Shown: positions 1 through 64,000 of the stretch, piece by piece | Layout: each line of letters starts with the position of its first letter | Numbering within the stretch: position 1 is the stretch's first letter | Assembly: GCA_029564595.1 (NCBI GenBank) | Contig: JAKQPS010000120.1 | Span: forward strand, 16,424 to 80,423 | Source of the DNA: a bacterium | Lineage (GTDB): Bacteria > UBP15 > UBA6099 | Direction of reading: 5' to 3' | Length of the DNA stretch: 64,000 nucleotides | Translations under genes and position numbers: made by a program | Notes under the pieces: generated by a model | The model's input: only the letters and a program-made list of their open reading frames with translations | What the model was told of the DNA's origin: nothing | Databases searched by the model: none

Positions 1-375
1 AAGAGCCAACTGACTGCCCCTCGCATCCACCGCCGCCTTCGCCGCCTGAATATCCTCCTTAGGATATCCGCTCAATAGAGTCGCCAGCGCCTTCTCCGCG
101 ACCGTCACCGCCGCTTCGGCCTCGCCCAACGCCGATTCCAACTGAGCGTTCTCAAGTCGCGCAATGGCTTCTCCGGCCTCCAGCCTGTCGCCCTCTTCCA
201 CCAGCGCCTCTATCACCCTGCCCCCCTCCATCGACCCTACTGAAACCTCCTCGCTCTCTATCCAACCCGAAACCTCCATAGAGGATGTTTTCATCGCCGG
301 GTCGCGACCGCCCCAAATATATATCCCCGCCGCCACAATAACCACCGCAACCGCCGCCGCTATTTTCTTCTTCAT
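1..375 (-). CDS. HlyD/efflux-type periplasmic adaptor (membrane fusion protein), N-terminal part; 3' end lies beyond the window start
   Basis: Manual minus-strand translation from ATG at 375: MKKKIAAAVAVVIVAAGIYIW (signal anchor) then GRVIEALVEEGDRLEAGEAIARLENAQLESALGEAEAAV, the lipoyl/coiled-coil pattern of membrane fusion proteins; AAGAGG upstream; immediately downstream of a TetR regulator. Shorter than 60 aa threshold boundaries so absent from ORF track. Confidence 0.6.
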   Translation of the reverse strand, partial: MKKKIAAAVAVVIVAAGIYIWGGRDPAMKTSSMEVSGWIESEEVSVGSMEGGRVIEALVEEGDRLEAGEAIARLENAQLESALGEAEAAVTVAEKALATLLSGYPKEDIQAAKAAVDARGSQLAL

Positions 376-405
376 CGGGAACCTCTTTCAGCGCGCCTGT
401 CCGCG

Positions 406-1029
406 CTAATCCTCGTCGCTCCTCTTCCGTATCCCGTCGAACAACACGCGGACATGATGTCTCGCCGCTTTTCTTATAAAAGCCTTGGAGTACCCTTTTT
501 CGCCTCTGACAATCTCCACGATGGGCTTTGCGAAAACGAGATACGCCGGAAAACTCGCGAAACTTATGAATAGAAGCGTCTCGTCCGTTTTCCTTATCTC
601 GCCGGCATCGACCGCCTGCTTGATCATCGAGCGCATGTCGCCGGCCAGCTTGGTAAAATGCGCCCCCGCAATCTCAGGCAATCGTCCGCCGCCAAGAAGA
701 AGCTCCGCTATTATTATTTTGCTGATAGAATACTCTCCGGAAAGAAACTCCAGAAACCGCCCGAACACAATTTCAAGCTTTCTATCCAAAGGCAAGGACT
801 CCGAGTTGATGTCCGCAACCGTCTGCCGCGCAGCGCCAAGCCCCTCGGCCACCGCGGCTTTCAGCAAATTTTCTTTTCCGCCGAAGTGATACGAAATCGC
901 GCCTATGTTCACACCGGCCTTCGCCGCGATGTCTCTTACCGAAACCCCGTCGTAGCCGCAACTGGCGAACATCTCCGTCGCCGCGTCCAGTATGCGTTGC
1001 CTTGTCTCGATGTGAGCCATAATCGCCAC
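406..1029 (-). CDS. TetR/AcrR family transcriptional regulator
   Basis: 207 aa ORF; N-terminal HTH signature RQRILDAATEMFASCGYDGVSVRDIAAKAGVNIGAISYHFGGKENLL typical of TetR family. Confidence 0.85.
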   Translation of the reverse strand: MAIMAHIETRQRILDAATEMFASCGYDGVSVRDIAAKAGVNIGAISYHFGGKENLLKAAVAEGLGAARQTVADINSESLPLDRKLEIVFGRFLEFLSGEYSISKIIIAELLLGGGRLPEIAGAHFTKLAGDMRSMIKQAVDAGEIRKTDETLLFISFASFPAYLVFAKPIVEIVRGEKGYSKAFIRKAARHHVRVLFDGIRKRSDED

Positions 1030-1171
1030 CTATTCATACAACCGTTTGTTTTAATTATGGCTCCCCTTCCGTATCCTGTCAAGCTCTTTCTTCCCTTGTT
1101 TTCGGAGCCATAGCGGTTCTTGTGCGAAGAATTAAATGAAACTTCCCATTAGCCACTTGATAAAACAGCGT

Positions 1172-1200
1172 CATGCGCAAAGGAAAAAGCTTTGCGCATG
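1172..1200. promoter_or_regulatory. Perfect 11-bp inverted repeat CATGCGCAAAG-N7-CTTTGCGCATG, candidate TetR operator
   Basis: Read directly in the intergenic region upstream of the TetR gene; size and symmetry fit a dimeric HTH operator. Confidence 0.35.
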
Positions 1201-1378
1201 GCATATATTTAAGCGGGTGGAATAATCTAATAATATGTATAACTGATTCTTCCCACTGCCAAGTATGCCATGCGTAATATTCTTTCATTTGCGCATTAGC
1301 GATAACGGCGACAATTCATGGGTAATTTCAAATAATAAGCCGTATAATTGCGTGTGGAATCATCTTATAACATGTGAA

Positions 1379-1699
1379 TCAGCAACTATTTTTTAGGCGG
1401 GTGAGTTTTTCGCGGAGTTGGGATTCTTCGTGGTTGAGGCTGAGATGTCCTGTGAGGGTTTCTCCGCCGCAGTGGGCGCTCATCCAGTTGAGGATTATTT
1501 CAATGTCGCGGAGAGATACGCGGGGCCGGCCGCCGTGGGCGATGTCGTTTACCTTTTCGAGCGCGCGGGCTTCATCGGGGAACAGGACGTCGCCGTCTCC
1601 CCAGTGGCCGCCTCGCAGGGTGCGCTCAGACCACATCAGCATTATCCGCGCTTCGTTCGCGGTGAATGTGATTTCTTCCGGCTGGCTGTCCCGGCTCAT
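1379..1699 (-). CDS. Hypothetical protein
   Basis: 106 aa ORF, GGAG 5 nt upstream of ATG, same strand as and downstream of the sensor kinase; no recognisable motif. Confidence 0.4.
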   Translation of the reverse strand: MSRDSQPEEITFTANEARIMLMWSERTLRGGHWGDGDVLFPDEARALEKVNDIAHGGRPRVSLRDIEIILNWMSAHCGGETLTGHLSLNHEESQLREKLTRLKNSC

Positions 1700-1866
1700 T
1701 TGCGCTCCATGCGGCGTCTTCTGAAAGCTCCCGCGCCGCCCGTCAACGTATTGCCCTCATAATTATAAATGAAATCTTTCATAAGTTTGCGGCGAAATGA
1801 TTTTAAACATGTCGCCCGCGAAGATGCGAATAAAAACATTTCAGCGGTTGCGCGATTATCGAGAGT

Positions 1867-4800
1867 TTAGGCGCGACGGGCGGCGGAGATTGAGGGCGCG
1901 GCCGCGGCGTCGAGCGGGATGAAGAATCCGGCGCGTGTGAAGCCGCCTGAGCGGTCGATACCGATGCGTCCGCCGTGTTTCAGGATGGCGCGGCGGGCCA
2001 GAGTCAGTCCTAATCCCATTCCTCCGGGGTTGGTTCCATAGAACGGCTCGAAGAAGCGGGAGATGTCGGCCTGCGGATATTCGGGACCGTTGTCGAGGAT
2101 TTCGACAAGGATGCCCGCCGAGCCGTCCACCTCTGAGCGGAGGGTGCGGGCGACGACCTGACCGCCGCGTCCGTTTTTCGCCGCGGCGTTCGCCGCGTTG
2201 GCGGCAAGATGCCATATAGCCATTTTTAGCAGGTTTTCGTCCGCCTTCATCTCCGGGCAGTTCCTGTCGAAGCGGGTTTCGAGGTTGACGTTCGGCGGAA
2301 GCATGTCCCTAGCTTCGAGAGCGCGCAGGGTTTCGGCGACCGCGCTGTTCACGTCGCATGAGCGCAACTGCGCCGGAGTATCCACCGAGTACATCATCAG
2401 AGAGTTCGCGGCGAGAGAAAGTTCTTTTGCGTGTTCGACGACGTCTTCCCAGATGGCGCGGGTTTCGGGAGCGAAAATGACGCCGCCGAGTTCTTTGATG
2501 TCCGCGTTGAGGTTGTCGAGGACAGACTCAAACCTGTCAGCGACGGCGCGGGCGAGGCGGGTCTTGGTTCTGGCTTCGAGCAGCCGGGAGTCGCGCGCGC
2601 GCGATTCCATCTCGCTGCCTATCTCCCGCACGCACACCACGCAGGCCTTGTTGCCTTCAGAGTCCTTCACGGCGGCCCCGGAAACACAGGCGAAGAACTT
2701 CTGCCCGCGCATGGTGCGGAGCGTCAATTCGCGGGAGGCCGCGCCTCCGATGTCCAGCCGCGCGGTGTCGAATATCGGCCCGTCTCCGGACGCGTTCAGC
2801 GCGTCTATGCTCTTGCCGAGGAATATCTCTTTGCGCGCCTCGAACCTTCTCGCGAAGGCCGCGTTCGCCATCAGTATCTTTCCGCCGTCTCCCACCACCG
2901 CCATCTCTTCAGGCATGCAGTCTATAATAGAGGAAAGGAATCTTATCTTTTTTTCTAGGAGCGGTTTTTCGAAGAGGGCTGCGCGCTCGACGTCCCGCTT
3001 CGGATCAAGCTGCTTGAGCGAGAAGATAAGCCTGCCGCCGGTTTCCGCCGGTTTGGAGACGGAGCAGACAGACATCTCGAAAGCGGACTTTTCGCCGCCC
3101 GCGCCGATCTCGACTTCAACCCGTTCGGCTTCGGACATGTTTTCGGCGGCGTTTCTTGCCGCCGCGACTGCCAGATTGCGGCTCTTTTCTGCGATCAGCG
3201 AGAAGAAGTCCGCGCCTACGATATCGCCGGCCGCGTTGAGGGCGCGAGCGGCGGCCGGGTTCATCCACTCTATCTTTCCGCCGCCGTCCACCGCGATAAG
3301 AGGCTCCGGCGCGTCGGTGGATATCTCTCTGAAGAACTTCTCCGCGCCCGCTATCTTCTCGTGCCTGTTGACGGTCTCGCTGACCTCGCGTCCGTATATG
3401 ACAGCTCCCCCGCCGCCCGCAGTGAGCGGATAGACGCGGAAGTCGTATATGGAAGGCGCGCCGCCGTGCGACGGTTGGAACCGGACGTCGCTGACGGTGA
3501 TTTCCTGAGCGGTTTCAATGGCTTTGCGGACGGCTGACGCGAGCCGTTTCTGCGCCCACGCGCCGCCCAGCGAACCGAGGCCTTTGCCCATGCAGGGCAA
3601 CGCCTCTTTCGGCATGTACGCCTCCGCCCTTTCGTTCGCCATGATCACCGCGTTCCACCTGTCTATCACCATGAAAAGGTCTTGAATGCTGGAGAGTATC
3701 GCTTGATTGAAGCGGGCTGTTTCGCGGACGCTTTCCAGAGTTTTGCCGCTCTCGCGCCTGTCTGTGGAGATGGATGCGACCATGCGGTTGAAGGCGGAGG
3801 CGAGCGGAGCGAACCCGCCCGTCTCGGCGGAGCCTATTTCCTGATTGAGATGGCCCCGCGCGATGGCGTCCATCCTGCCGCCGAGCATGAACAGGAACCG
3901 CGTGATGGACTGAGTCTCCATCACGGACAGCGCCCCGGCGGCTCCGCAAAACAAAATGAGGAAAAGCAAAAGCGTTTTCAGTATGAAATCGGCTCCGGCG
4001 GCGGCTTCCGCATACGGGCGTTGAGTTATCAGCCCCCACCCCATCGATTCGACTGGGGTGAACGACGCCGCCATCTTCACTTTGCCGTAGCGGTAGACCA
4101 TTGAGCCTATCTGGCCGGAGAGGACAGCCTTGACCGGGAGAAGTTCGGCGAATTCCTTGACGGAGCCTTCTTCTTTGTCCGGGTCGCCGCTGGCGACGAG
4201 CCTGCCTTCGGCGTCCACTAGGAATGAGAATCCGCTTTTGCCAGATGCGAGTCCGGTCACCGGCGCGCTGAAGCTCCTGTCATCCAGATTGAAGCCGGCG
4301 GCCACCACGCGGGAGACCCCGCCGCCTTCGCCGTAGGAGGGAACGAAGACGTACGCGGTGCGCTTTCCGCTGTCTAGCTTGTACATCGAGGAATAGCACG
4401 CGGCGACACCCTCGCGGGCCTGCATCAGGCATTTGTCCTTTACGAGCGCGCGGGCCGCCCCGCCGTCTTGCTCGGACGAGGCCAACAGCCGGGATTCGCT
4501 GAAAAGATACACCGAATCGACCGCCGGCATGTGCTCTATCTGCGATTTGAGAAGGGAGGAAATGACATGGTAGTCTTTGCCGCGAGAGAGACTGGACGCC
4601 GCGACTGACTGAGCGAACGCGGCGACGTTTCCCGCGGCTCCGGCTACGGCCTCCGCGCCTGAACGGGCGAGGGCCAGTTGATCGGTCTTGGTTCTGTCGA
4701 TGAGAGCGGAGCGGGCCTTGAGCGCCGAGACTGCGCCGACCACCAGCACCGCCGCCGCAACGCACGCGACATACATCATCACGTGCCGCGACTGAAGATG

Positions 4801-4872
4801 TCTCAAGCCAAGCTCGTCCCGCAACGGGCGCTCCGCCCCGTCTTCAGCGTCGATCAAATCGCGCCTGTCCAT
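1867..4872 (-). CDS. Sensor histidine kinase, multi-domain (periplasmic sensor, HAMP, PAS repeats, HisKA, HATPase_c)
   Basis: 1001 aa ORF; two hydrophobic segments bracketing an extracytoplasmic region; C-terminal ATPase motifs ILDNGPEYPQADISRFFEPFY and GGMGLGLTLARRAILKHGGRI. Confidence 0.85.
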   Translation of the reverse strand: MDRRDLIDAEDGAERPLRDELGLRHLQSRHVMMYVACVAAAVLVVGAVSALKARSALIDRTKTDQLALARSGAEAVAGAAGNVAAFAQSVAASSLSRGKDYHVISSLLKSQIEHMPAVDSVYLFSESRLLASSEQDGGAARALVKDKCLMQAREGVAACYSSMYKLDSGKRTAYVFVPSYGEGGGVSRVVAAGFNLDDRSFSAPVTGLASGKSGFSFLVDAEGRLVASGDPDKEEGSVKEFAELLPVKAVLSGQIGSMVYRYGKVKMAASFTPVESMGWGLITQRPYAEAAAGADFILKTLLLFLILFCGAAGALSVMETQSITRFLFMLGGRMDAIARGHLNQEIGSAETGGFAPLASAFNRMVASISTDRRESGKTLESVRETARFNQAILSSIQDLFMVIDRWNAVIMANERAEAYMPKEALPCMGKGLGSLGGAWAQKRLASAVRKAIETAQEITVSDVRFQPSHGGAPSIYDFRVYPLTAGGGGAVIYGREVSETVNRHEKIAGAEKFFREISTDAPEPLIAVDGGGKIEWMNPAAARALNAAGDIVGADFFSLIAEKSRNLAVAAARNAAENMSEAERVEVEIGAGGEKSAFEMSVCSVSKPAETGGRLIFSLKQLDPKRDVERAALFEKPLLEKKIRFLSSIIDCMPEEMAVVGDGGKILMANAAFARRFEARKEIFLGKSIDALNASGDGPIFDTARLDIGGAASRELTLRTMRGQKFFACVSGAAVKDSEGNKACVVCVREIGSEMESRARDSRLLEARTKTRLARAVADRFESVLDNLNADIKELGGVIFAPETRAIWEDVVEHAKELSLAANSLMMYSVDTPAQLRSCDVNSAVAETLRALEARDMLPPNVNLETRFDRNCPEMKADENLLKMAIWHLAANAANAAAKNGRGGQVVARTLRSEVDGSAGILVEILDNGPEYPQADISRFFEPFYGTNPGGMGLGLTLARRAILKHGGRIGIDRSGGFTRAGFFIPLDAAAAPSISAARRA

Positions 4873-4928
4873 CCGGCCTCCGTCACATTGCGTCCGCCCC
4901 GCGTCGCGGAGCGGCTGTCATTGCCGCG

Positions 4929-5540
4929 TCAGTTGCTCGCCGCGCCGAGAATGGCTGCCGCCGCAACGCCTATCCACAGCGTGGTCTGACCTTTCTTGCG
5001 GTCGCTTCTTTCCTTGTCTAGGTCTCTGTTGAGAGCGGCGACATCCTGATTGAGCCGCCCGATGTCTTCTCTCATCTTCTTGTTTTCAGCCGCAAGCGCG
5101 TCAGTCCTCTCGCGGAACTCCACGACCGCCTTTGAGAGGTCGTTCTGGAGGACGACTCTGGCCTTCTCATTGTCCGCCACCCTCTGGTCGATAGCCTTCA
5201 TCCTGTTGTCATAGTCCGATATTTCATTTTTGAAGATGTCGCTGAGTTTCTTTATCTCCGCGAGGTCTCCGCCGCCGACGCCGATTTCTCCGCGCTCGAT
5301 CTGGTCGATGAGCTTCGCCAGAGCCGCCGCGAACACCACGCGGCTGAGCGCCTGTCCGCCTCTGAACTCTCCCGTGTCGTACAGAGCCAGATAGCCTTTG
5401 TCCACCAGCTTCTTGACGCTGGAGTACGCCCAGTCCGACTGCTTCATGTCTTTGATTTCCGTGTCCGCGCTCGCGACCGACGCCGAGAACGCCGCCAGCA
5501 GAACCGCCACAACAATCGCCTTCGCTCTCATAAACCACAC
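4929..5540 (-). CDS. Secreted coiled-coil protein with SLH-like N-terminal motif
   Basis: 203 aa; signal peptide AIVVAVLLAAFSASVASA; SDWAYSSVKKLVDKGYLALYDTGEFRGGQALSRVVFAAALAKL resembles S-layer homology domain; heptad-like central region; C-terminal hydrophobic tail. Confidence 0.6.
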   Translation of the reverse strand: MWFMRAKAIVVAVLLAAFSASVASADTEIKDMKQSDWAYSSVKKLVDKGYLALYDTGEFRGGQALSRVVFAAALAKLIDQIERGEIGVGGGDLAEIKKLSDIFKNEISDYDNRMKAIDQRVADNEKARVVLQNDLSKAVVEFRERTDALAAENKKMREDIGRLNQDVAALNRDLDKERSDRKKGQTTLWIGVAAAAILGAASN

Positions 5541-5616
5541 TCCTTGTAATTTTTGCTATATCACAATATATTGCCGGGCCGCGAAGCGCGGCCTTTGATT
5601 CGACTCCGTCGCGCTC

Positions 5617-7776
5617 TTATTCCGAGAGCGATTTTACCACCGTTTTCTCAATTGAATACTCGATGTCGCCGCCTGAAAGGTCCTTTAGAACCAAGCCCTC
5701 GACGTCAATGCCGCTTTCGCCGGGAGCCACCGCCCTGAAATACACCTTCACAATCGAACCTTCCGCGATGTCGAGAGGCGACGAGCGCCGGCCCTTTATC
5801 CCCGTTATCGCGCCGAGCTTGTTGTCTATGGCAGGATCGCGCCACGGAAGCGGCTGGCCCTTCTCCACGAACAGCGTGCCCTGCGACGCCATGACTGCCT
5901 GAAGCACGTCCGCGTTGAAACGCACCGTCATGTCCGCCTCGCCGATCTGCTCTATGTCGGTGACGAAAAGCTCGGCGGTGAAAAACATGCCGGGGTAGGT
6001 CTCGGCGGGAGCCCCAGTCCATCCCATCGCTACGGGCAGCGGGTCAACCGTCACCTCGCGCGTCACCGTCTTGTCCTCGGCGCTCTCGGAGGTTATGTTG
6101 AACTTGAGCGGAAGCGCGCCGGATTTTTCGCCGTTCGCCGACACGCGCCACGAGAACACAACTTCCTGCAGCCCGTCCAGCCTGCGGTAACTCTGTTCCG
6201 CTTTCTGAATGCGCGGGAACTCAAGCCCCTCCGGCAGAACCAGCTCCACTTTCAGGCCGTCCAGAGGCGACCTGCCGGTGTTCTTGCACTTGAGCTGCAC
6301 ATGGAACGGCGGGCCGTACGGGCCATACTCTCTCGTGGCCGCGCGCGACACCCTCTGCGGAGCGACAACCTCGGTCGCCACGTCCGGCGGAGAAAGAAGG
6401 GTGACGCCGATTTTCAGATGCACGGAGTCCACCTCGCGGGCGCTTCCGGAGATTGTTAATTCCTTTTCGCCGCCCGCGCCCGGTTTCGGGCGTATCACCC
6501 AGCCGATGGTCGCCTCTTCGCCCGGCTCCAGCTTCGCAAAGCGTCTGACGCCGGAGTCCCTGCCCGCAAACTCGATCCCCGCAGGCAGGTCGATTGTTAT
6601 CAGCACATCGTTCAGAGTTATGTTCGAACTGTTCGCCACGTATGCGTACAGCGTGTATGGCCTTATCTGGTTTTTCGCGGTCGACCATTCGCCGAGATGG
6701 CGGTTGGCCCCGATGCTCAGCACATCGCCGACCACGTCGAGATAGTCGATGCCGAACAGGGTGGCCACCTGAAGCTCGCCCTGAGCCGGGACAACCGTCT
6801 CGTCCCAGTAGAGCGCGGTGGCGCTGTCCATGTCGTCCTCGTTCTCCCTCTGGAACGAGCCTCCCGGCGTGTGGTGGACGGTCCACAGGTTATCCGCCAC
6901 CTTTCCCCAGTTGGCAAAAAGAACCCTGTCGGGAGTCGTCAGTCCCGGCCCGCGGAGCGTGCCGCGCGCCACCACTCCGGGGTCTTCCAGCGAGTCGAAA
7001 GCGATCCAGTATTCAGGCACGTCCGCGCCGGTCAACTCGGTCTCGGAAGTCACGCTCGATTCGCCCACCTTGAACGGAGAGCCGTCGTTGCTGCCGAGGA
7101 AAGTGTCTATAACCGCCCTGACGCCCACCTTGCGCGGCGAAGCTCCCAGATTGCGTATGTCGTAGCTAATCTTTATCGTGTCGTTAAGTTTCGAGACCGG
7201 GCCGCTGACGATGCTCAGCGTTTGAGTCACCTCGACGTCTTCCATGCGGTATCTGGAGACGATGGCGTTGGCGCCGCTCGTCCGGGGAAGGTCCACCGGC
7301 TGACCGTATAGCGCGTCGCGACCCGCCCGCCTGTGCGTTGAGCCGCCGAACACGTAGTTCTTCCCGTCTATCCGAATCGTGGTGAAAGACGTCCACGGCA
7401 GCGCGCCGCCGTAGATGAGTATCTTGCTGTCGTCAGTGTCCCGCGCCGGGTCGCCTTTGACTGTGCGGGCAAGGAACCGGCCCGTGTCCACCGGCATCAC
7501 ATTCACGTGCGCCGATATGAAGTCGTTGCTGATTACCAACTCCTTGGGGCCGTCGTACTGCGGGGCCGGGTCTGCAGCCGGGGAATGACCCTCTGCCGGA
7601 GCCGGAGATGGAGCGGGCGTCGCCGCCGGAGCAGGCTCGGTGTTCAGGACTCCGTTCACGTCCGCTATGCGCGGCTTGGGACTCTCTTCGGCTCCGCGCA
7701 CGGGCAGAGCGAAAAGCGATAGAGCGACAGCCGCCGCCGCCAGCCATGCCGCCGCTATTGTGAGTTTTTTCATCAT
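5617..7776 (-). CDS. Large secreted protein of unknown function (possible cohesin-like C-terminal domain)
   Basis: Start chosen at ATG 7776 (MMKKLTIAAAWLAAAAVALSLFALPVRG signal peptide), which overlaps the upstream TGA stop (ATGATGA), rather than the ORF-track start at 7818. Pro/Ala-rich linker then about 650 aa globular region. Confidence 0.65.
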   Translation of the reverse strand: MMKKLTIAAAWLAAAAVALSLFALPVRGAEESPKPRIADVNGVLNTEPAPAATPAPSPAPAEGHSPAADPAPQYDGPKELVISNDFISAHVNVMPVDTGRFLARTVKGDPARDTDDSKILIYGGALPWTSFTTIRIDGKNYVFGGSTHRRAGRDALYGQPVDLPRTSGANAIVSRYRMEDVEVTQTLSIVSGPVSKLNDTIKISYDIRNLGASPRKVGVRAVIDTFLGSNDGSPFKVGESSVTSETELTGADVPEYWIAFDSLEDPGVVARGTLRGPGLTTPDRVLFANWGKVADNLWTVHHTPGGSFQRENEDDMDSATALYWDETVVPAQGELQVATLFGIDYLDVVGDVLSIGANRHLGEWSTAKNQIRPYTLYAYVANSSNITLNDVLITIDLPAGIEFAGRDSGVRRFAKLEPGEEATIGWVIRPKPGAGGEKELTISGSAREVDSVHLKIGVTLLSPPDVATEVVAPQRVSRAATREYGPYGPPFHVQLKCKNTGRSPLDGLKVELVLPEGLEFPRIQKAEQSYRRLDGLQEVVFSWRVSANGEKSGALPLKFNITSESAEDKTVTREVTVDPLPVAMGWTGAPAETYPGMFFTAELFVTDIEQIGEADMTVRFNADVLQAVMASQGTLFVEKGQPLPWRDPAIDNKLGAITGIKGRRSSPLDIAEGSIVKVYFRAVAPGESGIDVEGLVLKDLSGGDIEYSIEKTVVKSLSE

Positions 7777-8615
7777 TTCGTAATCATCTCGCATTTCGGG
7801 AACGCCCCGCATCTGCACCCGATCTTGGTCTTAAACGTCTTGCCCGGGTCGGACGCCACCGCGTTCCGGTTGAAGTCCATCTCGATTATTCTGCGCGTCA
7901 TCTCTATCGTGTTTATGTCAAACCGGGTTTTGGGTTGGTCGTCAAACACGACTTTAAGCTCGCCATCCGCGTAAGTCACTTCGTAGGTAAAATAAAGCCT
8001 GTCGTTGTCCGCGTCGTCCTTCTTGCAGTCAGGAACTCTGGCAAGACCGAAAGAGCCTTGAGGGAAAGGGCCTACGCCGGGGCCGACGCCCATGCGGTCG
8101 TTCCTGCCGTCGCCCACAGTGTCGATAGGCCTGTCGCCGCCCGCGCCCGCGCTTGTCGCGCCGTCTTCGGCGCGGTCCGCGACCGCTCCCGTCCGGGCGC
8201 TCGAATCGCGCCCCGTCTCGCTACCCGTAGCGCGAGGTTGCGTTTTGGAAACCTGCGGCTCTCTGTCCCGCAGCCTCTCATCCCTCGGCTTGTCCGGCAA
8301 CACCACCGGCGACTGCGTCCTGTCTCTTACCGGGGCCCTGTCCGGGGCCTCCCTGACCACCGGAGCCGCGTCCCGGTCAGGCGAGATGTCGTCAGACGCC
8401 GCAACCGGCGTCTTCGCCCCGTCCACAGGAGACGTCACCTTCACCACCCCTATCGGAAGAAGCCCCTCGCTCAACGCCCCGCCCTGTATCGCCCCGCCCG
8501 GCCTGCTGAACAGCAACCCGATTATCAGCAAAAGCGCAAGATGCAGCAACAGCGACGCCGCGTACGACGCCGCTTTCGTCTTGCGCTCGTCCGTCGTTTT
8601 CTTCTTCATCGGCAT
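7773..8615 (-). CDS. TonB-like membrane-anchored protein (atypical), partner of ExbB/ExbD
   Basis: N-terminal TM anchor, long Pro/Asp/Arg-rich spacer, roughly 100 aa C-terminal domain ending in CRCGAFPKC; position directly after exbD. C-terminal domain does not clearly match canonical TonB. Confidence 0.5.
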   Translation of the reverse strand: MPMKKKTTDERKTKAASYAASLLLHLALLLIIGLLFSRPGGAIQGGALSEGLLPIGVVKVTSPVDGAKTPVAASDDISPDRDAAPVVREAPDRAPVRDRTQSPVVLPDKPRDERLRDREPQVSKTQPRATGSETGRDSSARTGAVADRAEDGATSAGAGGDRPIDTVGDGRNDRMGVGPGVGPFPQGSFGLARVPDCKKDDADNDRLYFTYEVTYADGELKVVFDDQPKTRFDINTIEMTRRIIEMDFNRNAVASDPGKTFKTKIGCRCGAFPKCEMITK

Positions 8616-8624
8616 CGACCGCCT

Positions 8625-9053
8625 TTAGTCTCCATCCTTCTGCTTCAACTGCAGCGCGAGCTTTTTGCCGCCCGAACTGTTCACGATGTCGATCACCCTG
8701 ACCACGTCGTCGTAAAGCACCTCCGGCTCGGCGGCAACCACGAACGCCGAATCCGGCTCCGACGACAGTTTTGCCGACACCATCGCCCCCAGAGTGTCCG
8801 GCGTAACCTGCAAGTCCTCGAAAAATATCGCCACATCCTGCCCGCCGCCGTGTTTGACGGACACCTGCACATGCTTCTGCAACGGCTCCACTTCCGACTT
8901 TTCGGGAAGATTAAGGTTCATCCCCGTCCGCGCCGATATCAGAGTGGTCGAGACGGCAAAGAATATTATCAGCGTGAAAGCGCAGTCGATGAGCGGAGTG
9001 AAATCTATGCTCGGCTTAATCCTGCTCGACCGCTTGTACCTAATTTGAAACAT
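8625..9053 (-). CDS. exbD: Biopolymer transport protein ExbD/TolR
   Basis: 142 aa; single N-terminal TM (IDFTPLIDCAFTLIIFFAV) and periplasmic domain, typical ExbD/TolR layout; overlaps exbB stop. Confidence 0.8.
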   Translation of the reverse strand: MFQIRYKRSSRIKPSIDFTPLIDCAFTLIIFFAVSTTLISARTGMNLNLPEKSEVEPLQKHVQVSVKHGGGQDVAIFFEDLQVTPDTLGAMVSAKLSSEPDSAFVVAAEPEVLYDDVVRVIDIVNSSGGKKLALQLKQKDGD

Positions 9054-9672
9054 CGGCCCGGCCCTCCATCCGCATGAAGTTGACCAACTCCGTGACCGAC
9101 TTCTCCATCTGATTGATTATCCTGTCCACCCTCGCGGCGAGCAGGTTGTGGAATATCATGAAGATAATCGCTATCGTCAGCCCGGTCGCGGTGGTGATGA
9201 GGGCCTCCGCGATTCCGCCCGACAACTGCTCGCTGTTGCCGATGTGCCCGCCCGCGATTACGCTGAACAGCTTCATCAGCCCCGTAATAGTTCCCAGAAG
9301 CCCCAGCAGCGGCGCGACCGTCACTAGGGTGGACAGTATCGGCAGCCCTCTCTCCATCCGGGGAGCTTCCTCAAGGAACGCCTCGTTCACGCCCTCTTTC
9401 AACTCCTCCAGTTCGAGATCGTGCAGGTCGATCGCCGTCGCAAGCGCCGCCGCCACCGGGCCCGGCGTCGCTTCGCAGTATCCGACCGCCACCCGGAAAT
9501 CTTTCTTCTTGAGCGCGTCCTTTACTTTGCCGATCAGTTTTTCCGGGTCCGCCCCGGCGCGGCTCAGACTGTAAAACCGCTCGATTGTTATCGCAAGAGC
9601 CACAATCGAGCACAGCAGCAGCGGCCACATCACCGGCCCGCCCTTTGTCATTATGTCCACTATCGCGCTCAT
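9040..9672 (-). CDS. exbB: MotA/TolQ/ExbB proton channel family protein
   Basis: 210 aa; three TM helices with conserved C-terminal region GGIAEALITTATGLTIAI typical of ExbB/TolQ. Confidence 0.8.
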   Translation of the reverse strand: MSAIVDIMTKGGPVMWPLLLCSIVALAITIERFYSLSRAGADPEKLIGKVKDALKKKDFRVAVGYCEATPGPVAAALATAIDLHDLELEELKEGVNEAFLEEAPRMERGLPILSTLVTVAPLLGLLGTITGLMKLFSVIAGGHIGNSEQLSGGIAEALITTATGLTIAIIFMIFHNLLAARVDRIINQMEKSVTELVNFMRMEGRADVSN

Positions 9673-10248
9673 TGCCGTCCTCCGTTTTTTACTTTGTATT
9701 TTTTCATCGTTGAAAGCGCTGTTTTGTCGCTTAAAGTGCGGAATAATTCCGCTTTGTCCTAGATTCTATTATGCGCTCTTCGAAAAATCAACCCTTCTCA
9801 GTAAAATATTCACCTATAGTTGCCGACAGTTATTTCTATTAAACGGGGGATAAACAACAAACAAGCCATAAATGATTGCCGTCTGCGGTTTTGTCCTTTT
9901 TGTCTCTTATGCCCGCCCTCGTCCCCGCTCGCCTTATTTAGACAATGCTCGCGCTCATTCCGGAGCTTTTTCTCAAAAATATCGATATGGCAAAAATAAT
10001 GGAACCCGAACTCGCAGTTTATCCCGGGTTCGCCGATAGATTGTTCAACTTCGAAGAGAGTTCCGGGTTTTTCGCGGTTCTTCTTATCGTTGCGGAACAA
10101 ATACGCGCGAAAAAGTTTTGGCAAAAGGAGCTTTGGCGAAACAACCCGTTTTAAACGGTTTTTTCGGGTTAATTGACCGGCGGAGAGAACAAAACTATCA
10201 TATCAGAGGCGCGCCGAAGCGCGCGCAATCAGCCCGGAGGAGGGCATC

Positions 10249-11343
10249 ATGGACATTAAAAAACTCGTTCTCCCGCATCTTTTCGAAATCAAACCATACG
10301 TACCCGGAAAGCCCATACAGGAGGTTCAGCGCGAACTTGGCATAGACGACGTTCTGAAGCTGGCGTCGAACGAGAACACCATAGGCCCTTCGCCGAAAGC
10401 GGTCGAGGCTATCCGCGCAGCGGCGGCGGGCGTGAACTTCTACCCCGACGGCGGATGCTACTACCTGAAAGAAAAACTGAGCGCGAAACTGGGCGTCGGA
10501 TCCGACAGCGTAGTGGTCGGAAGCGGCATAGACGAGTTGCTGCGCATACTTTGCGTGTCCTGCCTCGGCCCGAAAGACGAAGTAATTTTCGCCGACCCCT
10601 CGTTCGTGATGTATAAAATCTCCGCAATGGTGGCGGACGCCACTCTGATATCCGTGCCATGCAAAGACAGATACTACCACGACATCCCCGCCATGCTCGA
10701 CCGCGTGACGGACAGAACCAAGCTTTTCTTTCTGTGCAACCCGAACAATCCGACCGGGACGATAGTGAAGAAGGCGGACGTCGAGCTTCTCATGAGCAAG
10801 ATTCCGGAACATGTCCTTGTGGTGTTCGACGAAGCTTACTACGAATACGCTTCCGACCCTGATTATCCACAGACGATGGAGTATTTCAAATCGGGGCGCG
10901 ATGTCGTAATCTTCAGGACGTTCTCGAAGGTGTACGGCCTTGCCGGGCTGCGCGCCGGATACGGAATCATGAGCGAGGAACTGGCGGGCGTGTTCCACCG
11001 CGTGAGGAATCCGTTCAACGTCAACGAGCTTGCTCAGGTCGCGGCTCTGGCCGCGCTCGACGACGACGAGCATGTCAAACGCGTGGTTGAAGCAAACGCG
11101 GCGGGAAGAAAACAGTTCTACGCCGCTTTCGACGCCATGGGCCTCGAATACGCGCCGTCCGACGCCAACTTCGTTCTGGTCGACATCAAGCGCGACTCGG
11201 AAGAGATATTCAACGCGCTCCTGAAAAAAGGAGTTATCGTGCGACCCGGCAGGTTCCTCGGATTCCCGACCGGATTGCGAGTTTCGGTGTCCGATGAAAA
11301 GGCCAACGCGCGGTTCATCGCGGCTCTGAAGGAAGTCCTTTGA
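10249..11343 (+). CDS. hisC: Histidinol-phosphate aminotransferase
   Basis: 364 aa; class II aminotransferase motifs LASNENTIGPSP, CNPNNPTG, and PLP-lysine context RTFSKVYGLAGLRAGY. Confidence 0.9.
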   Translation: MDIKKLVLPHLFEIKPYVPGKPIQEVQRELGIDDVLKLASNENTIGPSPKAVEAIRAAAAGVNFYPDGGCYYLKEKLSAKLGVGSDSVVVGSGIDELLRILCVSCLGPKDEVIFADPSFVMYKISAMVADATLISVPCKDRYYHDIPAMLDRVTDRTKLFFLCNPNNPTGTIVKKADVELLMSKIPEHVLVVFDEAYYEYASDPDYPQTMEYFKSGRDVVIFRTFSKVYGLAGLRAGYGIMSEELAGVFHRVRNPFNVNELAQVAALAALDDDEHVKRVVEANAAGRKQFYAAFDAMGLEYAPSDANFVLVDIKRDSEEIFNALLKKGVIVRPGRFLGFPTGLRVSVSDEKANARFIAALKEVL

Positions 11344-12053
11344 TGAGCGGCAAGAAAAACATATCGGTCGCGATAGACGGTCCGGCTGGAGCCGGGAAGA
11401 GCACGATCGCCAAGCTGGTGGCGCGAGCCTTCGGTCTGGAATACGCGGACACCGGGGCGATGTACCGTGGCGTGGCTCTTGTGGCGCGGCGCGCGGGCGT
11501 CGCCGCGGACGACGAGGCGGCTCTTTCCCGCATCGCATCGGAAGCCGTATTCTCATTCGAGGCCGTCGAGCGCGGCGGCTCCCTCGTCAACCGCGTCTTC
11601 ATCAACGGCGAGGAAGTCACGGACGCCATCCGCGAGCCTGAAATCTCTTCGACGGCCTCGACGGTGTCCGCGCTCAGCGGAGTGCGGGCCGCTCTGGTTG
11701 CCAAACAGAAACAAATGGGGGCCGCTGGCGGCGTCGCCATGGAAGGCCGCGACATCGGAAGCGTCGTCCTGCCGGACGCCGAGGTCAAGATTTTCCTCAC
11801 TGCGTCCCCCGAAGCCCGCGCCCGCCGCAGGCATCTTGAACTGCTCGCCGCAGGAAAATCCGCGGATTACGACACTGTCCTCAAAGAGATATCCGAGCGC
11901 GACCAGCGCGACGCCACCCGCGCCGACTCTCCCCTCAAACAAGCCGACGACGCGGCGCTGGTGGATACGGACAACCTGTCCATCGAGCAGGTCGTCTCTC
12001 ATATCTGCGATATTGTGACGGAAAAAACGGGCCGACGGCCCCTTACGGCTTGA
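11340..12053 (+). CDS. cmk: Cytidylate kinase
   Basis: 237 aa; P-loop IAIDGPAGAGKST and MEGRDIGSVV motif; start overlaps hisC stop (ATGA). Confidence 0.85.
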   Translation: MMSGKKNISVAIDGPAGAGKSTIAKLVARAFGLEYADTGAMYRGVALVARRAGVAADDEAALSRIASEAVFSFEAVERGGSLVNRVFINGEEVTDAIREPEISSTASTVSALSGVRAALVAKQKQMGAAGGVAMEGRDIGSVVLPDAEVKIFLTASPEARARRRHLELLAAGKSADYDTVLKEISERDQRDATRADSPLKQADDAALVDTDNLSIEQVVSHICDIVTEKTGRRPLTA

Positions 12054-12918
12054 TTCCCAGCAAACGCTTTATCGGAGAGGCCTTCTTCATCGCCTTCGCC
12101 TCCCGCGTGTTCTCCTCGCAGAATTCCAGATGCCTCGACTTGAATTCGCGCAAAGACGCGTTTTCCTTCTTCAACACTTCGACGGACTTCCTGATTTCCT
12201 CGACCGCGTTCTCTTTCTGAGAAAGCTTGGCGCGGACAACCCGCAATTCTTCCTTCACGCGCGCCACATCCGCCGCCGAGTCTCCGCTTTCCGCGATCTT
12301 ATCTATTCTTTCCTCTATCGAGGCTAGTTGTTTTTTTATCTGTTCAAGGGACTCCCTGTCCTTGCCCGCCGAAGCGTTCATGGCGGCCGCAAGAGAGCCT
12401 AACGCCCTGCTGATGTTCTCGCGCAACTGCCTGTTTTCGGCGCGAGCCTCTTCCCTCACCGTCTCGACCGCCTTCAGCATCTGAAGCGCGATCGCATTCA
12501 CCACCATCGTCTGCTTCTCGTTCATGGCGAGGAACTTCGCCATGAGATTCCCGCCATTGCCCGCCGCCGCAGCCTTCGCGTCTGGCGCGGCCGCCCTGCT
12601 CCGCTCAACTTCCAGCGCGCCGGTCTCAAGCGGCATCGTCGTCTGCGCCGGAACCCCGCCTTTCGGCGTCGCGTCTATCGGATACTTCTCGGCCAGCTTC
12701 TCCGTTATCGCGTCCCACGGCAGGTGCTGCTCCTCGCGCATATCCCGGATGTCCTTCAGGATATCCACCGCTTCCGCTCTGTACCTGCGCGAGCGGCCCG
12801 TCCCGACTCCGGGTATGAAATCGCTGAACAACTCCCTGTATTTCCTCAGCGAGCTTTCAGGCACGTCCAACTGCTTGGCTATATCTTTCAATGTCATCAA
12901 TCGCGACAAGTTATTCAC
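12043..12918 (-). CDS. MerR-like HTH DNA-binding protein with long coiled-coil C-terminal region
   Basis: 291 aa; N-terminal MTLKDIAKQLDVPESSLRKYRE helix-turn-helix; C-terminal heptad-rich region. Confidence 0.6.
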   Translation of the reverse strand: MNNLSRLMTLKDIAKQLDVPESSLRKYRELFSDFIPGVGTGRSRRYRAEAVDILKDIRDMREEQHLPWDAITEKLAEKYPIDATPKGGVPAQTTMPLETGALEVERSRAAAPDAKAAAAGNGGNLMAKFLAMNEKQTMVVNAIALQMLKAVETVREEARAENRQLRENISRALGSLAAAMNASAGKDRESLEQIKKQLASIEERIDKIAESGDSAADVARVKEELRVVRAKLSQKENAVEEIRKSVEVLKKENASLREFKSRHLEFCEENTREAKAMKKASPIKRLLGIKP

Positions 12919-13063
12919 CCGACCAGAACCTGTTTCGCATCAATCAGGACTTCCCTTTGACTGAATGCGCATAATATATCATACGGCATATACACTGTCA
13001 AAATATCAGTAGAGTAATTTTTTTGTGTAAGTGTATATTGACTTTTCAATTTATTGGCGGTAA

Positions 13064-14401
13064 TCAGCCCGGCGCCGGAGAGTCGTTCGCCGCATCCTGT
13101 TTCTGCTTCAGCGGCCGCAGGCCGATGAAAGCGGCCAGCGCGCAGACTCCCAGTATCGCCGCGCAAGCGCCGAACGGCGCGTAGCGGCCCGCGAGATTGT
13201 ACGTGTTCTCCGCGATTGTTATCTCGATTTTCAGCCCGTCGCCATATAGCACCGGACCAAGGAAAAGGCCGATCGCCGCCCCGGCTCCCTGAAACGCCGT
13301 TACCACGCCCAGAACAGCCCCGCGAAGCCCCGCCCACTCGCCGCGCGTCACCAGCGCCATCCACGCCGGCGCGCCCACAACAAACGCCAGCCCGTACCCC
13401 GCAGCCGCCACCCCCAGCGTCCACGGCTCCCTCACAATCGCCATCAGCCCGAGACATACCGCGGAGATGGACATCGACACTTTTACCGCCGCCTCCCTGC
13501 CCGCGACGTCCGCCAAGCGGCCCGCAGGCAGCGCCAACAGCGCTATCCCCGCCCCCGCCAGCGGGATCACGTACCACAAATCCTTCTCCTCCCATCCAAG
13601 CTCGTCGAATAGGAAGAAGAACGTCGTGTGCGTCACCATGCTCGTGCCCATCATCTGCATGAACGCGATGAAAATCAGAGTGGCGAGCTGTCCCAGAACC
13701 GGCCAGTCCGTCAGCAGTTTCTTCAGGTTCTGCGCCATCGTAGCCGGGTCGGCGGCGCGCGCCCGCGCGTCAACGCCCGCTTTCACCGCCCTGCATATCC
13801 TCTTCGACGACCACACCGTCAGAACCATCGCGCACACCATCAGCAGGCTCATAGTCGCGAACACGTGCTCATAGTCGCCGAACGTCGCTTTAATCAGCGG
13901 GGCCAGAGTGAACCCTATGCCGAGGCTGCACAACATGCAGATGGTAAAAACGCTCATCGCGGTTGCGCGGTGTTTCTCGTCCGTCGCGTCCGCGAACAGG
14001 GCGATAATCGCCGGCCACAGCGCGGCGGCCCCCGCCCCGTCTATCAGCCTCAGCGCCAGAAACGCTCCCGGCCCCTGCGCCTTGGCGTAAAAAAACGGCG
14101 TCACCATCCCCACCGCTAAGCTCAGCATCACAAGATTCGTCCGCTTCACCCGGTCGCCCAGCCCGCCCGTGATCGGCTTCAGCGCCGTCTCAGACAACAC
14201 GAACCCAGACTGCGCCGCCCCGGCCAGCACCTTCGACCATCCCCTGCCCGCAAACAACAGCGGAACCAACGGGATCATCATCTTATAGCAAAGGTCCGCC
14301 GACAGCGTCACCGCCGCAAGCAGCAACACCACCGGATACCTTCGGAAAAATTCCCTTATCGATATCCTCGCCTCGTTGTCCGCTCCCCGTTCCGTAAACA
14401 T
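13064..14401 (-). CDS. MFS transporter
   Basis: 445 aa with about 12 hydrophobic segments; motif GGLGDRVKR in the TM2-3 loop position typical of major facilitator superfamily. Confidence 0.8.
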   Translation of the reverse strand: MFTERGADNEARISIREFFRRYPVVLLLAAVTLSADLCYKMMIPLVPLLFAGRGWSKVLAGAAQSGFVLSETALKPITGGLGDRVKRTNLVMLSLAVGMVTPFFYAKAQGPGAFLALRLIDGAGAAALWPAIIALFADATDEKHRATAMSVFTICMLCSLGIGFTLAPLIKATFGDYEHVFATMSLLMVCAMVLTVWSSKRICRAVKAGVDARARAADPATMAQNLKKLLTDWPVLGQLATLIFIAFMQMMGTSMVTHTTFFFLFDELGWEEKDLWYVIPLAGAGIALLALPAGRLADVAGREAAVKVSMSISAVCLGLMAIVREPWTLGVAAAGYGLAFVVGAPAWMALVTRGEWAGLRGAVLGVVTAFQGAGAAIGLFLGPVLYGDGLKIEITIAENTYNLAGRYAPFGACAAILGVCALAAFIGLRPLKQKQDAANDSPAPG

Positions 14402-14527
14402 CCTCGTATCGCTCCCTTATAAAACGCCCGTTTTTTTATCAGCATTGAAAAAATGCGCTTCATGTTTTTCTCCGCTGCCAAAAACATCCCTGAGTATCGC
14501 GCAAACTAAGTGATTGAAACTGCACAA

Positions 14528-14614
14528 TTTGGAGTGCGGCGATTCATCGCCTTTATTTTGATAAGCGACTGAAGTCGCTTATATGAAAGCGACAATGAAT
14601 TGTCGCACTCCAAA
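14528..14614. repeat. Nested palindrome cluster: 20-bp inverted repeat arms (2 mismatches) enclosing perfect palindromes ATAAGCGACT-GA-AGTCGCTTAT and GCGACAAT-GA-ATTGTCGC
   Basis: Read directly: arms TTTGGAGTGCGGCGATTCAT (14528-14547) and ATGAATTGTCGCACTCCAAA (14595-14614); inner palindromes at 14561-14582 and 14589-14606. Confidence 0.6.
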
Positions 14615-14677
14615 GCAAAACAAACATAAACCCTTCTTCACATATGCAATATTTTCAACTGCGCGACTGCCTGTGTT

Positions 14678-15541
14678 TCATTGGTAGTCATGAAAATATT
14701 GATGCATTCTTTCCCTAATACTTATGCATTGCTGACACAAACCATCCGCTTGTTTTCCATCAACTTCAACTATGGCTGCTCCTGATAAAAGTATTAATGT
14801 CATCAAATCGAGCGTGTTCTTTATCGCACGGATATGCATTCTTGGAATGGGGTCTATATTCACCAGTCGAACATCTCCGCTTTCATAGATAAACAAATCA
14901 TCCGGCCCTCTTTTGCCATGTGTGATCATGCAGAAATCACGATACGATTTTTTATATTCATTTCTGAAGTGGCCAGAATTGTGCTTGGCATCGATTCTAT
15001 CGCATTCTTGTTGATAATTTAATTGATTCCCGAGCGCTTTTACTCTTTCTTTGCTGCTGGAAGTTAAATCTGCAGATTCAATTTCTCTTTCAAGTCCAGA
15101 CTTCATTTCTCCTAGTTCGTTCAGGTAGTCAGCATAATCTTTAGAGTAATATTCGTAGATTTTTTTGTGTTCATTTATCTCATTTAGTCGAAAACCAAAT
15201 GCCGCTTCTATTGGCTCATCTTTTAATATTAGAATTCGTATCCAACACTCCCATAATGTTCGAATTATTATGTATGCGGAATCAGGATATCCTGACAAAG
15301 ATATTTTTAACGCAGCAACACAATGTCTGAAAGACCTTGCTAGCACAGGAACAAGAACTTCGTCATGAATAATGCTTTTATTCGGATACTCGATTTCTGT
15401 TTTTATTATCCCAAATAGAATCTTTTCGCATTCTTCTAAAAGTTCCAAAACACCCTTAATCTGTATGATGTTCTCTTCGTGCTTGTCATTCATTGCTTTA
15501 TTAAAACGTAACCAACCCACATGTTCGTCAAGAATTTCCAT
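14678..15541 (-). CDS. Hypothetical protein in AT-rich island; possible HEPN-like Rx6H motif
   Basis: Start chosen at ATG 15541 (MEILDEH, AAGGG upstream) rather than the GTG at 15637. Strongly AT-rich codon usage unlike neighbours. RDFCMITH near C-terminus fits R-x(4-6)-H. No family recognised. Confidence 0.5.
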   Translation of the reverse strand: MEILDEHVGWLRFNKAMNDKHEENIIQIKGVLELLEECEKILFGIIKTEIEYPNKSIIHDEVLVPVLARSFRHCVAALKISLSGYPDSAYIIIRTLWECWIRILILKDEPIEAAFGFRLNEINEHKKIYEYYSKDYADYLNELGEMKSGLEREIESADLTSSSKERVKALGNQLNYQQECDRIDAKHNSGHFRNEYKKSYRDFCMITHGKRGPDDLFIYESGDVRLVNIDPIPRMHIRAIKNTLDLMTLILLSGAAIVEVDGKQADGLCQQCISIRERMHQYFHDYQ

Positions 15542-15828
15542 GTCTGAACCCTTTTTATTCAAACATTTACACATAATCAGTTTTCTGCATTTCGTCAGAA
15601 CCATATAATTCTTTCTTTCTATAACCCTCATTGCCACGCGAACACGATTCTTATTATAGCGCCGACAAATCTAATAGTAAGCTTTGCCTAATTACTCGCC
15701 CGTTAAGATTATGTGAAAAATGGCGCTGTAAACGGAGGCGGTTTCATGTTATGATTCCACGAAAGCACAACCGTCGGCGCCGGGGTCTTTTGGCAACCGG
15801 GACGCGGCGGACATCGCGGAGGCGAACC

Positions 15829-16824
15829 ATGAAATGCTCCACATGCGGAACCAACCTCGAACCGGGCGACGCGTTTTGCCCTGAATGCGGAACAAAAGCG
15901 GCTCCCGCGCAGGCGGCCGCCAAACCCGCCGCGCCTCCGCCTCCGCAGCATCCTAAACAACCTGCCGCCGCAGCGCCGCCTCCGCAATATCCTAAACAGC
16001 CCGCAGCCGCCGAAGACGAGGAAATCCTCCCCGGCAAAAAGAAAAAAGAAAAGAAAGAAAAAAAACAGAAACTTCCTAAAGAGCCTAAAACGCCCAAAGC
16101 TCCGCGCGCGCCTAAGGCTCCGAAAGACCCGAACGCGAAGAAGAAACCAGTCGTACTGTTGATCGTGTTGCTGGTCGTCGCGGCCGGCGCGGCGGCATTT
16201 ATGACATTCGGCAATAAACCCTCCGAACCGCCCATGCCCATGCCCAACAGCGCCGTCCGCCCCGCCGCTCAGCGCCCTGCTTCCGCCCCTGCCGCCCGCG
16301 TTCCCAGAACTGGCGACATTCAGGAGCCCGGCGTGGACAAGTTCGCCGCCCGCATATGCCGCAACTCAATGTCAGACGTGAAAGCTGTGGACGACCTTAC
16401 CAGCTTCGAGTTCATCGCTAGAATATCCGCCGATCCCGCCGCTCTCGCGGCCAAGAAAATCGACATGAGGGACTACGTTTCCGCCGCCGCAGACGCGGTC
16501 CGCGCGGACATCGAGAAACAGGGAATGAAGCCCTGCGAAAGCTGCAACGTCGCCCTCGCCAAAGAGATGGAATGCGGACAAGTCCTCGGCGCGCTCGGCT
16601 CCGTTCTCGTCAAAGAAAACCTGCTGAAAAACACGCCCGAGATTCGGCCCGCCGCCGCCGAAACCGGCGTGGCGAACTGCGGCGTGTTCGTGCTCGAACA
16701 GAAATGGCCCGGCGCGGCTTCGCCCTCTCAGGTCGCCTATTTCACAGGCGAAATCAACGGCAGGCGGTCAATACTCTTCTACGCCGCCACCAGCCATTTC
16801 GCCTCTGAAATCGCGTCTCAATAG
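15829..16824 (+). CDS. Zinc-ribbon domain membrane protein with Pro-rich repeats
   Basis: Start chosen at ATG 15829 (GGAGG 8 nt upstream): MKCSTCGTNLEPGDAFCPECG zinc ribbon; duplicated PPPQHPKQPAAA; Lys-rich spacer; single TM VVLLIVLLVVAAGAAAF; extracytoplasmic domain. Confidence 0.6.
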   Translation: MKCSTCGTNLEPGDAFCPECGTKAAPAQAAAKPAAPPPPQHPKQPAAAAPPPQYPKQPAAAEDEEILPGKKKKEKKEKKQKLPKEPKTPKAPRAPKAPKDPNAKKKPVVLLIVLLVVAAGAAAFMTFGNKPSEPPMPMPNSAVRPAAQRPASAPAARVPRTGDIQEPGVDKFAARICRNSMSDVKAVDDLTSFEFIARISADPAALAAKKIDMRDYVSAAADAVRADIEKQGMKPCESCNVALAKEMECGQVLGALGSVLVKENLLKNTPEIRPAAAETGVANCGVFVLEQKWPGAASPSQVAYFTGEINGRRSILFYAATSHFASEIASQ

Positions 16825-17086
16825 ATGGAATAGGAATTAGCCAAAGAGTAACTTTTTTCAAGTTTCTCTTTGATCCTCTTTGAATATTTAAATATCGATG
16901 GGAGACAATCGCAGTCGCGATTCTCTCCCGTTGGGCGAATCAGAGGGCGATTCGTGAATCCGCCCTTGCATTCCTGCTTTGCCACCCCGTCCGTACGCCC
17001 CGCCGGGTCGCCCCCACAATCCGCATTCTTCTCGCGTTTTCTACCAATTAACATAAACCTACCTCCATAATAATAATCATAAATAG

Positions 17087-17124
17087 GCGTCACGGGGAAA
17101 CTTGTTTGCGCGTGACGTTTTTTT
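17087..17124 (+). terminator. Rho-independent terminator (GCGTCACG stem, loop, CGTGACG + T7)
   Basis: Hairpin followed by TTTTTTT read directly at 17118-17124. Confidence 0.6.
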
Positions 17125-17367
17125 GTGGAACAGCCTCCCAAACAAGTTCCTCTCTATACCTAATACCAGCAAAATAATGCGGCAATTTTGACTGTGAGGT
17201 GAATCGCCGTAGTTGAAAGCGCTCGAAATGCGGCGCGCGTGTTATCAGCGCAAATATTTTTTTTGGACGCCAGCGTCCGCTTTTCGTAAAAGACGGGCAA
17301 TATTCACCGATAAATCTCCGAGCTTATAAAAGATTTTTCACGCGGCTGAAAAAATAGTTTAAGCTTC

Positions 17368-19306
<1,939 letters not shown>

Positions 19307-19420
19307 TCTGTAATGACGCGAATATACGGCGGTGAGGGCGGGAAGTTGATTCCCGCCCTCTATTACCGCCTCCGCGTCCGGACATCTTGCGGCATCGAAT
19401 GGAGAGAGGCGGCTTAAGGC

Positions 19421-20062
19421 ATGAAAATTCCAATACAAGACGGCAATAGTTCGAAGCGCCCGGAACGGGAGCGCGACGGCGATGTTGCCGGGCAACAAAG
19501 CTCCCAAGGCGCTCCTGCTCCCGAACCGGCCCCGGAACCGGCCGACGCTCCGCGCGCGGATTCTCCGGACGCTCTGGCGCAGGCTCGCGAGAAAATCGCC
19601 GAACTGGAAAAAACCCGCGCCGAATACCTTGACATGCTCCAGCGCATGAAGGCCGAGTTCGAGAATTACAAGCGCAGAACGACGAAGGAAAAGGCGGACG
19701 CGCTCAAGTACGGTCACTCCCGAATGGCGGAAAGGCTGCTTCCCGTGCTGGACAACCTTCAGCGCGGCTTGAAGTTTGCGGCAGGCGGCGAAGCGGACGC
19801 GAAAATTCTTGAAGGCATGTCCCTCGTAGAGCGGCAGATGATCGACGTCCTCGCGGAGTTCAACGTTGTTCCCTTCGACTCTGTCGGCGAGTTCTTCGAC
19901 CCGAACATCCACGAGGCCCTCTACACTGTCGATTCGCCCGACGTCGAGGACAGCCGGATAACCGAGGAAATTGAGAAGGGGTTCAGGATAGACGAAAAGC
20001 TGCTTCGGCCCGCCAAAGTGGTCGTGTGCAGAAAACAACAGCCGCCGCAACTTTCGGACTGA
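19421..20062 (+). CDS. grpE: Nucleotide exchange factor GrpE
   Basis: 213 aa; coiled-coil AELEKTRAEYLDMLQRMKAEFENYKRR and C-terminal GrpE domain (FDPNIHEAL). Confidence 0.9.
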   Translation: MKIPIQDGNSSKRPERERDGDVAGQQSSQGAPAPEPAPEPADAPRADSPDALAQAREKIAELEKTRAEYLDMLQRMKAEFENYKRRTTKEKADALKYGHSRMAERLLPVLDNLQRGLKFAAGGEADAKILEGMSLVERQMIDVLAEFNVVPFDSVGEFFDPNIHEALYTVDSPDVEDSRITEEIEKGFRIDEKLLRPAKVVVCRKQQPPQLSD

Positions 20063-20139
20063 TGTTCAGGCGCTGTTCAGTCAGGATATAATTTGATGAG
20101 AAGTGTCCGCCGGAACACACGGCGGCGAGGCGGCGAGCA

Positions 20140-21264
20140 ATGGCTCAGGACTTCTATAAAATACTCGAAGTCGAAAAGAACGCGACGGAGGCCGACATCA
20201 AAAAGGCCTACCGGAGGCTCGCGCGCAAACACCACCCGGACGTCAACCCGAACGACCCACAGGCGGAAAAGAAATTCAAGGACATCAGCGAGGCATACCA
20301 GACGCTTAGCGACCCGAAGAAGCGGCAGGAGTACGACGCGTACGGCCCCGGCGGATTTCAGGGCGGGCAAGGGTTCCCCCCCGGCGGCGGCGGATACGAA
20401 TACCAACAGGGCGGATTCGATTTCGGAGGCGGGGGCGGCGGATTCGGCGACATATTCGAGACGCTGTTCGGAGGAGGGCGCGGCGGCGGCGCGGCGTCCC
20501 ACTTCAGGCGGCCCGCTCGCGGCGAGGACATCCATCTCTCTCTGGCAATCTCATTCGACGAAGCTTTCAAGGGCGTCGAAAAGGATATCTCGTTTCAGGG
20601 GTTCGACGCGTGCGGCAACTGCGGCGGCTCAGGCTCCGCGCCCGGCTCGGCCCCCGGCCCCTGCCCCGCCTGCGGCGGCTCAGGACAAGCGAAAATCGGT
20701 CGCGGCATGTTCAACATCTCCCAGCCCTGCCGCGCGTGCGGCGGCTCAGGCATGACCTCCGGCCCGTCCTGCGGCAAATGCGGCGGCTCCGGCAGCGTCC
20801 CGGCCATCAAACGCATGTCCGTGAAAATCCCGGCGGGCGTCGATAACGGCTCGAAAATCCGAATCCCCGGCAAAGGCAGGCCCGGCGCCGCCGGCCAACC
20901 CGCCGGCGACCTCTACATCATCACTCAGGTCTCCCCCCACAGCCTCTTCGAGCGCAAAGGCAACAACCTTTACGTCGAACTGCCCGTCACCATAGTCGAA
21001 GCCGCGCTCGGAGCGCTGCTCGAAGTGCCCACCCCCGAAGGGAAATCGTCCATCAAGATTCCCGAAGGCACGGACTCCGGCAAAACTTTCAGGCTCAGAG
21101 GCAAAGGATTCCCGTCGCTGCAAAACAAAGGGCGCGGCGACCTTTACGTTAAAATAAAAACGGCGACCCCCCGCAACCTGTCGAAAGCGGACAGGGAACT
21201 GCTGAGGAAATTTGCCGAATCGCACCCCGAAGATCCGAGGGCGGCGCTTTACGCCGGGCTGTGA
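20140..21264 (+). CDS. dnaJ: Molecular chaperone DnaJ
   Basis: J-domain with HPD (KHHPDVNP), Gly/Phe-rich linker, four CxxCxGxG zinc-finger repeats. Confidence 0.95.
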   Translation: MAQDFYKILEVEKNATEADIKKAYRRLARKHHPDVNPNDPQAEKKFKDISEAYQTLSDPKKRQEYDAYGPGGFQGGQGFPPGGGGYEYQQGGFDFGGGGGGFGDIFETLFGGGRGGGAASHFRRPARGEDIHLSLAISFDEAFKGVEKDISFQGFDACGNCGGSGSAPGSAPGPCPACGGSGQAKIGRGMFNISQPCRACGGSGMTSGPSCGKCGGSGSVPAIKRMSVKIPAGVDNGSKIRIPGKGRPGAAGQPAGDLYIITQVSPHSLFERKGNNLYVELPVTIVEAALGALLEVPTPEGKSSIKIPEGTDSGKTFRLRGKGFPSLQNKGRGDLYVKIKTATPRNLSKADRELLRKFAESHPEDPRAALYAGL

Positions 21265-21286
21265 CGCGCGGCGCCGGGAGACGGCC

Positions 21287-21709
21287 ATGGACATAGACAG
21301 AGACAAACCCGTTTACGTCATCAGCGTGGTGGCCGACATGCTCGGCGTGCCGCAACAGACCCTGCGCATATACGAGAAAGCCAGCCTCATCCGCCCCAGA
21401 CGCACTTCCCAGAACACCCGCCTCTACTCCCAGTCCGACGTCGAAAAACTCCAACGAATCATCAGGCTCCACCAAGACCTCGGCATCAACCTCGCCGGCA
21501 TCGAAGTCATCCTCCACATGCGCATGAAAATGGAGCGCATGCAGACCGAGTTCGAAGGCTTTGTCAAGTTCGCCCGCGAACGCATCGACTCCGACGCCTT
21601 CACCGCCCCCGACGAAAACTCCACCGACCTCGTCCCGCTCTCCGAACAAGGGGCGAACATCATGCGCATCATCGACATCCTCACCCGCGACGAACCTGAA
21701 AACCGATAA
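21287..21709 (+). CDS. hspR: MerR-family heat-shock repressor HspR
   Basis: Start at ATG 21287 (MDIDRDKPVYVISVVADMLGVPQQTLRIYE MerR-type HTH); follows dnaJ as in dnaK-grpE-dnaJ-hspR operons. Confidence 0.8.
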   Translation: MDIDRDKPVYVISVVADMLGVPQQTLRIYEKASLIRPRRTSQNTRLYSQSDVEKLQRIIRLHQDLGINLAGIEVILHMRMKMERMQTEFEGFVKFARERIDSDAFTAPDENSTDLVPLSEQGANIMRIIDILTRDEPENR

Positions 21710-21809
21710 CCCCAAGCCGGAACACTGAATTTCAACAGCGCCTCCGGCTTCCAAAGAGAAACTCGCTTAGCGCGCTCATCGCGGCGCGCTTCATCGCAAC
21801 GCGCTCATC

Positions 21810-21898
21810 GTTGCCAAGGTCTCCTTGGCAACGGGGGAGACGATGGCAATGAAAGCGGAGCTTTCGGTTTGTGCGATACCAAGGCGACCTTGGTATCG
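21810..21898. repeat. Twin hairpins sharing CCAAGG-N3-CCTTGG cores
   Basis: GTTGCCAAGG-TCT-CCTTGGCAAC (21810-21832) and CGATACCAAGG-CGA-CCTTGGTATCG (21874-21898) read directly in convergent intergenic region. Confidence 0.6.
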
Positions 21899-22101
21899 AT
21901 GTATAAAACCCGAATCCGCCTTTAGGATTTGAGAGCGAATCGCCTCCGCGCTTCCCCTCCCGACGACCCATACAAAATCATTTATGAATAAGATTCCACT
22001 GAAAAACCCTTATCCAACATCTTTTCACATGAGCGCGGCGGAGCGAAGGCGCGAACGCGCCCGCTTCGCCGCGCTCATTGAAACGTTTCAAAAGGGATTT
22101 T

Positions 22102-22131
22102 AAGGGAAAACTTTTTCAAAAGTTTTCCCTT
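22102..22131 (-). terminator. 13-bp perfect hairpin AAGGGAAAACTTT-TTCA-AAAGTTTTCCCTT, probable terminator of the oxidoreductase operon; member of a palindromic element family
   Basis: Immediately 3' of the stop at 22144; T-rich tract follows on the minus strand; core resembles GGGGAAA..TTTTTGCAAAAA..TTTCCCC elements near 26050 and 28850. Confidence 0.55.
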
Positions 22132-22143
22132 AACTCCCCGCCT

Positions 22144-23148
22144 TTAGAGCGGCAGCGAGACAGGCGCGACGCGGCGGGCGGATTCGTAGGCGGCGAGAGC
22201 GATTTCGAGAGCTTTGAGGCCGTCGATAGCGGGCACGGGAGCCGGGCCGCCGGCGAGGACCGCGCGGACGAAGTCGTCGATAAGCAACGCGTCCATGTTG
22301 TCGCCCCATCCCTTCCAGACCGCCATCCCCGCCCTGTCGTCGCAACAGAGAGCGTTCTGCGCGAACGCGTCAAGCTCGATCGCGCCAGCGTCTCCAAAGA
22401 TGTTTATCGTCACGTCGCCCCATGTCGGAAACGATTTCGGGCGCGACCAACTCGTGTCAATGGTCGCGAAAAAGCCCCCTTCGAACTTCACGGACAGCAA
22501 GCCCGCGTCGTCCAGCCCCAAACCCGAATGCAGGAGAGAGTTTCCGACTTCCGCGAACACCTCGACGGCGTCGGCGGCAAGAATCCAGCGGAGGACGTCC
22601 GCCACGTGGACGGTGTGGTCGATAACCGCTCCGCCGCCGGACTGCGCGGCGTCGAGGAACCAGCCGGGGGGCATGCGTCCATGGTTCGTGCAGGAGGCGG
22701 CTATCGGGCGGCCTATCTCCCCGGCCATGATTTTTTCCCTCAACCTCGCCACTGGCGGGGAATACCTAACAGGAAACGCGATGGAGAGAATCCGCCCGGC
22801 GCGCTCGAAAGCCGACATCATCGCGCGCGCGTCGGCGAGCGTGTGCGCGATAGGTTTTTCGCAGAGCGCGTGGACTCCGGCGGCGGCGCACGCCTCGGCG
22901 TCCCGGCGGTGCGCCGCGTTTTCAGAGCATATCACCGCGAAGTCAGGTTTCAGCCGGTCGAGCAGCTCCGGCAGATTGTCGTCGTAAGCCGCGCCCAGCT
23001 TTTCCGCCGCCGCGCTCCCTCGTTGCGCATCGTCATCGTACACGCCGCAGACGGAGACGTCTTCCCGCCTCGCCAGACAGTTCGCGTAACTATTGGCGTG
23101 CGGGTGAGCGAAACTTGCCATGACCGCTTTAAGTTTCAATGACGACAA
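22144..23148 (-). CDS. Gfo/Idh/MocA family oxidoreductase
   Basis: 334 aa; N-terminal Rossmann region and the EKP motif (HALCEKPIAHTLADARAM) characteristic of the family. Confidence 0.8.
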   Translation of the reverse strand: MSSLKLKAVMASFAHPHANSYANCLARREDVSVCGVYDDDAQRGSAAAEKLGAAYDDNLPELLDRLKPDFAVICSENAAHRRDAEACAAAGVHALCEKPIAHTLADARAMMSAFERAGRILSIAFPVRYSPPVARLREKIMAGEIGRPIAASCTNHGRMPPGWFLDAAQSGGGAVIDHTVHVADVLRWILAADAVEVFAEVGNSLLHSGLGLDDAGLLSVKFEGGFFATIDTSWSRPKSFPTWGDVTINIFGDAGAIELDAFAQNALCCDDRAGMAVWKGWGDNMDALLIDDFVRAVLAGGPAPVPAIDGLKALEIALAAYESARRVAPVSLPL

Positions 23149-24097
23149 CCTTTCCTTCCCTCGCGGAGCGCGCTATCGCGTCTGCGGCGGCCACCGCGAG
23201 CGCCGCTTCGTCCGCGTTTATCAACGGTTCCGCCCCGTTTTCCACGCAGTCCAAGAAATGTTCGAGTTGAAGAGCCATCGGAGATTTCGTTGTCGGGTTT
23301 TCGAGTCGCGAGCAGCCGTCGTAAAGAGAAGTCTTTAGAGCGGGTTTGGACGCGCTGTCGATGTGGAGCAAGCCCCGGTCTCCCGCAAGCTCGAACTCGT
23401 ATCTGAAACCGATGTTAGCGGCCCAGCACGCCTCGAAGTGGGCCATAGCCCCGGATTTAAATCTGAGCGTCGCCAGAGCGAAATCGAGCCCCGATGCCGG
23501 GTCGCATGCCCGCCGCGCGAACGCCCTTTCGGGCGCTCCCAGCGCCAGCAGCGCAAAATCTATGTCGTGAATCATCAGGTCGAGTATCACGCCGCCGCAG
23601 AGCGCGTCGTCGCAGTACCACGGGCGCGAGTCTGGGGGCCGATTGGTCAGCCGGCGCGCGCGCGCCACTCCCGGCGATCCGACATCCCCGTTCCTGTAAC
23701 TGTTCAGCAATGTCCGGTAGTCCGGAAAAAACCGTAGGATGTGGCCGACGAGCAGCAACCGTCCCCTTGAGGCCGCCAGCGCGGCCAGCGCCCGCGCTTC
23801 CGCGGGGTCGGCGCACAGCGGTTTCTCGCAAAACACGTGCGCCCCGGCCTCCAGAGACGCCCTGACCGCAGGCGCGTGCAGGTGCGTCGGCAGGCACACG
23901 TCCACCACGTCCGGCCTAGCGCGCTCAAGCATCTCTTCGATGGAAGCGAACGCCTTCATGCCCGCCGCTTCCGCCTCCGCGCGCCTCGCAGGGTCGGTGT
24001 CCGCCGCGAACGACGGACGCGAGCCTCCCGCAGCCGCGTATGCGTCGCGCCTGACCCTTGCCATGAATCCGTATCCGGCGAAACCTATCGTCGCCAT
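23129..24097 (-). CDS. Gfo/Idh/MocA family oxidoreductase (second paralogue)
   Basis: Start at ATG 24097 (MATIGFAGYGFMARV, GGAGGG upstream); motif HVFCEKPLCADPAEARAL; ORF-track upstream extension to 24508 is Arg-rich and implausible. Confidence 0.75.
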   Translation of the reverse strand: MATIGFAGYGFMARVRRDAYAAAGGSRPSFAADTDPARRAEAEAAGMKAFASIEEMLERARPDVVDVCLPTHLHAPAVRASLEAGAHVFCEKPLCADPAEARALAALAASRGRLLLVGHILRFFPDYRTLLNSYRNGDVGSPGVARARRLTNRPPDSRPWYCDDALCGGVILDLMIHDIDFALLALGAPERAFARRACDPASGLDFALATLRFKSGAMAHFEACWAANIGFRYEFELAGDRGLLHIDSASKPALKTSLYDGCSRLENPTTKSPMALQLEHFLDCVENGAEPLINADEAALAVAAADAIARSAREGKVVVIET

Positions 24098-24264
24098 CGC
24101 GCCCTCCGGGAGCCTTGCCGCCTCACGCCGAAATGATATGTCCGCCGCGCCGCCCTCGTCAATCTCCTGTTCAAAGCTCCGCAAAAACTGTATAATCGAC
24201 GGAACACGGCGCGGCGCCGCAAGACAGCGCGACACGCGAGGCCCGCGCGATTGAGGAGACAATA

Positions 24265-24879
24265 ATGAGCCTGACGGAAAAGTTTTACGCTGAGATAGAA
24301 ACCCTGAAAAACCATTTCGACGGCATAGACGGCAAACGGGAATGGGCGTATGTGACGGCAAGGGAGTTGCGCCGCGACTCCGTGCAGGCGGTGCGCCACA
24401 TCCACCGCGGCAGGTTCGACGAAGCCCGCGAGCTGATAGCCAAAGGCCGCGACGCCGCGGTAGAACTCGCCGCCCTCGAAAGCAGGTTCGGTTTCGCTGA
24501 AGAGGCACAACAGGAATACGCCGAAGCCGCCCTCACTCTGGCTTTCATCTCAGGACAGGAACCGCCCTCGCGCGAGGACATCGGGGCCACCGAACGCGGC
24601 TACCTCCTCGGCATGGCGGATGTCATCGGAGAGCTTCGCCGCCACATTCTCGACCTGCTCCGCAACGACCGCATCGACGAATCAATCGCCTTCATGGACC
24701 TGATGGACGACCTGCAGGGCATCCTGATGAAGTTCGACCACACGGACGCCGTGCTGCCCATGCGCCGCAAACAAGACCAGTTCCGCCCAATAATCGAACG
24801 CACGCGCGGCGACCTCACCAACATCATCTGTCAGAAAAAACTCGAACAGCGGCTCCGCGAAAGCGCTCAGCCGGAATAA
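24265..24879 (+). CDS. Translin-family-like protein (tentative)
   Basis: 204 aa all-helical; GMADVIGELRRHILDLL resembles the translin/TRAX GEL-R motif. Assignment from memory of the family. Confidence 0.5.
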   Translation: MSLTEKFYAEIETLKNHFDGIDGKREWAYVTARELRRDSVQAVRHIHRGRFDEARELIAKGRDAAVELAALESRFGFAEEAQQEYAEAALTLAFISGQEPPSREDIGATERGYLLGMADVIGELRRHILDLLRNDRIDESIAFMDLMDDLQGILMKFDHTDAVLPMRRKQDQFRPIIERTRGDLTNIICQKKLEQRLRESAQPE

Positions 24880-24939
24880 CCTCCGCATCCCGGCACAATG
24901 GATAAATCTTTTAATACTTCATATGCGCGCATGAAAAAA

Positions 24940-24975
24940 ACCGCCCCGATGTGAGTCGGGGCGGTTTTGGTTTTC
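24940..24975. terminator. Bidirectional Rho-independent terminator (A-run, ACCGCCCCGA stem, TCGGGGCGGT, T-run)
   Basis: Read directly between convergent genes. Confidence 0.7.
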
Positions 24976-25043
24976 TTAAATCCGAAATCAGCGAGTCTTC
25001 CGGGTTCTGAACGCGCTCCGCGGTTGCTCGCGCGACAGCAGGC

Positions 25044-25856
25044 TCAGGTCTTGAGGCCGCCGCTCACGTTCAGCGTCACTCCGGTCAGGTAGTCGGAGCC
25101 GGAGGTTGACAGGAAATAGACCACGCGGGCGATGTCGATGGGCGCGCCCATGCGGATTCCCATGAAGTTCATGTACATCAGGGACTGCTGGCGGTCCTGA
25201 TCGGGGATTCCGATGTCGGAGCCTTCGGGTTTTTTCTGGGTGAGGCGTGTGTCAATCCAGCCGGGAGCCACGCAGTTGCACTGCACGTTAAACATAAGGC
25301 CTTCGATGGCGACCGTCTTGGTGAGACCGACGATGCCGGATTTTGCCGCCGAGTAGTTGGCCTGCCCCTTGTTGCCGAACAGCCCCGCGACCGAGGAGGT
25401 GTTGATGATTTTGCGGGATTTTTTCTCTTTGCCGTCGGCTTTCGCCAGATCGCGCATTGCCGCCATCGCCGCCTGACAACAGAAGAACGTGCCCTTCATG
25501 TTCACGTCCACTATGAAGTCCCACATATCTTCGGACATCTTGTGGAGCATGCCGTCGCGGGTGATGCCCGCGATGTTCGCCATAACGTCCAGCCCGCCGA
25601 ACTTGTCGAGGGCGGTCTTGACCGTCTTCTGCACGTCGTCTTTAGAGGCGACGTTGCCCGCGATGGCGACGCCGTCGCTGCCCGCCTTCTTGACCAGTTC
25701 GAGCGTTTCGTTCGCCGGCTCGATGTCAAGGTCGTTGACTATGACCTTCGCGCCGCCTTCGGCGAGGGCTACCGCCACCGTCTGCCCTATACCGCGCCCG
25801 GCCCCGGTGACCACCGCTACTTTTCCATCTAATTTGAAATCATCAAGTATGGCCAT
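25044..25856 (-). CDS. SDR family oxidoreductase (3-oxoacyl-ACP reductase-like)
   Basis: 270 aa; TGAGRGIG dinucleotide motif, NIAG, and catalytic YSAAK. Confidence 0.9.
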   Translation of the reverse strand: MAILDDFKLDGKVAVVTGAGRGIGQTVAVALAEGGAKVIVNDLDIEPANETLELVKKAGSDGVAIAGNVASKDDVQKTVKTALDKFGGLDVMANIAGITRDGMLHKMSEDMWDFIVDVNMKGTFFCCQAAMAAMRDLAKADGKEKKSRKIINTSSVAGLFGNKGQANYSAAKSGIVGLTKTVAIEGLMFNVQCNCVAPGWIDTRLTQKKPEGSDIGIPDQDRQQSLMYMNFMGIRMGAPIDIARVVYFLSTSGSDYLTGVTLNVSGGLKT

Positions 25857-25974
25857 TCTTTTCCCCCTTAAACAAGCGTTATTTTAATTTGATGTTGCGA
25901 TATGAATGTTATCAGAACGGCGGCGCGGTTGTAAAGGAAAAAATTCACAAACCGGGACGCGGCGCGGACGCGAA

Positions 25975-26095
25975 TGTTCAGAAGCCGATTTTGTGTTGAA
26001 CGCAGTTCAAAAAAATCGGCGCTCCAAGAGTTTTTTTGGGAAGGGGCGCGGGGAAACCGGTTTTTGCAAAAAACGGTTGCCCCGCAAACTCATAG
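25975..26095 (-). repeat. About 120-bp repeat element, copy A (inverted relative to copy B), containing hairpin GCGGGGAAACC...GGTTGCCCCGC with TTTTTGCAAAAAA loop
   Basis: Reverse complement aligns with 28815-28935 at roughly 85 percent identity by eye; explains shared peptide strings in ORFs 25978..26694(-) and 28718..28900(+). Confidence 0.7.
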
Positions 26096-26145
26096 AAAAA
26101 AACATTGAATAGGCGGTATAATGTTGCGCGGGAGCGTGGAAGACG

Positions 26146-28683
26146 ATGGAAACAATGAAGAACAGGGCGGCTGGCGTTGCCGCCGCGATTATATTGTCGC
26201 TGTTTGTCAGTTCGGGCGCCGGCGCGGCCCCGGTGGTAAGGAAAGACAACCGGCTGTTCGCTATGGGCGCGCAGCTTGCCGTGATTTACAACATGGAGAC
26301 CGGGACGTTTGACATCGCGCGGACGAACGGCGAGGCCGTCGCGCGGGGCGCTCGCGCGGAGGTCGTCGTCACGGCGGGCGGCAAGGAATCCACTCTCTCC
26401 ACTCGCGGGGCCGCCAAACTCGGCTGGTTCTTCGAGGACATCGAAGACGCGCACGGCAAAGGAGCCTCCGTCAGCGTCACAGCCACCGGCTCCGGGTCCG
26501 ACCCTGACGTCGTTCACACTTTCCGCGTTTACGACAACCAGCCGTTCATATTGATGAGCGTCGCGGCGCAGAACGTGTCGGACAAACCCATCGGGGTCAG
26601 AAGGCTGTCGCCGATTGTGGTGGACGGAAGCGGCGAATCGGGAGTGTTCCTCGGACTTGACCCGGCGGACGTGGTGGCCCTTGAGAACGGACACAGGCTG
26701 GAGTTTGATTTCTGGGTGAGAAGGACGCGGGCCGCCGACGGGTCTGACAGCAACTGGAGCGTCGCGCTGTACGACGAGAAATCAGGACGCGCTCTGGTCG
26801 GCGGGTTCCTGTCGCAGCGCGCGGCTTTCGGCTCGGTGTCCACCGGCGGCGGCGCGGTCGAGCCTGCTTTGGACGCGCGCACCGGCAGGCGCGGACTGGG
26901 CCTGTTCCACGCCCGCTCCTCGTTCTCCCCCGCCCGCAGAGTCGGCCCGTACTCCGCGCTCGAGTCCGACGCCTTTTTTATCATGGGCGCTTGGGACGCC
27001 CCTCTCGGCGCGCTGGACGTTTTCGCGCGCGCTTCAGCCGTGGAAAACGGCGTCCCCGCTTCACTCCTCCGCCCCGTGCCGACTTTCTGGGACACTTGGT
27101 ACTCAAAATATTCAACAGACATAAATGAAAAGGTCATTCTGGATAACCTCGCCGCCGCCTCCGAAAAGCTAGCCCCGTTCGGTCTCAACGCGTTCCACAT
27201 CGACGGCGGATGGGAAAGAAAAAGAGGCGACTGGGAGCCGAATGAAAAATTCCCCGGAGGGATGAAGGCGCTGGCGGACGCGATCCGCGCGCGCGGGCTG
27301 ACTCCCTCGATATGGATCGCTCCTTTTTCGGCTGCCGCCGATTCCCCCGTCTGCCGCGACAACCCCGGCTGGTTCCTCGACCCGGACGTCATCGGCTCAG
27401 CCATCATACCGTCCAACGAGCGCGCGCTCGACATCTCCAACCCGGACGCCCTCGCTTGGATGAGCGGGACGATTTCCCGCTTGGTCCATGAATGGGGCTT
27501 CGGGATAATTAAAGTCGACTTCACCTACTATTCCCTTCTGGGAAGGAGCTACGCGGCGAAGGGCAGGACGCGCGCGGAGATATTCAGGGAAGCGTTTCGC
27601 GCCATCCGCGACGCCGCCGGGCCTGACGTTTACATACTCGCCGTCGGCGTGCCCGTCGGCATCCACGCAGGTCTGGTGGACGGCATGAGAACCGGGCTGG
27701 ACACCGCCCCGCGCATCGGAGAGGAAAAAGGTTACGCCGCGCAGGGGTTCAAACCCGCTTTCTCCTCTATGATCCGGCGGCAGTTCCTCAACAACGTCCT
27801 CTGGCACAATGACCCGGACGTCATCTACACCGGGTCGGACGAAACAGCGAAAAGGTGGGGAGAAGCCCCGCTGCCGAAGGACGCCCTGATAGCGTGGGCG
27901 AGCGCCGTCGCGCTCTCCGGCCAGATGCTTGAAATCGCCGACCCGCCCGCCGACATGACTCCCGACGCTCTGGCAATCGCCCGCGCCGTTCTACCCGTCT
28001 ATTCCAAAGGAGCGCGTCCTCTCGACCTTTTTACTAAAGACTACCCCGAAATCCTCTCCCTCCGGCTCGACGCCCCGGACTCCCCGCGCCACATCGTCGG
28101 CATTTTCAACTGGGGCGAAAACGATGACAACGGCGCGACAATATCAGCCGAAACCCGCCTCGTTCACCTGCCGTTCTCCGCTCTCGGCCTCTCTCCCAAC
28201 GCCCAGTGCCATGTTTTTGATTTCTGGAACGGCAAATATCTCGGAAATCCGAAATTCGGCCACGCCGTCCGGCTGGCCCCCCACTCCGTTCAGGTGGCGG
28301 CGGTCGTCGAGACTCTAGACAGGCCTCAGTTCATCGCCTCCAACCGCCACGTAACGATGGGCGCAACAGACATCCGCTCCGTCTCTTGGGACGAAGCCGC
28401 GCTCGAACTGCGCGGCTCTCAGGACTCCGTCGCCGGATTCGATTACGCCCTGACATTCCACACGCCTGAGCCTTACCAGTTTGACAGCGCCGAAGTCGCC
28501 GGCTCCCCGGCGGCCGCGGAGCTTTCGCCTGAAGGCAGAGTGATAACGGTGAAGTTTTCCCCCGCCGAATCCGGAAACACGAATTGGATTCTAAAATTTA
28601 AAAAAACCGGCCCTCCCGCCCCGCCTGCCCCTGACCCCCAGAACAATCAGAAAAACCAGAAAGACAAAAACAAAAAGAAATAA
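26146..28683 (+). CDS. Secreted alpha-galactosidase-like glycoside hydrolase (GH36/melibiase-like, tentative)
   Basis: 845 aa; signal peptide; TIM-barrel-like core with HIDGGWE and IIKVDF motifs resembling alpha-galactosidase catalytic regions; Pro/Lys-rich tail. Confidence 0.65.
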   Translation: METMKNRAAGVAAAIILSLFVSSGAGAAPVVRKDNRLFAMGAQLAVIYNMETGTFDIARTNGEAVARGARAEVVVTAGGKESTLSTRGAAKLGWFFEDIEDAHGKGASVSVTATGSGSDPDVVHTFRVYDNQPFILMSVAAQNVSDKPIGVRRLSPIVVDGSGESGVFLGLDPADVVALENGHRLEFDFWVRRTRAADGSDSNWSVALYDEKSGRALVGGFLSQRAAFGSVSTGGGAVEPALDARTGRRGLGLFHARSSFSPARRVGPYSALESDAFFIMGAWDAPLGALDVFARASAVENGVPASLLRPVPTFWDTWYSKYSTDINEKVILDNLAAASEKLAPFGLNAFHIDGGWERKRGDWEPNEKFPGGMKALADAIRARGLTPSIWIAPFSAAADSPVCRDNPGWFLDPDVIGSAIIPSNERALDISNPDALAWMSGTISRLVHEWGFGIIKVDFTYYSLLGRSYAAKGRTRAEIFREAFRAIRDAAGPDVYILAVGVPVGIHAGLVDGMRTGLDTAPRIGEEKGYAAQGFKPAFSSMIRRQFLNNVLWHNDPDVIYTGSDETAKRWGEAPLPKDALIAWASAVALSGQMLEIADPPADMTPDALAIARAVLPVYSKGARPLDLFTKDYPEILSLRLDAPDSPRHIVGIFNWGENDDNGATISAETRLVHLPFSALGLSPNAQCHVFDFWNGKYLGNPKFGHAVRLAPHSVQVAAVVETLDRPQFIASNRHVTMGATDIRSVSWDEAALELRGSQDSVAGFDYALTFHTPEPYQFDSAEVAGSPAAAELSPEGRVITVKFSPAESGNTNWILKFKKTGPPAPPAPDPQNNQKNQKDKNKKK

Positions 28684-28720
28684 CCCCGCCGCACAAAAAA
28701 TGTGAGAAGTTTGGGAAATG

Positions 28721-28775
28721 GGGTTTGGGGAAAGAACCCTTTTCAAAGGGTTTTTCCCCAATCGCCGAAGGCGAA
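28721..28775. repeat. Palindromic element copy C (GGGGAAAGAACCCTTTT-CAAA-GGGTTTTTCCCC)
   Basis: Read directly; same family as hairpin cores at 26046-26085, 28826-28864 and 22102-22131. Confidence 0.55.
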
Positions 28776-28814
28776 AACCTCTTATATCAGCTTTTTCGGG
28801 TTTAAGGATTCTTC

Positions 28815-28935
28815 GTATGTGTGCGGGGAAACCATTTTTTGCAAAAATAGGTTTCCCCGCGCCCCTTCCAAAAAAACTCCCGGACGCCGCTTTTCGCTGA
28901 ACTCCGTTCAACGCAAAAACCGGCTTCTTTCCATA
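28815..28935 (+). repeat. About 120-bp repeat element, copy B, with hairpin GCGGGGAAACC-ATTTTTTGCAAAAATA-GGTTTCCCCGC
   Basis: Direct alignment to reverse complement of 25975-26095; together they flank the glycoside hydrolase gene in inverted orientation. Confidence 0.7.
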
Positions 28936-29190
28936 GTGAATTCCCTACTCCCGTGTTGGCAAAAAAGACGGGTTACTTAAAACAAAACATTCAATTTGCC
29001 AAATAGGGAGCATTATGATAACATCGAAGCAAAGCATTACAAAAATCGGCAATATCTAAAAAAACAATGTTCATAAGGCCTTTTATGGATTTTGAGACTT
29101 GAAGTAACAGAATATAAGGAGCATCGTATAACATCTCGCAAGTGAGTAACGTTGATGATAACTCGTAATTGTTAGTATTATCGGAGGGCT

Positions 29191-30027
29191 ATGAAAACCA
29201 AGATAATAACATTGTCGTCTGATGTTGTTGAAAAGGCTGATTTGCTTGAATATGAGAAAATGATTTTAGATAACAAAAACATAAGTGAGCACAATGCATC
29301 CAAATTCTTTGCCAAGTTTCCAAAGTTTCTTTCAATAGGCGGCTATAAAGAATTTGCAAGAGAAATAGTATTATCTACACCTCAAAATGAACAGATGTAT
29401 CGTGTGGATTTTTGTAGGAAGCGGTACGGCACATTGTACTGGGACATAGTTGAACTTAAAAGACCCGGGATTCAGGCATTGGTAAAGAAAGGAAAACATT
29501 GGCATTTTTCTGATGCGGTGCAGAAAGGGATAGATCAATCATATGATTACAGAAATTTGATGCATGATAAAACAAATATGGAATTAACAGAGAATAAAAC
29601 GGGAATTAGAATTTACAGACCCAAGATATTGCTAATTGCTGGCAGAAAAGATAACGATATCGGGGAAGATGAATTGATTGATTTGATAGATAAATACAAC
29701 CATTTTGAGTTTTTGACTTATGACGATCTTTTTAATAGTCATACAGAACACTATAAATCAACACTGATTGTTGTCCCCGTGTTCGAAGGCGATGACATAC
29801 CGATAGAAGATTCTGGGGTTCAACTTAAAAGACATATTCAAGAAATGCTAGTTGTGTTGACAAATAAGGAAAGACGTGTTCTCGAATTAAGGTTTGGATT
29901 GATTGACGGAATACCGCGTGATTGCGAAACGATAGCAGAATCAATGAATGAAAATCCAAGCAATATAAGAAAGATTGAATCAAAAGCTTTACGCAAGCTT
30001 AGGTTTCCTCCAACTACCAGACTTTAA
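29191..30027 (+). CDS. Two-domain protein: N-terminal Shedu/DUF4263-like PD-(D/E)xK nuclease-like domain fused to C-terminal sigma-70 region-4 HTH
   Basis: 278 aa, AT-rich codons, GGAGG before ATG. N-terminal FFAKFPKFLSIG...RVDFCRKRYGTLYWDIVELKRPG...QKGIDQSYDY fits D...E-x-K...Q nuclease signature; C-terminal LTNKERRVLELRFGLIDGIPRDCETIAESMNENPSNIRKIESKALRKLR is a near-textbook sigma-70 region 4.2. Confidence 0.6.
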   Translation: MKTKIITLSSDVVEKADLLEYEKMILDNKNISEHNASKFFAKFPKFLSIGGYKEFAREIVLSTPQNEQMYRVDFCRKRYGTLYWDIVELKRPGIQALVKKGKHWHFSDAVQKGIDQSYDYRNLMHDKTNMELTENKTGIRIYRPKILLIAGRKDNDIGEDELIDLIDKYNHFEFLTYDDLFNSHTEHYKSTLIVVPVFEGDDIPIEDSGVQLKRHIQEMLVVLTNKERRVLELRFGLIDGIPRDCETIAESMNENPSNIRKIESKALRKLRFPPTTRL

Positions 30028-30077
30028 GAAGTTCTTGGAAAGAAACAATTAGAGTGAATCCGAGATTGTTGTCTGTA

Positions 30078-31610
30078 TTATCGCCGGGCAGGCGATTTCT
30101 TGTCGTAAAATAGTTGCACTACTTTTTCCATTCGGGAAATTTCATTATCCGAAAGAGCCTCGAAATGGCTTGCTCGTTTCCGCCCTGAGAGTCTGCCATT
30201 GTTTTGCAGACAAAAGCGGATGAAAATGTCGATTTGCCTGTCGGGCATATCCACAATCTCCTGTATAGCTTTCTTGGTTTCATCGTAATTTGCTAGGAAT
30301 AACAATTCACCCGCCAGTTCAGTATCAATAGTCTTCTCAATGAACAGAAACAGCGCTTCTGCTTGCGGAGTCATATCAATATAGCGGTACCATTTAACCG
30401 TATCATTATGGACGGTCATACGGCCATCTTCATCAAGAGAGTATTCCACTAATGGCATTAGACGCTTTGAAAACGATTCCAAAGAAGCATCATAGTCGGC
30501 GGGATTCTTCAACATGGATGCCGACACCGGGAACATGATGCCTTCGGGTGTAAAACCGCGGCGAGCAAGAATGTTATGGATCAGAAACCGGTGAATTCTA
30601 CCATTGCCATCCTCGAACGGATGCAGAAAAACAAATCCATATGAAACGACGGCGGCGTGAATCACGGCGGGAACATTGCCCTCGTCCATGAACTTGAAGG
30701 AAATCTCTAAGCCTTCCATAAGGTCAGGCAGATTTTCAGGTTTTGGACATGCGAAGTGTATCTTTTCATTTTGCCAAGCGACCGACTCCCCCACATAATT
30801 CTGTGTGCGCCGGTAGTCGGAATCACGGAACCGCGCATCGACAATGCGATTCTGAAGCTCTATCAAACTCTTTTTATCATAAAAATCTTTTTGCTCCGCC
30901 AGTTGAAGCAGAGAAACAAATCTTTCCGTCTTATTTGAAGTGGGATTGATGTGTTCTATCTCGAAGGAAGATTTAGTTTCTTTGGCGTAGAGATAACCAA
31001 GAGCGCGCTTTAGCATTTCCGGAGGATAGGCTGATACAACTTGGCGGCATCTATCGGGAAGGTTTGTTTTTTCGAAGTCGCGAAGGATATCTGTGCGACG
31101 AACCGAAGGACAGAACTGGTGATTTCCCAATAAATTATCATTGATTCGTTGGCGACGGACTATGCGGGCTGGAGAAACCGTATAGTATTCTGATGATTCT
31201 AGCAGATCGACATAGTTGCCCCTCTTCAAGTCGGCTAACGGGAGTTTTTTGCCTGTGAGAAACTCGTATAGGAACCATAGTCGCCTTACGTACTTGCCAC
31301 TAGGTTTGGACTGCGCATATTCGAGAAAATCTTTTTCTTCTATTTCTTGAAATAAACTGGCTAGTATCGCAAGGTTCGTGCCGTCATACTTAAGCGCGAA
31401 TTCAAGATGATCTCCCAGCATATCCCCGGGCCAATACTTAAGCGGAAAAACTTCCTCAATCACGCCGCCGGAAGAATCAACTTGATGTATTCCGGAGTTA
31501 ATGACAAAGGAAATATGCCAATTTGGGATGACATCAAGGTCGTACCGCTCGACAAGCGCCGCATATCCTGCGGGTCTGCGGGTCGATTCGTCTTTGTCTT
31601 TTTCAGACAT
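30078..31610 (-). CDS. Fic family protein (AMPylation/phosphocholination-type Fic/Doc enzyme)
   Basis: Start at ATG 31610 (MSEKDKDES) behind GGAGG; canonical Fic motif HPFEDGNGRIHR; SFEIEH segment about 100 aa upstream could be an inhibitory-helix-like motif. ORF-track start 31664 lacks RBS. Confidence 0.85.
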   Translation of the reverse strand: MSEKDKDESTRRPAGYAALVERYDLDVIPNWHISFVINSGIHQVDSSGGVIEEVFPLKYWPGDMLGDHLEFALKYDGTNLAILASLFQEIEEKDFLEYAQSKPSGKYVRRLWFLYEFLTGKKLPLADLKRGNYVDLLESSEYYTVSPARIVRRQRINDNLLGNHQFCPSVRRTDILRDFEKTNLPDRCRQVVSAYPPEMLKRALGYLYAKETKSSFEIEHINPTSNKTERFVSLLQLAEQKDFYDKKSLIELQNRIVDARFRDSDYRRTQNYVGESVAWQNEKIHFACPKPENLPDLMEGLEISFKFMDEGNVPAVIHAAVVSYGFVFLHPFEDGNGRIHRFLIHNILARRGFTPEGIMFPVSASMLKNPADYDASLESFSKRLMPLVEYSLDEDGRMTVHNDTVKWYRYIDMTPQAEALFLFIEKTIDTELAGELLFLANYDETKKAIQEIVDMPDRQIDIFIRFCLQNNGRLSGRKRASHFEALSDNEISRMEKVVQLFYDKKSPARR

Positions 31611-31619
31611 GACTTCCTC

Positions 31620-31811
31620 CAGAAAAACGCTTACAACACGAGAATTATAGTTATATTTTAGCATGTGGCAAGAAAAACAGTTACGGCGGCAAATGCTGTA
31701 AGCTTCTTAGTCTGACAAGAAAAACGCTTACAAGGCAAGAAAAACGCTTACATAACAGCCTGCGACAAGAAAAACGCTTACAACGCGGCCTGTGGCAAGA
31801 AAAACAGTTAT
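31620..31811 (+). repeat. Array of six direct repeats CAAGAAAAAC(G/A)(C/G)TTAC (iteron-like) upstream of the Fic gene
   Basis: Copies at 31620, 31669, 31717, 31736, 31766, 31796 read directly; first copy degenerate; spacings 19-48 bp. Confidence 0.8.
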
Positions 31812-31856
31812 GTCGGCGCGGGCGGATGTAGGAACGCGCCGGCGGTGTATAATGAG

Positions 31857-31964
31857 CACGAATCCGTCATTAGGATTCGGGGGCGATTTTTCGGTACGGA
31901 TAAATCGCGGGACGCAAGCCGCGTTTTTACAGTGGATAGAACATAGGGTTCATAAACAAAAAAA
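31857..31964 (+). repeat. About 105-bp repeated element, copy 1 (GAATCC-N7-GGATTC hairpin, then ATAGAACATAGGGTTCATAAACAAAAA)
   Basis: Shares both end motifs and their 65-bp spacing with 52938-53041; interior roughly 65 percent identical by eye. Confidence 0.55.
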
Positions 31965-32178
31965 GGGTGGCTCCCTCAAGTTGCTCTTGGGGGCGAGAAG
32001 CGGTTCGCCGCTATGAAAACCGCCCCGGTTCGTCGGCTCTATCGAGGAATCCGGTATAGTTGCGACATAGAGCATTGAAGCCCCTCTGGAATTGGCGCGC
32101 CGGTTGAAGTAGAATGATTTCGTAGAATCCATTTACTGGATTCCGGTTGGAAAAAGAGCAGCCGAAGGAACGCAAATA

Positions 32179-33534
32179 GTGAAAAAAAACGCTGTAGGGG
32201 GAGACCTGTTCAAAGCGCGGCTCGAAGAGAATCTCGAGCGGGCGCAGGCGCTCGCCACCCGCATGAGGCCCTCCAAGCTGGAAGACTTCGCCGGGCAGGA
32301 CCACCTTCTGGGCGAAGGCCGCCCCCTGCGCAAAATCCACGATTCGGGCATACTGGCCTCGATGGTGTTCTGGGGGCCTCCCGGAATTGGAAAAACCACG
32401 CTCGCCCGTATAATCGCCCGCCGCGCGGGCGCTCACTTTGAGGAATACAGCGCCGTCACTTCGAAAAAGGAAGATATCGTAAGAGTCGTCGCCGAGTCCG
32501 AAGACCGTCTCGCCGCTCACGACAAGCGCACGGTCATCTTCGTTGACGAGTTCCACAGATTCAACAAAGCCCAGCAGGACGCATTCCTGCCCCATCTGGA
32601 AAGCGGCCTGCTCACACTCATCGGGGCCACCACTGAAAATCCGTACTTCGTGCTCAATCCGGCGCTGCGATCGCGTCTTTCCATTTTTCGCTTCAACAGA
32701 CTGGACGCCGCCGCGATGACGCGGCTTGCGTTGCGAGCGGCAGAGACGGCGCGCGCCGCCGCCCTCCCCATGCCCCCCGCCATCCCGCAGGCCGCGCTCG
32801 ACGAGCTTCTGCTTTACTCCAACGGCGACGCACGCGTTATGCTGAACCTGCTGGAGTTGGCGGCGCGGGTCGCCGGAGCGGACGGCGAACTGTCCGCCGA
32901 CCTCGTGCGCGAGACCGCCGGGATGAGACAGCTAGACTACCAGCGGCTAGGCACGGACAGGTTCGACATGGTGTCGGCATTCATCAAGAGCATGCGCGGC
33001 TCGAACCCCGACGCGGCGCTGCACTGGATGACCCGTCTTCTGGCCGGAGGCGAGGCCCCTGAATTTATCTCCCGCAGAATGGTCATCTTTGCCGCGGAGG
33101 ACATCGGTTGCGCCGCCCCGAACGCCATCAACGTGGCCGCATCCGCCGTCCGCGCCGTCGAATTCGTGGGCATGCCAGAAGCCCGCATCCCTCTGGCCTT
33201 CTGCTGCGTCTACCTCGCCACATGCCCAAAAAGCAACGCCGCTTATTCCGCCCTCAAACTGGCCGAGGCCGACGTCCGCGACAAACCTCTCGGCCCAGTC
33301 CCTCTCCATCTGCGCAACTATGACTTCTCCGCCGAAAAAGAATCAGGAGACGAATACAAATACCCGCACGACTTTCCCGGACATCACATCGACGCCGATT
33401 ATTTCCCCGAAGAGATGTCAGGAACGGTTTATTACCGCCCAACCGAGCAGGGAAACGAAGCGGCTATCTCCCGGCGGCTCGATGCTTGGAGAGCAAAGAA
33501 AATAGAACCCACGGGCAACGCCAATGACGATTGA
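32179..33534 (+). CDS. rarA: Replication-associated recombination protein A (AAA+ ATPase RarA/MgsA)
   Basis: GTG start with GAAGGA RBS; Walker [12 protein letters not shown], Walker [13 protein letters not shown], sensor region; C-terminal RarA-specific domain. Confidence 0.9.
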
Positions 33535-33604
33535 CAACAGAATATTCATGCTCAGCTAAACCTTATTTTTCGCAAGGGAAAGCCGGACTAAACCCTGATT
33601 CGGA

Positions 33605-35755
33605 CTAGATGACGCCGTCTTCGGCGAGAGCGTAGAGGACGAGTTTCTGGATGATTTTCTCTTTGCGGTCGGCGGGAGAATCCAGTTTCATGCGCTCTAG
33701 GTAAGGACGCGCGGCGGCGGGCGGCCTGAATGTTTTGCCTATCGCGGCTCCGGTCGGCCGGAACCCTTTTGGGGTCAGCCTCGCCTTCAGCCCGCGAAGC
33801 GCTTTTGCAAGCCCAAGCTCTTCCTTGGTCAGTTCCGTTCCGTACGGGAATGTGGGGAACAGGCCCTCTTTGATGAAAGGCTTGGCGAGGTTCGCCACTG
33901 CCTCCGGCAGATTGCCCCTGAAAGCCAGCGGTATCTGGTAGTCGGCGGGAACTTTGCTGTTCTCCTTTGCCTTTTTCAACAGCGCCTGCTGGAATCTTGA
34001 ATCTGTTATCTTGAGAATTTCTATGATTGTGTCGCGGTCGGTTTTTCCTCGGACGTCTGCGATGCCGTATTCGGTGACGAAGATGTCGCGCAGGTGGCGG
34101 GGGATGGTGAGGTTGCCGACGCTGAAGACGATGTTGGACTCCGGGCCGGAGGAGCCGGCGCGGACGCTTCGCACGACGATGATTGAGCGCGCTCCGGGAA
34201 TCTCGTGCCCCATAGACACGAAGTTAAACTGGCCGCCGACGCCGCTGATGACCTGATTATTGTCCAGCGTGTCGGAGGCGACGCCGCCGAGGACTGTAGC
34301 CATCATTGCTGTGTTGACGAAGCGGCCGTGCAGCCGTTGCAGGAGCTTCAGTTCGTCTTGTCCGGGAATCTGGTTGACGAAGCTTATCTCGCGCATCTTG
34401 ATTTCGCGGCGGCGGGCGTCGTCCATGTTCATCAACTGGTCGTAGAACCATCGAGAGCCGATGAAGAAGCCTGCGTGGATGAGAAGCCCGTTGGTTAGCT
34501 TGTCGCCAAGGCACTCGTTCACCACGCGGTTGCGGGCGACGATGTCCCGCATGTCGGCGGGAATTCTATCGCCGTTCGGCAACACTAGACAGCCGTCGTC
34601 CCACGCCACGTTGTCCTTAAAAATCCCGAACTTGCGCAGCGCGCGAAAAACTTCCTCGGTTATCCACGGGCCGATTATTCCCCGGTCGAGCAGCACGTTT
34701 ATGTTGTCGGCGGTGACTTCCTCGCCGATGACGCCTTCGTTGAGCAGGCTTTGAAGGATGGGATGATCGTAAACGCGGCGCTTGATGATGCCGCTGTCCA
34801 TGAGACGGATAAAGCCGTCGAAGATGAACTCGGAGCAGCCGTACAGCCCTTTCTCAAAAGGTTCCTCCCCGCCCACTTTCTGAATGATAGGCATGAACTT
34901 CTCGTCGACTTTCGTGTCTCTTACGATTCTTCTGTAAACATCGTTTTTCTCGTGCCGCAGTTGTAAGGCGTACACGATGGCGTCTGCCAGCGAGCCGAAG
35001 CCGACCTGAAAAGTGCCGCCGTCTTTGATGAGGGCGCTGACATGGAAACCGATGGAATAGTCGGTGACTGTTATCGGCTCTTTCGGAGGGGCGAAAATCG
35101 GGTGGTGGCCGGCGTCGCAGTCGAGTATGCCCGTGAATTCTTCAGGCGAACACTCACCGGCTCCGTACATGTAAGGCATGTTGCGGTTGACCTGAGCGAG
35201 GATGGCGACGTTGCGTCCGGCGGCTCGCGCCCGGTTCATGTCCCATAGCTGCATGACAGTGGCGTCCGCGTTGCTCCCTGTGCTGTGCTTGCCTGTTGCT
35301 GATTTTTCGGAGACCATGATAGCCATCGCGTTGCAACCGGCGGCCTCGATGTCTCTTGCGACATGCGTGTAGTTGCTGGACATGTAGCCCTGCTGCATGG
35401 CTGGTTTGCCAAGCCCGGTTCCCGGAGAAAGATAAATCTCCTGAAGGTCTACGTTGGCGGGAAGTTTCCCCGCGTGGGCGTCCCTCATGTACACCGGGTC
35501 GGGATAGCCGCCGAAGAGCCTTTCGGAGAGCGGCTGTATCAGCCTGCGCTCAATGTCGCTGTTCCATGCGGGCGTCTGCAGAGTAAGTCCGCTCATCATA
35601 GTAAGTTTGATGCTCGGATCGGCTTTCGCCCTTCTGTAGAATTCGTTCGCGATCACCGTGGGTTTGCCGACCGCTATCGGCAATCCGAGGATAATGTTTT
35701 TTCCGATGGTGGATATCGCGTCGTCCACAATTTTTTCGACGTCTTTGTAAATCAT
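33605..35755 (-). CDS. Acetyl-CoA hydrolase/transferase family protein (CoA-transferase)
   Basis: 716 aa; two-domain layout and glycine-rich segments typical of family I CoA-transferases / acetyl-CoA hydrolases (tentative family-level call). Confidence 0.7.
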   Translation of the reverse strand: MIYKDVEKIVDDAISTIGKNIILGLPIAVGKPTVIANEFYRRAKADPSIKLTMMSGLTLQTPAWNSDIERRLIQPLSERLFGGYPDPVYMRDAHAGKLPANVDLQEIYLSPGTGLGKPAMQQGYMSSNYTHVARDIEAAGCNAMAIMVSEKSATGKHSTGSNADATVMQLWDMNRARAAGRNVAILAQVNRNMPYMYGAGECSPEEFTGILDCDAGHHPIFAPPKEPITVTDYSIGFHVSALIKDGGTFQVGFGSLADAIVYALQLRHEKNDVYRRIVRDTKVDEKFMPIIQKVGGEEPFEKGLYGCSEFIFDGFIRLMDSGIIKRRVYDHPILQSLLNEGVIGEEVTADNINVLLDRGIIGPWITEEVFRALRKFGIFKDNVAWDDGCLVLPNGDRIPADMRDIVARNRVVNECLGDKLTNGLLIHAGFFIGSRWFYDQLMNMDDARRREIKMREISFVNQIPGQDELKLLQRLHGRFVNTAMMATVLGGVASDTLDNNQVISGVGGQFNFVSMGHEIPGARSIIVVRSVRAGSSGPESNIVFSVGNLTIPRHLRDIFVTEYGIADVRGKTDRDTIIEILKITDSRFQQALLKKAKENSKVPADYQIPLAFRGNLPEAVANLAKPFIKEGLFPTFPYGTELTKEELGLAKALRGLKARLTPKGFRPTGAAIGKTFRPPAAARPYLERMKLDSPADRKEKIIQKLVLYALAEDGVI

Positions 35756-35998
35756 TGAATTCCTCCGCAGGTGAACATCCCGTGCCGCTCCAAAATTGGA
35801 GCATATTATAAGCGCCGAAACGGTTTAAATAAAGCTTTCGCGCTCCGTTTTGAGCCGGGGCGGCGGTTTTCTTGACAAGCGCTCTTTAAGGTCATTACAT
35901 TAATTATGCGCGTCGGCGACTAAGGCTCGCTATAATTAGCTTCAGGAGCGACGTGCCGGGGCGGCTATGAGAAGCCGCTCTTACCGGCGATTGACATC

Positions 35999-37027
35999 AT
36001 GAATGTGAAGGGTTCGACAACCGCGCGCGCGGCAAGGTTCCTCGCGACGAACGCAGACGCCCTGTTCCTGCTGGCGGCGTGTTTCCTCGCGCTGACTCTG
36101 CTTCGCGAGCAGACGAATGTTCTCCACAAACAATGGAAAACGGCTATGTGGTCGGACGAAACGCTGCTTGAGCGCCCGTCTAAGTATTCGCATATTAGCG
36201 TGCTCAACATGCTGCCGCAGCCAATTAAGAAAGCGACGGCGAATGTGTTCTGGATACGAGCAATGTCTCTAAAAGCGGATCAAGCGTTCGAGATGCGAAA
36301 GGAGCAGGCGTCCGGGGCAAAGTTATCGGGGCTGATGGCGCAGGCGGGACTGTCGCGGACCACCGCCGATTCGATCGAGATGTATGAGCTTATCCGGATG
36401 GTGACGATTCTGGACCCCACATTCGAGTATGCCTATTACTACGGCTCCACCCTGCTGGCTTGGGACGAGGAACTGGAGCTGGCTTTCCTGCTTTCGGAAG
36501 CCGGACTGCGCAACAACCCCAAGTCGGCCATGATAGCTTCCAACCTGTCGTTCATGAGCTACTATTTCCGTGGCGACTGGGAGATGGGAGGCATGTACGC
36601 GGAAATATCCCATCGGAACTCCGGCAAGTATTCATCGTCCGTCGACGAGGTGGCCGACCTGTACGCCGCCGGGCGCAACTATGAGATGGCCATAGGTTTT
36701 CTGGCGGACTCCATCGAGAAGGCGAAAGACGATGCGACTCGCGTCCAGCTTCAGAACCAAGCCGGCATGATAATGGTGGAGATGCACATAGATGAGATAG
36801 ATAAGGCCGCCGTTTTTTTTGAGAGCATAAAGGGAAGAAGGCCGAGGGACGTCGAGGAGCTTGTGGCGGCGCGGCTGCTTTCAGAGGTTCCTCAGGAGCC
36901 TTTCGGCGGCGTTTACGTGATAACCGAGGAGGGCGCGACCAACAAGCCCGAAGTGCGGAACAAGCACTACAAGAGAATGAGAGAGTATCAGGCCGAGACT
37001 CCGAAAGGCGGCAGGAAAAGAATATGA
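35999..37027 (+). CDS. Membrane-anchored helical-repeat protein, first gene of ABC transporter operon
   Basis: 342 aa; N-terminal TM LFLLAACFLALTLL; helical repeat-like body; stop overlaps next ATG (ATGA). Start uncertain (no clear RBS). Confidence 0.5.
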   Translation: MNVKGSTTARAARFLATNADALFLLAACFLALTLLREQTNVLHKQWKTAMWSDETLLERPSKYSHISVLNMLPQPIKKATANVFWIRAMSLKADQAFEMRKEQASGAKLSGLMAQAGLSRTTADSIEMYELIRMVTILDPTFEYAYYYGSTLLAWDEELELAFLLSEAGLRNNPKSAMIASNLSFMSYYFRGDWEMGGMYAEISHRNSGKYSSSVDEVADLYAAGRNYEMAIGFLADSIEKAKDDATRVQLQNQAGMIMVEMHIDEIDKAAVFFESIKGRRPRDVEELVAARLLSEVPQEPFGGVYVITEEGATNKPEVRNKHYKRMREYQAETPKGGRKRI

Positions 37028-37767
37028 ACGCGCTCGAAATCTCAAATCTGAAAAAAACCTATAAAACCGGATTTTTGCGCAAAGAAACAGTCGCCGCCGT
37101 CAACGACCTTTCTTTTAATGTGCGGAAAGGCGAAATATACGGTTTCCTCGGCCCGAACGGCTCCGGAAAAACCACGACTCTTATGAGCGTGATGGGGTTC
37201 ATAACCCCGACATCGGGCAAGATTCTTGTTCTGGGAGACAGCCCCGGCTCGTCGAAAAGCCGCGAGCGGATCGGGTTCCTTCCTGACAACCCGGTACTCT
37301 ATCCGTATCTGTCGGGATACAACGCGCTGTATGTCGTAGGCCGGATGTTCCTGCTGTCTCACTCGGAGATAAACAAAAGAATCGGGGCGCTGGCGGACGA
37401 ACTCGGCATGGACAGGGAACTTCGCCTTCCGGTCGCCAAGCATTCCAGAGGAATGAGACAGAGGATAGGGTTCGCTCAGGCGCTGATTAACGACCCGGAA
37501 CTGCTGATTATGGACGAGCCGATGAACGGTTTGGACCCCATGGGCCGCAAGATGTTCAGGGACGTTATCATGAAACGGCGCGAGAAAGGCAAAACCGTCT
37601 TCTTCAGCTCTCACATACTGTCCGACATCGAGATGATATGCGACAGGATATGCGTGATCCGCGACGGCGGCATAATATATGAGAACACGATGAAGGGCAT
37701 ATCCGAAAGCAGGCCCGGAGAAACGCTGGAAGACATATTCATGTCCATGATGGGGAGCGAAAAATGA
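37024..37767 (+). CDS. ABC transporter ATP-binding protein
   Basis: Walker A GPNGSGKTT, signature HSRGMRQRIGFAQAL, Walker B LLIMDEP, H-loop. Confidence 0.9.
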   Translation: MNALEISNLKKTYKTGFLRKETVAAVNDLSFNVRKGEIYGFLGPNGSGKTTTLMSVMGFITPTSGKILVLGDSPGSSKSRERIGFLPDNPVLYPYLSGYNALYVVGRMFLLSHSEINKRIGALADELGMDRELRLPVAKHSRGMRQRIGFAQALINDPELLIMDEPMNGLDPMGRKMFRDVIMKRREKGKTVFFSSHILSDIEMICDRICVIRDGGIIYENTMKGISESRPGETLEDIFMSMMGSEK

Positions 37768-38531
37768 TAAGGAGAGCATTCTGGGTGTCGGCGGCCACAA
37801 TCGCCGAATTGCTGAAAGACCGAACGATAGCGGGCGTCTTTTTCGTCGGCGTGGCGATGATTTTCGGCGGCTACGTCGTGGCGGAGATGGCAGTGGTCGA
37901 GCGCATGAAGATGTTTGTCGACACCGGGGTCGGCGCGGTGTTCGTAGCCGGCGTTTTCATCACTCTGATGGCAGGCTCGAACCTGCTCGGCAGGGAAATC
38001 CGCGACAAAGAGATATTGTGCACGCTCTCCAAACCGCTCCCGCGCCCGGTATGGGTTGTGGGAAAAACCCTCGGCCTCCTCGTCGCTGTGGCCATCCTGA
38101 TTTTTTCGCTGGCGACCGTTCTGCTTTTCTACCTGAAGTTCCAGACCAATGTGTGGAAGCCGGAAATTTTCCTCGCTTGTTTTTTCATCTATCTTGAGAT
38201 GGTGATTCTGTGCAACTACATCGTGCTGTTCTCCTGCGTGACGACGCAGTATCTTTCGGTGTTTTCCGGGATACTGATCCTGCTGGCGGGAGGGATGGCG
38301 GACGACCTGAAAATATATTGGGACAGCGCGTCGCCGCTAGCGCAGGGGATGTCCCGGCTTTTATATTACGCGCTGCCGAATCTCGGCGCTTACTCTCCCG
38401 GCCCGGTCCTTTCAGGCTCGGTTTCGGTTCCCGCCAACCTGTTGTTCGCGATGGTTTTTTCAGCGGCGATGTACGTGGTTGTCGCCGTCACGCTGTCGGC
38501 GCTGGTCATCAGAAAGAAGGAGCTTGCTTGA
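37764..38531 (+). CDS. ABC-2 type transporter permease
   Basis: 255 aa with six hydrophobic segments; ATGA overlap with the ATPase gene. Confidence 0.7.
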   Translation: MIRRAFWVSAATIAELLKDRTIAGVFFVGVAMIFGGYVVAEMAVVERMKMFVDTGVGAVFVAGVFITLMAGSNLLGREIRDKEILCTLSKPLPRPVWVVGKTLGLLVAVAILIFSLATVLLFYLKFQTNVWKPEIFLACFFIYLEMVILCNYIVLFSCVTTQYLSVFSGILILLAGGMADDLKIYWDSASPLAQGMSRLLYYALPNLGAYSPGPVLSGSVSVPANLLFAMVFSAAMYVVVAVTLSALVIRKKELA

Positions 38532-39413
38532 ATGGAGCTTTCTGAGGGCAAGCGCTTTTCCGCCGTCCGGCTTGCGAGAAAAATCGCGCTATTCGCGTAT
38601 GGTTATTTTCTGCTTTATCTTTTCCGCGACGACATGATAAAACACTATCTTCACGAGAGATACCAACCGTTGACAGTTGGGGCGGCAGCGCTGCTTATAA
38701 CAGCGTCGATAGCATATTCCTCTGTGGAGCGGAGGAGCGGCGGTTGCGATGATAACCACGGCCACTCTCATTCCAAGCCGCGCGGGGGGGACTCTCTCGC
38801 GGCGCGCGCCGCCGCCGCGCTTTCTTTCGTTTTTATTCTTATCCCGGTCATTTTGGGATTCGCTTCTCCCGCGACGGTGCTCGGCTCGGCGAGCGGAATG
38901 ATGAAGAACAAAGGCGTTTTCTCAGCCACATCGTCTATGGTCGACGCAGACGCGCTGAGGAAACCTCATTCGTCGGATATGAAAATTGAAATCTCGACTG
39001 CAGACGGGACTAAACCGGAGGCAGTTTCATATTCTCCGATAAATCTTATGGAATTGCACATGCTGTTGAGCGGGGGCGGCGACGCGTTCGTCGGAGACAG
39101 GGTTGCCGTTCAGGGTTTCGTCTATGAAAGCGCCGAATCGGAAGAAGGCTTCTTTTCGCTTGTGCGATACGTAATCCCATGTTGCATAGTTCACGCGGTG
39201 GCGGTGTCTATGAAAGTGAGCGTCGGCTCTGCCGCCCCGCCCGCCAATGATCAGTGGGCGCGTGTTTATGGCGTGACGCGCAAGTTTGCGGAGCCTCGCG
39301 GCGACGGCCCGGAGAACATCTATTATATCGAGGCTGAAAAAATCGAAACCGCGGAAACTCCGACGGACCCTTATATTAACAGGAGCTATCTAAGAAAGCC
39401 GTTCATGTTCTAG
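38532..39413 (+). CDS. TIGR03943/DUF1980-like membrane protein (tentative)
   Basis: Two N-terminal TM helices, His-rich loop HGHSHSKP, C-terminal domain with conserved CC (VIPCCIVHAV); AAGGAG RBS in end of upstream gene. Confidence 0.5.
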   Translation: MELSEGKRFSAVRLARKIALFAYGYFLLYLFRDDMIKHYLHERYQPLTVGAAALLITASIAYSSVERRSGGCDDNHGHSHSKPRGGDSLAARAAAALSFVFILIPVILGFASPATVLGSASGMMKNKGVFSATSSMVDADALRKPHSSDMKIEISTADGTKPEAVSYSPINLMELHMLLSGGGDAFVGDRVAVQGFVYESAESEEGFFSLVRYVIPCCIVHAVAVSMKVSVGSAAPPANDQWARVYGVTRKFAEPRGDGPENIYYIEAEKIETAETPTDPYINRSYLRKPFMF

Positions 39414-39428
39414 TCCGCATTTTCACTG

Positions 39429-40376
39429 ATGTGGGCTGGAGAGGAGCGCGGGCGGGCGGAGCCTGCGGATGATTTGGAACAGTTGAGCGAATTCAGGTTG
39501 TTCTTCGTCGGGCTGATTGTGGAGACGACCCCCTTCATCGCGGTCGCCTCCCTCATGGCGTTCATCTTCGCCTTCGTGCCGCAGGACGCGTTCCGCAGGC
39601 TGTTCAGCGGAAACAAAATCGTGTCGATATTCATCGCGGCGGCGGCGGGGTTCGTGATTCCGCTGTGCGAATGCTCGATAGTTCCGATTGCCGCGCGGCT
39701 TGCCAGACGCGGACTTCCGCTTCCGGTCGCGGTTACTCTCATGGTCGCAGTCCCGTCCCTCAGCCCGATTGTGGTGGCGAGCACAAGCGTCGCGTTCTCG
39801 TCAGCTCCTCACATCATACATATCCGTTTCGCGGCAGGGTTCATACTTGCTGTGGCCACAGGACTGATTTTCCTTTTCCTTGACCGTGACGGAAAACTAT
39901 CGGCTCAACCATTCCCGGACGAACCCGAAAGGATGTGCGACTGCGCGGTTGAGAAGCCCGGAGGACTTTCTTTCGAGGAAAAAGTCAAAGCGGGGTTGGA
40001 CGACGCCGCCGGGGATTTCACCCGGATGATGGTCTACATCGTAGCCGCTTCCGCCATCGCTGCGGCAATCAAGTCGCTCGTCCCGGCGGACATTGTCAGC
40101 GCCGTCGGCGGCAACTCGATTGTCAGCGTCCCGGCTATGATGCTCTTCTCGTTTATTCTATCTACTTGTTCCGACGCCGACGCTTTCATCCCCGCCGCGA
40201 TGATTGGTTTCAGCGCCGCGTCGAAACTCTCGTTCATGCTCTTAGGCCCGGCGCTTGACCTCAAACTGTCTATCATGCATTTCTCGTTCCTGCCGCGCCG
40301 CGCCGCTGTTATTCTGATAATCGTCATCCCAGCGCTAGTCTTAGCCGCTTCGATTGTCGTCAGTCTGACAACCTGA
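39429..40376 (+). CDS. Predicted permease (COG0701/DUF318-like) with PLCECS motif (tentative)
   Basis: Multi-TM protein with PLCECSIVP motif; classic partner of TIGR03943 proteins. True start may be downstream of 39429. Confidence 0.5.
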   Translation: MWAGEERGRAEPADDLEQLSEFRLFFVGLIVETTPFIAVASLMAFIFAFVPQDAFRRLFSGNKIVSIFIAAAAGFVIPLCECSIVPIAARLARRGLPLPVAVTLMVAVPSLSPIVVASTSVAFSSAPHIIHIRFAAGFILAVATGLIFLFLDRDGKLSAQPFPDEPERMCDCAVEKPGGLSFEEKVKAGLDDAAGDFTRMMVYIVAASAIAAAIKSLVPADIVSAVGGNSIVSVPAMMLFSFILSTCSDADAFIPAAMIGFSAASKLSFMLLGPALDLKLSIMHFSFLPRRAAVILIIVIPALVLAASIVVSLTT

Positions 40377-41930
40377 TTATTTCGCCGCCGGAGCTGGCGA
40401 GCTTTCAGCTTTTCCCGTCGCCGCTTCATTCATAACTTCAAATATATGCGTGTTGTCAATCAGCCTTGTCCCCGGATACCAAGAGCCTTCGTGTTTCGTG
40501 AATATCTCGACTCCGGCCCCTTTCGCGTAGACGCTGACAAGTTCGTTAGTGTGCCCGCTCGTTGAATAAAAAACTTCTCCTCCGGGATACTCGCAGAGCG
40601 CGGCGACGCATTTCTGTTCTGGCAGGTCGCCGGGAGCGAGTTTCTTTTCCGGATTGAGCCTCATTAAGCTGTTGGCGTGGTCGGCGGTGACGATGAGCAG
40701 GGTGTTTTCCCAGTCGAGAGCGTTGTCCGGCCTGTCGATAAAATCTACCGCCGCGCGGACTGCCTCGTTCAGGTCCCACATCGCGCCGATCATCCAACTG
40801 AAATTGTTCGCGTGGTTCGCCCAGTCGATGTCTCCCTGCTCCGCCAAGAGAAAGAACCCGTTTTCATTCGACGAGAGGATTTCGAGAGCGGACAAGACGA
40901 CGTCGCGCAGAAGCGGGTTTTCGTGTGTCGCGCGGTCAATCGCGGGAGCGCCCGGCTCGTCTCTGGGAATGGGATGCTCGAAACTTCCGTCAGCCCCTCC
41001 GAACAGACCGAAGAGTTTTTTCCTTTCCGCCGCCGCCGTCGCCGCCGCATCATATAGGAGCGCCGCGCCGTCTTCCCCTGCCCGCCTCTCGACGAAAACG
41101 TATTCGCTTGAAGAACCCGCGCTTTCATACAATCCCTTAGAGATGTATCCCTTTGTGGTTTCCCATTTCGGATTGTTGAGCGAAGGATGGCCTCCGCCTA
41201 TGACGACATCCGGGCGGGTTACTGTCAGAATCTCGTCGGCTATGCCAAGACCGGAATAATTTTTAAAACCAGTGTAAAAGTTGTTCCTTCCCTTGTTGTG
41301 ACTCGAAAAAGACGCCGGGGTGGCATGGGAAAAAGGAACGGTTGACACTACTCCTATCGAGGCTCCGTTTGTTTCTCTCATGATTTCCGAAATCGATTTC
41401 AACTTCCCGTTTTCCGAGCCTTCGAAATCCCAAGCGATTCTTGATCGCTCCGTCTTAACGCCTGTGGACAACGCCGTTCCCGCCGAAGCGGAGTCAGTGG
41501 CCGGGCCTTTTCTTAAAAGCGGCGGAGTCTTCCTCGAATAATCGGGGAATAAGTATCTCAATCTTTCCTCCGTGTCCTCAGACAGCGGGGACGGCTCGGT
41601 TCCCGCCTTTTTCAGGTTGTAACCGTAGATGGGGTTGAAATTATCGGGATCGAAAGTCGGTTTTCCCTGCATGACCGCGTAAAGGTTGTACGTCGACTCG
41701 TCCCAAGTGGTGACGTAATTCTTATAAGGAAAATAATGCCACGCCAGCGAGAAGTCCGCGCCGAACAGATAATTGCTCGCGGCGACCTCGTGTTGAAGGT
41801 GCATACCGTCGCCTATGAAAAGGATGATGTTTTTCGCGGGAGCAGCAGTCGCCGCAGTCGCAGACAACCATAACAATGCGAGAGCGGCAACCAGCGCGCG
41901 CGTCTTTTTCAAAATCCCGGACATTCTCAT
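40377..41930 (-). CDS. Alkaline phosphatase family protein
   Basis: Signal peptide; active-site region TDSASAGTALSTG matches alkaline phosphatase serine motif D-S-A-x-x-x-T-A; metal-ligand-rich C-terminal part. Confidence 0.8.
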   Translation of the reverse strand: MRMSGILKKTRALVAALALLWLSATAATAAPAKNIILFIGDGMHLQHEVAASNYLFGADFSLAWHYFPYKNYVTTWDESTYNLYAVMQGKPTFDPDNFNPIYGYNLKKAGTEPSPLSEDTEERLRYLFPDYSRKTPPLLRKGPATDSASAGTALSTGVKTERSRIAWDFEGSENGKLKSISEIMRETNGASIGVVSTVPFSHATPASFSSHNKGRNNFYTGFKNYSGLGIADEILTVTRPDVVIGGGHPSLNNPKWETTKGYISKGLYESAGSSSEYVFVERRAGEDGAALLYDAAATAAAERKKLFGLFGGADGSFEHPIPRDEPGAPAIDRATHENPLLRDVVLSALEILSSNENGFFLLAEQGDIDWANHANNFSWMIGAMWDLNEAVRAAVDFIDRPDNALDWENTLLIVTADHANSLMRLNPEKKLAPGDLPEQKCVAALCEYPGGEVFYSTSGHTNELVSVYAKGAGVEIFTKHEGSWYPGTRLIDNTHIFEVMNEAATGKAESSPAPAAK

Positions 41931-42150
41931 TTTTCGCCTCCGTGTTTTGCCGCAGTTGCATTTTCAAATTAATTATACAGCTCGCGAATGAATTACATGT
42001 TAATTAAATATTATGTTTGTGTTAACTCAGAATTGCTAAGTTAAAAAAACGCTTTGAAGCTTATCTGCGCCTTTTCCCAATCCGCCGATTCAACGCGGAT
42101 TCGTCTATAGAGCGGACGAAGCGTGGCAATTTTCATAGCGGCGGATCGCG

Positions 42151-42264
42151 AATAAAAAAAGCGGCTCGGAAATGGAGCCGCTGGAGCTTGAACCGTGTTG
42201 CGGACGGTTCAATGAGGTAGGTTGCTGAAACGGGCAAAGTCCGCGGGCTAGATAGCCCGCGGAC
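42151..42264 (-). terminator. Three consecutive hairpins 3' of the Fe-S oxidoreductase gene, the last followed by a U-run on the minus strand
   Basis: GTCCGCGGGC-TAGATA-GCCCGCGGAC (42239-42264), GAACCGT-GTTGCGG-ACGGTTC (42190-42210), GCGGCTC-GGAAATG-GAGCCGC (42161-42181) adjacent to A7 at 42151-42160. Confidence 0.55.
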
Positions 42265-42329
42265 GCTGTCCATATTCATCGTTGCCGGTTGCCGTGCGGG
42301 ACTGTTCCGCCCGCGACGGCTCTTCGAGG

Positions 42330-44489
42330 TTACTTCTCCACTTTCGCCTGTTCGGTCTGAGCAGGCGCGTCCACCACCGCGGGAGCGGCGGGTTTCACTT
42401 CGATGCCCATCGCCTGAACCACGAGTGTGGAAATATCTTTGAGTTTCAGTTTCTCTTCCATTTCAATGAGCTTTACGCCGTCTTCGATCATCTGCATGCA
42501 GTACGGGCAAGCGACCGCGATGGTGTCCGCTCCGGTGTTGGCAAGCTCTTTGGCGCGTCGGACGTTGAGCCGTTCGTCGCCGGGCACGTCGAGGTCCATG
42601 TCCATGAAGTAGTTGCCGCCGCCCGCTCCGCAGCAGAAGCTGTCCGCGCATTTGTTCTTCGGCTCGATGGCGGTCACGCCTTTGATGGACTTCACGACGC
42701 TGCGCGGCTGTTTGGTCTGTCCGGCGTACCTGCTCAGGTAGCAGGGGTCGTGATAAACCACTTTGCCAGCCACTTCTTTGGTGAGCTTTATCTTGCCCTG
42801 CTCTATCAGTTCGTTAAGGAACTGTCCGTGATGGACGACTTCGTACTTGCCGCCGAACTGGCTGAACTCGTTTTTCAGGGAGTTGAGGCAGTGGGGGCAG
42901 ATGACCACTATGCGGTTGAACTTTATTGAATTGAGTATCTCGACCTGATTCTTGGCGAGGCTCTGGAAGACATTTTCGTCGCCGAGGCAGCGGGCGGGGT
43001 CGCCACAGCATGTCTCGTTGTCGCCGAGCATCGCGAACTTCACGCCGGCGGCGCGCATGATGGCCATCATGTTTTCGGCGATGTGCTGTTTGGCTTGGTC
43101 ATAGTTTGCGACGCAGCCGAGCCAGAAGAGCACGTCTGTTTCTCCGCCCGCGTCGATGATGTCAGGCATCTCGCCTTTGATCCAGTTGAGGCGGCCCTGT
43201 TGCGGGCCGAACGGGTTGCCGCGCTGTTCGAGCGCCTTGAGGGCGTTCTTCGCGTCCGCAGGCAGCCTGCCGTTCATCATAACTTCCGAGCGGCGCACTT
43301 CGACGAGCTGGTCGATGTGCTCGATCATCGCCGGGCACACTTCCATGCAGGCGCGGCAGGTGCGGCACAGCCACAGCCCGTGTTCGTCGAGCACGTCTCC
43401 GATGAAGGGTTCGAGTTCGAGAGGCTGCTGTTCGGCGGCTCCCTCTTCGCCTTCGGCCTTGGCTCCGTCGCCGCCGGCTTTGGCTTTTTCCTGCGCTTCA
43501 TACATCTTATAGAGCGATTTCTTCAGGGACTGTACTACTTTGCGGGGCACTAACGGGTATCCGCACTGGCTGACCGGGCAGGCCTCTTCGCAGCGTCCGC
43601 ATTCGAGGCAGGCGTCCAAGTCCAGCGCGTTTTTCCATGTGAGATCTTTCGCCGTGGTATGTCCGAAATTGAACTCCTCGACATCGTCGCGGGAGAAAAG
43701 CTCTTCGAGGTCTTCCCTCTGCAGGGAGCCTTTCGGCTTGTCGTTGGAGAACATGTAGTTGGCCGGGATGAGCATGATATGGAAGAACTTGGTGTAAGGC
43801 AGAGAAGCGATGAGGGCGAAGGTGGCCAGCGCGTGAGTCCACCACACGAGCGGGTAAACCACCGGCACGGAAGCTTCGGAGAAGACGCCCATCGCTTTGG
43901 AGACGGCGAACCCGAACGGGCTGTATGCCGACCACGGATCGCCCGCGAACTGAATTCTCAGTCCTTCGAGAACGAACCCGCCGAGAGCGATGAACAGCAA
44001 CAGTCCGAGCATGTACGCGTTCTGCCAGTCGGTTTGCAGCGTCTTCGGTTTCAGAACATATCTGCGGATAATCGCAATCGCAAGGCCGACCACGAGGAAG
44101 AACCCCGCTATGTCAGCCAGAAAAGAGACCGCCAGATAGAGGTTGCCTTTGAAGAAAGTCAGCCCGAAAAGCGGTTTCGTAACGTCAATTTCGACGGTCA
44201 GTATAGCCGTTGTGATAGCCAGCATGATGAACGACCAGAAGATCATCGAGTGAAAGACGCCCGGCATGAGTTTTCTGCGAACGCGTCTTTGCATGACCGT
44301 TTCGACCGCCATTTTTACCACGCGGCCCACAACGTCGCCGAAGCGCTCGTTCGCCGGTTTCAGAGCCTTCCACTGCATGATTTTCTTGTATACCCCGTAA
44401 CCGAAAACAGCGAACGAAGTAATCATGAAAATGTACATCACCCAGTGGTGATGCACGTGCCAGTAATATTCTCTATGCGCCATATCCAT
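42330..44489 (-). CDS. Membrane-bound Fe-S oxidoreductase, heterodisulfide reductase-related (NarI-like TM domain + 4Fe-4S ferredoxin + two CCG domains)
   Basis: 719 aa; five N-terminal TM helices with His residues; CLECGRCEEACP and CRTCRACMEVCP ferredoxin motifs; CCG-type cysteine clusters (NETCCGDP, DSFCCGAGGG, CPYCMQ). Confidence 0.8.
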   Translation of the reverse strand: MDMAHREYYWHVHHHWVMYIFMITSFAVFGYGVYKKIMQWKALKPANERFGDVVGRVVKMAVETVMQRRVRRKLMPGVFHSMIFWSFIMLAITTAILTVEIDVTKPLFGLTFFKGNLYLAVSFLADIAGFFLVVGLAIAIIRRYVLKPKTLQTDWQNAYMLGLLLFIALGGFVLEGLRIQFAGDPWSAYSPFGFAVSKAMGVFSEASVPVVYPLVWWTHALATFALIASLPYTKFFHIMLIPANYMFSNDKPKGSLQREDLEELFSRDDVEEFNFGHTTAKDLTWKNALDLDACLECGRCEEACPVSQCGYPLVPRKVVQSLKKSLYKMYEAQEKAKAGGDGAKAEGEEGAAEQQPLELEPFIGDVLDEHGLWLCRTCRACMEVCPAMIEHIDQLVEVRRSEVMMNGRLPADAKNALKALEQRGNPFGPQQGRLNWIKGEMPDIIDAGGETDVLFWLGCVANYDQAKQHIAENMMAIMRAAGVKFAMLGDNETCCGDPARCLGDENVFQSLAKNQVEILNSIKFNRIVVICPHCLNSLKNEFSQFGGKYEVVHHGQFLNELIEQGKIKLTKEVAGKVVYHDPCYLSRYAGQTKQPRSVVKSIKGVTAIEPKNKCADSFCCGAGGGNYFMDMDLDVPGDERLNVRRAKELANTGADTIAVACPYCMQMIEDGVKLIEMEEKLKLKDISTLVVQAMGIEVKPAAPAVVDAPAQTEQAKVEK

Positions 44490-44570
44490 TTTTGATGTCC
44501 CTCCCCGGATGAGTTTTTTTATGGACAGGCCGCCCTTGCGGGCGGCCCATGTTCTGTGTTGTCCGTCCCC

Positions 44571-45001
44571 TTACTTTTTCACGCCGACCGGCTTCTCCAC
44601 ATCTATCGCCTTTCGGGTCGCCGCGTACGTCTGCGAACCCGACTTGCCGTACCAGAACCTCGTGAACTGGCTGGTCACGTCGAAGCAGGTTGTCGCCGCT
44701 TCAAGCTTCAGCCCCTTGCTGTCCAGCGCTTTCATGAACGGGGACACCACTGCCCGCGTCCTGCCGAGGCTCCACACGCATTCCACCAGCGCCACTTCCG
44801 CGTCGCTTGCCTCTTCGAGCATCTTTTTGATCCCCGGGCGGTCCATCACCTTTTCGCATTCGTCAACGTCCTCGTACATCGCCACTATCTCGATTCCGTT
44901 GGCTTCCGCGTATGCTTCGATCCTTTTCTTCTGTTCCCCTCTGTCCACCACGTTGCCTTCGTTGTCTACGTACATTCCGCTCGCGTATCCGATCGCTTTC
45001 A
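44571..45001 (-). CDS. Small protein with resolvase-catalytic-domain-like pattern lacking the catalytic serine
   Basis: Start at ATG 45001 with GGAGG 8 nt upstream; MKAIGYASGMYVDNEG...EIVAMYEDVDECEKVMDRPGIKKML resembles serine-recombinase N-terminal domain layout but has no YxRVSTxxQ serine and no HTH. Confidence 0.5.
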
Positions 45002-45233
45002 TTGTCTTTGCCTCCTCTCTATTTTCACTGTTGTTTTTATTTATCTTTTCCATCTTTTTCACCCCTTTCGGCTTCCTTCAGCCTGCGCCTATTAATATAT
45101 CAAGCCCAGCGCCAAGCCCGATGCCAGCTCAGCAATACAACAAATTGTCCTTCTTACAAAGGCATTTTTATTTTGAATTATTTTTTCGCCTGAATTTGCG
45201 CATCGGATTTTTACATCAGGCGCATATAAAACA

Positions 45234-45433
45234 TATTCACCCTCCGGCCCTTCTTGAGAAATAAATCACAATCTACTATGAGATTTGGTGAATGTGTTTT
45301 CTATTCACCCTCCATGCGTTTTTCAGAATCCATAGCTTCTTCATCTGCCGCATACAAATTTTTTCTTTTATTTACTAGGTGTTTTTTCAGTTTTCTCCCT
45401 TCCATCGCACGGTGAATAAAAATTTTATTCACC
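45234..45433. promoter_or_regulatory. Operator-like array: two GGTGAAT-N9-ATTCACC inverted repeats plus duplicated half-site TATTCACCCTCC
   Basis: Read directly at 45287-45309 and 45411-45433; 12-mer at 45234-45245 and 45302-45313; in AT-rich divergent intergenic region. Confidence 0.5.
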
Positions 45434-45625
45434 TGCATTTCTAATCCCCCAGTTTTGCTGTGGTTTTCCACGTTTTTGAGGAACAAACCTTAAATCAAGT
45501 GGATTTTTCGGTTTACAGGTTCGCCTTTTCATTTTGATGGAAAACAACTGCCACAGATTTTGTTATACAGAGATATATGTATATAATTGACTTACTTTAA
45601 AGATGCTAAGCGGAGGAGACGAACG

Positions 45626-46267
45626 ATGTCTGCGGCGTTAAAGAAAAAAGCAATGGCGATAGCGGAGTATCTACAGGCCAACTACGACGACGCGACCACC
45701 TCGCTCGACTACTCCAAACCGCACGAACTGCTCGTGGCGACCATTCTTTCGGCTCAATGCACGGACGAACGCGTGAACATCGTCACCAAAGACCTGTTCA
45801 AGAAATACAGGACGGTGAAAGCGTTCGCGGACGCCGACCTCGGCGAGCTTGAGAAAGACATTCATTCGACCGGATTCTTCAAGAACAAAGCGAAGAACAT
45901 CAAAGGCTGTTGCGCGGCGATAATCGAGAAACACGGCGGCAAGGTTCCGGGGACGATGGAAGAGCTGGTGGAACTGCCCGGCGTCGGGCGCAAAACCGCC
46001 AACGTGGTGCTCGGCAACGCGTTCGGAACTCCCGGCGTGATAGTGGACACCCATGTGTCCCGCATCGCCCAGCGTTCCGGGCTTTCGAAAAACTCCGACC
46101 CCGTTAAGATTGAATTCGACATCATGGAACTTATCCCTCAGAAGATGTGGACGGATTTCTCCAACCAGCTTGTGTGGCACGGCAGGAGAATCTGCGACGC
46201 GAGAAAACCCAAGTGCGGCGAATGCGGCATGATAAAACACTGCGACTTCGGCAAGAAATCACAGTAG
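45626..46267 (+). CDS. nth: Endonuclease III (DNA glycosylase/AP lyase)
   Basis: Start at ATG 45626 behind GGAGGA; HhH-GPD motif LVELPGVGRKTANVVL, catalytic Lys context, [4Fe-4S] cluster C-x6-C-x2-C-x5-C (CDARKPKCGECGMIKHC). Confidence 0.9.
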   Translation: MSAALKKKAMAIAEYLQANYDDATTSLDYSKPHELLVATILSAQCTDERVNIVTKDLFKKYRTVKAFADADLGELEKDIHSTGFFKNKAKNIKGCCAAIIEKHGGKVPGTMEELVELPGVGRKTANVVLGNAFGTPGVIVDTHVSRIAQRSGLSKNSDPVKIEFDIMELIPQKMWTDFSNQLVWHGRRICDARKPKCGECGMIKHCDFGKKSQ

Positions 46268-46287
46268 CCCTGAGCGTTTTTTGGGAA

Positions 46288-46947
46288 TTATCCCTTGGAT
46301 CGCTTCCGCGCCGAGATAAAATAATTCATTCCCGCGCGCTTCAGTTTTACGTTTTCGAATCCGGCTTCGGAGACCATTTTTCGGACTTCGACGCCCGGAA
46401 GTCCGGACGAATAAGACTTCCAGAAATTGCCCGATATCATCCTGCCCGCGGCAACGCGCAAAAAGACCCGCATCGCGACGGCAATCGCTTTCGGACTATC
46501 CGCGTCAAAATCAACGAGGAAAAATTTTCCTTCAGGCTTCAGCGCACGCAGAGCTTCTGATATCACTCCGGCAGGGTTGTCGGCTTCGTGAAGCAACTGC
46601 TTGCACACTACGATATCGAACGACGCGTCCGCCGCCGAGAGATTGTCCGCCGAACAAAACATGGTGTCGATGGAAAACCCGGCGCGAGCGGCTTCCTCGC
46701 GCGCGATCGCGAGCATGGGCGCGGCGGAATCCTGCCCGACAAGCGCAGCGTTCGGGATGCGCTTTGCAAGTTGAATAAGAAGAAACGCCGGTCCGGTAGC
46801 AATGTCAAGAATCGCCGGAGCTTCGGGAAGCGGCTCCAGTTCGCCCGCAATCATGCTCGCCGTCATCCCGTGATCGAACCGCGAGAACGGCCGCAGTCCG
46901 TCAGCGTACTGCCTGCAGAATTCCTCGTTCCAGTCGTAAACAACCAT
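46288..46947 (-). CDS. Class I SAM-dependent methyltransferase
   Basis: 219 aa; motif I ILDIATGPAF and downstream acidic motifs. Confidence 0.8.
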   Translation of the reverse strand: MVVYDWNEEFCRQYADGLRPFSRFDHGMTASMIAGELEPLPEAPAILDIATGPAFLLIQLAKRIPNAALVGQDSAAPMLAIAREEAARAGFSIDTMFCSADNLSAADASFDIVVCKQLLHEADNPAGVISEALRALKPEGKFFLVDFDADSPKAIAVAMRVFLRVAAGRMISGNFWKSYSSGLPGVEVRKMVSEAGFENVKLKRAGMNYFISARKRSKG

Positions 46948-47018
46948 TTTTCAGATTTCTCTTTCGACAATTTCTGGCGTGTCCGGCCTCGTCAACTCGC
47001 ATTTTTCGCCAATGCGGA

Positions 47019-48374
47019 TCAAGCGTCGAAGCGGCTGTCCGCATTATCCGACAGCGCTTTTCGCGAAGCGCGCGCCTTTTCGGCGGCGGCGTCTATCACG
47101 AAAAAGAATTCTTTTCCGCCGCATATTATCCCGCTGTCTGTAACTGAGCGGTCTTTTATCATTTCTTTTAACGCGTTTTCATCAAACCTGTGAGTCTTTA
47201 TTCCCGTCCCCGGGTCGGACAGCCTTCCGGCCGCGCTCGCGATTATTCTGTTGCGCGACGACGCCAAGTTCTTAACCGGCTCAGACACAACCACTTTTTT
47301 TCTCGCGGCGGCAACCATCTTGTCGATAATTTCCTCGTGCCTCGGAATAAATTGATACAAACTGCTCAGCATAACCACATAATCGGCCTCAGGCAGAGCA
47401 TCCGCCGTCTCTACATTCATGCGTCGCGCGTCAATCCCCTTTTTCTTGGCTAGCCGAACAAATCGGGCGTTCACATCCACGCCGGCATACTTAATCCTCT
47501 TTCCCTTTGCGATATCGAACAGAGTCGCGTCTGCGCAACACACATCGAGCGCGCTCGCTCCCTCTTCCAAAACATCCGACGCCTTCCGGAATTTTTCTAA
47601 ATATGAGCCCGCATACATCAACTTTGAAATCGCGCGAAAAACAAAAGGATGCCTGTAATAAAAGCTCGGCCTTCCCGCTTTGGGGTAAATCTTTCTCAGC
47701 GCGAAAACATGCTTCAAGTGTTTGAATCCGATTTTGAGGCTCGATAAGTGGCCCGATGAAAGCTTGCTTTTTCCGATTCTATGCCTATAGCGGACAGGCA
47801 TCTGAGCCGTTATCGCGCCGCTGCTCGCCGCGGCCACATACATTTCCGACGAAAAAGACGAGTCGCCGATATGAAGCTTGTCTACAAAACGTTCGAGGGA
47901 CTTCCTCCTGACGGCGACAAACGTCGAGCCGATATCCGTAAGCGGCTCGCAGCCGTACAGCCACGACACCAGCTTGCCGAGAATCCTGTTTCCCGCGACT
48001 TTATACCATGACATATCAGCGCCGGACTCGTTCATAGCAGGGAAGGTTCTGCTTCCGGAAACGAAATCCGCTTCTTCCAGCGCGTCAAGCATTCCAATCA
48101 AGTCCGCAGCCGAGAATGTCCCATCGGATTCCACAAGAACCACGATATCCGATTTCGCCTCTTTCAATGCCCGTATGCAGGCGTTTCCGTATCCCTGCTT
48201 CTCCTCCTTGACGACCTTTGCGCCCGCGCCCTCCGCAACCGCCGCCGTGGCGTCCGTTGAATTATTGTCCACGACTATTATTTCGTCCACGAAACCGAGA
48301 GCGCGAAAATCCTTCGCCGTCGCTCCGACGCCGTCTTCCTCGTTATAAGCCGGCATGACAACCGACACTTTCAT
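47019..48374 (-). CDS. Family 2 glycosyltransferase fused to a methyltransferase-like C-terminal domain
   Basis: Start at ATG 48374 (MKVSVVMPAYNEE); GT2 signatures VVDNNSTD and DxD-like ESDG; C-terminal half resembles class I methyltransferase fold (ALDVCCADATL). Confidence 0.7.
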   Translation of the reverse strand: MKVSVVMPAYNEEDGVGATAKDFRALGFVDEIIVVDNNSTDATAAVAEGAGAKVVKEEKQGYGNACIRALKEAKSDIVVLVESDGTFSAADLIGMLDALEEADFVSGSRTFPAMNESGADMSWYKVAGNRILGKLVSWLYGCEPLTDIGSTFVAVRRKSLERFVDKLHIGDSSFSSEMYVAAASSGAITAQMPVRYRHRIGKSKLSSGHLSSLKIGFKHLKHVFALRKIYPKAGRPSFYYRHPFVFRAISKLMYAGSYLEKFRKASDVLEEGASALDVCCADATLFDIAKGKRIKYAGVDVNARFVRLAKKKGIDARRMNVETADALPEADYVVMLSSLYQFIPRHEEIIDKMVAAARKKVVVSEPVKNLASSRNRIIASAAGRLSDPGTGIKTHRFDENALKEMIKDRSVTDSGIICGGKEFFFVIDAAAEKARASRKALSDNADSRFDA

Positions 48375-48764
48375 CCCATTGCGAGCCATATAGTTGCGTC
48401 CTGACAACTCACGCGCGGAAAGCCATCCGGCGCCGGCGATCCCGAAAGGTTAACCGCGGCTTCGCGTTCGAACCGCTAGATCGACCGCTGTCCATCAGCC
48501 AACGCGCCGCCTGCGAAAACCTTCCTTTTCAGCCGCAAACGCCCTCAACTAGATTTCCGTTCCGATGATATTAGATATATCCCGACTAGTCAAACAGCGA
48601 AGCGGGGATGGAGACATGGTTCGCGGCGCTCTGCGCGCCGCGTATGAAAAACAAGCGCGGCTGAAATCCAATTTCCGACGACGCCGCTTTATGCCTGACT
48701 GGTTGTTCATTCTCGACTAGGCTTTCCAGAGTTCGAAAGGATTCGGAATTATTGTTTCCAATCG

Positions 48765-49790
48765 ATGCGGGCACGGTATAATATCCGCATGAAAAACGGC
48801 GACAGGGAATCGATAGACGTTCATGTTCATATTCTTGCGGTGGCGGCGGCCAACGGGGCGCGGGTGTGCCCGAAAATGCGGCGCAGCCTGATGTCGCTCT
48901 GCCTCGGCGCGAAATACGGCTGGCGGGGAGACGATGAAGCTTTCGACAGGGCGTACGCAGAACGGCTGGCGCGGGAAATTCGCGAATCAAAAACAACCGA
49001 CCGGGCAGTTGTCTTGGCGTTCGACGGAGTTTACGACTCTTCCGGCGCGCTCGACTCGGCGCGCACTTCGGCATACATCCCCAACGAATACTGCCTGAAG
49101 CTCTGCGAGAGGCATCCCGAATTCATCTTCGGCGCTTCCGTGAATCCGGCGCGGGCGGACGCTCTGGACGAACTGGACCGTGTGGCCGCAAACGGCGCCG
49201 CCCTCATTAAATGGGTGGCGAACTCTCAGGACATCAATCCCGCAGAGCCTTCTTTCATCCCTTTCTACCGCAAGATGGCGGAACTGAAGCTCCCCCTGCT
49301 CTCTCACACGGGATACGAACACTGCGTAAAAACGTTGAACCACGCGTACGGCGACCCCAAACTGCTGCGCGTCGCGCTGGACGAAGGCGTGACGGTCATC
49401 GCCGCCCACGCCGGCACATCCGGAATAGGACATCCCATCGAATATTTCGACGACTATCTGGCTATGCTCGACGAGTATCCCAACTTGTGGGGAGACCTCG
49501 GAGCGGTAACCGGAATCACAAGGTTCAAATACATCCCCGCCATGCTTGCCCGCGAGGGGTTCACAGGTCGTTGTTTGCAGGCAACTGACTATCCGGCGCC
49601 GCCGATCCCCGCGCTATTCGTCCGCTCCGTCGGCGTCCGCCGCGCGCTCGGACTCTCCATGCGGCGGAACATCTTCGACAAGGATGTAGAACTGAAGCGC
49701 GCGCTCGGTTTTCCGGACGACATCCTTTACAACGCCGCAGGTCTGCTGCCTGAAGCGTCGCTTCGACCCCGCGCTATTACCAATAATTAA
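48765..49790 (+). CDS. Amidohydrolase-family (TIM-barrel metal-dependent hydrolase) protein
   Basis: 341 aa; N-terminal IDVHVHIL metal-binding HxH motif; alternative start at ATG 48789 lies 7 bp after a TATAAT (possible leaderless mRNA). Confidence 0.7.
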   Translation: MRARYNIRMKNGDRESIDVHVHILAVAAANGARVCPKMRRSLMSLCLGAKYGWRGDDEAFDRAYAERLAREIRESKTTDRAVVLAFDGVYDSSGALDSARTSAYIPNEYCLKLCERHPEFIFGASVNPARADALDELDRVAANGAALIKWVANSQDINPAEPSFIPFYRKMAELKLPLLSHTGYEHCVKTLNHAYGDPKLLRVALDEGVTVIAAHAGTSGIGHPIEYFDDYLAMLDEYPNLWGDLGAVTGITRFKYIPAMLAREGFTGRCLQATDYPAPPIPALFVRSVGVRRALGLSMRRNIFDKDVELKRALGFPDDILYNAAGLLPEASLRPRAITNN

Positions 49791-49895
49791 GATTCGTCGA
49801 TTTTGAATTAAGATTTAAGCTCGCCTGAGGCTGGTGAATTTTTTCACATTGAATCTCCGCCGCCGGCTCATTATAATTCTCGCGGGGGAACCGCC

Positions 49896-51299
49896 ATGCT
49901 GACCAATGTGGATTTCACAAGCGGAAAGATGCTTCTGAGGAACGCGAGGACTTTGGATGTCGCCGGCGGGAAACTGCTTGACGCGTCCAACGTGCTGATT
50001 GACGGCGGGAAGGTGGTCGATATCGACGCGGCGTCCGCGCCCCCTTCGGACGCTGACGTGTTCGACCTCGGCGGCCTAACTCTTTCTCCGGGCCTCATCG
50101 ACACTCACGTCCATATACTCAGCCCATATCTGACAGAACAGAAAGGCGTGCCGGGGATGTGGACTTTCAAACAGATGGACCGCAACTGCGAGAACACGCT
50201 CGCTGCGGGAATTGTCTGCGTGGTGGACATGTTGTCCCCGATAAAAGTGCTGAGGCGGCAGCGAAAGAAAATCTCGGCGGGCAAGGTGAACGGCCCGGAT
50301 GTGATGATGTCCGGCGGAATATTCAGTTGCCAAGGCGGATACCCGGAGGCGATAAACCCCGTGCCGAAAGCCGTCGGCGCGCTTGTGGGCCAACCGAAAT
50401 ATCAGCCGCAGTCGCCGGACGAAGCCGCCAAACTTGTGAACTATCTCCACGGCCTCGGAGCGACCGTGATAAAGGTCGGATACACGAGACTTTCCAGACA
50501 ACTCGTCGACGGGCGCTCCCTGCCCGCCATCTCGGATGAAGTTCTGACGGGCGTTTGCGACGCCGCCCATGCGCTCGGCCTCAAAGTCCGCGTGCATCAC
50601 AACTGGTCGGAAGACATGCTGCATCTGGTCGATTTCAAAATCGACGCCCTTGAACACGGAGTTTACGACCGCAACCTGCTGGACGACGAGATAATGGCCC
50701 TTAAAAATCACGGCGCGTCGGTAATCCCGACACTGACCATCAACGACAGCCAAGGCCGTTTTGAAGAAAAGCTGGGATTTCTGCGCAGCGAGCGCGCACA
50801 AGAATATTTCGAGCCGCAAGCGCTCGAACACCTGCTTTGGGTGTGTTCGACGTGGACCAAGTTCCAAGGCGAAAGCTATGACGGCTCCTTCGGTTACACT
50901 CGCGCCAACAGATACTGCTATGAAATCGAATACCGCAACACCCGCAAACTGTTCGAAGCCGGAGTGAAGCTGTACGCGGGAACCGACTGCGGAGCGGTCG
51001 TGGCGTACCCCGGCGAACTTGCTGATGAGATACTGCGTCTGACATCCATCGGGATGACGAACGCGCAGGCTCTCCGCGCGGCGACGAATGAAGCCGCCGA
51101 ATTCATCGGCCGCCCAGACCTCGGAGAAGTCGCCCCCGGAAAAACCGCTCACCTCGCGGTGTTCGAGGGCAACCCGATGGAAGACCTCTCGGCTCTGCGC
51201 CGCGTACGCTATGTGATGAAATCCGGCCGCCTGATGAAAACTTCCCACGACGAGTTGCCGGAATTCTGGCAAGGCTTCACCGTTCTTGCCCCGAACTGA
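49896..51299 (+). CDS. Amidohydrolase family protein
   Basis: 467 aa; GLIDTHVHIL metal-binding motif, conserved downstream His and Asp (GTDCGAV). Confidence 0.8.
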   Translation: MLTNVDFTSGKMLLRNARTLDVAGGKLLDASNVLIDGGKVVDIDAASAPPSDADVFDLGGLTLSPGLIDTHVHILSPYLTEQKGVPGMWTFKQMDRNCENTLAAGIVCVVDMLSPIKVLRRQRKKISAGKVNGPDVMMSGGIFSCQGGYPEAINPVPKAVGALVGQPKYQPQSPDEAAKLVNYLHGLGATVIKVGYTRLSRQLVDGRSLPAISDEVLTGVCDAAHALGLKVRVHHNWSEDMLHLVDFKIDALEHGVYDRNLLDDEIMALKNHGASVIPTLTINDSQGRFEEKLGFLRSERAQEYFEPQALEHLLWVCSTWTKFQGESYDGSFGYTRANRYCYEIEYRNTRKLFEAGVKLYAGTDCGAVVAYPGELADEILRLTSIGMTNAQALRAATNEAAEFIGRPDLGEVAPGKTAHLAVFEGNPMEDLSALRRVRYVMKSGRLMKTSHDELPEFWQGFTVLAPN

Positions 51300-51553
51300 A
51301 GACCGCGCACAGCGCATCCGAACAGTCTTTTCCTTATTTTTTTGATGAATCCGATATTGCGGATAACCGAGCGGCAAACGCGAGACGCGGGGCGCTTGCT
51401 TTCGCGCAACGTCGCGCAACGAGTCCCATCGCGTCCTTGTGATTAAAATCCTTTCGCTAAAGTCCGTTAAAGCCGCCGAACGCGGGTATATATAAGGGTG
51501 AAGGCGATTGCGGCGCAGAAAAACAGCCGGAGATGTCGCAGGAGGTGGACGAA

Positions 51554-51910
51554 ATGGCACTAAGCCTAAAAATCAAAAGCACGCAGACGACCCACGTGGT
51601 GAGCCTCAAGGGAGAACTCGCGTTCGACACAGTCGGGGCATTGAAAAACTATCTGGACGGTCTGCCTGAGTTGAACAGGCTGCCGGTGGTGCTCGACATG
51701 TCGGAAGTGGAGTTCGTGGACAGCAAAGGGGCCGGGTTCATCGTCCAACTCAACGAACGCCTCAGCCGCGAAGGCCTCTTTATCTCCGAGTTGCAGCCGC
51801 AGATAAAAGAAATCTTCCGCAGGCTGTTCCTTCTCGAAAGGTTGAAGGTTTTCAAAAAAACCGAGGACGCCGTAAACGAGGCTCCCGGACTTAGCCGGTC
51901 ATTCGGCTGA
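51554..51910 (+). CDS. STAS-domain protein (anti-sigma-factor antagonist-like)
   Basis: Start at ATG 51554 behind AGGAGG; roughly 118 aa with VVLDMSEVEFVDSKGAGFIV STAS core. Confidence 0.65.
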   Translation: MALSLKIKSTQTTHVVSLKGELAFDTVGALKNYLDGLPELNRLPVVLDMSEVEFVDSKGAGFIVQLNERLSREGLFISELQPQIKEIFRRLFLLERLKVFKKTEDAVNEAPGLSRSFG

Positions 51911-52003
51911 CGGAAGGAACGCGCCGCTACAGCGGAAGTTGAGCCAACGTTGTGAAACCGCCGACCGCATGGAGTATAATAACTCCGGAGGCGGCGGTTT
52001 CGC

Positions 52004-52705
52004 ATGGAATACGCGCTCGAAGCAAGGTCCGTAACAAAGACATATAAGATGGGCGAAGTGGAAGTGCGCGCGGTGGACGGCGCGAGCTTGGCCGTGCCGC
52101 GCGGCGGCTTCGTGTCCCTTATGGGGCCGTCCGGCTCCGGAAAAACCACCCTGCTCAACCTGCTCGGCTGCGTGGACAGGCCGTCAGGCGGAGACATCTT
52201 CATCGACGGCAGCCCGGTGTCCCGGATGTCGGACGCGGAACTGGACAGGACGCGCCTGTTGCGGATCGGCTTCGTGTTCCAGAGGGTGAACCTCATCCCG
52301 ATTCTGACCGCGCTCGAAAATGTCGAGCTTCCGATGGAGATGGCTGGCATGGGCGGCGCGGAACGGACCCGGCGCGCGCTCGAGCTCCTCGACTCGGTCG
52401 GGCTGTCCAACCGCGCGGGACACAAACCTTCCCAATTGAGCGCGGGCGAACAGCAGCGCGTCGGCATCGCCAGAGCGATGGCCAACCGGCCTTCAGTCAT
52501 CCTCGCCGACGAGCCGACAGGCAACTTGGACTCCGCCTCCGCAGCCTCCGTTATGTCCCTTCTGGCCGAACTCAACAGACAGTCGGCGCAGACACTCGTC
52601 ATCGTTACCCACGACCCCGAAGTCGGCAACGCCGCCCAAAATAAAGTCGTAATCAGAGACGGAAAGATATATTCCGCCGAAAGGACTCCCGGCGCGGTTG
52701 ACTAA
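52004..52705 (+). CDS. ABC transporter ATP-binding protein (MacB/LolD/FtsE-like subfamily)
   Basis: Walker A GPSGSGKTT, signature LSAGEQQRVGIARA, Walker B ILADEPTGNLD; no permease gene adjacent. Confidence 0.85.
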   Translation: MEYALEARSVTKTYKMGEVEVRAVDGASLAVPRGGFVSLMGPSGSGKTTLLNLLGCVDRPSGGDIFIDGSPVSRMSDAELDRTRLLRIGFVFQRVNLIPILTALENVELPMEMAGMGGAERTRRALELLDSVGLSNRAGHKPSQLSAGEQQRVGIARAMANRPSVILADEPTGNLDSASAASVMSLLAELNRQSAQTLVIVTHDPEVGNAAQNKVVIRDGKIYSAERTPGAVD

Positions 52706-52842
52706 CAACTCGAACGGCAATATAATTTGGCCGAAAGGGGCCGGACGAGTCCCGCCCCGATTTTTTTTGCGCGGCGCGCGGAGCGCAGTTGTCTCTCGGC
52801 GCCGATTGAAATAAGGGCCGATTCCCCGGCCCCGCACAATAC

Positions 52843-52916
52843 GGCTAGGTAGCTCAGCTGGTCAGAGCACACGGCTCATACCCGTGGCGTCGCCGGTTCA
52901 AATCCGGCCCTAGCTA
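52843..52916 (+). tRNA. tRNA with anticodon CAT (Met; initiator, elongator or Ile-lysidine not resolved)
   Basis: Hand-folded cloverleaf: acceptor GGCTAGG/CCTAGCT (G1-U72), D-arm GCTC-AGCTGGTCA-GAGC, anticodon arm CACGG-CTCATAC-CCGTG with three G-C pairs next to the loop, T-arm GCCGG-TTCAAAT-CCGGC; CCA not encoded. Confidence 0.85.
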
Positions 52917-52937
52917 CTATCATAAATACAAATAACC

Positions 52938-53041
52938 CGAATCCTTCGCTAGGATTCTGTCGCGATTGTTCCCAACAGATGAAATGCGAGGCGCAAAGCG
53001 CTTTTTTGCTTTGAATAGAACATAAGGTTCATGAACAAAAA
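52938..53041 (+). repeat. About 105-bp repeated element, copy 2, beginning 22 bp after the tRNA
   Basis: CGAATCC-N5-TAGGATTC hairpin start and ATAGAACATAAGGTTCATGAACAAAAA end with the same 65-bp spacing as copy 1 at 31857-31964; partial third motif GCATAGGTTCATAGA at 53156-53170. Confidence 0.55.
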
Positions 53042-53489
53042 CGCTGAACGTCTAATCAGCCCCCCCCGCTTTCCCGGAGCGTCCTCTGCCGAAGGAGACA
53101 CAGACAATCCGGCCTGTCGCCCGTCGCGCATATCGCGAATTTTCAATCGCTCAAGCATAGGTTCATAGATTCGGCTCGTCTTCATGCGACTCTCCATATC
53201 ACCCTGCGGCAGACTTCTAACATGGACGTACAAATATCCATACAAGGTTTAGCCGCGATCAAGTATAACTCCGGAAGACAGGTTCGTGTGTCTGCCGCCA
53301 CAATGCTGAGCGCCCCCCTATTCGACGCAAGATAACGCGTCGCGCGCAACGAGCGGCGCAGTCGCGACAAATTTGTGTTGATGTTGTCATCGTTTTCCTG
53401 TAAACTCGGAATACGGTTCCGGAATGGCGTTTGACCGAATGAACGCCGCGCCGGTAGCTCCGTAAATCATTGAAAGGGCGAATATTTGA

Positions 53490-55193
53490 ATGATTCTGCT
53501 TAATCCGAAAAAATATGATCCGAAAAGGCTCGACCCGGCATCCGCCGAACTGATGAAGAAAACCATCGCGTTCTTCGAGGCAAAGGGCAAAAGAAAACTG
53601 AAACAGGACGACCACGAGAGAGTGTGGTACGCGGACTTTCTGGATTTCGTGAAGCAGGAAAAAGTGTTTTCGAAACTGCTTACGCCGTCCGGTTATTCCG
53701 ACGGCGACCCTGACACCCGGTGGGACAACAACCGGAACTGCGACTTCAACGAGATAACCGCCTTCTACGCCCTGCACTACTGGTACACGTGGCAGGTGAG
53801 CATTCTCGGCCTCGGCCCGATATGGATGGGCAAAAACGAAGAGGTGAAAAAGAAGACGGCGGAGCTGTTGCGCGAGGGCGGCATCTTCGCGTTCGGACTG
53901 TCCGAAAAAGAGCACGGCGCGGATATCTATTCCACGGATATGTCGCTCGCCCCGCAGGCCGACGGCACATACATTGCCAATGGGAGAAAGTATTACATCG
54001 GCAACGGAAACAAGGCGGCGCTGGTGTCCACTCTCGGCAAGATGAAGGACAGCGGCGACTTCGTGTTCTTCGTCGTCGGATCGACTCACGGCAAGTACGA
54101 ATGCGTGCGCAATCTGGTGAACACTCAGTCTTACGTCGCCGAGTACGCTCTGAACGACTACCCGATATATGAATACGACATCCTCACGAAGGGACAGGAG
54201 GCGTGGGACTCCGCGCTGAACACCATAAACGTTGGGAAATACAATCTCGGATGGGCGTCGATCGGCATATGCACGCACTCGATTTACGAGGCGATAGACC
54301 ACGCGTCGAACAGGGTGCTGTACGGCAAACACGTGACGGACTTCCCGCACATCAGGCAGCTAATGACTGACGCGTACTGCCGATTGGTCGCGATGAAACT
54401 GTTCGCGCTGCGCGCGTCTGACTACATGAGGGCGGCGGGGCCGGACGACAGGCGCTATCTGCTGTACAACCCGATGGTGAAGATGAAAGTGACCACGCAG
54501 GGCGAGGAAGTCATCAACCTGTTGTGGGACGTGATAGCGGCGCGCGGGTTCGAGAAGGAAACGTATTTCGAGATGGCGGCGCGAGACATCCGCGCGCTCC
54601 CCAAACTCGAAGGAACTGTTCATGTGAACATGGCCCTCATCATCAAATTCATGCGCAACTATTTCTTCATGCCCGGCAAATTCCCCGAACTAGGCGTGAA
54701 AACAGACCCGGCGAACGACGACTTCCTGTTCAATCAGGGACCGACGCGCGGACTGGGCAAAATCCAGTTCCACGACTACAACATCGCGTACAACAGCGTT
54801 GACTTGCCGAACGTCAACCTCTTCAAAGAGCAAATAAACGTCCTCAAGGAATTCCTCATGACCGCCACCCCCACAGAGGAGCAGGCCAAGGACATCGATT
54901 TCCTGCTCGTGCTCGGCGAACTATTCACGCTTGTGGCATACGGGCAGCTTATCATCGAGAACTCCGCGATAATGAATGTCGAGGACGCGCTGCTCGACCA
55001 GATATTCGACTTCTTCGTCCGCGACTTCTCCAAATTCGCGCTGCAACTTTACTCGAAGACGGGCAGCACGGAGAAGCAGATGGGCCTGTGCCTGAAGATG
55101 ATCCGCAAACCTGTCCCGAACCCGGAAAGATTCAACAAGATATGGAACGAGCACGTCTTCGCCCTCAAAGGCGCTTACACCATGAGCGACTGA
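53490..55193 (+). CDS. Acyl-CoA dehydrogenase family protein
   Basis: 567 aa; overall three-domain ACAD-like layout (tentative family-level call from pattern, not a motif match). Confidence 0.65.
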   Translation: MILLNPKKYDPKRLDPASAELMKKTIAFFEAKGKRKLKQDDHERVWYADFLDFVKQEKVFSKLLTPSGYSDGDPDTRWDNNRNCDFNEITAFYALHYWYTWQVSILGLGPIWMGKNEEVKKKTAELLREGGIFAFGLSEKEHGADIYSTDMSLAPQADGTYIANGRKYYIGNGNKAALVSTLGKMKDSGDFVFFVVGSTHGKYECVRNLVNTQSYVAEYALNDYPIYEYDILTKGQEAWDSALNTINVGKYNLGWASIGICTHSIYEAIDHASNRVLYGKHVTDFPHIRQLMTDAYCRLVAMKLFALRASDYMRAAGPDDRRYLLYNPMVKMKVTTQGEEVINLLWDVIAARGFEKETYFEMAARDIRALPKLEGTVHVNMALIIKFMRNYFFMPGKFPELGVKTDPANDDFLFNQGPTRGLGKIQFHDYNIAYNSVDLPNVNLFKEQINVLKEFLMTATPTEEQAKDIDFLLVLGELFTLVAYGQLIIENSAIMNVEDALLDQIFDFFVRDFSKFALQLYSKTGSTEKQMGLCLKMIRKPVPNPERFNKIWNEHVFALKGAYTMSD

Positions 55194-55238
55194 GTAGGCA
55201 AACTAATGTTGACTATGCGTTGATTCTATTGTTATTTT

Positions 55239-55280
55239 GCGGGGAAGCATTTTTATGAAAAGGCTTCCCCGCTTTTATTT
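55239..55280. terminator. Bidirectional terminator hairpin GCGGGGAAGC / GCTTCCCCGC followed by T-rich tract
   Basis: Read directly between convergent genes. Confidence 0.65.
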
Positions 55281-55457
55281 AGAAGCTTCTATTATCGACT
55301 ATTCAGTAAAGTTTCGTTCTTCGCAATATCCGCGCATATCCATACTTGCAATATTCACACGCTTTTATTGGAGCCAATGTTTATTGCTCCGGCCAACCCC
55401 GCACAACCGAACCTATCTCTCTTCAATTATTTCTCTATTTCGAAAACAGCTCGTTTT

Positions 55458-57365
55458 TCAAAGTTTTTTTGATTCCTTTTTCGCCAGCCGCAAAGACATC
55501 ATAATGACAACAATGACGCCTCCTATTAGCGCAATCCAAATAATAATTTCTTTTCCCAAAGGTCGGTCGTCCTTTTCATCGCATGCGTCTCCTATTCCAT
55601 CTTTGTCTTTATCAGGTTGCACGGATTTGCCATATTGCTGTCGCTTGGGATTGCTGACTAATGGACAATTGTCAAGCGCATTTAGAACGCCGTCATTATC
55701 CCAGTCTTCGCATGCGTCTCCAACGCCGTCATTGTTCCTGTCCTTCTGATCATTGTTAGGAATGTCCGGGCAATTATCATTGACATCCAACACGCCATCA
55801 TTGTCGCTATCCTCGCAAATATCGCCGATGTCGTTAAGATTAACATCGCGCTGATCAGGATTTTTCATGCTAGGACAGTTGTCGCAAGCATCTCCGACAC
55901 CGTCATTGTCGGAATCGCGCTGATCAGGATTCTTTTTCTTCACGCAATTATCCTTGAAGTTCTGCGCATCATCATTGTCGTCGTCATCGCAAGCGTCTCC
56001 CACGCCATCGTTGTTTTTGTCTTCTTGTTGAGGATTATAACCATGAATACAGTTGTCGCATGCGTCGCCAATGCCGTCCCGGTCGGTGTCCCGCTGATCT
56101 GCATTCGGCTTGTTTCGGCAGTTGTCAACCGCTGTCGGAATGCCATCATTGTCCATGTCTTCGCAAGCGTCGCCGACGCCGTTGCGGTCTTTGTCCTGCT
56201 GTCTCGGATTCCTAACAGATGGACAATTATCCTTGCTGTTTATGATGCCGTCAAAATCATGATCGTCGCAAACATCGCCAATTCCATTTGAATCTGAGTC
56301 CATTTGGTCAGGATTTGCCATATCCAGACAGTTGTCACAAGCATCGCCAACCCCATCCCGGTCAACGTCCTCTTGGCTCGCATTAGGAACATCCGGACAG
56401 TTATCACATGCGTCTCCTACGCCGTCGCGATCAGAATCCTTCTGATCTGGATTGCTATTAAGAGGACAATTATCATATTTTGTTATCTTATCTCGATCCG
56501 GGTCTTCATTATATTCTGGATTCGGCTTCTCTCTTCCGAGCTTCACCTGCGGCATGTTCTTCCAGACGCGTAAACCGCGCGTATTAGATTTCGTATTTGA
56601 GCTTTTAATGTTCCCGTAATATATCTGATACTTTTTTCCCTCTTTTATATCGAACACAGCGCCAATTTCGGACGGCCCGAATATTCGCATTTCTCTTATT
56701 GCGATACCGCCGCCATGTTCAAATGCGAAACGGATAAATCGCTTTATAACAGGCGGATATGGGATTTCAAGATTCAAAGGCTCGTCCGCATCGTATTTCA
56801 CATTCTGCAAATACGTCCATTGGACGCCGTCATTGCTCCCGCTGATAATCAGTTTCTTAAATGTGAATGCATCGTCATGCAAATGTATCTCAGCAAACCC
56901 TGTGAGCGTAGGCTGGCCGAAATCAAAAGTCAGGGTCGTATGCCTAGGGTCTTTTTCAGGATCGCTCTGGTAGTAACTGCCCTCTTTGCCGGAAACATCT
57001 CCGTCTGTTAAATTGCGCGACCCGTACGAGGCGCCGCGGAATGGGGACCGCTCTGAAGTCGCTTTTATTCCTGATGCTCTTGAGGCGACATCCATTCTGT
57101 CATTCTTTACCAGCATATACGGTATTTCCTTTCCTGATTCGGCGATTCGCAAATCCCGCTGGTCCGGCAGCATTTTCTGAAGCGCTTCTTCGTCGAGGCG
57201 CAACAACGCCTCGCCTTGCGCGCTTCCCGTCGACACGTCTCGCATATATGGATACGCGGAAAACGTTTCAGCCTCGCCCGCCTTTGCGGTAATGGCAATG
57301 ATCGACACAAGCGCAAAGATATACATACTTAACCTTGTCACTGCCTTCTCTATATCAGTCGTCAT
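55458..57365 (-). CDS. Thrombospondin type-3 repeat protein with N-terminal discoidin-like region and C-terminal TM anchor
   Basis: Start at ATG 57365 (GAGGAG upstream) overlapping the upstream stop (ATGA); more than ten tandem Ca-binding-type repeats (DxDxDGxGDxCDNCP); C-terminal hydrophobic [17 protein letters not shown]; lower GC than flanks. Confidence 0.75.
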
Positions 57366-59749
57366 AACAACTCCTCGATTTGTTTTCTGTATCTGTAATA
57401 TAAAAACGATGCGACAAGAAGGATCACTCCAACTCCGAACAAAGATACAACGCGATACGCCAAGTCTAGGCTTGCCATATCGCGGATAAGCGCCTTTGCC
57501 AACGAGAGCACTAAAAGACTTATGCCGACATAACGGATATATCGCGATTTTGAAACAAAACCAATGATTAAAACACATACAGCTTCCACTGCCCATGCGA
57601 TGGTAATCCAATGTCCGGAGAACACACATGCCAGCATATATGTCAGGAATATGGTTGAGCATGAGGCGTAGACGACGCCAGCTTGTTTTATTTGTTCAAA
57701 AGGCGAAGAGTATTCTCCTTTGTACAGCCGATATGCCACAATGTAATAAATCAATAATTGTGGCAAAAGCGTTTGCATCGCGATATTGCTGTTCTCTGCG
57801 ACAGAATACAAGGTTCGCATTGATAAAATCAGATGAATCGTGAATGCGGCGGCATATAACCAGTAAAGACGTCTGTTGCGCGCCACTGCCAACAGAGCGA
57901 TTCCCAGCAGACAAACGGCAAACACACTGTTTTCAAGTTTTGCGAAGACAAGATTCAATTGCATTGTCGCAAGACCCGCGCCCGCAATCGCATAAACATA
58001 TGTTTCTAGAAATTTCATGTCATATCTCTGAATCTTCATAAGCCTGTCGCTTAAAACTGCTAAAATGAAGAAGCTTGCCGCCGACACGACCAACATGACT
58101 GCTCGCAAACCTTGTTCGCCGATAAATATGAAAACGCTGCATAGAGCGGCAACCGCCACAAAACGACTGAGCCAGCGCAGGAGTTTATTATCCAAAATTA
58201 CTGAGAGATAGAATAGCATTGCGGATTCCACAGCCCAAGAAAGCGGCAACCAATTCTTTGTTAATTGAACCGGAATCGCGAGCGTGACGAAAACAGTAGC
58301 AAGAGCCAAATAGGTTTGTGACAGAGGTGTAAGTTTTTTTGACATGGCGACACGACAGAGACAAACACACAGCACGGCCATGCTGAGGGTAAACAACCCC
58401 GCGTATTCATGATATTCAGAGAAGATTTTGTGGAACAGAAATCCGAAAAAACACAACTTATTCATAACAACAATGACGACTTCCTCTAAAATCAAACCGG
58501 TTTTCGATAATTGCATCAGAAACGCACACACAGTGAATATCGTCAACAGGCATGCTAAGAATAACAGAGCCATGGCTGTTTGTCCTTCGACACTATTATT
58601 CCAAAGAAGAAACGCAATATAATTTGCCACGACCGCTCCGATGCCAAGCCCAGCTATGGAATAACGCAGGATTAGGAAAACGAGAGTCAGGTCAATAGCC
58701 AAGTAATAAATCAACGACAGGCTGCCGCTTTCCATGGTGAAAAACGGAATAAATAGATTCAATATAGCGATGGCATAGATAACACATCGACTTTCTAACG
58801 GTAAAAGCTTCTTTTCAACATTCATAGCGATGACGCGAGCGCCAAACTGCTTTTGCGCAAAAACCAAACCCATAAAAAGCCCGAAATAGCAAAACAAAAA
58901 CAACAAATTCATTAAAAGCTCGCTCGGATTATTATTGAGCCAGTTGATATGAATTATATAGGTTGCCGCTAGTCCCGCGACTCCAATTCGAAACCATCCC
59001 TTCCTGCGCGCAAGGTAAATCAAACCAACGGCAAGCACGACATTGTATAAAAGAGTAAATACGTTTATCGCGCCGCAGAGATATGCCGTTGCATATCCCA
59101 ATAGAAACGCTTCGCCGGCAAGCAGCGCGGAATCAAGCTTTATAGAATATATAATCGCGCTAGCAACGACTATAGTCAGCAATATTATGTCCATGACAAG
59201 CGAAATATGCGTGAACTCCGCGTAGAAATGATGCGCCGCATAAAGAGTGAAATATAGAAGAGCGAAACCGCCTCCTATCAATGTTCTGTCATAACCCTTG
59301 TACTGTTTTTTCGTTTTAAGAATATTCCCGGTTAATATAAATATCAAAGCGAGCGCGATGCCTCCAACGATGCGCGTTGTCGGCCCGATCCATTGATTGT
59401 CAATTGCGTATTTCACAAAAAAAGAGAACGCAACGACGACCAGAATAATTCCCGCGAGCCCGAACCACTTCATGCCGATTTCAGCCTCGCGGGACGTCTT
59501 TGGCGCAGGAGGCACATCCGGCGAAGACAAGGGAGAGTCGGGCGGTTCATATAGCTCATTAGCGGGCTTTTTTGCCTCTTGCATATCCGCCGCAACGACA
59601 TCTTTGATTCTATTAATATCCGTATCAGTTTCATGCGCAACTCTCTCCCGCACTGCCTGCTCCAAATGATCAAATCGTATCCTCAACTCATCAATCTGCG
59701 TTTTGATCATTAGCATTTCTTTCTTGATCTCTTCAGGCATTTCCGCCAT
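57362..59749 (-). CDS. Large polytopic membrane protein, DUF2339-like, with N-terminal coiled coil
   Basis: 795 aa; N-terminal helical segment then about 20 hydrophobic segments; lower-GC codon usage; family assignment from memory. Confidence 0.65.
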
Positions 59750-60425
59750 AGAAGCAACCCCTTATTGATTCACAAGTTTTCAATGTGTCTTTGCCATATG
59801 ACACACTGATTTCTGACAGTTGGTTGTGTTGTTGTCAATTATACAAGCGATAGCATTTATTTGAAAGGGGTTATAACCTTACTAATTTCAATATTATTTA
59901 AATGGCAACCTTGAGTTCGAAATAGGAACGCGCTCATCGCATTCTTTGCATCAACTATTTTGTCGGGCTTACTAAATGTCCACCATCAATAATGCCGCAT
60001 ATTTCAAGTTGAATTCCGGCTTAGCAATACGTCCCTCTATTGTAACGCGTAAATTCTTCTCGTAAAAGAATCATCGCCGCATCGCGAAGCTTGTGGGTTA
60101 AAAAACTAATCACAAACGAAATATACGCGATTCACAATCTAATACAGCCTGAAGATGTGTCAGTTTTGGGGATTCTTGCGGCAAGCCTTCTTCGAGTCTT
60201 CTTTTTTTATGTCGGGTTTGACTCTTGAGACGGGGTTGCGCGTCCAGAATTTCCGGATGGTTTTCCACGCGGGTTTTATTTTCTTCTTTTTAGCCATTTG
60301 GCGTTGTCCATAACGTCGTTCTTTGCAAATCGTCTTGATATTTATATGAATTCTAACGATGGATTAGCGTTTATTCGCGATGAACGATGAAGGCCGCGAA
60401 TTTTAATTAAGCGTCGCTATCCCCG

Positions 60426-60608
60426 TCAGTTATTCGTATTGCCGTCGTCGCCCTGCCCCGTTTCTTTTTTCAGCATCGCCACGTCGAACGCGTGGTCGAG
60501 ACATTTGACTTCGCCGCCGCCGGATGAGACGGAGAAGCGTTTGTTGCATGTGGCGCGGTACGCGCAGTTCGAGCAAAGTTTGACGGTCGGCTGTTCTGTT
60601 TGGCTCAT
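60426..60608 (-). CDS. Small cysteine-containing protein (possible zinc-binding), hypothetical
   Basis: 60 aa with C-x2-C-x5-C and a fourth Cys; 27 bp downstream of lepB on the same strand. Confidence 0.35.
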   Translation of the reverse strand: MSQTEQPTVKLCSNCAYRATCNKRFSVSSGGGEVKCLDHAFDVAMLKKETGQGDDGNTNN

Positions 60609-60635
60609 TGTGTTTTTCTCCTTGCGACGGCCGGT

Positions 60636-61436
60636 TCAGCGGAGAATGCCTATGCGGCCGGGAGGCCAGAAGCGGAAAAACGCTTTGGCCTGCACGTTCT
60701 TTTTCGGGAGGAACCCCCATTTGTGTCCGTCGTGGCTGTTGCACCTATTGTCGCCAAGCGCCAGAAGCATGCCTTCGGGGACTGTCCTTATCGGAAAATC
60801 GTCATAGTTTGGGCAGACGCGCAGTCCGTTCTTCAGATATGGCTCGTCGAGCGGTTTGCCGTTTAAGAAGATTTTTCCTCCGAACACGCCCACCGCGTCG
60901 CCTTCGACGGCTACGGCGCGCTTAAGGTAGGAATAATCGAAGTCTTTGTCCTTGTTGAAGCGGGTTGAGAGGGTTCCGGGGGCGAGAGGCTGCGTTGTCC
61001 GGCGCACTTCGGGAGGAGGGATGAAAGCGATTATGTCGCCGCGCGCCGGGTCGGACAGCCTGTATGTGATTCTGCTGCCGAAGACGCGGTCGCCCGGCTC
61101 TATGGTCGGTTCCATCGAGCCTGTGGGGATGACGTACGCCTGAACGAGAAAAGTTTTTATCAACAGCGCGAGGACAAGAGCGACGGCGATGGATTTCGCC
61201 CAGTCCCAAATTTCTTCTGCAGCGCGGCGGGCGCCGCTTTTTTTGAGTTCCGCCGGAGCTTCCGCAGCCGAACAGTCACACGGGATGCAATCCGGCGTTT
61301 CTAGTCCGGTCACAACGTCTGAGGCAGAAAGTGCGGATGAAGTTTCAACGCCGTCGCGACTCATTGTCCGGGCGTCTCCGGTTTCTCTTTCCGGCAACTT
61401 GGGAATCGCGGGGTTGTCCTGTTTTTCGAAATCCAT
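60636..61436 (-). CDS. lepB: Signal peptidase I
   Basis: S26 family boxes: SMEPT (catalytic Ser), RGDIIAF, and GDNRCNSHDGHKWG (catalytic Lys region); N-terminal extension suggests true start may be internal. Confidence 0.85.
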   Translation of the reverse strand: MDFEKQDNPAIPKLPERETGDARTMSRDGVETSSALSASDVVTGLETPDCIPCDCSAAEAPAELKKSGARRAAEEIWDWAKSIAVALVLALLIKTFLVQAYVIPTGSMEPTIEPGDRVFGSRITYRLSDPARGDIIAFIPPPEVRRTTQPLAPGTLSTRFNKDKDFDYSYLKRAVAVEGDAVGVFGGKIFLNGKPLDEPYLKNGLRVCPNYDDFPIRTVPEGMLLALGDNRCNSHDGHKWGFLPKKNVQAKAFFRFWPPGRIGILR

Positions 61437-61506
61437 GCTTAATCCTAAGCGGTCCCGTGCTAAACGCCGCGGCTTCGCTGACGCGCGACCGGGATCAGCT
61501 TTCCTC

Positions 61507-62988
61507 TCAAAGCCTTACGTGGTACAGGTAGTTCCCGCGTTGAACGATGATGAAAACGGATTCGAGAACGGAAGCGATGAGAGTGGCTTCCCTGAAGTCG
61601 TCCATGTTTTCAATCGAACGGTTGCCGACCTGACGGATGATATCGCCGGGTTCGATGCCGATTCTGTCCGCGGGGCCTTTGGGGTCGACGCGGGTGACGA
61701 CAACGCCGGAGGCCCTGCCGAGGCGATACTTCAGCCGCGCGGCCTGATCGATGTCGTCAAGAGACATGCCGAGAAGTTCGCGCGAAAGGGAGTCCGCCCT
61801 GTCCAGAGGCATGCCCGCCATTTTCATGTCTGTTTTTTTGCGAGAGCCGTCGCGCACGTATTCTATCGACGCGGAGTCGCCGACGAGGTAGGAGCCGATT
61901 ATCTCGACGAAGTTGCTCATGGAGTCAACTTTTCGATTGTCAATTTTTGTGACGATGTCGCCGGATTTGAAGCCCGCGCGGGAGGCCGGGCTGTCGGGAA
62001 TGACGTCCGCCACTAGCGCGCCGGCGGGAGAGTCCATGCCCATGCGGCGGGCAAGCTGAGCCGATAGCTCCTGCATCCTCAGGCCCGTCCAAGTTTTTTC
62101 GATTCTGCCGAAGCGGATGAGGTCGGCCACAGCGCGCATCGCCCTGTTGATGGGAATGGCAAATCCGATGCCCTCGGCGTTGGCATAGATGGCGGTGTTG
62201 ATGCCGATGACCTCGCCTGCGAGGTTGACGAGAGGCCCGCCGCTGTTGCCGGGGTTGATCGAGGCGTCAGTCTGGATGAAGTCGTTGAACACCCTGCCCT
62301 CGTCCGTTTTCATCGAGCGGCCAACCGCGCTGACCACTCCGGTGGTGACGGTCTGGTTAAGGCCGTACGGGTTGCCTATGGCGATGACGGTCTCGCCAAT
62401 CATGAGGGCGTCGGAATCGCCGGTGCGCGCTGCGGGAAGGTCTTTCTTGAGGTCGACTTTGAGGATGGCCAAGTCGAACTTCGGGTCGGCTCCGATTATC
62501 TTTGCTTCGGCCTCGGAGCCGTCGGGCATCGTTATCTGGATGCGGGACGCGCGCATTACGACGTGGTCGTTCGTGAGGATGTATCCCTTGGGGTCTATGA
62601 CGACGCCGGAACCGAGCGTCTGAGTCTGGTATCTCTGGGTTGGCATGCCGTCGAAAAATCTGTCGAAGAAGTCGTTGAAGAACTCGTCGCGGAAAGAGCC
62701 GCCGAAGGGGTTTGCGCGGCGCTCGACGATTTTCTCGGTGCTGATGTTGACCACCGCCGGGCCGACCCTTTCGATGGCTGCGACGACCGGGGTGCGGCGC
62801 AGAGCCAGCGCGGCTTCCGGCGAGATATCTGACGCGCCAGCGAACGCGGTGGACAGAGAGAGGCGTTCCGCCGCTCTCGAACCGCCTTTGATTCGGCTGC
62901 AAGCGGCCATTCCCATTGCGAAAGAGAGAATCAGAAGGGAAACGAAAAACAAGATGTTTCGGGTCTTTGAAACTTTTGAGGAGCGCAT
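61507..62988 (-). CDS. htrA: Do/DegP/HtrA family serine endoprotease with PDZ domains
   Basis: Catalytic triad contexts TNDHVV, D in DLAILKV, GNSGGPLVN; two PDZ-like regions. Confidence 0.9.
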   Translation of the reverse strand: MRSSKVSKTRNILFFVSLLILSFAMGMAACSRIKGGSRAAERLSLSTAFAGASDISPEAALALRRTPVVAAIERVGPAVVNISTEKIVERRANPFGGSFRDEFFNDFFDRFFDGMPTQRYQTQTLGSGVVIDPKGYILTNDHVVMRASRIQITMPDGSEAEAKIIGADPKFDLAILKVDLKKDLPAARTGDSDALMIGETVIAIGNPYGLNQTVTTGVVSAVGRSMKTDEGRVFNDFIQTDASINPGNSGGPLVNLAGEVIGINTAIYANAEGIGFAIPINRAMRAVADLIRFGRIEKTWTGLRMQELSAQLARRMGMDSPAGALVADVIPDSPASRAGFKSGDIVTKIDNRKVDSMSNFVEIIGSYLVGDSASIEYVRDGSRKKTDMKMAGMPLDRADSLSRELLGMSLDDIDQAARLKYRLGRASGVVVTRVDPKGPADRIGIEPGDIIRQVGNRSIENMDDFREATLIASVLESVFIIVQRGNYLYHVRL

Positions 62989-62991
62989 GGT

Positions 62992-64000
62992 CTAGTTGTC
63001 CGCGTTCTGTCCGGCCTGAATCAGCCCACGAAGCGTCTTGAGCATTTCCTTTGCCCGCTCGTCGCCGAGGTCCATCGCTTTCTTTGCGTCGTGGACCGCG
63101 TCGAGGATATTGCCGAGACGGTAGTTTGCGACGGCGCGGTTCCTGTAATAAAGAGGGACATTCGCATTGCGGGCAATCGCCTTGTCGAGCCATTCCACAG
63201 CCTGAGCGTATTCATTCTGCTTGATGAGATAAACGCCGAAATTATTGTAAGTGCCCGAATTGTCGAGCAGGGGCTCGTCCTCTTTTGTGAAATATGTCGT
63301 CTGCTTTTTCGGTTCTTCTTCGGTTTTTTGAGATACCGGCCTCGTTGTGTCGGGTTTAGCGGTTTCCGTCAGAGGAGACACTATGCCGAGTTTCTTTGAG
63401 GCTTCCACAACGCCTTTGCGGGCGTATTCGTTGGCCGGATCGATGGCAAGGGCGGCGGCGTAGTGCTCAAGCGCGCGGTGATAACTTCTGTCGATAAAAA
63501 AACTGTTCGCCTTGTATACGTGCCGTTCGGCGGTCCACTCGCCGCTTTCGGGCGGCGCGTCGGTTTTCGGGGGGATGTCCTTAAGTTGCTTTTCAGCCTT
63601 TTTCGGCTCGTCTTGCGGGGGCTGAGCCGGGGCGGGCGGTTTTGGCTCCGCCTTTTTTTCCGCCAGCGCAAGCTCCGGCTTCTTTTCATCCGGTGCGGGC
63701 GCGGGTTTCTCTTCTGCCTTCTCCGCTTTTTTCGATTTTCTGTCCGCCACCGGGGCCGGTTCCGCAGGTTTGACTTCTTTTGCCGGAGCGGGGATCTCTT
63801 CGATTTTTGTTTTGGATTCTGTTTCCTGAGTTTTCTGCTCTGTTTTCGCGGTTGGCTCAACAACAGCGGCGGGTTTAGCCGCGACTTTTGATTTGTCGGC
63901 TTCCGCCGTCTTTTCGGGAGTTGATTTGGAGGCGTCGCTCGAAGCCGCCGGGGCCGGTTCCGTCTTTTGTTGAGCAGGGGCCGCGCTGTCTATTTCTTCG
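62992..64000 (-). CDS. TPR-repeat protein with long Lys/Pro/Ala/Glu-rich N-terminal region; 5' end beyond window
   Basis: TPR-like helices (YHRALEHYAAALAIDPANEYARKG, AQAVEWLDKAIARNANVPLYYRNRAVANY). Reading frame stays open to position 64000 on manual translation; the ORF-track start at 63750 is an internal GTG. Confidence 0.6.
   Translation of the reverse strand, partial: EEIDSAAPAQQKTEPAPAASSDASKSTPEKTAEADKSKVAAKPAAVVEPTAKTEQKTQETESKTKIEEIPAPAKEVKPAEPAPVADRKSKKAEKAEEKPAPAPDEKKPELALAEKKAEPKPPAPAQPPQDEPKKAEKQLKDIPPKTDAPPESGEWTAERHVYKANSFFIDRSYHRALEHYAAALAIDPANEYARKGVVEASKKLGIVSPLTETAKPDTTRPVSQKTEEEPKKQTTYFTKEDEPLLDNSGTYNNFGVYLIKQNEYAQAVEWLDKAIARNANVPLYYRNRAVANYRLGNILDAVHDAKKAMDLGDERAKEMLKTLRGLIQAGQNADN

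Follow-up and report, generated by a model that had tools for sequence, protein, structure and literature searches.

A conserved five-gene operon combining an ExbB-ExbD motor and a divergent TonB-family protein with a putative SLH tether

The window (the whole 64-kb stretch of DNA that was analysed) contains an operon of five genes, all on the minus strand and all present as an earlier note on this sequence had described. The genes are listed here together with a candidate promoter and the downstream neighbour:

9763..9791, minus strand: candidate sigma-70-like promoter, TTGATT-17-TAGAAT (consensus scan only; weak evidence)
9040..9672, minus strand: ExbB/TolQ-family proton-channel subunit, 210 aa (PF01618, E = 1.7e-32)
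8625..9053, minus strand: ExbD/TolR-family subunit, 142 aa (PF02472, E = 4.3e-21)
7773..8615, minus strand: divergent TonB-family force transducer, 280 aa (TonB homology by sensitive methods)
5617..7776, minus strand: Sec-exported all-β protein, 719 aa (fold matches; NPCBM_assoc)
4929..5540, minus strand: putative Omp-alpha-like tether, about 200 aa (SLH, 9.1e-6; por_somb N-terminus, 1.5e-14)
1867..4872, minus strand: dCache-HAMP-PAS-histidine kinase (Pfam), 56 nt downstream of the SLH-protein gene

A 525-nt region separates exbB from a divergent aminotransferase gene and contains the promoter candidate, which is about 90 nt upstream of exbB. The exbB and exbD genes overlap by 14 nt. The TGA of the third gene overlaps the ATG of the 719-residue reading frame as ATGA (4 nt), which is the stop/start overlap noticed previously.

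The first two genes encode members of an inner-membrane proton-channel motor family. ExbB has three hydrophobic segments and carries the conserved Thr motifs LGLLGTITG and ALITTATG, and ExbD retains the transmembrane aspartate D22 in TPLIDCAF. Both had been called canonical; they are clear superfamily members, but fall far beneath the NCBIfam exbB and tolQ equivalog cut-offs. ExbB matches tolQ at 2.2e-21 (76.6 bits, cut-off 221) and exbB at 1.4e-17 (64 bits, cut-off 206), and the tolR score for ExbD is 51.7 bits compared to a cut-off of 127.3. The two proteins are therefore assigned to the superfamily only, and not as TolQ or TolR equivalogs.

The third protein, which ends in ...IGCRCGAFPKCEMITK, is a divergent TonB-family transducer consisting of an SxxxH helix, a spacer, and a head with the TonB_C fold and four added cysteines. 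It is anchored in the membrane, as noted before, by an N-terminal helix containing S21-x3-H25; in TonB and TolA, the SxxxH anchor helix docks on the motor. Both residues are invariant in an alignment of close relatives (A2) and nearly invariant in a further alignment (A4), and among 38 distant orthologues the histidine is invariant and the serine at least 90% conserved. The disordered linker covers roughly 140 residues (about 40-180) and is rich in Gly and Ala as well as in the Pro, Asp and Arg recognised before. It leads into a C-terminal domain (residues 178-280) with the order β-β-α-β-β, in which four cysteines are conserved (C197, C267, C269 and C275). The earlier note considered that this domain did not clearly match TonB. 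This is correct as far as family searches go, in that the protein has no Pfam or NCBIfam match at E up to 0.1; however, sensitive methods find both the TonB/TolA C-terminal fold and homology to it, and PF03544 (TonB_C) matches 37 of the 38 positional orthologues, with the window protein lying beneath Pfam detection. Because the domain is a divergent TonB_C fold, the protein belongs genuinely to the TonB family of transducers, and only its sequence and the four additional cysteines set it apart.

The fourth gene product is a Sec-exported soluble protein. Its prior description as a secreted protein agrees with its signal-peptide-like N-terminus, MMKKLTIAAAWLAAAAVALSLFALPVRG. Its domains are all-β. 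After the signal peptide there is a variable Pro/Ala linker, followed by a galactose-mutarotase-like β-supersandwich of glycan-binding type (about residues 79-345), two CARDB/NEW3-type Ig-like domains (about 346-580) and a cohesin-fold domain (about 581-719). In Pfam, the protein matches NPCBM_assoc at 1e-7, and DUF11 and Cohesin weakly. Domain and fold searches gave no TolB, PD40 or WD40 match.

An SLH-like coiled-coil protein was said to follow, and the SLH match and the stalk are both there, but its gene (with a likely ATG start at 5531) lies just outside the interval 5617-9672 to which the operon had been assigned. The protein has a signal peptide (...ASVASA, followed by DT), an SLH domain, a coiled-coil stalk, a basic patch RSDRKKGQ, and an 18-residue hydrophobic helix, TTLWIGVAAAAILGAASN, which forms its C-terminal end. 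It matches the N-terminal part of NCBIfam por_somb, and residues 15-148 approximately are homologous to D. radiodurans SlpA (7zgx, 1.7e-7), the same region also matching Veillonella OmpM (8bys, 8.7e-7; 8bym, 1.1e-5). There is no C-terminal β-barrel, the chain ending about 55 residues past the aligned stalk; there is no Cys after the signal peptide, and hence no lipobox cysteine; and there is no OmpA-like domain. The fifth protein is an OmpM/SlpA-type SLH domain and stalk with one hydrophobic helix in place of the β-barrel, an Omp-alpha-like architecture. Nearly all orthologues keep the C-terminal helix, including those in three loci (L063, L080 and L082) that have no SLH domain, so that direct binding to the wall is not universal. 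The length of the TonB-like protein rises with that of the fifth protein (Spearman 0.63, n = 67, kinship being ignored in this statistic), as would be expected if both proteins span the same periplasmic gap.

The five genes co-occur in a fixed order across Halanaerobiales, Limnochordia, UBP13, UBP15 and Armatimonadota, and the identical order is found in Orenia marismortui, a Bacillota MAG, close relatives and one distant relative. Across 85 loci, the 719-residue type of protein is present in 83, the SLH protein in 80, ExbD in 73 and ExbB in 72. We note that the gaps mostly correspond to truncated contigs. Clustering of the flanking genes places ExbB at position -3 in 62 related loci, ExbD at -2 in 52 of the 53 that carry it, and the fifth protein at +1 in 75 of 76. 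Only these five genes are conserved everywhere, the next best family being found in 27 loci. Recurrence of the same order in dozens of distant genomes puts the arrangement far beyond chance. Conservation of the downstream genes alongside exbBD had been in question; exbB-exbD-tonB keeps both of them over phylum-level distances. We are highly confident both of the identities of the parts and of the existence of a conserved module.

The absence of a TonB-dependent receptor gene nearby is borne out by the searches. None was found among the reading frames of at least 450 residues in the window, each of which was either Pfam-scanned or lies antisense to a confirmed gene, and none is conserved in the 7-kb flanks of related loci, as judged from the top 25 Pfam families and from the clustering of flanking genes. 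One reading frame in the window (50076-51560, 494 residues) has no Pfam match at all. In Halothermothrix orenii, the genome paper described ExbB, ExbD and TonB together on the chromosome; its authors detected no TonB-dependent receptor anywhere in the genome and suggested that the function was another one (PMC2626281).

Outer-membrane tethering is held to be fundamentally different in the two major groups of bacteria concerned: Terrabacteria use SLH-stalk proteins (OmpM, SlpA and Omp-alpha), and Gracilicutes use Lpp, Pal and OmpA. Tol-Pal uses energy to move a tether in the course of cell division, and to our knowledge diderm Terrabacteria and allied candidate phyla have been reported to be without Tol-Pal, Lpp and Pal. 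The published occurrence of Tol-Pal is confined to Gracilicutes (PMC12204202), and the outer membrane of diderm Terrabacteria is tethered via SLH-stalk proteins (PMC10628300, PMC10160955).

These results support the suggestion in the earlier note of an envelope machine driven by the proton motive force and distinct from classical TonB uptake, with its function predicted: the TonB_C fold is present, but a receptor is absent from the window and the flanks, and the downstream genes are conserved. Our tentative reading, to which we give slightly less than an even chance, is that the operon is a Ton/Tol-type machine of this kind whose output end is not a nutrient receptor. The TonB head would engage the periplasmic 719-residue protein, the tether, or both, and the motor would draw on the proton gradient for loading, releasing or relocating a putative peptidoglycan-to-outer-membrane tether. 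The operon might then be a functional analogue of TolQ-TolR-TolA-TolB-Pal in SLH-tethering lineages reported without Tol-Pal, and because the five-gene set is conserved across several deep lineages it may be their Tol-Pal counterpart.

This parallel is drawn from gene order and architecture, with structures predicted for single chains, and is one of analogy rather than homology. Both systems have five genes arranged by the same logic (motor, motor, transducer, periplasmic protein, wall-binding outer-membrane anchor), and in both the transducer has an SxxxH helix, a long spacer and a TonB/TolA-fold head, with no nutrient receptor. However, TolB consists of an N-terminal α/β domain and a six-bladed β-propeller, whereas the supersandwich/Ig/cohesin protein has no homology to it; Pal is a lipoprotein with an OmpA-like peptidoglycan-binding domain, whereas the SLH/coiled-coil/helix protein is again not homologous; and the motor subunits score far beneath the TolQ and TolR equivalog cut-offs. 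Classical Ton systems share the motor families, the SxxxH helix, the disordered spacer and the TonB_C domain, which in the window is divergent, beneath Pfam detection and equipped with four extra cysteines; in contrast to them, the module has no linked TonB-dependent transporter and has two obligately linked non-receptor genes.

A C-terminal membrane segment was reportedly described in Omp-alpha by Engel et al. in 1992. Omp-alpha has an SLH domain, a coiled coil and a location in the toga of Thermotoga (PMC10160955). The fifth protein shares its N-terminal SLH domain and coiled-coil stalk with Omp-alpha, OmpM and SlpA, with sequence homology to the latter two, and, compared by architecture, resembles Omp-alpha in having no β-barrel (PMC10160955). 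It differs from these families in being much shorter, in its single terminal hydrophobic helix, in the loss of the SLH domain in a few lineages, and in that its gene is always downstream of the motor-TonB-cohesin set, a linkage that we have not found reported for Omp-alpha or OmpM. A further comparison is with the vWA-headed force transducers that adjoin TolQR-like motors (Williams-Jones et al. 2025, PMC12204202). These likewise combine a 5:2-type motor with an SHLS-helix transducer and a non-receptor output, and were found via gene neighbourhood. Their head is a von Willebrand A domain, and they come from Proteobacteria, the PVC group and Bacteroidetes, whereas the module described here keeps the TonB_C head, adds two other partner genes, and belongs to Terrabacteria-type lineages.

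In this module a single operon joins a Ton/Tol-type motor and transducer with a putative SLH tether, with roles as predicted above. It is found in Halanaerobiales and Limnochordia, two of three lineages of diderm Firmicutes, as well as in several candidate phyla. It is therefore a concrete candidate for how SLH-tethered envelopes are energised or remodelled. A broader proposal, which is possible but rather doubtful, is that diderm Terrabacteria and allied candidate phyla have their own proton-driven machine for tethering and constricting the outer membrane, in which an ExbB-ExbD motor and a TonB-type arm work via a cohesin-bearing periplasmic protein on an Omp-alpha-type SLH tether, and which represents either an independent counterpart of Tol-Pal or a relic of an ancestral use of TonB that predated nutrient receptors or TolA. 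The five-gene module would also explain the puzzle, dating from 2009, of H. orenii having ExbB-ExbD-TonB and no receptor. It is relevant to the question of whether TonB-like transducers originally served import or the maintenance of the envelope, and provides structural work with a defined set of partners for a TonB head whose target is not a receptor plug.

The C-terminal helix of the fifth protein could alternatively stay in the inner membrane and not reach the outer membrane. The operon would then be an inner-membrane-to-wall system: the helix would be a stop-transfer anchor, possibly lying beside the helices of ExbB, ExbD and TonB, the SLH domain would grip the wall, the 719-residue protein would be a wall-glycan adaptor, and the motor would act on the wall or on its distance from the membrane. 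Type-I membrane anchors classically have this layout, a Sec signal at the start and a hydrophobic helix at the extreme C-terminus, and this reading is also consistent with the retention of the helix in the SLH-less variants, with the labelling of some carriers as Clostridia or Peptococcaceae, and with the carbohydrate-binding-type fold of the supersandwich domain, the most conserved part of the 719-residue protein. However, the basic patch precedes the helix, on its N-terminal (periplasmic) side, and hardly any cytoplasmic tail follows, an unusual pattern in a stop-transfer anchor; the SLH domain and stalk have their homologues in OmpM and SlpA, proteins that end C-terminally in the outer membrane; and Omp-alpha, with a similar layout, occurs in the Thermotoga toga (PMC10160955). 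We consider this arrangement unlikely.

The supersandwich and cohesin folds would also fit a glycan-handling role. The best fold matches of the supersandwich domain are to carbohydrate-active enzyme modules and aldose epimerases, and NPCBM_assoc/NEW3 and cohesin domains are typical of glycan-degrading assemblies. TonB might energise glycan capture or uptake, or a surface assembly, with the 719-residue protein binding polysaccharide via its supersandwich and Ig domains and docked to a partner by its cohesin domain, and with TonB as the power source for release or import via an outer-membrane channel of unrecognised type. Receptors of Bacteroides have Ig-like extensions at the N-terminus that have been implicated in TonB interaction (PMC12204202). 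Nevertheless, the flanks that were searched contain no conserved gene for a glycoside hydrolase, sugar transporter or outer-membrane channel beside the module, the neighbourhood consists of housekeeping or sporulation genes, and the partner that stays constant is neither a transporter nor a channel but a tether that binds the wall. We regard a glycan function as unlikely.

It is quite improbable that this is an ordinary Ton system which serves receptors encoded elsewhere and has two mere neighbours downstream. In its favour, the operon does encode ExbB, ExbD and a TonB-family protein, and in other bacteria tonB often lies apart from the receptor genes (PMC12204202). Against this, the order of the five genes is held over phylum-level divergence while the surroundings change, the TonB-like gene has its 4-nt overlap with the 719-residue reading frame, the H. 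orenii genome yielded no receptor (PMC2626281), and within Firmicutes the catalogued Ton systems with receptors are all from Negativicutes (PMC12204202).

In Limnochordia-type loci the module has spoIIAA-spoIIAB-sigF on one side and spoVAC-spoVAD on the other, and in Orenia it comes after spmA/spmB-like genes and before a SleB-type hydrolase. A role in envelope remodelling linked to sporulation or germination in diderm Firmicutes, acting at the stage at which the outer membrane arises from the mother-cell membrane that surrounds the forespore, would fit these neighbours, and the forespore route could bring a helix-anchored tether to the future outer membrane. However, the module has no sporulation neighbours in the window or in loci from UBP13, Armatimonadota and Hebobacteria, carriers that do not sporulate partly show equal conservation, and the synteny may be just inherited Firmicutes gene order; we judge this role very improbable. 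Finally, weak ZorA matches of ExbB (E about 1e-3 and 0.029) might suggest a Zorya-like anti-phage system on a MotA/ExbB-type motor, but this can be dismissed as extremely improbable, because the matches reflect only the shared MotA/ExbB/TolQ superfamily, other PADLOC families were unmatched except for coiled-coil noise, ZorC-ZorF were not found, and the chromosomal position of the module is stable within lineages and outside any defence island.

The histidine kinase gene at 1867..4872 is possibly co-transcribed with the operon. A kinase is at position +2 in only nine loci, all from the window's own group, and it is a lineage-specific neighbour outside the conserved core.

The module comprises five genes read from 9672 to 4929, every one on the minus strand, followed by a histidine kinase gene:

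9672-9040, minus: exbB (MotA_ExbB match, 1.7e-32)
9053-8625, minus: exbD (ExbD match, 4.3e-21); shares 14 nt with exbB and retains the transmembrane Asp
8615-7773, minus: third gene, 280 aa; starts nine bases past exbD
5617-7776, minus: 719-aa ORF (fourth gene); its ATG overlaps the TGA of the third gene as ATGA
5540-4929, minus: fifth gene, SLH-domain protein of about 200 aa (SLH match, 9.1e-6); begins after a 76-nt gap
4872-1867, minus: dCache-HAMP-PAS histidine kinase, 1001 aa; starts 56 nt past the SLH gene

Pfam matches, coordinates and strand bear out the five-gene arrangement described in the earlier note, including the overlap of the third stop codon with the 719-aa start. The SLH gene does follow the 719-aa gene as the note had it, but lies just outside the interval that the note assigned to the operon. 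ExbB and ExbD, which it called canonical, do belong to their families, but score far under the NCBIfam equivalog cut-offs for ExbB/ExbD and for TolQ/TolR. Both are clear members of the superfamily that earn neither label. No terminator-like site was seen between the SLH gene and the histidine kinase (1867-4872), and the terminator scan of the region was at chance level. Upstream of exbB is a non-coding stretch of about 575 nt (9673-10248; 525 nt up to the longest antisense ORF), beyond which lie a divergent aminotransferase gene (10249-11343) and then a cytidylate-kinase-like gene. Short hairpins and a handful of promoter-like hexamer pairs occur in this gap; Rfam found a single tRNA in the whole window, with no riboswitch 5′ of exbB and nothing in 9673-10248. 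A plasmid megablast of the module region gave zero matches.

Relatives of the 719-aa protein are widespread: 42 homologues came from a word-index search, and scanning a single genome of each species by pattern gave 419 stretches that encode one. The best 80 of these 419, from which the taxonomy was taken, comprise relatives of the window organism (bacterium UBP15_UBA6099 and ADurb.Bin236, both unclassified, at 94-97% identity), Halanaerobiales (Orenia, Natroniella, Halonatronum, Halanaerobacter and Frackibacter), Limnochordia and many Bacillota MAGs, UBP13, Armatimonadota and "Hebobacteria"; no Negativicutes label occurs among them. In 85 related loci the downstream genes are kept alongside exbB-exbD, as the earlier note had proposed to check, and the order ExbB, ExbD, third gene, 719-aa gene, SLH protein is practically constant on every contig of sufficient length. 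The unit is five genes, kept while all its surroundings changed, because clustering of all flanking genes leaves only these conserved throughout. The next commonest neighbours are a PHP-domain gene (27 loci), a SleB-type hydrolase gene (21) and a histidine kinase gene (9), the last following the SLH gene only in the window's own group.

The third protein was described as having no clear TonB match. This is true of Pfam and NCBIfam, neither of which matches the 280-aa protein, but not of profile-profile comparison, which aligns the C-terminal domain of the window group with the TonB_C region of distant proteins at 96.2% probability (P 2.2e-9). The reversed control gave 6.7e-4, over the membrane helix only, and five column-shuffled controls gave 0.59 or worse. 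Those distant proteins, of 215-450 aa, occupy the same gene slot; 37 of 38 match Pfam TonB_C (best 8.7e-23). They also retain the Ser and His that are conserved four residues apart (Ser21 and His25) in the N-terminal helix of the window protein and its close relatives. This spacing resembles the motor-docking motif of TonB and TolA. In the alignment of these close relatives, the helix is followed by a variable, charged, Pro/Gly-rich spacer and a conserved C-terminal domain, VPDCKKDDADNDSL...TI.QTRR.IE..F...CRCG..PKC, with four conserved Cys at residues 197, 267, 269 and 275 (PDC...CRCG..PKC). The third protein is thus a divergent TonB.

For the third protein, alone or as an alignment, a word-index search recovered nothing beyond the protein itself and a single relative, probably because low-complexity linkers swamped the list of candidates. 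When 1.84 billion representatives were searched exhaustively by phmmer with the last 96 residues, 11 matched, of which 8 or 9 are true relatives. With only about eight Cys-rich proteins found among so many, this variant of the TonB head is a rare, lineage-specific elaboration; its four Cys might be paired in disulfides or hold a metal. Two giant repetitive proteins (P0045, 5345 aa, and P0053, 3331 aa) matched residues 27-94 of this C-terminal query in 7-12 stretches (E 5e-19 and 1.9e-5); they were set aside as apparently compositional, because a Pfam scan of P0053 gave scattered matches and no significant stretch. TolA, found weakly (E about 2e-3) over the helix and linker when the profile was compared with PDB sequences, was likewise discounted as probably composition-driven.

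AlphaFold2, the structure prediction suggested in the earlier note, gives a confident all-β model of the 719-aa protein (mean pLDDT 85.4, 427 residues above 90). A signal-peptide-like N-terminus, with no lipobox Cys near the predicted cleavage site, leads into a supersandwich N-domain, two CARDB/NEW3-type Ig-like domains (identified by Pfam) and a cohesin domain. The Pro/Ala linker after the signal peptide is poorly conserved and almost absent in Halanaerobiales, and an N-terminal TonB box was set aside on these grounds. The N-domain is the conserved part, its identity across distant groups being 44% overall and rising to 54% in the 100-130 loop, while the Ig and cohesin domains drift down to about 22%; this pattern would fit an N-domain whose ligand stays the same and other domains that co-evolve with protein partners. 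Residues 100-130 (TGRF...GDP.R..DD.K.LIYG.P.PWTSYTT) form the most conserved stretch, with many invariant residues, and also the least confident part of the model (pLDDT 59-73), and may serve as a flexible loop for interaction or ligand binding.

Over residues 16-148 the fifth protein is a homologue of Deinococcus SlpA (7zgx, 1.7e-7) and Veillonella OmpM (8bys, 8.7e-7), aligning with their SLH domain and stalk, and it also matches the N-terminus of cyanobacterial SomB-type porins (1.5e-14). In place of the barrel of SlpA and OmpM, however, it ends in a basic patch and a single Gly/Ala-rich hydrophobic helix a few residues from the C-terminus. Nearly all orthologues share this ending whatever their length (144-795 aa), and the extra length of the longer ones is coiled coil only. 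Three loci encode fifth proteins with no SLH domain (L080, 3748-4182; L063, 9014-9448; L082, about 8929-9296), which keep the coiled coil, basic patch and C-terminal ...WIA(I/V)GVLA(V/I)G... helix. Because the helix survives there, the helix end rather than the SLH domain is the most constant feature of the protein. These SLH-less proteins, of about 144 aa with the signal peptide kept, come from Hebobacteria, Armatimonadota and one other locus. Omp-α of Thermotoga reportedly has a C-terminal membrane segment, as Engel et al. are said to have described in 1992. The architecture of the fifth protein matches that described for Omp-α, an SLH domain plus a long coiled coil; Omp-α is concentrated in the toga (PMC10160955).

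Longer fifth proteins tend to go with longer TonB-like proteins (Spearman 0.63, n = 67 loci, with shared ancestry uncorrected), although the longest three tethers (725-795 aa) are not accompanied by longer TonB proteins. Since the lengths trend together, this fits both proteins spanning the same gap.

These analyses establish what the five parts are, how they fold and that they are linked. From them we tentatively propose, at a little under an even chance, that the module is a motor-driven TonB arm acting on a wall-to-outer-membrane tether. The ExbB-ExbD channel would drive the arm, whose head would cross the periplasm and reach the tether, the 719-aa protein or the two together, and the energy would be spent on loading, releasing or moving the tether. 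Gene for gene, the layout parallels that of TolQ-TolR-TolA-TolB-Pal, but with unrelated proteins in the positions of TolB and Pal.

The main rival readings are all much less likely. If the C-terminal helix of the fifth protein stays in the inner membrane, the module would instead be an inner-membrane-to-wall system. The supersandwich and cohesin folds suggest a role in glycan handling. A sporulation-linked role in Firmicutes is suggested by Limnochordia-type loci, in which the module lies between the sigF and spoVA operons; this is weakened by the occurrence of the module without such neighbours. The sporulation genes around it in Limnochordia-type and Halanaerobiales loci (L038, 1703-2497 and 10418-11889; L003, 945-2530; L001, 3773-4889 and 10665-11243) are spoIIAA-spoIIAB-sigF upstream, spoVAC-spoVAD downstream, spmA/spmB-like Gate-domain genes and a SleB-type Hydrolase_2 gene. 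The module appears to have been inserted between sigF and spoVA, because these are adjacent in Bacillus.

An ordinary Ton system with unlinked receptors fits poorly, as it clashes both with the synteny and with the genome of H. orenii, where ExbB, ExbD and a putative TonB occur together on the chromosome and no receptor of the TonB-dependent family was found; its authors suggest a different function, or receptors too divergent for detection (PMC2626281). In Halothermotrichaceae, one locus (L069) has genes four and five of the module, on a contig that stops upstream before the motor genes would be reached. The earlier note saw no receptor gene nearby, and this holds: none of the ORFs of at least 450 aa in the 64-kb window matches a family of TonB-dependent receptors. 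At E up to 0.001 Pfam had no match for one of these (50076-51560, minus, 494 aa), nor for 22078-23142 (plus, 354 aa) and 35999-37027 (plus, 342 aa). Gene clustering and a Pfam census of large flanking ORFs found no conserved large outer-membrane barrel gene in the flanks, the census covering the top 25 families, so that a single receptor in one locus could remain. A 2025 survey of force transducers places Tol-Pal only in Gracilicutes and Firmicutes Ton systems with receptors only in Negativicutes, and expects further motor-linked systems to be found; it does not mention the five-gene module, and its supplements contain no Halanaerobiales or Limnochorda (PMC12204202). In open-access full text we found no other paper describing the module and none combining Halanaerobiales, Negativicutes and ExbD. 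Phage defence was rejected, as PADLOC gives no defence family.

The finding is thus real, and more general than could be seen from one sequence. Motor and transducer are known families; what appears to be new within the Ton/Tol kind is that they are obligately paired with an Omp-α-type tether and a periplasmic protein bearing a cohesin domain, with no receptor gene found alongside. For diderm bacteria with SLH tethers, energised maintenance of the envelope has a concrete candidate in this module.

Elsewhere in the window, small ORFs lie downstream of the histidine kinase (164-1724), and there are three low-GC islands (14001-16000, 28001-32000 and 56001-60000; GC 0.43-0.47 vs about 0.58-0.62 elsewhere). 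They contain a DUF5677 protein (14678-15637, GC3 0.33), a Fic/DOC protein (30078-31664) with an adjoining low-GC3 ORF (29191-30027), and a DUF2339 membrane protein (57362-59749), and may represent acquired DNA.

Follow-up and report, generated by a model that had tools for sequence, protein, structure and literature searches.

A phage moron is a single gene of deviant composition that brings its own promoter and terminator and lies inserted between two others. In canonical intrinsic termination, the 5' flank of the terminator hairpin, the position taken by the 11-nt head described below, has no role. The protein family closest to the gene studied here, DUF5677, has no assigned function but is already tied statistically to defence islands: it has been reported as over-represented beside serine recombinases in defence contigs (P = 2e-92). 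A DUF5677 ORF was included in a published test in E. faecalis against six phages and was not among the five of nine ORFs that protected; it is the sole published test, and the family has no known activity in defence or as a toxin. Here, we describe a DUF5677 gene in a 64-kb stretch of DNA (the window, meaning the whole stretch analysed) from an uncultured bacterium related to UBP15_UBA6099.

The gene lies on a low-GC island with natural empty sites

The gene, the island and the flanking host genes are as follows.

13064 to 14401, minus strand: MFS transporter gene (PF07690), flanking host gene outside the island
14404 to 15715, no strand: low-GC island of 1312 bp (GC 0.374), which replaces the conserved ~115-nt spacer of sister genomes
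14404 to 14527, minus strand: island-borne 5' region of the MFS gene, with its Shine-Dalgarno sequence (empty-site comparison)
14678 to 15541, minus strand: DUF5677-family gene, 287 aa (PF18928, alignment of relatives, AF2 model)
15542 to 15715, minus strand: island-borne upstream region of the DUF5677 gene (sequence, inverted repeat), the presumed carrier of its promoter
15830 to 16824, plus strand: zinc-ribbon protein gene, flanking host gene outside the island (gene call, alignment)

A preliminary description of this locus had singled out the ORF at 14678 to 15541 as AT-rich relative to its neighbours and as a solitary foreign gene. The ORF is real: it encodes 287 aa plus a stop codon, a Shine-Dalgarno-like AAGGG precedes it by 7 nt, and gene calling gave the identical ORF in five metagenome contigs. 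Its composition is also as described, with a GC content of 0.365 compared with 0.560 for the rest of the window and ~0.60 to 0.67 for the adjacent genes. Two sister genomes, L012 (UBP15_UBA6099) and L014 (ADurb.Bin236), align to window positions 12001 to 14403 and 15716 to 16966, and in both of them these blocks are separated by only 115 to 116 nt. The spacer sequence is conserved from one sister genome to the other and bears no relation to that of the island, and the breakpoints are exact, at 14403/14404 and 15715/15716. Because L012 and L014 carry ~115 nt of unrelated spacer exactly at 14404 to 15715, we place the gene on an acquired cassette of 1312 bp; the two empty sites bear out its description as solitary and foreign.

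On the MFS side, DNA identity to L012 and L014 is 94.8 to 96.6% across the transporter gene, and homology to the empty-site genomes ends 2 nt upstream of its start codon. At this locus, an accessory gene has, on landing, provided a host transporter gene with its entire upstream region. On the zinc-ribbon side, alignment to both genomes at 90 to 91% resumes from 15716 onward. The remaining neighbours are housekeeping genes, namely the dnaK operon (dnaK-grpE-dnaJ), cmk and hisC, and there is no defence island at the locus. Neither a target-site duplication nor terminal repeats were found at the island flanks; the sequence GATTATGTGTAAA at 15566 to 15578 is mirrored, as an inverted repeat, at the island edge (15707 to 15719). 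A consensus scan of the island returned no sigma-70 promoter match.

The island shows presence/absence polymorphism among related genomes and is also carried by L013. Aligned by eye, the two copies are ~98% identical from ~13800 to 15233 and ~85 to 88% identical further out, a pattern that we read as a probable recombination tract. The most divergent stretch between them is the 5' region of the MFS gene (14404 to 14527), where, again by eye, roughly 17 of 97 positions differ compared with roughly 2% on either side. Within the DUF5677 gene, the window and L013 copies have 11 nonsynonymous and 9 synonymous codon differences, for a rough dN/dS of ~0.4 by our own estimate.

The encoded protein belongs to DUF5677 and lacks a HEPN signature

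The gene had been called an orphan with no recognisable family. The protein is not family-less, because it is a clear member of Pfam DUF5677 (PF18928 / IPR043733): hmmscan gave a match with E = 1.1e-9 and 39 bits against a gathering score of 27.1, spanning residues 61 to 210 on profile positions 2 to 151 of 166, with all invariant residues inside. Using phmmer, we found 34 distant relatives (only 34 clusters at 50% identity among 1.84 billion representatives), the nearest of which is 38% identical; the 2168-aa ankyrin/TPR protein P0017 was rejected as a false, repeat-driven relative. All 28 relatives that were aligned match PF18928. In this 28-sequence alignment, R72, G84, R94 and H208 are invariant, and conservation reaches at least 90% at F71, Y85, E98, P110, G116 and Y196. 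The gene of the closest relative, P0002, likewise has a low GC content within a high-GC contig (0.405 versus 0.584).

Searches of NCBIfam, PADLOC, PHROGs and PDB sequences with the protein gave no match (0 families at E <= 10 in PADLOC-DB 2.0), a word-indexed protein search, with the single sequence or with the alignment of relatives, returned essentially the query's own cluster alone, and looking up clusters yielded no informative names. No match was obtained by tblastn of the protein and its relative P0015 against cultured plasmid and phage collections, and a scan of viral contigs found no copy of the protein. The AF2 model is all-alpha and confident (pLDDT 91.8, pTM 0.89), and structure searches with it yield generic helical bundles only, which point to no particular chemistry for the conserved residues.

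The preliminary description had proposed a HEPN-type RNase toxin or abortive-infection protein, with RDFCMITH (R201...H208) as its Rx4-6H active site. The protein does resemble HEPN RNases and Abi proteins (AbiD/F Abi_2, AbiV, HepT) in being all-helical, in having a conserved His, in being encoded by a solitary gene and in the defence neighbourhoods of its relatives. The octapeptide is also present, at residues 201 to 208 of 287 rather than near the C terminus. However, residue conservation contradicts the RNase reading: only 5 of the 28 relatives have an Arg four to six residues before the invariant H208, and the R201 column holds 11 Ala, 4 Arg, 4 Ser, 3 Gly, 3 Lys, 2 Val and 1 Thr. The pattern R-x(4-6)-H is, moreover, expected by chance, with four matches in the protein and at least one in 86% of composition-preserving shuffles. 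The suggested profile searches gave no HEPN-clan or Abi_2 Pfam match for the query at E <= 10 or for the 28 relatives at E <= 1 (hmmscan), and hhalign against a HepT protein returned a probability of 0.1%. The suggested structure search did provide a confident all-alpha model (pLDDT ~92), but no specific HEPN or Abi match: 53 generic helical matches rank above 2hsb, the structural likeness does not exceed that to any helical bundle of a generic kind, and Foldseek against PDB and viral sets found nothing at E < 0.1. We regard a HEPN toxin as highly improbable and, judging from the relatives' sequences, conclude that the window protein is not an Rx4-6H RNase.

The palindromic element resembles hairpin units found in phage contigs

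Between the DUF5677 gene and the 5' region of the MFS gene lies a composite element with the following parts.

14528 to 14614, no strand: composite palindromic element, consisting of a plus-strand unit, a central palindrome and a minus-strand unit, heads outward (repeats, folding)
14525 to 14557, plus strand: hairpin unit A (covariance model R1, 26 bits, E = 6e-5), followed by TTTATTTT
14561 to 14582, no strand: central perfect palindrome between the units, ATAAGCGACT GA AGTCGCTTAT
14583 to 14617, minus strand: hairpin unit B, complete, TTTGGAGT GCGACAA TTCA TTGTCGC TTT (R1, 42.7 bits, E = 3e-9)

This region had been described as a 20-nt inverted repeat enclosing two perfect palindromes. The repeat exists (14528 to 14547 and 14595 to 14614, 90% complementary), but it encloses only one perfect palindrome, at 14561 to 14582 (10+10); the other two, at 14589 to 14606 (8+8) and 14538 to 14551 (5+5), are the arms themselves. 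The accompanying claim of exceptional symmetry holds for both strands, with fold energies at z = -10.4 (plus) and -6.6 (minus) and 0 of 200 shuffles as stable. Unit B, whose 29-nt core is identical in phage contig L026, is terminator-like on the minus strand and lies 61 nt downstream of the DUF5677 stop codon. Unit A, which was left out when model R1 was built, has lost 27 nt compared with L013, where a full unit and an extra hairpin are present. A terminator consensus scan matched 14606 to 14589 (minus strand, then TTTCATAT) and 14538 to 14551 (plus strand, then TTTATTTT), matches that are weak evidence by themselves given a shuffle expectation of 1.4 sites.

The units belong to a family of ~29-nt elements that consist of TTTGGAGTGCG, a covarying stem, a tetraloop, the returning stem and CGCTTT(T). 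Model R1 has 60 matches in 37 viral loci, and a pattern search gave 45 matches in 37 viral loci, in 42 of which three or more of the four free stem positions are complementary. Stem covariation is strong: 89% of cells are paired compared with 64.5% in shuffles, and there are 44 double-sided stem changes compared with 9.6, with 0 of 500 shuffles as high. The stem is GC-rich and 7 bp long, the tetraloop is often CTTG, and the T-run measures 3 to 4 nt. The TTTGGAGTGCG head and the CGCTTT tail are identical in 41 aligned copies, but both were required by the search pattern. Among copies found without the head requirement, L027b keeps TTTGGAGT and L064 keeps GGAGTGCG, and R1 adds ~15 copies. Stretches of 29 to 33 nt are identical between the island and otherwise unrelated phage contigs.

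Approximately 10 inverted doublets occur in viral loci, all of them heads-out and none tails-out. The composite architecture of the island recurs in L025, L074, L091 and L079, with analogous central palindromes in the L079 and L091 doublets. Units lie just upstream of gene starts in 17 of 41 cases, compared with 26% for random positions, and are often antisense to the flanking phage genes. Read in reverse, the unit is a 29-nt hairpin plus ACTCCAAA, often immediately upstream of a start codon.

With its filters off, R1 found only the two island copies in the window; the sister genomes L012 and L014 (22 kb searched) gave no match, nor did the surroundings of any relative of the DUF5677 protein. 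No comparable palindrome lies downstream of eight DUF5677 relatives. Rfam gave no relevant match at E <= 10 across 13500 to 16500 and no gathering-level match in nine motif-bearing viral loci, records of cultured phages and plasmids do not contain the exact 33-mer, and literature searches with motif strings matched only unrelated primers. An apparent one-off palindrome thus becomes a hairpin family with strong covariation and a sequence-conserved flank, present in dozens of phage contigs and absent from Rfam 15. From its sequence, we take the island element to be a doublet of this dispersed motif and not an ad hoc operator.

Several other identities for the element were tried and rejected. ARAGORN finds no tRNA-like cloverleaf at the palindrome. 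The R''/R' core sites of an integron attC (RYYYAAC ... GTTRRRY) do not occur in 14528 to 14614 in either orientation, because the plus strand there contains neither GTT nor AAC. The spacing is wrong for an HspR HAIR site and, by inspection, for a sigma-54 promoter; a CRISPR array was dismissed for its absent spacers, and a host REP family for the absence of other copies.

Possible functions of the hairpins

We infer that the doublet acts as a bidirectional transcription stop, each unit presenting a GC-rich hairpin and a T-run to polymerase arriving from its own side. Termination alone is nevertheless insufficient to account for the motif, because the T-run is short, the units are often antisense or upstream of gene starts, and the head is unneeded for intrinsic termination. 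The doublet might instead be primarily a mobile or protein-recognised element, either REP/REPIN-like or a site for a transposase, a nuclease or RNA processing. Such an element would fit the compensated stem variation across the 41 aligned copies, the head kept in independently found copies (L027b, L064 and the ~15 added by R1) and the 29- to 33-nt identity between unrelated phage contigs and the island, as well as the folding of inverted doublets into long hairpins, as in REPINs. Both copies in the window sit inside the foreign island, the 27-nt difference from L013 is a whole-unit indel that implies modular turnover, and the reversed unit often directly precedes a start codon. On the other hand, related phages (L072/L027 and L073/L094) have units at orthologous positions with different but compensated stems, which implies that the units have long been retained and did not insert recently. 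Neither a transposase nor a RAYT turned up in the loci and contigs, the island flanks have neither target-site duplications nor terminal repeats, and there are no arrays with spacers and few copies per genome. Overall, we find a primarily mobile or protein-recognised element doubtful, though worth keeping in view. A unit of this kind would resemble a CRISPR repeat, with its hairpin and 8-nt handle, and could mark the travel route of the cassette or be a selfish passenger.

An operator array for a dimeric transcription factor controlling the MFS or DUF5677 gene could be read from three or four GCGA-N-TCGC palindromes, 24 to 27 bp apart and 127 to 213 nt upstream of the MFS start, and MerR-family regulators are encoded nearby. 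Against this, the unit has asymmetric loops and is specific to one strand, and its stems are not conserved but covary, as is characteristic of a folded single strand and not of a double-stranded DNA operator. Many unrelated phages with no regulator in common carry this unit, and the element lies downstream of the DUF5677 gene and not at its promoter. We therefore consider an operator very unlikely.

A conflict or defence role for the DUF5677 protein

The relatives of the protein are encoded near genes for MNT/HepT; HsdR and YgjP with a KAP NTPase; McrBC with a methyltransferase; ParE; an integrase and resolvases with Schlafen; and AIPR and HEPN_Toprim_N. By our own tally, genes for toxin-antitoxin, restriction or abortive-infection systems or for integrases occur within ~5 kb in about 7 of the 10 neighbourhoods that were informative. 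A conserved partner gene downstream of the relatives was not found. A conflict or defence role is plausible because the relatives adjoin toxin-antitoxin, restriction and abortive-infection genes; the earlier defence or toxin label is thus reasonable on these grounds, and not on that of a HEPN RNase. Our best guess from the sequence is an accessory conflict or defence protein in which the conserved Arg, Glu and His residues form a putative active or ligand-binding site.

Alternatively, the gene could be an accessory passenger outside defence, such as a regulator, an anti-defence gene, a maintenance factor of a mobile element or a metabolic enzyme, its neighbourhoods merely reflecting the pile-up of variable genes in hotspots. 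The frequency of conflict or integrase genes in the informative neighbourhoods, the published enrichment of DUF5677 in recombinase-marked defence contigs, and the combination of presence/absence polymorphism with fast evolution, which is typical of conflict genes, all speak against a passenger, and we think it rather unlikely.

A model of the locus

The explanation that best joins these observations, to which we give an even chance of being correct, is an acquired moron-like DUF5677 cassette with a conflict or defence cargo and a doublet serving as a two-way transcription stop. Positions 14404 to 15715 are a horizontally acquired, low-GC, single-gene cassette with a layout like that of a phage moron. 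It replaced the ~115-nt spacer between the MFS and zinc-ribbon genes in a single lineage of the uncultured, UBP15_UBA6099-related bacterium and, on our reading, now moves among related lineages when its flanks recombine homologously. The cargo is a full-length, soluble, all-alpha DUF5677 protein with a strictly conserved R72 / R94-x3-E98 / H208 constellation plus Y196. By stopping transcription from both directions, the doublet would end and stabilise the DUF5677 mRNA and insulate the cassette from the MFS gene.

A bolder account, which we offer tentatively and would not expect to hold in full, takes TTTGGAGTGCG-stem-tetraloop-stem-CGCTTT to be an undescribed, widespread structured nucleic-acid motif of tailed phages and of cassettes that these exchange with bacteria, with an 11-nt head read by a conserved protein. 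The heads-out doublet with its central palindrome would then be a functional composite, the cassette a phage-derived moron and the DUF5677 protein a new single-gene conflict effector with an R/R/E/H site. Candidate readers of the head include an RNA-processing, antitermination or termination factor and a single-strand DNA transposase or nuclease. If a protein does read the head, the motif would be a new regulatory or mobility signal common to unrelated phages. The locus also makes a well-delimited test case for DUF5677: a 1.3-kb cassette with exact insertion boundaries, natural empty sites and four invariant residues.

Comparison with known systems

In its layout, the cassette resembles phage morons: it consists of a single gene, preceded by its own upstream region and followed by a terminator-like cluster of hairpins, placed precisely between two genes, with a GC content ~19 points below its surroundings, absent from close relatives and sharing its hairpin units with tailed-phage contigs. 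It differs in residing in a bacterial chromosome beside the dnaK operon and not in a prophage, and no phage copy of the DUF5677 gene was found among cultured phages and viral contigs. Like intrinsic terminators, the units combine a GC-rich stem of 7 bp, a tetraloop and a T-run on the 3' side, and their heads-out doublets would halt polymerase from either direction; they differ in the conserved TTTGGAGTGCG 5' flank, the T-run of only 3 to 4 nt and the many antisense copies. Like the REP/REPIN/BIME elements (E. coli REP, Pseudomonas REPIN) and terminators made of paired uptake sequences (Neisseria DUS pairs), the units are short imperfect palindromes with a conserved flank that occur outside genes, as singlets and as inverted doublets forming long hairpins, with modular changes in copy number. 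In contrast to REP and REPIN sequences, they are scarce in the host, where the 64-kb window has two copies, each within the island; their stems diverge and covary from genome to genome and are not near-identical, and the motif occurs in phage contigs. The protein, finally, shares with DUF5677 (PF18928) a gathering-level match and the invariant residues. It differs from the family in belonging to a rare full-length subfamily of ~280 aa, which adds two N-terminal helices and, at the C terminus, a beta-hairpin plus two helices.

An acquired cassette carrying a DUF5677 gene

The locus holds a new member of DUF5677, an established though uncharacterized protein family, on a cleanly delimited acquired cassette, or island, with the following arrangement:

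13064-14401, minus strand: MFS transporter gene (host flank)
14404-15715: low-GC cassette
14525-14557, plus strand: hairpin unit A
14583-14617, minus strand: hairpin unit B
14678-15541, minus strand: DUF5677 gene
15830-16824, plus strand: zinc-ribbon protein gene (host flank)

The open reading frame proposed in the preliminary description is a real gene of 287 codons plus a stop, with an AAGGG Shine-Dalgarno-like sequence 7 nt ahead of its ATG. Gene callers report the identical protein in five independent metagenome assemblies, each with the identical context of zinc-ribbon, DUF5677, and MFS genes beside dnaK-grpE-dnaJ. A longer, 319-aa reading from a GTG start is not supported, because aligned homologs start within ~12 residues of the ATG start. 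The AT-rich composition was likewise confirmed, with a GC content of 36.5% for the gene, 37.4% for the surrounding 1.3 kb, and 56% for the remaining window. In two near-identical metagenome contigs (L002 and L003; 99.96% identity), the called MFS gene has 494 aa in place of 445 aa, its 3' end being variable in length.

We sought related loci with the flanking MFS protein, using one genome per species, and three close relatives were returned. Two of these, UBP15_UBA6099 (L012) and ADurb.Bin236 (L014), have empty sites: they align to window positions 12001-14403 at 96.6% and 94.8% identity and to 15716-16966 at 91% and 90%, respectively, with just 115 to 116 nt between the two blocks. This spacer is conserved between L012 and L014, and its similarity to the island is no greater than shuffling predicts; therefore, the 1,312 bp at 14404-15715 replaced an ancestral spacer. 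The earlier claim of a foreign gene thus stands, as a precisely bounded insertion. A search of the island for terminal repeats, a target duplication, or a recombinase found none. Because the left breakpoint falls 2 nt ahead of the MFS start codon, the entire upstream region of that gene, ribosome-binding site included, now comes from the island. The motif GATTATGTG(T/A)AAA occurs at 15566-15578, facing the DUF5677 start, and at 15707-15719, straddling the island boundary and facing the zinc-ribbon gene; a partial third copy (TTCACATA) lies at 14637-14644, between the DUF5677 stop codon and the hairpins. These copies may be shared promoter/operator elements of the divergent region.

The third relative, USCA_metabat.19 (L013), carries the island. 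Its identity to the window, judged by eye, is ~85 to 88% over 13269-13800, ~98% over 13800-14403, ~82% over 14404-14500, and ~97 to 99% over 14500-15233. Such a mosaic points to breakpoints of recombination and to hypervariability immediately ahead of the MFS gene, and we read the ~98% tract as probably exchanged via homologous recombination. The two DUF5677 genes show 9 synonymous and 11 nonsynonymous codon differences (dN/dS of ~0.4 by our own rough estimate). Homology between L013 (JAKQBV010000617) and the window ends abruptly inside this gene, at 15233; the last 138 nt of the contig show no relation to the window, and its opposite end bears an Illumina adapter remnant (GCTCTTCCGATCT). The break could reflect truncation, rearrangement, or an assembly chimera.

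Family assignment of the cassette protein

The protein had been described as lacking a recognizable family, with RDFCMITH near its C terminus as a possible HEPN R-x(4-6)-H motif. The first statement fails, since hmmscan matched Pfam DUF5677 (PF18928; E = 1.1e-9, 39 bits versus a gathering score of 27.1). An exhaustive phmmer search over 1.84 billion cluster representatives returned only 34 relatives of the 287-aa protein, the majority full length (~280 aa) and the closest (P0002) 38% identical. In an alignment of 28 sequences, R72, G84, R94, and H208 are invariant, and conservation reaches at least 90% at F71, Y85, E98, P110, G116, and Y196. The proposed motif spans R201 to H208, of which H208 is invariant and R201 is unconserved; an arginine 4 to 6 residues before the invariant histidine is present in 5 of the 28 sequences. 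The pattern R-x(4-6)-H fits the protein at four places and turns up at least once in 86% of shuffled sequences. HEPN-clan and Abi_2 models matched none of the 28 family members at E ≤ 1, nor did searches of PADLOC, NCBIfam, PHROGs, and PDB sequences with the protein yield matches. The predicted fold neither gives a function nor lends support to HEPN membership. The sequence facts behind the earlier proposal are right; its HEPN interpretation is unsupported.

The palindrome belongs to a hairpin family of phage contigs

The most unexpected result, which lies beyond the original hypothesis, is that the nested palindrome is part of a hairpin family, with covarying stems and a conserved sequence flank, that many phage contigs also carry. 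The symmetry reported at 14528-14614 is correct in outline, with a 20-nt inverted repeat (90% complementary) and perfect palindromes at 14561-14582, 14589-14606, and 14538-14551, but two of these three form the arms and are not enclosed by them. The region folds much more stably than shuffles do, with z scores of -10.4 (plus strand) and -6.6 (minus strand) as RNA and of -8.3 and -7.6 as DNA. The L013 cluster has one 27-nt hairpin module more than the window, indicating that the cluster changes by whole units. Elsewhere in the window, a perfect palindrome with a 15-bp stem at 22100-22133 (TTAAGGGAAAACTTTTTCAAAAGTTTTCCCTTAA) looks like a bidirectional terminator; its counterpart at L014:4730-4761 is conserved in position and differs in stem sequence.

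Searching IMG/VR with the 20-nt arm returned three otherwise unrelated contigs with 29 to 33 identical nucleotides. Two are demonstrably tailed phages, encoding a portal protein (L025) or a Mu-type portal, Mu F, Mor, and an amidase (L026). A relaxed pattern, TTTGGAGTGCG-N12-CGCTTT, gave 45 matches in 37 IMG/VR loci (L025 to L027 and L069 to L102), 42 of them with at least three of the four unconstrained stem positions complementary. The matches comprise ~30 different stems and various tetraloops, most frequently CTTG, and define a motif of ~29 nt, TTTGGAGTGCG-stem-tetraloop-stem-CGCTTT(T). Among 41 distinct copies, pairing at the four free stem pairs reaches 89% versus 64.5% in shuffles, with 44 double-sided changes versus 9.6, a value reached by 0 of 500 shuffles. 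The signal collapses when the partner is slid, and a set of ten close copies behaves likewise. In related phages (L072/L027 and L073/L094), the sites of the unit are orthologous and its stems differ, the changes being compensated. A covariance model of the hairpin (R1) found 60 copies in 343 kb of these viral loci; over the 64-kb window its hits were confined to the two copies in the island (42.7 and 26 bits), and neither the surroundings of other DUF5677 genes nor 22 kb of the empty-site genomes gave any. Rfam 15 holds no matching family and string searches of the literature found nothing relevant; the family appears to be undescribed. Two other repeats were seen in these phages: an iteron-like array of GGTGACAAG repeats in inverted blocks at L025:5700-5825, and a different hairpin in the Mu-like L026 (ACACGCACAAAC..GTTTGTGCGTG followed by CCACCC) at 2583-2621, 5967-6005, and 7345-7374.

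Possible function of the hairpin doublet

Read from its conserved 5' flank (head) to its CGCTTT end (tail), each unit consists of a GC-rich hairpin with a 7-bp stem and, after it, TTT(T); a terminator scan picks up both window units, each on its own strand. The ~10 inverted pairs in the viral loci (e.g., L074:4747-4838, L091:3128-3219, and L079:3357-3448) are all arranged heads out and tails in, like the window pair, with none tails out, and several also have a central palindrome resembling 14561-14582. Given terminator-like units on each strand in heads-out pairs, the window element is, from its sequence, most likely a bidirectional transcription stop. Such an arrangement would present a hairpin and T-run to polymerase from either side, and the doublet would end and stabilize the DUF5677 transcript and separate the cassette from the MFS gene.

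However, termination does not explain everything about the motif. The motif has only a short T-run and in many copies lies antisense to flanking phage genes, and its 11-nt head stays conserved even among copies identified by searches that did not demand it. In 17 of 41 instances, moreover, the 45 nt that follow ACTCCAAA contain a gene start, versus 26% at random positions; genes so placed include those for Mu gp37, a virion morphogenesis protein, and a large terminase subunit. That the head is read by a protein, on RNA or single-stranded DNA, is a live alternative.

Association of DUF5677 with conflict loci

Genes found near DUF5677 relatives

P0002: MNT/HepT toxin-antitoxin pair, directly followed by the DUF5677 gene (L006:3953-4804)
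P0003: type I HsdR and YgjP upstream, KAP P-loop NTPase downstream
P0004: McrBC and an N6/N4 methyltransferase
P0007: ParE-like toxin
P0015: integrase, two resolvases, and a Schlafen/AlbA_2 protein
Relative at L020: AIPR protein
Relative at L018: HEPN/Toprim protein
Further relatives: C5 methylase, Fic, and Pycsar-like cyclase

Other relatives have plain housekeeping neighbors, as does the gene in the window. The P0002 gene has a GC content of 0.405 inside a contig of 0.584, and the subfamily of P0002 and the window protein seems to travel as low-GC cargo. On a 52-kb metagenome contig, one relative (L021:6001-6760) appears split into short open reading frames at 6044-6256 and 6530-6760 and may be a pseudogene. 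In a 2025 preprint, one DUF5677 open reading frame expressed in E. faecalis was outside the 5 of 9 that were protective. The same preprint reports DUF5677 to be enriched in Bacillota defense contigs marked by serine recombinases (P = 2e-92, n = 25). Together with the neighborhoods of the relatives, this enrichment indicates that the link between DUF5677 and conflict loci is real, and a role in defense or conflict is plausible, by association only.

Follow-up and report, generated by a model that had tools for sequence, protein, structure and literature searches.

Inverted copies of a dispersed intergenic mosaic repeat with a candidate triplex-layout core around a GH36-like gene

The hydrolase locus and its flanking repeats

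The locus lies in a 64-kb stretch of bacterial DNA, which is referred to as the window (Table 1). Its central gene encodes a GH36-like (Melibiase) glycoside hydrolase (GH) with a GC content typical for the surrounding chromosome. In close strains, the GH gene is always accompanied by SDR and GFO neighbours. Just past the right copy of the repeat described below, a low-GC stretch begins (GC 0.35-0.47 over 29-32 kb), in agreement with the first-pass annotation, which had placed a low-GC island next to the downstream copies. This defence island does not have the same gene content in L160 as in the window.

The first-pass annotation also stated that inverted copies of roughly 85% identity bracket the hydrolase gene, and this was borne out. 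By blastn within the window, positions 25980-26089 and 28928-28819 form an inverted repeat of 112 nt (84.8% identity, E 2.7e-27), and the MAFFT alignment of the left and the right copy gives a column identity of 85%. A repeat search of the window revealed a 58-nt core common to both copies at 90% identity. The pattern GGGGAAACCNNTTTTTGCAAAAANNGGTTNCCCC has two matches in the window, which are the left and the right copy, and no match in 100 shuffled sequences. Both segments are predicted to fold stably (RNAfold, -42 to -49 kcal/mol, z -3.5 to -5.4). Each had been described as carrying one stable hairpin with a TTTTTGCAAAAA loop. The stable hairpin (hairpin C) is present, but the supposed loop is mostly paired and forms an apical stem of a T-run with an A-run, and each segment contains a second hairpin (hairpin A). 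The inverted layout around GH results because the left copy is located in the divergent promoter region and the right copy 3' of the gene, in opposite orientations. The left copy has the "forward" orientation in the SDR-GH intergenic region, and its 3' end lies 3 nt before the predicted -35 hexamer of GH.

Table 1. Features of the GH locus and of related elements in the window (positions in nt; strand left empty where none is assigned)
Feature	Position	Strand	Basis
"Element 2" copy, third dispersed repeat	21933..22136	+	related-contig comparison; covariance model 23.7 bits
Left copy, ~110-nt long form	25980..26089	+	blastn, alignment; nhmmer 123.5 bits; core covariance model 77 bits
Hairpin A, left copy (GCCGATTTT..TTGAAC-GCA-GTTCAA..AAAATCGGC)	25984..26020	+	RNAfold; kept in ~22 long copies
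T7-GGG-AA-GGGG tract, left copy	26031..26046	+	run-length covariation
Hairpin C, left copy (GCGGGGAAACCGG-TTTTTGCAAAAA-ACGGTTGCCCCGC)	26048..26085	+	repeat search, pattern vs shuffles, RNAfold, compensatory changes
Predicted sigma-70-like promoter TAGAAA-18-TATAAT, between left copy and GH start codon	26093..26122	+	consensus scan 10/12, pattern match alone
GH36-like (Melibiase) gene, 845 aa, GC 0.62	26146..28683	+	Pfam Melibiase 2.3e-14; homologues at 92%, 84%, 50-55%
"Element 3" module, different dispersed repeat	28703..28805	+	blastn to L160, L171, L143, L130, L126, L150, L168; covariance model 29.2 bits
Right copy, long form	28819..28928	-	blastn, alignment; nhmmer 124.8 bits; core covariance model 78.9 bits
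Hairpin C, right copy	28823..28860		repeat search, pattern vs shuffles, RNAfold
GCCCCTTCC-A7 tail, right copy; complement of mirror tract	28861..28876	+	run-length covariation
Hairpin A of right copy, then TTCTTTCC	28886..28932 (hairpin 28886-28924)	+	RNAfold; T-rich tails of copies
Low-GC, strain-variable defence island adjoining right copy	29191..31664		Pfam; PADLOC
SduA-like nuclease with HTH domain	29191-30027	+	PADLOC SduA 2.4e-14
Fic protein PDC-S24	30078-31664	-	PADLOC PDC-S24 5.6e-180
Hairpin GCGGGGAAGC..GCTTCCCCGC, then TTTTATTT; stem base as in repeat	55227..55276	+	stem-base match; covariance model

Build and dispersal of the repeat family

The element consists of hairpin A, followed by a T-run combined with a purine tract and then by hairpin C, a long imperfect palindrome of 38 nt, and is assembled as a mosaic in the manner of REP and BIME sequences. 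About 22 unique long copies were identified, which have unrelated flanks, sharp boundaries and 85-98% identity over 110 nt, including the parts outside the stems. In related metagenome contigs, the ~110-nt element occurs in about 20 distinct intergenic contexts and in both orientations. At least four copies are located on two contigs of one MAG. The earlier view of a dispersed palindromic family was thereby confirmed. All copies are intergenic, and their neighbour genes are functionally unrelated. The copies map to an uncultured anaerobic-digester lineage, the "bacterium ADurb.Bin236" group; its DnaK is most similar to those of Clostridia. For the core of ~55 nt, at least 43 unique sequences were found in many metagenomes and MAGs, including other uncultured anaerobes. 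A scan of public genome contigs with the pattern AAGGGGCGCGGGGAAN{16,24}CCCCGC listed more than 90 Streptomyces genomes and yielded at least about ten relevant loci. Viral contigs gave no match to the repeat pattern, and a long copy is absent from three 22-kb stretches of related strains. The Rfam search over 25700-29300 (E≤10) returned chance-level matches alone (E 2-10, far under the gathering scores). The core is a repeat common to many uncultured anaerobic bacteria, with no Rfam match.

The left and the right copy are 83% identical in the comparison of all copies, which places them at rank 18 of 21, and each has a relative of 92-94% identity at an unrelated locus. By their sequences, the two window copies are members of different subfamilies. 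Tandem and inverted pairs of copies exist, and copies adjoin element 3, a CCGGGAATTCNTTCCCGG hairpin and other shared flank modules as BIME-like mosaics. Two hairpins at 28721-28775 and 22102-22131 had been regarded as related to those of the flanking copies. They share the architecture of the long-form core, and the mirror rule described below is kept in both, but they belong to other families, element 3 and element 2, and their scores with the core covariance model are weak (29.2 and 23.7 bits, compared to 77-79 bits for the window copies). Element 3, with 28721-28775 as its own core-like hairpin, lies past the GH stop codon and ahead of the right copy. The hairpin of element 2 (22100-22133) shows the mirror arrangement AAAAGGG-ATTTTAA-GGGAAAAC.

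No terminal inverted repeats (TIRs) and no target-site duplications (TSDs) were detected in the ~22 long copies. The outer flanks, ..GAATGTTC on one side and TTCCATAG.. on the other, do not contain a direct repeat. None of the ~45 window ORFs scanned encodes a transposase or integrase. Since the element has no transposon-like ends, we favour a spread of the copies through a trans-acting enzyme encoded elsewhere, or through recombination. Taken together, the two segments appear to be independent copies of a non-coding mosaic repeat of ~110 nt, which is dispersed intergenically, with a proposed role as terminator and a core of triplex layout. We assign this reading a probability of roughly 0.8.

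REP and BIME sequences of Enterobacteria and Pseudomonas are extragenic imperfect palindromes of ~35-40 nt, which occur in many copies and both orientations and form mosaics with other motifs. They are often located at gene 3' ends or between convergent genes, and roles as terminators or mRNA stabilisers have been proposed. The element is similar to them as a multi-copy extragenic palindrome at gene 3' ends that occurs in both orientations and in mosaics with conserved motifs. The hairpin and its 5' tract could be the site that is recognised by, and guides, a domesticated tyrosine transposase of the IS200/IS605 type, which is encoded elsewhere in the genome and disperses the copies. Such a REP/RAYT-type system would account for the conservation of the tract that precedes the hairpin foot, and for the pairs and mosaics with other modules. 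The single-strand Y1 transposition of REP/RAYT systems and IS608 is compatible with a lack of TIRs and TSDs, as observed here. However, the Y1/RAYT domain (PF01797) has no match in the 64-kb window and none was noted in the examined loci of related contigs, the GTAG-type tetranucleotide is missing at the hairpin foot, and a guide-sequence model does not predict a mirror-symmetric covariation of run lengths over 6-9 nt. Furthermore, in contrast to REP and BIME sequences, the element has a longer palindrome with an A/T apical stem and a mirror-symmetric purine tract. We consider this origin rather unlikely.

Several known motifs were compared with the element as well and rejected. For a DNA-uptake sequence, which would appear as inverted pairs of a conserved 9-mer, single copies of GCGGGGAAA are not over-represented in the window. 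A sigma-54 site, an UP element, a LexA box, a G-quadruplex and a CRISPR repeat misfit in spacing or motifs, or are not kept in the short forms.

Position relative to genes and in related strains

The orientation of the copies was counted on gene calls from a simple longest-ORF heuristic. In the commoner orientation, hairpin C is located 8-55 nt past a co-oriented stop codon (~17 unique cases). The orientation is not strict, as the opposite one also occurs, with a start codon 13-31 nt downstream of 4 copies and 60-135 nt downstream of ~7 copies. In gene sense, 13 of 21 copies continue past hairpin A into a T-rich tail, defined as at least 5 T in 8 nt. The right copy, read in the sense of the GH transcript, consists of hairpin C, a C-rich tail, A7, hairpin A and a U-rich tail, and its hairpin A with TTCTTTCC is terminator-like. 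Hairpin C has a U-tract on neither strand and is therefore not a canonical intrinsic terminator. In gene sense, transcripts would form hairpin C past the stop codon, followed by hairpin A and its U-rich tail. From this order past stop codons, the right copy most likely serves as terminator of the GH mRNA and as a structure protecting its 3' end. The left copy would have no gene to terminate and may be a passenger insertion abutting the -35 region of GH.

Like intrinsic (Rho-independent) terminators, the element places a G+C-rich hairpin shortly past stop codons. About half of the copies are found there, and the U-rich tail of hairpin A fits as well. Moreover, the hairpin at 55227..55276, located 3' of an acyl-CoA dehydrogenase gene, shares the stem base of the repeat, lacks its mirror tract and represents a canonical terminator. 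Ordinary lineage-specific terminators, which are not mobile and resemble each other through convergent constraints, are nevertheless an improbable explanation. The high identity extends beyond the stems and ends sharply at unrelated flanks, which means that the sequence is kept and not the structure alone. Copies also occur in divergent promoter regions and, as stated above, shortly upstream of start codons. The most conserved part is hairpin C, which lacks the 3' U-tract, and the other terminators of the window are unrelated in sequence.

The copies close to start codons might suggest a cis-regulatory or small RNA with a defined structure, such as a 5' leader of sugar-utilisation genes. Several of these copies are co-oriented with the gene, three of them have no Shine-Dalgarno sequence between hairpin and ATG, and the stable predicted fold shows compensatory changes. 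This is very unlikely, however, as the element has no Rfam match, occurs in both orientations to functionally unrelated genes and in tandem and inverted pairs, and, in the left copy, is located ahead of the predicted promoter rather than in the 5' UTR.

Comparison with related strains was informative on the mobility of the locus. In a strain with a GH of 92% identity, both copies are kept and a third long copy is present 3' of another gene. Element 3 is missing between GH and the right copy in this strain and adjoins the third long copy instead. Only the block 22010-30079 (~8 kb) is shared with the window. It contains GH with its neighbours and has another chromosomal environment in the 92% strain than in the window. 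The block is bounded by element 2 on one side and by the end of the Shedu-like gene on the other, not by the long copies, and the synteny breakpoint is located inside element 2, at ~21988-22010. An inversion between two full element 2 copies was rejected as cause of this rearrangement, as no homology exists between the two junctions in the 92% strain. In a relative with an 84%-identical GH, a decayed right copy directly follows the GH stop codon, the downstream genes differ, and another sequence occupies the position of the left copy. The decay speaks against strong selection for a function of the right copy in this relative. The element is absent from the loci of GH homologues with 50-55% identity.

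These observations bear on the proposal of the first-pass annotation that the hydrolase gene was mobilised in a MITE-bounded or composite cassette with the inverted elements as transposon ends. The inverted geometry, the different neighbourhood of the GH-bearing block in the 92% strain and the strain-variable island next to the right copy would fit. The element also shares several properties with MITEs such as Correia/NEMIS, RUP and bcr1, as it is shorter than 200 nt, non-coding, multi-copy, structured, located near genes and able to supply terminators or promoters. Nevertheless, the cassette is already largely refuted and has hardly any probability left, since neither TIRs nor TSDs flank the whole unit or the ~22 copies, no transposase is encoded among the ~45 window ORFs scanned and no cognate IS was seen, the two copies are of different subfamilies, the position-variable unit is the ~8-kb block, which the long copies do not bound, and the 84% relative has a relic of the right copy at a site without the left one. 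What the first-pass annotation itself had named as contrary to its cassette was essentially observed: the elements occur between genes of any kind, and relatives that lack intact copies nevertheless carry the locus. For the annotation, a false lead is thus removed: the hydrolase gene is an ordinary chromosomal gene and not the cargo of a mobile cassette.

A mirror-symmetric core and a candidate triplex

In the ~55-nt core, the purine tract mirrors the 5' arm of hairpin C; in the left copy, this is the tract at 26031..26046. The run lengths of both parts co-vary, with a Spearman coefficient of 0.94 for 33 copies and 0.90 for 15 unique combinations (permutation p≤5e-5). The number of consecutive allowed triads is 5-9 (mean 6.3), with 6 in both window copies. 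Variants outside the selection by the search pattern keep the mirror rule (G5/G5, G6/G6 and GAAGGGAG-CGC-GAGGGAAAC). The hairpin itself shows compensatory changes at 5 of 14 pairs among the 33 copies. A hand check revealed that the upstream tract cannot form Watson-Crick pairs with either of the two hairpin arms except in a G(n)/C(n) part of 1-5 nt, which follows complementarity and not mirror symmetry. The mirror covariation is not explained by Watson-Crick pairing and can be explained by the pairing rules of triplexes. To our knowledge, third strands have rarely been supported by evolutionary covariation.

The core is arranged as third-strand tract, 3-nt spacer, purine arm and pyrimidine arm. 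In polarity and in base triads (G.G-C, A.A-T, T.A-T), these three consecutive domains agree with class I of the ITxF criteria, for which stems of 6-15 nt are required. Loop 1 has 3-5 nt (CGC, TGC or TCC). The link between purine and pyrimidine arm is an extra stem of 7-10 bp with a loop (~18-26 nt) and is therefore outside the ITxF criterion, in which both loops have 1-6 nt. The tract of the left copy is a candidate third (reverse-Hoogsteen) strand, and the tail at 28861..28876 is a candidate Hoogsteen strand on the GH-sense strand, in class III layout.

We infer that this is an intrastrand-triplex layout as in the BoxC, PIT and TM_ECO repeats of E. coli and other bacteria (Hoyne et al., 2000; Holder et al., 2015, PMC4666352). 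Like the core, these repeats are short, highly conserved and strictly intergenic, and have consecutive third, purine and pyrimidine domains with a 3-nt spacer between third and purine strand. Both show no strict strand bias or link to gene function, occur as inverted pairs at times and are tied to strain-to-strain rearrangement around their sites. However, the sequences are unrelated (GGAAGGGG-CGC-GGGGAAA in the core, CCCTCNCCC..GGGNGAGGG..GGGNGAGGG in BoxC/PIT/TM_ECO) and the domain order differs, being class I/III (RH-R-Y) in the core and class II (Y-R-RH) in BoxC/PIT/TM_ECO. At the junction of purine and pyrimidine strand, the core has a C(n)T-run:A-run G(n) stem of 7-10 bp instead of a loop of 1-6 nt. 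Unlike these repeats, the core is part of a 110-nt mosaic with a second hairpin, and its host is an uncultured lineage with a DnaK closest to Clostridia. Its triads number just 5-9, and its triplex is predicted from sequence symmetry. Triplex formation as a physical structure has been studied with oligonucleotide biophysics for TM_ECO only (PMC4666352).

It is possible, although doubtful, that the core is a selected fold-back triple helix, in which the adjacent third strand reads the purine 5' arm, and that it caps mRNA 3' ends or provides programmed fragile sites. This is suggested because the run lengths of the third strand co-vary across subfamilies and three repeat families in uncultured anaerobes. 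The fold would be of the purine motif (class I) in single-stranded DNA and of class III layout on the other strand, in DNA or mRNA. If confirmed, the little-studied BoxC/TM_ECO class of bacterial intrastrand-triplex repeats would be extended beyond Proteobacteria and Cyanobacteria.

Intrastrand-triplex repeats have been linked to rearrangement at the strain level (PMC4666352). Non-B DNA at the repeats described here would make them hotspots of rearrangement and island insertion, and fragile sites of this kind would seed the turnover of defence islands. Triplex repeats would then be tied to synteny breakpoints, to hotspots of defence islands and to assembly breaks at these sites, which fragment MAGs. 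Synteny breaks between strains adjoin the repeats, as do defence islands, and several assemblies break inside the elements (L002, L004, L163 and L164).

Inverted copies around the hydrolase gene

The first-pass annotation had described inverted copies of about 85% identity around the glycoside hydrolase (GH) gene, and these were confirmed by blastn, MAFFT, repeat search and a shuffle test. Window positions 25980-26089 and the reverse complement of 28819-28928 share 84.8% identity over 112 nt (blastn, E 2.7e-27), the MAFFT alignment of the left and the right copy gives 85%, and a 58-nt core of the pair reaches 90% in the repeat search. The hairpin pattern matched only these two copies in the window and was found 0 times in 100 shuffles. 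Both segments fold at -42 to -49 kcal/mol, which is far more stable than shuffled controls (z -3.5 to -5.4). A hairpin in each copy with TTTTTGCAAAAA as its loop had also been proposed; the hairpin stands, but TTTTTGCAAAAA is itself mostly base-paired, and each element contains two hairpins, A and C, separated by a T7 run and the purine tract GG(G)AAGGGGC. Pairing in hairpin C is kept via compensatory changes at 5 of 14 pairs.

Positions of the hydrolase gene, the element hairpins and the neighboring island in the window
Feature	Position	Source	Remark
Melibiase/GH36-like ORF, 845 aa	26146-28683	Pfam	bracketed by the two copies
Hairpin A, left copy	25984-26020		
Hairpin A, right copy	28886-28924		
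Hairpin C, left copy	26048-26085		
Hairpin C, right copy	28823-28860		
Low-GC defence island	29191-31664		SduA-like nuclease gene and Fic gene

The locus was also recovered from assemblies of ENA, JGI and Logan. MAGs that carry the GH protein and DnaK include 'bacterium ADurb.Bin236', and the nearest named homologues of DnaK are found in Clostridia (~70% identity). According to Pfam scans, the ~45 window ORFs are ordinary chromosomal genes, like the dnaK operon, a histidine kinase, an MFS transporter, MgsA and an acyl-CoA dehydrogenase, and no transposase, integrase or Y1 transposase was found among them.

A dispersed mosaic with a mirror-symmetric core

The element was rightly suspected to be a dispersed palindromic family. 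Among the matches listed, the element is full-length on another contig of ADurb.Bin236 (L064, 87%) and on L073 (93.5%), and partial (~55 nt) in several MAGs that carry the label Clostridiales or Oscillospiraceae. A stricter pattern matched 38 metagenome stretches and gave 0 matches on viral contigs. Both scans pooled yielded at least 43 unique core sequences and at least about 22 unique long copies of ~110 nt, which have sharp ends (5' A[AG][GA]AGCCG..., 3' ...CCCCGCA), lie in unrelated flanks and are often adjoined by other shared modules. Assemblies terminate within the hairpins (contigs L002, L004, L163 and L164), as expected of multi-copy palindromes. The hairpins at 28721-28775 and 22102-22131, which had been taken as related, are indeed dispersed with many copies elsewhere, but belong to two other repeats, elements 3 and 2. 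With the core covariance model, the window copies reach 77 and 78.9 bits, compared with 30.8 for a canonical terminator at 55227-55276, 29.2 for the hairpin of element 3 and 23.7 for that of element 2.

The first pattern scan, on genome contigs, was dominated by unrelated Streptomyces matches. These carry AAGGGGCGCGGGGAA..CCCCGC at loci L005, L012, L049, L055, L070 and >90 others, are frequently paired 65-240 nt apart and probably represent an unrelated Streptomyces intergenic repeat. Contig L014 begins within a unit of a tandem array (1-400), whose ~178-nt units have a core hairpin each. The merR-GFO intergenic region of the window contains two perfect 11-bp hairpins related to each other in sequence, CGTTGCCAAGG-TCT-CCTTGGCAACG (21809-21833) and CGATACCAAGG-CGA-CCTTGGTATCG (21874-21898), which possibly constitute a further small repeat.

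Hairpin C is preceded on its 5' side by a tract that nearly mirrors the 5' arm of the hairpin, giving the core layout T(5-8) G(n) A(m) GGGG-CGC-GGGG A(m+1) C(n) T(5-8). Over 33 unique copies, the Spearman correlation of run lengths is 0.94 between the upstream A-run and the purine run in the arm, and 0.79 between the upstream G-run and the C-run in the arm. For the 15 unique combinations the correlation is 0.90 (permutation p<=5e-5), and the rule that the arm equals the upstream run plus 1 holds with a mean deviation of 0.12 (p<=5e-5). This run-length rule was not imposed by the search pattern, and variants not matching the pattern follow it via compensatory changes, namely G5/G5 (L155), G6/G6 (L122, L137), GAAGGGAG-CGC-GAGGGAAAC (L010) and a mirrored AGAAA interruption (L079). 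The same design occurs in element 2 (AAAAGGG-ATTTTAA-GGGAAAAC) and element 3 (GGGAAATGGGG-TTT-GGGGAAAGAACCC). As judged from the sequences, such mirror symmetry is not readable by Watson-Crick pairing and fits exactly purine-motif triads (G.G-C and A.A-T), in which the third strand runs antiparallel to the purine arm. Between 5 and 9 consecutive triads are predicted per core. The complementary strand has a class III layout of purine arm, pyrimidine arm and CCCCUU tail.

Conserved intrastrand-triplex repeats have been described in bacteria (Holder et al., 2015, PMC4666352, extending Hoyne et al., 2000). The main example, BoxC/PIT/TM_ECO, has the form CCCTCNCCC-N3-6-GGGNGAGGG-N3-GGGNGAGGG; repeats of this type are strictly intergenic without strand bias, occur at times as inverted pairs, fold into a triplex in vitro and are linked to more rearrangement between E. 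coli strains (PMC4666352). The present core shares with it the three-domain logic, the 3-nt spacer, the dispersal in intergenic regions and the link to variable regions. However, its sequence is unrelated, its order is class I/III instead of class II, its triad run is shorter, and in place of the short second loop it has a long additional stem, so that the core would escape the published triplex finder, which allows loops of 1-6 nt. Taken as a 110-nt whole, the element is most like REP/BIME mosaics; neither a RAYT gene nor the GTAG motif was seen. The element is a REP/BIME-like mosaic, the core of which resembles intrastrand-triplex repeats.

Position relative to genes

Orientations were counted on genes called by a longest-ORF heuristic. 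In gene-sense orientation, about 17 unique cases have hairpin C 8-55 nt past a stop codon of the same orientation, and 13 of the 21 long copies show at least 5 T in the 8 nt after hairpin A; a U-tract at hairpin C was found on neither strand. In the opposite orientation, hairpin C precedes a start codon by 13-31 nt (4 cases) or 60-135 nt (about 7 cases). For GH, the right copy is probably a terminator and a structure protecting the 3' end. The left copy, located between GH and its divergently transcribed left neighbour, a short-chain dehydrogenase (SDR) gene, stops 3 nt short of the predicted -35 hexamer of GH; it has no gene to terminate and is best regarded as a passenger. At loci L127 (1654-1718), L139 (2870-2930) and L157 (2338-2401), core hairpins are followed by a start codon after 13-15 nt, and this interval contains no Shine-Dalgarno sequence. 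An SD-like GGAAGGGG tract is present at the 5' foot of these hairpins, so folding would place GGAAGGGG near the AUG.

Strain comparisons at the hydrolase locus

The proposal of a mobilised hydrolase cassette is not supported. Membership in a MITE or composite transposon was rejected, since the defining features fail: terminal inverted repeats and target-site duplications were absent in about 22 long copies. The window copies share 83% over the trimmed element, and the partner ranks only 18th of 21, while each copy shows 96-98% to its orthologue in the strain with a 92% identical GH and 92-94% to relatives at unrelated loci. Copies elsewhere being more alike than the partner, the two belong to different subfamilies and arose by separate events.

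In the 92% strain (L151, L160-L162), left copy, GH and right copy are all kept, and a third copy follows a membrane-protein gene and is preceded by the element-3 module that the window has between GH and the right copy. In L151 (6618-9122) GH is broken into ORFs of 131 and 698 aa, also present as cluster members P0011 and P0015, which reflects an assembly error or else a frameshift that has made GH a pseudogene. Nucleotide homology to the window is restricted to 22010-30079, from inside element 2 to the end of the Shedu-like gene. This ~8-kb block is located in the 92% strain about 105 kb from dnaK, beside Mu-like prophage genes. The GFO-GH block in L160 is flanked by phage-like genes (1-3500, 16500-21300), namely Peptidase_M15 at one end and Mu-type portal and GpA terminase at the opposite end. 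The site 3' of dnaK-grpE-dnaJ-merR is a strain-variable hotspot (window 21710-22140; L168 14278-16749; L171 14207-19435), occupied by the GFO/SDR/GH block in the window, by AbiLi/AbiLii in the 92% strain and, in a third strain, by a CLIPPER/SpaA-like surface protein of 1622 aa; this third strain comes from a sample that also gave the contig with an 84% identical GH. Block limits and hotspot contents indicate that the strains differ by a larger block, bounded by other repeats and lying in a variable hotspot, and not by GH between its elements.

On that 84% contig (L164, short), a degenerate right copy with the 5' arm GCAGTGAACCC directly follows the GH stop codon (nhmmer 61 bits), the genes downstream differ from those of the window, and the conserved -10 region is preceded by 55 nt that bear no relation to the element. 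The element is lacking around GH homologues of 50-55% identity, which are found in other contexts.

A low-GC island near the downstream copy, as annotated, was recovered (GC 0.35-0.47 to the right of the copies). One of its proteins combines an SduA-like nuclease domain and a sigma-70 region-4 HTH in one chain; the other is a Fic protein of 528 aa matching the PADLOC candidate PDC-S24 (5.6e-180). In the 92% strain the SduA-like gene is truncated and the Fic gene absent. Another small low-GC insertion is a DUF5677 ORF at 14678-15637 (GC 0.36 within a ~60% GC region), for which PADLOC gave no match. A second low-GC stretch (55000-60000, GC 0.43-0.47) contains small ORFs and a 795-aa DUF2339 membrane protein.

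What the first reader, a model, noticed from the sequence alone, without database searches (positions are those of the whole stretch)
28950..31815. Low-GC island encoding a Shedu-like nuclease fused to a sigma-70 region-4 HTH, convergent with a Fic enzyme
Two AT-rich genes sit inside high-GC chromosome. Gene 29191-30027 pairs an N-terminal region with a PD-(D/E)xK-type signature (RVDFC ... IVELKRPG ... QKGIDQSYDY, preceded by FFAKFPKFLSIG) reminiscent of the DUF4263 nuclease of Shedu defence proteins with a C-terminal segment that is almost a textbook sigma-70 region 4.2 (RVLELRFGL...NIRKIESKALRKLR). I do not know this architecture as a described family. Its convergent partner is a full-length Fic protein (HPFEDGNGRIHR). 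The island is bounded on the left by palindromic elements and on the right by six direct repeats. No integrase is present. This is the best candidate in the window for an undescribed defence or stress module.
Basis: partly seen in the sequence, partly recalled or inferred. Interest (0 to 1): 0.85.

Follow-up and report, generated by a model that had tools for sequence, protein, structure and literature searches.

The report
Shedu nuclease with sigma-factor tail
A foreign, AT-rich gene encodes a Shedu-type anti-phage nuclease with an unusual C-terminal tail: a copy of the promoter-binding domain of the main bacterial sigma factor that has lost its promoter-reading residues. The Fic gene next to it is an unrelated, separately acquired neighbour, not its partner.

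Summary
The sequence observation holds: two intact, convergent, low-GC genes sit in a 62 % GC chromosome of a candidate-phylum UBP15 bacterium. Gene A (29191-30027, 278 aa) is a Shedu/DUF4263 PD-(D/E)xK nuclease above Pfam's cut-off, with catalytic motifs D73, E88-x-K90 and Q116 and a fold match to B. cereus Shedu. It is fused to a group-1 sigma-factor region 4. The fusion is very rare, found in 3 protein clusters among billions.

An exhaustive profile search places it in an unclassified Shedu sub-clade. In that sub-clade the nuclease is N-terminal and the C-terminal slot is hypervariable (PAS, GAF, STAS, MraZ, CSD, RRM, TIR, inactive REase and others; 47 tail types in 63 proteins). The sigma-4 tail keeps region 4.1 and the distal recognition helix. 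In both diverged orthologues it has lost every -35-reading residue (R584/E585/R586).

The two-gene module idea fails. The Fic gene belongs to PADLOC candidate PDC-S24, a huge cross-phylum family that stands alone elsewhere. The six repeats are that family's own conserved promoter/operator array. Sister genomes carry other cargo at the same site.

Verdict: a new architectural variant of Shedu lying next to an independent Fic gene. The role of the sigma-4 tail, DNA tether or protein bait, remains open.

The parts
28684..28930 (.). REP-like palindromic repeats forming the left border of the variable slot (host genome repeat, not part of the cargo)
   Evidence: Inverted repeats at 28720-28766 and 28809-28874. 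Copies occur at 25980-26089 and several in L002, L020 and L022. GC 0.48.
28931..29190 (+). AT-rich upstream region of gene A (GC 0.36) with weak sigma-70-like promoter matches; no convincing operator motif found
   Evidence: Promoter-like sites at 28996-29024 and 29152-29181, 9/12 each. Sister genome L022 loses collinearity at 28973. The repeat search found only weak two-copy matches.
29191..30027 (+). Gene A: 278-aa Shedu-type nuclease fused to a sigma-4-derived domain (protein P0001 / NCBI HOC92037.1)
   Evidence: The identical protein is found on 12 metagenome contigs, all at the same locus.
29284..29730 (+). DUF4263/SduA_C PD-(D/E)xK nuclease core (res 32-180). Motif II is D73 (29407-29409), motif III is E88/K90 (29452-29460), motif IV is Q116 (29536-29538), and motif I is probably E33 (29287-29289)
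   Evidence: Pfam match. Profile alignment to B. cereus SduA 8ti8 maps D249/E264/K266/Q295, with motif definitions from Gu et al.. These residues are invariant or nearly so in 63 sub-clade members. AF2 pLDDT is above 90 and the Foldseek top hit is 8ti9.
29758..29814 (+). Flexible linker (res 190-208) between the nuclease and the sigma-4 domain
   Evidence: Block-mean pLDDT falls to 52-64 here against more than 90 in both flanking domains; no secondary structure is predicted.
29815..30009 (+). Sigma-70 region-4-derived four-helix HTH domain (res 209-273). Region 4.1 and the distal recognition helix are kept; the -35-reading face is replaced; the tail after sigma70 P601 is absent
   Evidence: Pfam Sigma70_r4. 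PDB SigA/RpoD region 4 hits at 4e-10. Per-position comparison with 68 sigma factors and block identities. Model helices are at 209-220, 225-234, 245-251 and 256-271.
30078..31610 (-). Independent Fic gene (510 aa from M19; the ORF is open to 31664). PADLOC candidate family PDC-S24. Fic motif HPFEDGNGRIHR lies at 30588-30623
   Evidence: PDC-S24 5.6e-180 over nearly the full length, and Pfam Fic 56 bits. More than 6,700 homologues, 75-80 % identical across phyla. It stands alone in L009, L011, L013 and L014. Sister-genome collinearity ends at 30079.
31621..31811 (-). Fic promoter/operator array: six direct repeats (Fic-sense GTAAGCGTTTTTCTTG) at 31621, 31671, 31718, 31738, 31768 and 31798. The -35 TTGCCA (31671-31666) lies inside copy 2, and the -10 TATAAT is at 31649-31644
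   Evidence: The best promoter match in the region scores 11/12. Motif, spacing and distance to the ATG are conserved upstream of Fic homologues in other phyla. Three orphan copies remain in L022 without a Fic gene.
31861..32055 (.). Dispersed host repeat forming the right border of the slot, before rarA (32179)
   Evidence: Partial copies at window 52938-53041 and 42096-42149, L022 742-932 and L002 11766-11823. No Rfam match.

Best explanation
Gene A is a single-protein Shedu-type immune nuclease of an 'inverted' architectural sub-clade. The DUF4263 PD-(D/E)xK core, which in studied Shedu proteins tetramerises and cuts DNA, sits at the N-terminus. A hypervariable accessory domain sits at the C-terminus behind a flexible linker, in the position that the N-terminal sensor domains occupy in canonical Shedu.

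In this protein and two relatives the accessory domain was derived from region 4 of a housekeeping sigma factor. It keeps the four-helix HTH fold, region 4.1, the backbone-contacting basic residues and the distal recognition helix. It has lost every residue that reads the -35 hexamer, so it is not a promoter-recognition module.

By analogy with canonical Shedu, I infer that the tail is the sensor or tether that gates the nuclease.
- My preferred sub-mechanism (about 45 %) is sequence-relaxed or re-targeted binding of double-stranded DNA, which recruits or activates the tetramer on invading DNA.
- The main alternative (about 30 %) is that it works through protein contacts inherited from sigma.

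The adjacent Fic gene with its six-repeat promoter array is a separate, widely mobile single-gene unit (PADLOC candidate PDC-S24). It landed in the same cargo-exchange hotspot between the melibiase gene and rarA. The two genes are neighbours, not a module.

Shown: domain identities, catalytic motifs, fold, sub-clade architecture, erosion of the sigma-4 reading face, and independence of Fic. Inferred: anti-phage role, tetramer gating, and what the tail binds.
For: - Domain calls: Pfam SduA_C and Sigma70_r4 both exceed the curated cut-offs, and PADLOC SduA models hit down to 2e-14.
- Active site: motifs II-IV align to the residues shown essential in B. cereus Shedu and are conserved in 63 relatives.
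- Fold: AF2 pLDDT 89.8; Foldseek top hit is the Shedu nuclease 8ti9, and sigma-4 matches 8cyf_B with TM 0.67.
- Sub-clade: in the exhaustive HMM search of 1.84 billion representatives, every listed hit at E<1e-30 that is not a short fragment has the nuclease at residues ~1-205 followed by a tail (one exception), while the weaker listed hits are mostly classic C-terminal-nuclease Shedu. Of the top 150, 63 are N-terminal-nuclease proteins whose tails fall into 47 unrelated clusters. Their Pfam domains include PAS, STAS, GAF, Mrr_cat, NA-iREase1, MraZ, CSD, RRM, Zn-finger, TIR and retropepsin.
- Rarity: only P0001-3 carry sigma-4.
- Sigma-4 erosion: positions L573, E575-G577, V582-R586 and H600, all at least 91 % invariant in 68 sigma factors, differ in both fusion orthologues, while 555-571 and 587-599 stay sigma-like. 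P0001 against P0003 is 15/17, 2/15 and 8/13 identical in those blocks, Fisher p = 8e-5.
- Retained DNA-backbone contacts: the equivalents of R554, R562, E574, R588 and K593 are kept, at least conservatively (contact roles from my own knowledge of the Taq sigma-4/-35 DNA structure).
- Fic independence.
- Hotspot: three sister UBP15 genomes carry three different cargos between the same flanks.
- Defence-type neighbours: a sub-clade member sits next to PADLOC candidate PDC-S06.
Against: - No experiment exists on any member of this sub-clade. The anti-phage role rests on homology to Shedu and on context.
- The part of the HTH that should touch DNA is the least conserved part between the two orthologues (2/15), which is odd for a domain selected to bind DNA.
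- No repeated candidate target site was found near the gene.
- The sister-genome copy (L002) has a 1-nt indel near codon 42, so the gene may be dispensable or decaying there.
- PADLOC's closest N-terminal-nuclease SduA model matches only weakly, at 1e-4.
- The sigma factors used for the conservation analysis were retrieved by similarity to this protein, which inflates the apparent conservation of the retained blocks.
Confidence: 0.72

Rival explanations
1. Integrated bait. The sigma-4 tail is a mimic of the host sigma factor's region 4. It has stopped reading DNA but still presents the surfaces that phage sigma-appropriating or anti-sigma proteins bind (T4 AsiA, phage G1 ORF67 and P23-45 gp39 types), or that the RNA polymerase beta-flap binds. 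Capture of such a protein releases the nuclease.
For: - Region 4.1 (15/17) and the distal recognition helix are far better conserved between the two fusion orthologues than the proteins overall (46 %) and remain sigma-A-like. The DNA-reading block has drifted to 2/15.
- Conserved charged surface residues R596, K597 and R599 face away from DNA in sigma70 (own knowledge).
- The closest solved sequence, 4g6d, is SigA region 4; from my own knowledge, that entry is its complex with phage G1 ORF67.
- The C-terminal slot of the sub-clade also hosts non-DNA sensor domains: PAS, GAF, STAS.
Against: - There is no direct evidence of any protein partner.
- The C-terminal tail of sigma region 4 (sigma70 602-613, including L607), which helps clamp the beta-flap tip, is missing, and the H600/P601 motif is altered.
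- The host's own sigma-A could not be retrieved for comparison.
- Only two diverged sequences support the conservation pattern.
- DNA-binding accessory domains are the norm in Shedu (Gu et al.; KELShedu).
Confidence: 0.2
2. Gene A and Fic form one two-gene defence or stress module, with the sigma-4 domain binding the six repeats at 31620-31811.
For: The two genes are adjacent, convergent and both low-GC. Each repeat ends in a -35-like TTGYCR. Both genes match PADLOC models.
Against: - Orthologues of gene A in L001 and L002 lack Fic.
- Four distant Fic loci lack any Shedu gene.
- The repeats are conserved with Fic across phyla and are absent from L002, whose sigma-4 is identical.
- Collinearity with the sister genome ends at the Fic stop codon.
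- GC differs: 0.35 against 0.45.
- The -35-reading residues are gone.
- The Fic family has thousands of members while the fusion has three clusters.
Confidence: 0.04
3. Gene A is not an immune gene. It could be a DNA-repair or recombination nuclease, or a self-regulating HTH protein of a mobile element, or it could be a decaying passenger with no current function.
For: The L002 copy has a frameshifting indel. No validated defence gene is adjacent in the window. PD-(D/E)xK nucleases have many roles. No member of the sub-clade has been tested.
Against: - The ORF is intact and identical on 12 contigs from several samples.
- A 46 % orthologue retains the full architecture and the catalytic residues.
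- DUF4263 is so far known only from Shedu-type defence.
- The hypervariable accessory slot, the foreign GC and the location in a cargo-exchange hotspot are hallmarks of defence genes.
Confidence: 0.08

Closest known systems
Shedu (SduA), e.g. Bacillus cereus B4264 SduA (PDB 8ti8/8ti9) and E. coli SduA (8ps4)
   Same: The same DUF4263 PD-(D/E)xK nuclease core with motifs II-IV (D, ExK, Q) in place. The fold matches (TM 0.68 to 8ti9). The logic is the same: a single gene combining a conserved nuclease with a swappable accessory domain.
   Different: The domain order is inverted, with the nuclease N-terminal and the accessory domain C-terminal. Sequence identity to solved Shedu proteins is only about 16 %. 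The accessory domain is sigma-derived, which is not among the 79 N-terminal families that Gu et al. catalogued; they left proteins with long C-terminal extensions unclassified ('Type 1X').
Type 2 Shedu / PD-T4-8 (DUF4263-only proteins)
   Same: Short N-terminus before the nuclease. An N-terminus-only classification such as that of Gu et al. would file gene A here.
   Different: Gene A has a structured 70-residue C-terminal domain behind a linker, and its sub-clade has 47 or more kinds of such tails. It is therefore unlikely to be an unregulated, restriction-enzyme-like nuclease.
KELShedu two-component system (KELA dsDNA-binding protein + KELB DUF4263 nuclease)
   Same: It pairs a DUF4263 nuclease with a DNA-binding module. 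The orthologue in L001 is preceded by an XRE-type HTH gene.
   Different: Here the HTH module is fused in cis and is sigma-derived. No KELA-like partner is present in the window.
Region 4 of group-1 sigma factors (RpoD/SigA)
   Same: About 50 % identity. The four-helix fold is kept, region 4.1 'ERRVLELRFGLIDG' and 'IExKALRKLR' are nearly identical to the consensus.
   Different: Regions 1-3 are absent, so it is not a sigma factor. The -35-reading residues R584/E585/R586 are replaced by P/S/N (S/N/Q in P0003). The tail after P601 is missing.
MzaA of the MZA anti-phage system
   Same: Another defence-associated protein with a sigma-70-like C-terminal region. Gene A's tail matches its models (PADLOC 1.9e-5, NCBIfam 3.9e-9).
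   Different: MzaA is a protein of about 700 aa within a multi-gene system and has no DUF4263 nuclease. I found no paper to compare mechanisms.
PADLOC candidate PDC-S24 / Fic AMP-transferases (for the neighbouring gene)
   Same: Full-length match at 5.6e-180, with the canonical HPFx(D/E)GNGRxxR motif.
   Different: It is only a candidate defence family, and I found no paper on it. Its conserved upstream repeat array does not seem to be described.

Membership tests
Shedu (SduA) nuclease family | DUF4263 / SduA_C domain above the curated threshold | tested here: met
   Pfam PF14082 45.4 bits against a gathering score of 27. Eight PADLOC SduA models match, the best at 2.4e-14.
Shedu (SduA) nuclease family | PD-(D/E)xK active-site motifs I-IV (B. 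cereus E204, D249, E264/K266, Q295) | tested here: met
   The profile alignment to 8ti8 maps D73, E88/K90 and Q116, using motif definitions. These residues are nearly invariant in 63 relatives. Motif I is only inferred, as E33.
Shedu (SduA) nuclease family | Shedu nuclease fold | tested here: met
   AF2 model with pLDDT 89.8. The Foldseek PDB top hit is 8ti9_B (E 2.9e-6, TM 0.68 normalised to the target).
Shedu (SduA) nuclease family | Canonical architecture: N-terminal sensor domain, nuclease at the C-terminus | tested here: not met
   The nuclease occupies residues 32-180 of 278 and the accessory domain is C-terminal. The same holds for 63 of the top 150 relatives.
Shedu (SduA) nuclease family | Homotetramer/octamer assembly and anti-phage activity | not testable with these tools
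   Only single-chain prediction was available, and no experiment exists on this sub-clade.
Sigma-70 family sigma factor | Region 4 domain | tested here: met
   Pfam PF04545 34.7 bits against a cut-off of 24.1. phmmer against PDB SigA/RpoD region 4 gives 4e-10.
Sigma-70 family sigma factor | Region 2 (core binding, -10 recognition) and region 3 | tested here: not met
   No Sigma70_r2 or r3 match at E<=1. NCBIfam sigma models match only their C-terminal ~65 residues, far below the cut-offs.
Sigma-70 family sigma factor | -35-reading residues of region 4.2 (E. coli R584, E585, R586, with T583/L573) | tested here: not met
   These are P/S/N in P0001 and S/N/Q in P0003, at positions that are 100 % invariant in 68 sigma factors.
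   L001 and L002 have gene A without Fic. L009, L011, L013 and L014 have Fic without gene A.
   The repeats are absent from L002 and L001. They are conserved upstream of Fic in other phyla.
PADLOC PDC-S24 (Fic candidate defence gene) | Full-length match to the family HMM and an intact Fic motif | tested here: met
   PDLC04966 5.6e-180, residues 29-522 aligned to profile positions 4-491 of 497. HPFEDGNGRIHR lies at 30588-30623.
PADLOC PDC-S24 (Fic candidate defence gene) | Demonstrated anti-phage function | not testable with these tools
   No paper in the library mentions PDC-S24.
Integrase-mobilised genomic island | Integrase/recombinase and a tRNA or att boundary | tested here: not met
   No integrase is called within 10 kb on either side. 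The only tRNA in the window is at 52843. The borders are host dispersed repeats.

The most novel reading that the evidence does not exclude
The sigma-4 tail is an integrated decoy. It is a copy of the host sigma factor's region 4 that no longer reads promoters, and it serves as bait for phage proteins that hijack transcription by binding sigma region 4 or the beta-flap (AsiA, ORF67 and gp39-like). Capture of the phage factor switches on the Shedu nuclease. This would be a bacterial counterpart of the integrated-decoy domains of plant NLR immune receptors, and a direct sensor of transcription takeover.
Probability: 0.2. Interest if true: 0.85.

Novelty: new variant of a known kind. Interest (0 to 1): 0.52.

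Why it matters
Shedu is currently understood as a C-terminal nuclease governed by N-terminal sensor domains. This locus points to a sizeable, unclassified sub-clade: about 70 representatives at 50 % identity, built the other way round, with a C-terminal slot at least as variable (47 tail types in 63 proteins). That extends the catalogue of signals Shedu nucleases may sense, and it gives a compact 278-aa test case.

The sigma-derived tail is the most intriguing of these. A housekeeping transcription domain has been recruited into an immune nuclease and stripped of its promoter-reading residues. If it turns out to be bait for phage transcription-takeover factors, it would be a new sensing principle in bacterial immunity. 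If it is a relaxed DNA tether, it is another example of domain shuffling.

Separately, the PDC-S24 Fic family's conserved repeat array, with a built-in -35 element, is an unreported regulatory feature of a very widespread mobile gene.

Tried and rejected
- Sigma-4 binding to the Fic repeats: rejected on comparative grounds.
- An operator for the tail in gene A's own upstream region: only weak two-copy matches, and GATAACWYS is not enriched (5 found against 2.5 expected; 7 of 100 shuffles reach 5).
- First AF2 run with 6 sequences: unusable, pLDDT 52. Replaced by the 63-sequence run.
- Phage and plasmid collections: only sigma factors match the tail; there is no full-length relative.
- Rfam over the island and its borders: nothing.
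- Species-representative genomes: no genome encodes the WDIVELKRPG core pattern. The second scan served only to name the host lineage, UBP15.
L002, L020 and L022 were used instead.
- Literature on MzaA, PDC-S24, and sigma region 4 as a decoy: nothing usable.
- Prophage origin of gene A: considered because L002 has Mu-like portal and terminase genes about 3 kb away. Rejected because host REP elements and other genes separate them, and the window has no phage genes.
- Host sigma-A for comparison with the tail: could not be retrieved with the tools available.


Full report
**1. Observation**

The region contains exactly two long ORFs, 29191-30027 (+, 278 aa) and 30078-31664 (-, 528 aa). They converge with a 50-bp gap. 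GC drops from about 0.62 in the flanking melibiase and rarA genes to 0.35 in gene A and 0.45 in the Fic gene.

The left border carries REP-like palindromes that recur elsewhere in the window and in sister genomes.

The right border carries six copies of AGAAAAACRSTTAY at 31621-31811. Five of them match the 15-mer consensus within two mismatches. The window-wide expectation is 0.16, and none of 100 shuffles reached the observed count.

**2. What gene A is**

- *Domain calls.* Pfam assigns residues 32-180 to SduA_C/DUF4263 (45.4 bits, cut-off 27) and residues 220-271 to Sigma70_r4 (34.7 bits, cut-off 24.1). Eight PADLOC SduA models match, the best at 2.4e-14.
- *Active site.* A profile of 63 relatives aligns to the solved B. 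cereus and E. coli Shedu proteins. This places D73, E88/K90 and Q116 on the residues that Gu et al. define as motifs II, III and IV; their D249 and E264 mutants abolish defence. These residues are invariant or nearly so across the relatives.
- *Structure.* With that alignment AlphaFold2 gives pLDDT 89.8. The model has two confident domains joined by a low-confidence linker at residues 190-208. Foldseek's best PDB hit is the Shedu nuclease octamer 8ti9, and the tail matches SigA region 4.

**3. The family it belongs to**

The fusion itself is very rare. Among 5.8 billion protein clusters only three carry both domains:
- the window protein, found on 12 contigs, all at the same locus;
- an 83 % relative;
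- a 46 % relative.

An exhaustive HMM search of 1.84 billion representatives with the nuclease core found 2,004 hits. Every listed hit at E<1e-30 that is not a short fragment has the nuclease at residues ~1-205 followed by a 60-230-residue tail, with one exception (P0186). The weaker listed hits are mostly classic Shedu with the nuclease at the C-terminal end.

Of the top 150 hits, 63 have the N-terminal-nuclease architecture, and their tails fall into 47 unrelated clusters. Pfam recognises PAS, STAS, GAF, Mrr_cat, NA-iREase1, MraZ, CSD, RRM, a zinc finger, TIR, bactofilin and retropepsin among them.

Gene A is therefore one member of a Shedu sub-clade with a hypervariable C-terminal slot. Gu et al. 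classified only N-terminal domains. They mention in passing 163 unclassified proteins with more than 100 residues C-terminal to DUF4263. Zhang et al. likewise describe DUF4263 as predominantly C-terminal. I found no description of a sigma-derived domain on Shedu.

**4. The sigma-4 tail**

The tail is about 50 % identical to region 4 of housekeeping sigma factors. I aligned it with 68 full-length sigma factors and numbered it on E. coli sigma70. The numbering and the functional roles of residues come from my own knowledge.

| Block (sigma70 numbering) | P0001 vs P0003 identity | State |
|---|---|---|
| 555-571 (region 4.1 / helix 2) | 15/17 | sigma-like in both orthologues |
| 572-586 (first HTH helix, turn, start of recognition helix) | 2/15 | 2/15 and 3/15 identical to the sigma consensus |
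| 587-599 (rest of recognition helix) | 8/13 | sigma-like in both orthologues |

Block 572-586 contains the -35-reading residues R584/E585/R586. The contrast between it and the flanking blocks gives Fisher p = 8e-5. The tail after P601 is absent.

The domain therefore cannot recognise a -35 hexamer in the way sigma does. Conservative retention of backbone-contact positions (R554, R562, E574, R588, K593) is compatible with relaxed DNA binding. Strong retention of region 4.1 and of R596/K597/R599 is compatible with protein contacts inherited from sigma. The data do not decide between these.

One caveat applies: the sigma set was retrieved by similarity to the query.

**5. The Fic gene and the repeats**

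- *Family.* The Fic protein matches PADLOC candidate PDC-S24 over its full length (5.6e-180) and has a canonical Fic motif. It belongs to a family with more than 6,700 members, 75-80 % identical across Desulfobacterales, Pseudomonadota and Actinobacteria.
- *Context.* In four distant genomes it stands alone, with no Shedu-like neighbour.
- *Repeats.* Those loci carry the same upstream repeats (GTAAnCnTTTTTCTTG in Fic sense). The spacing (30/20/46-50 bp) and the distance to the ATG are conserved, as are a -10 element and an RBS.
- *Promoter.* In the window the best promoter match (11/12) is TTGCCA-16-TATAAT on the Fic strand, with the -35 inside repeat 2 and repeat 1 just downstream of the predicted start. 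The repeats are thus the Fic family's own promoter/operator array. The factor that binds them is unknown.
- *Start codon.* The true Fic start is M19, at 31610.

**6. Independence of the two genes and the hotspot**

The host is an uncultured anaerobic-digester lineage of candidate phylum UBP15.

| Genome (locus) | Cargo after melibiase + REP |
|---|---|
| Window | gene A, then Fic |
| ADurb.Bin236 (L020) and a matching metagenome contig (L002) | L002: collinear through gene A to window position 30079 (the Fic stop), then a 187-aa membrane protein, unknown genes and Mu-like phage genes. L020's stored stretch ends inside gene A |
| UBA6099 (L022) | collinear only to 28973; a 499-aa GHKL-ATPase protein; three orphan Fic-type repeats without Fic; the same 187-aa gene |

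The 46 % orthologue (L001) sits elsewhere, behind an XRE-type HTH gene. The Fic repeat motif is absent from L002, although its sigma-4 domain is identical.

The melibiase-rarA gap is therefore a cargo-exchange hotspot. Gene A and Fic are separate acquisitions, which fits their different GC.

**7. Mechanism**

*Shown:* an intact Shedu-type active site and fold, an inverted architecture with a linker-tethered accessory domain, and loss of -35 reading.

*Inferred from the B. cereus and E. coli Shedu work:* the nuclease domains tetramerise, and the accessory domain gates or targets cleavage of invading DNA.

For the tail:
- I favour relaxed or re-targeted dsDNA binding (about 45 %). Nucleic-acid-binding accessory modules dominate Shedu, and the backbone-contact residues persist.
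- A sigma-mimic bait or RNAP-docking role is the main alternative (about 30 % in all, of which about 20 % is the phage-factor decoy). It explains better why the DNA-reading face is the least conserved part.

**8. Verdict**

This is a real and rare new architectural variant of a known defence nuclease family, next to an independent Fic gene. The two-gene module and the role assigned to the repeats were not.

Interest is moderate. Shedu is already known for domain shuffling, but the inverted sub-clade and a de-specified sigma domain used as an immune accessory are both unreported and directly testable.

Noticed in passing
window 31621-31811; L011 4840-4990; L013 4831-4942; L014 4870-4942; L009 4928-4942: The PDC-S24 Fic family carries a conserved upstream array of GTAAnCnTTTTTCTTG repeats. 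The promoter -35 hexamer is built into the proximal copy. Spacing and distance to the ATG are conserved across phyla. It looks like an autoregulatory operator array, and the binding factor is unknown.
   Followed up: partly
L022 7607-9106 and 9327-9392: Sister genome UBA6099 has a 499-aa GHKL-ATPase (HATPase_c_3) protein in the same slot, with a C-terminal D...ELK nuclease-like motif. Three orphan Fic-type repeats follow it with no Fic gene, which suggests cargo replacement by recombination within or near the repeat array. The protein has no PADLOC match.
   Followed up: partly
L002 4188-5025: The 83 %-identical copy of gene A in the ADurb.Bin236-like strain has a 1-nt indel near codon 42 that splits the ORF into 52 aa and 230 aa. 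It is either a pseudogene or an assembly error.
   Followed up: partly
window 31861-32055, 52938-53041, 42096-42149; L022 742-932; L002 11766-11823: A dispersed repeat of about 100-195 bp in this lineage. One copy forms the right border of the slot and another lies next to tRNA-Met (52843-52917). It has no Rfam match.
   Followed up: partly
window 28704-28929 and 25980-26089: REP-like palindromic elements flank the melibiase gene on both sides. They generate spurious ORFs with the peptide FFAKxGFPAPLPKK on both strands.
   Followed up: partly
protein P0105 (466 aa, NCBI, 5.9-kb contig): A non-sigma protein that combines a Macro domain with an intact sigma region 4 ([22 protein letters not shown]) and a long C-terminal extension. 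It is another case of sigma-4 recruited outside a sigma factor.
   Followed up: no
L016 5240-9035: A sub-clade member with a retropepsin-like tail (P0123) lies directly downstream of an 889-aa AAA_13 ATPase that matches PADLOC candidate PDC-S06 (6.6e-188). The two are possibly a pair.
   Followed up: partly
L001 9417-10846: The 46 % orthologue of gene A is preceded, 54 bp upstream on the same strand, by a 176-aa XRE-type HTH gene. This is possibly a regulator of the kind seen next to many defence systems.
   Followed up: partly
window 30918-30971 (Fic residues 232-249 in 528-aa numbering): The segment KSSFEIEHINP resembles the inhibitory-helix motif (S/T)xxxE(G/N) of auto-inhibited Fic enzymes, but has H in place of G/N.
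   Followed up: no
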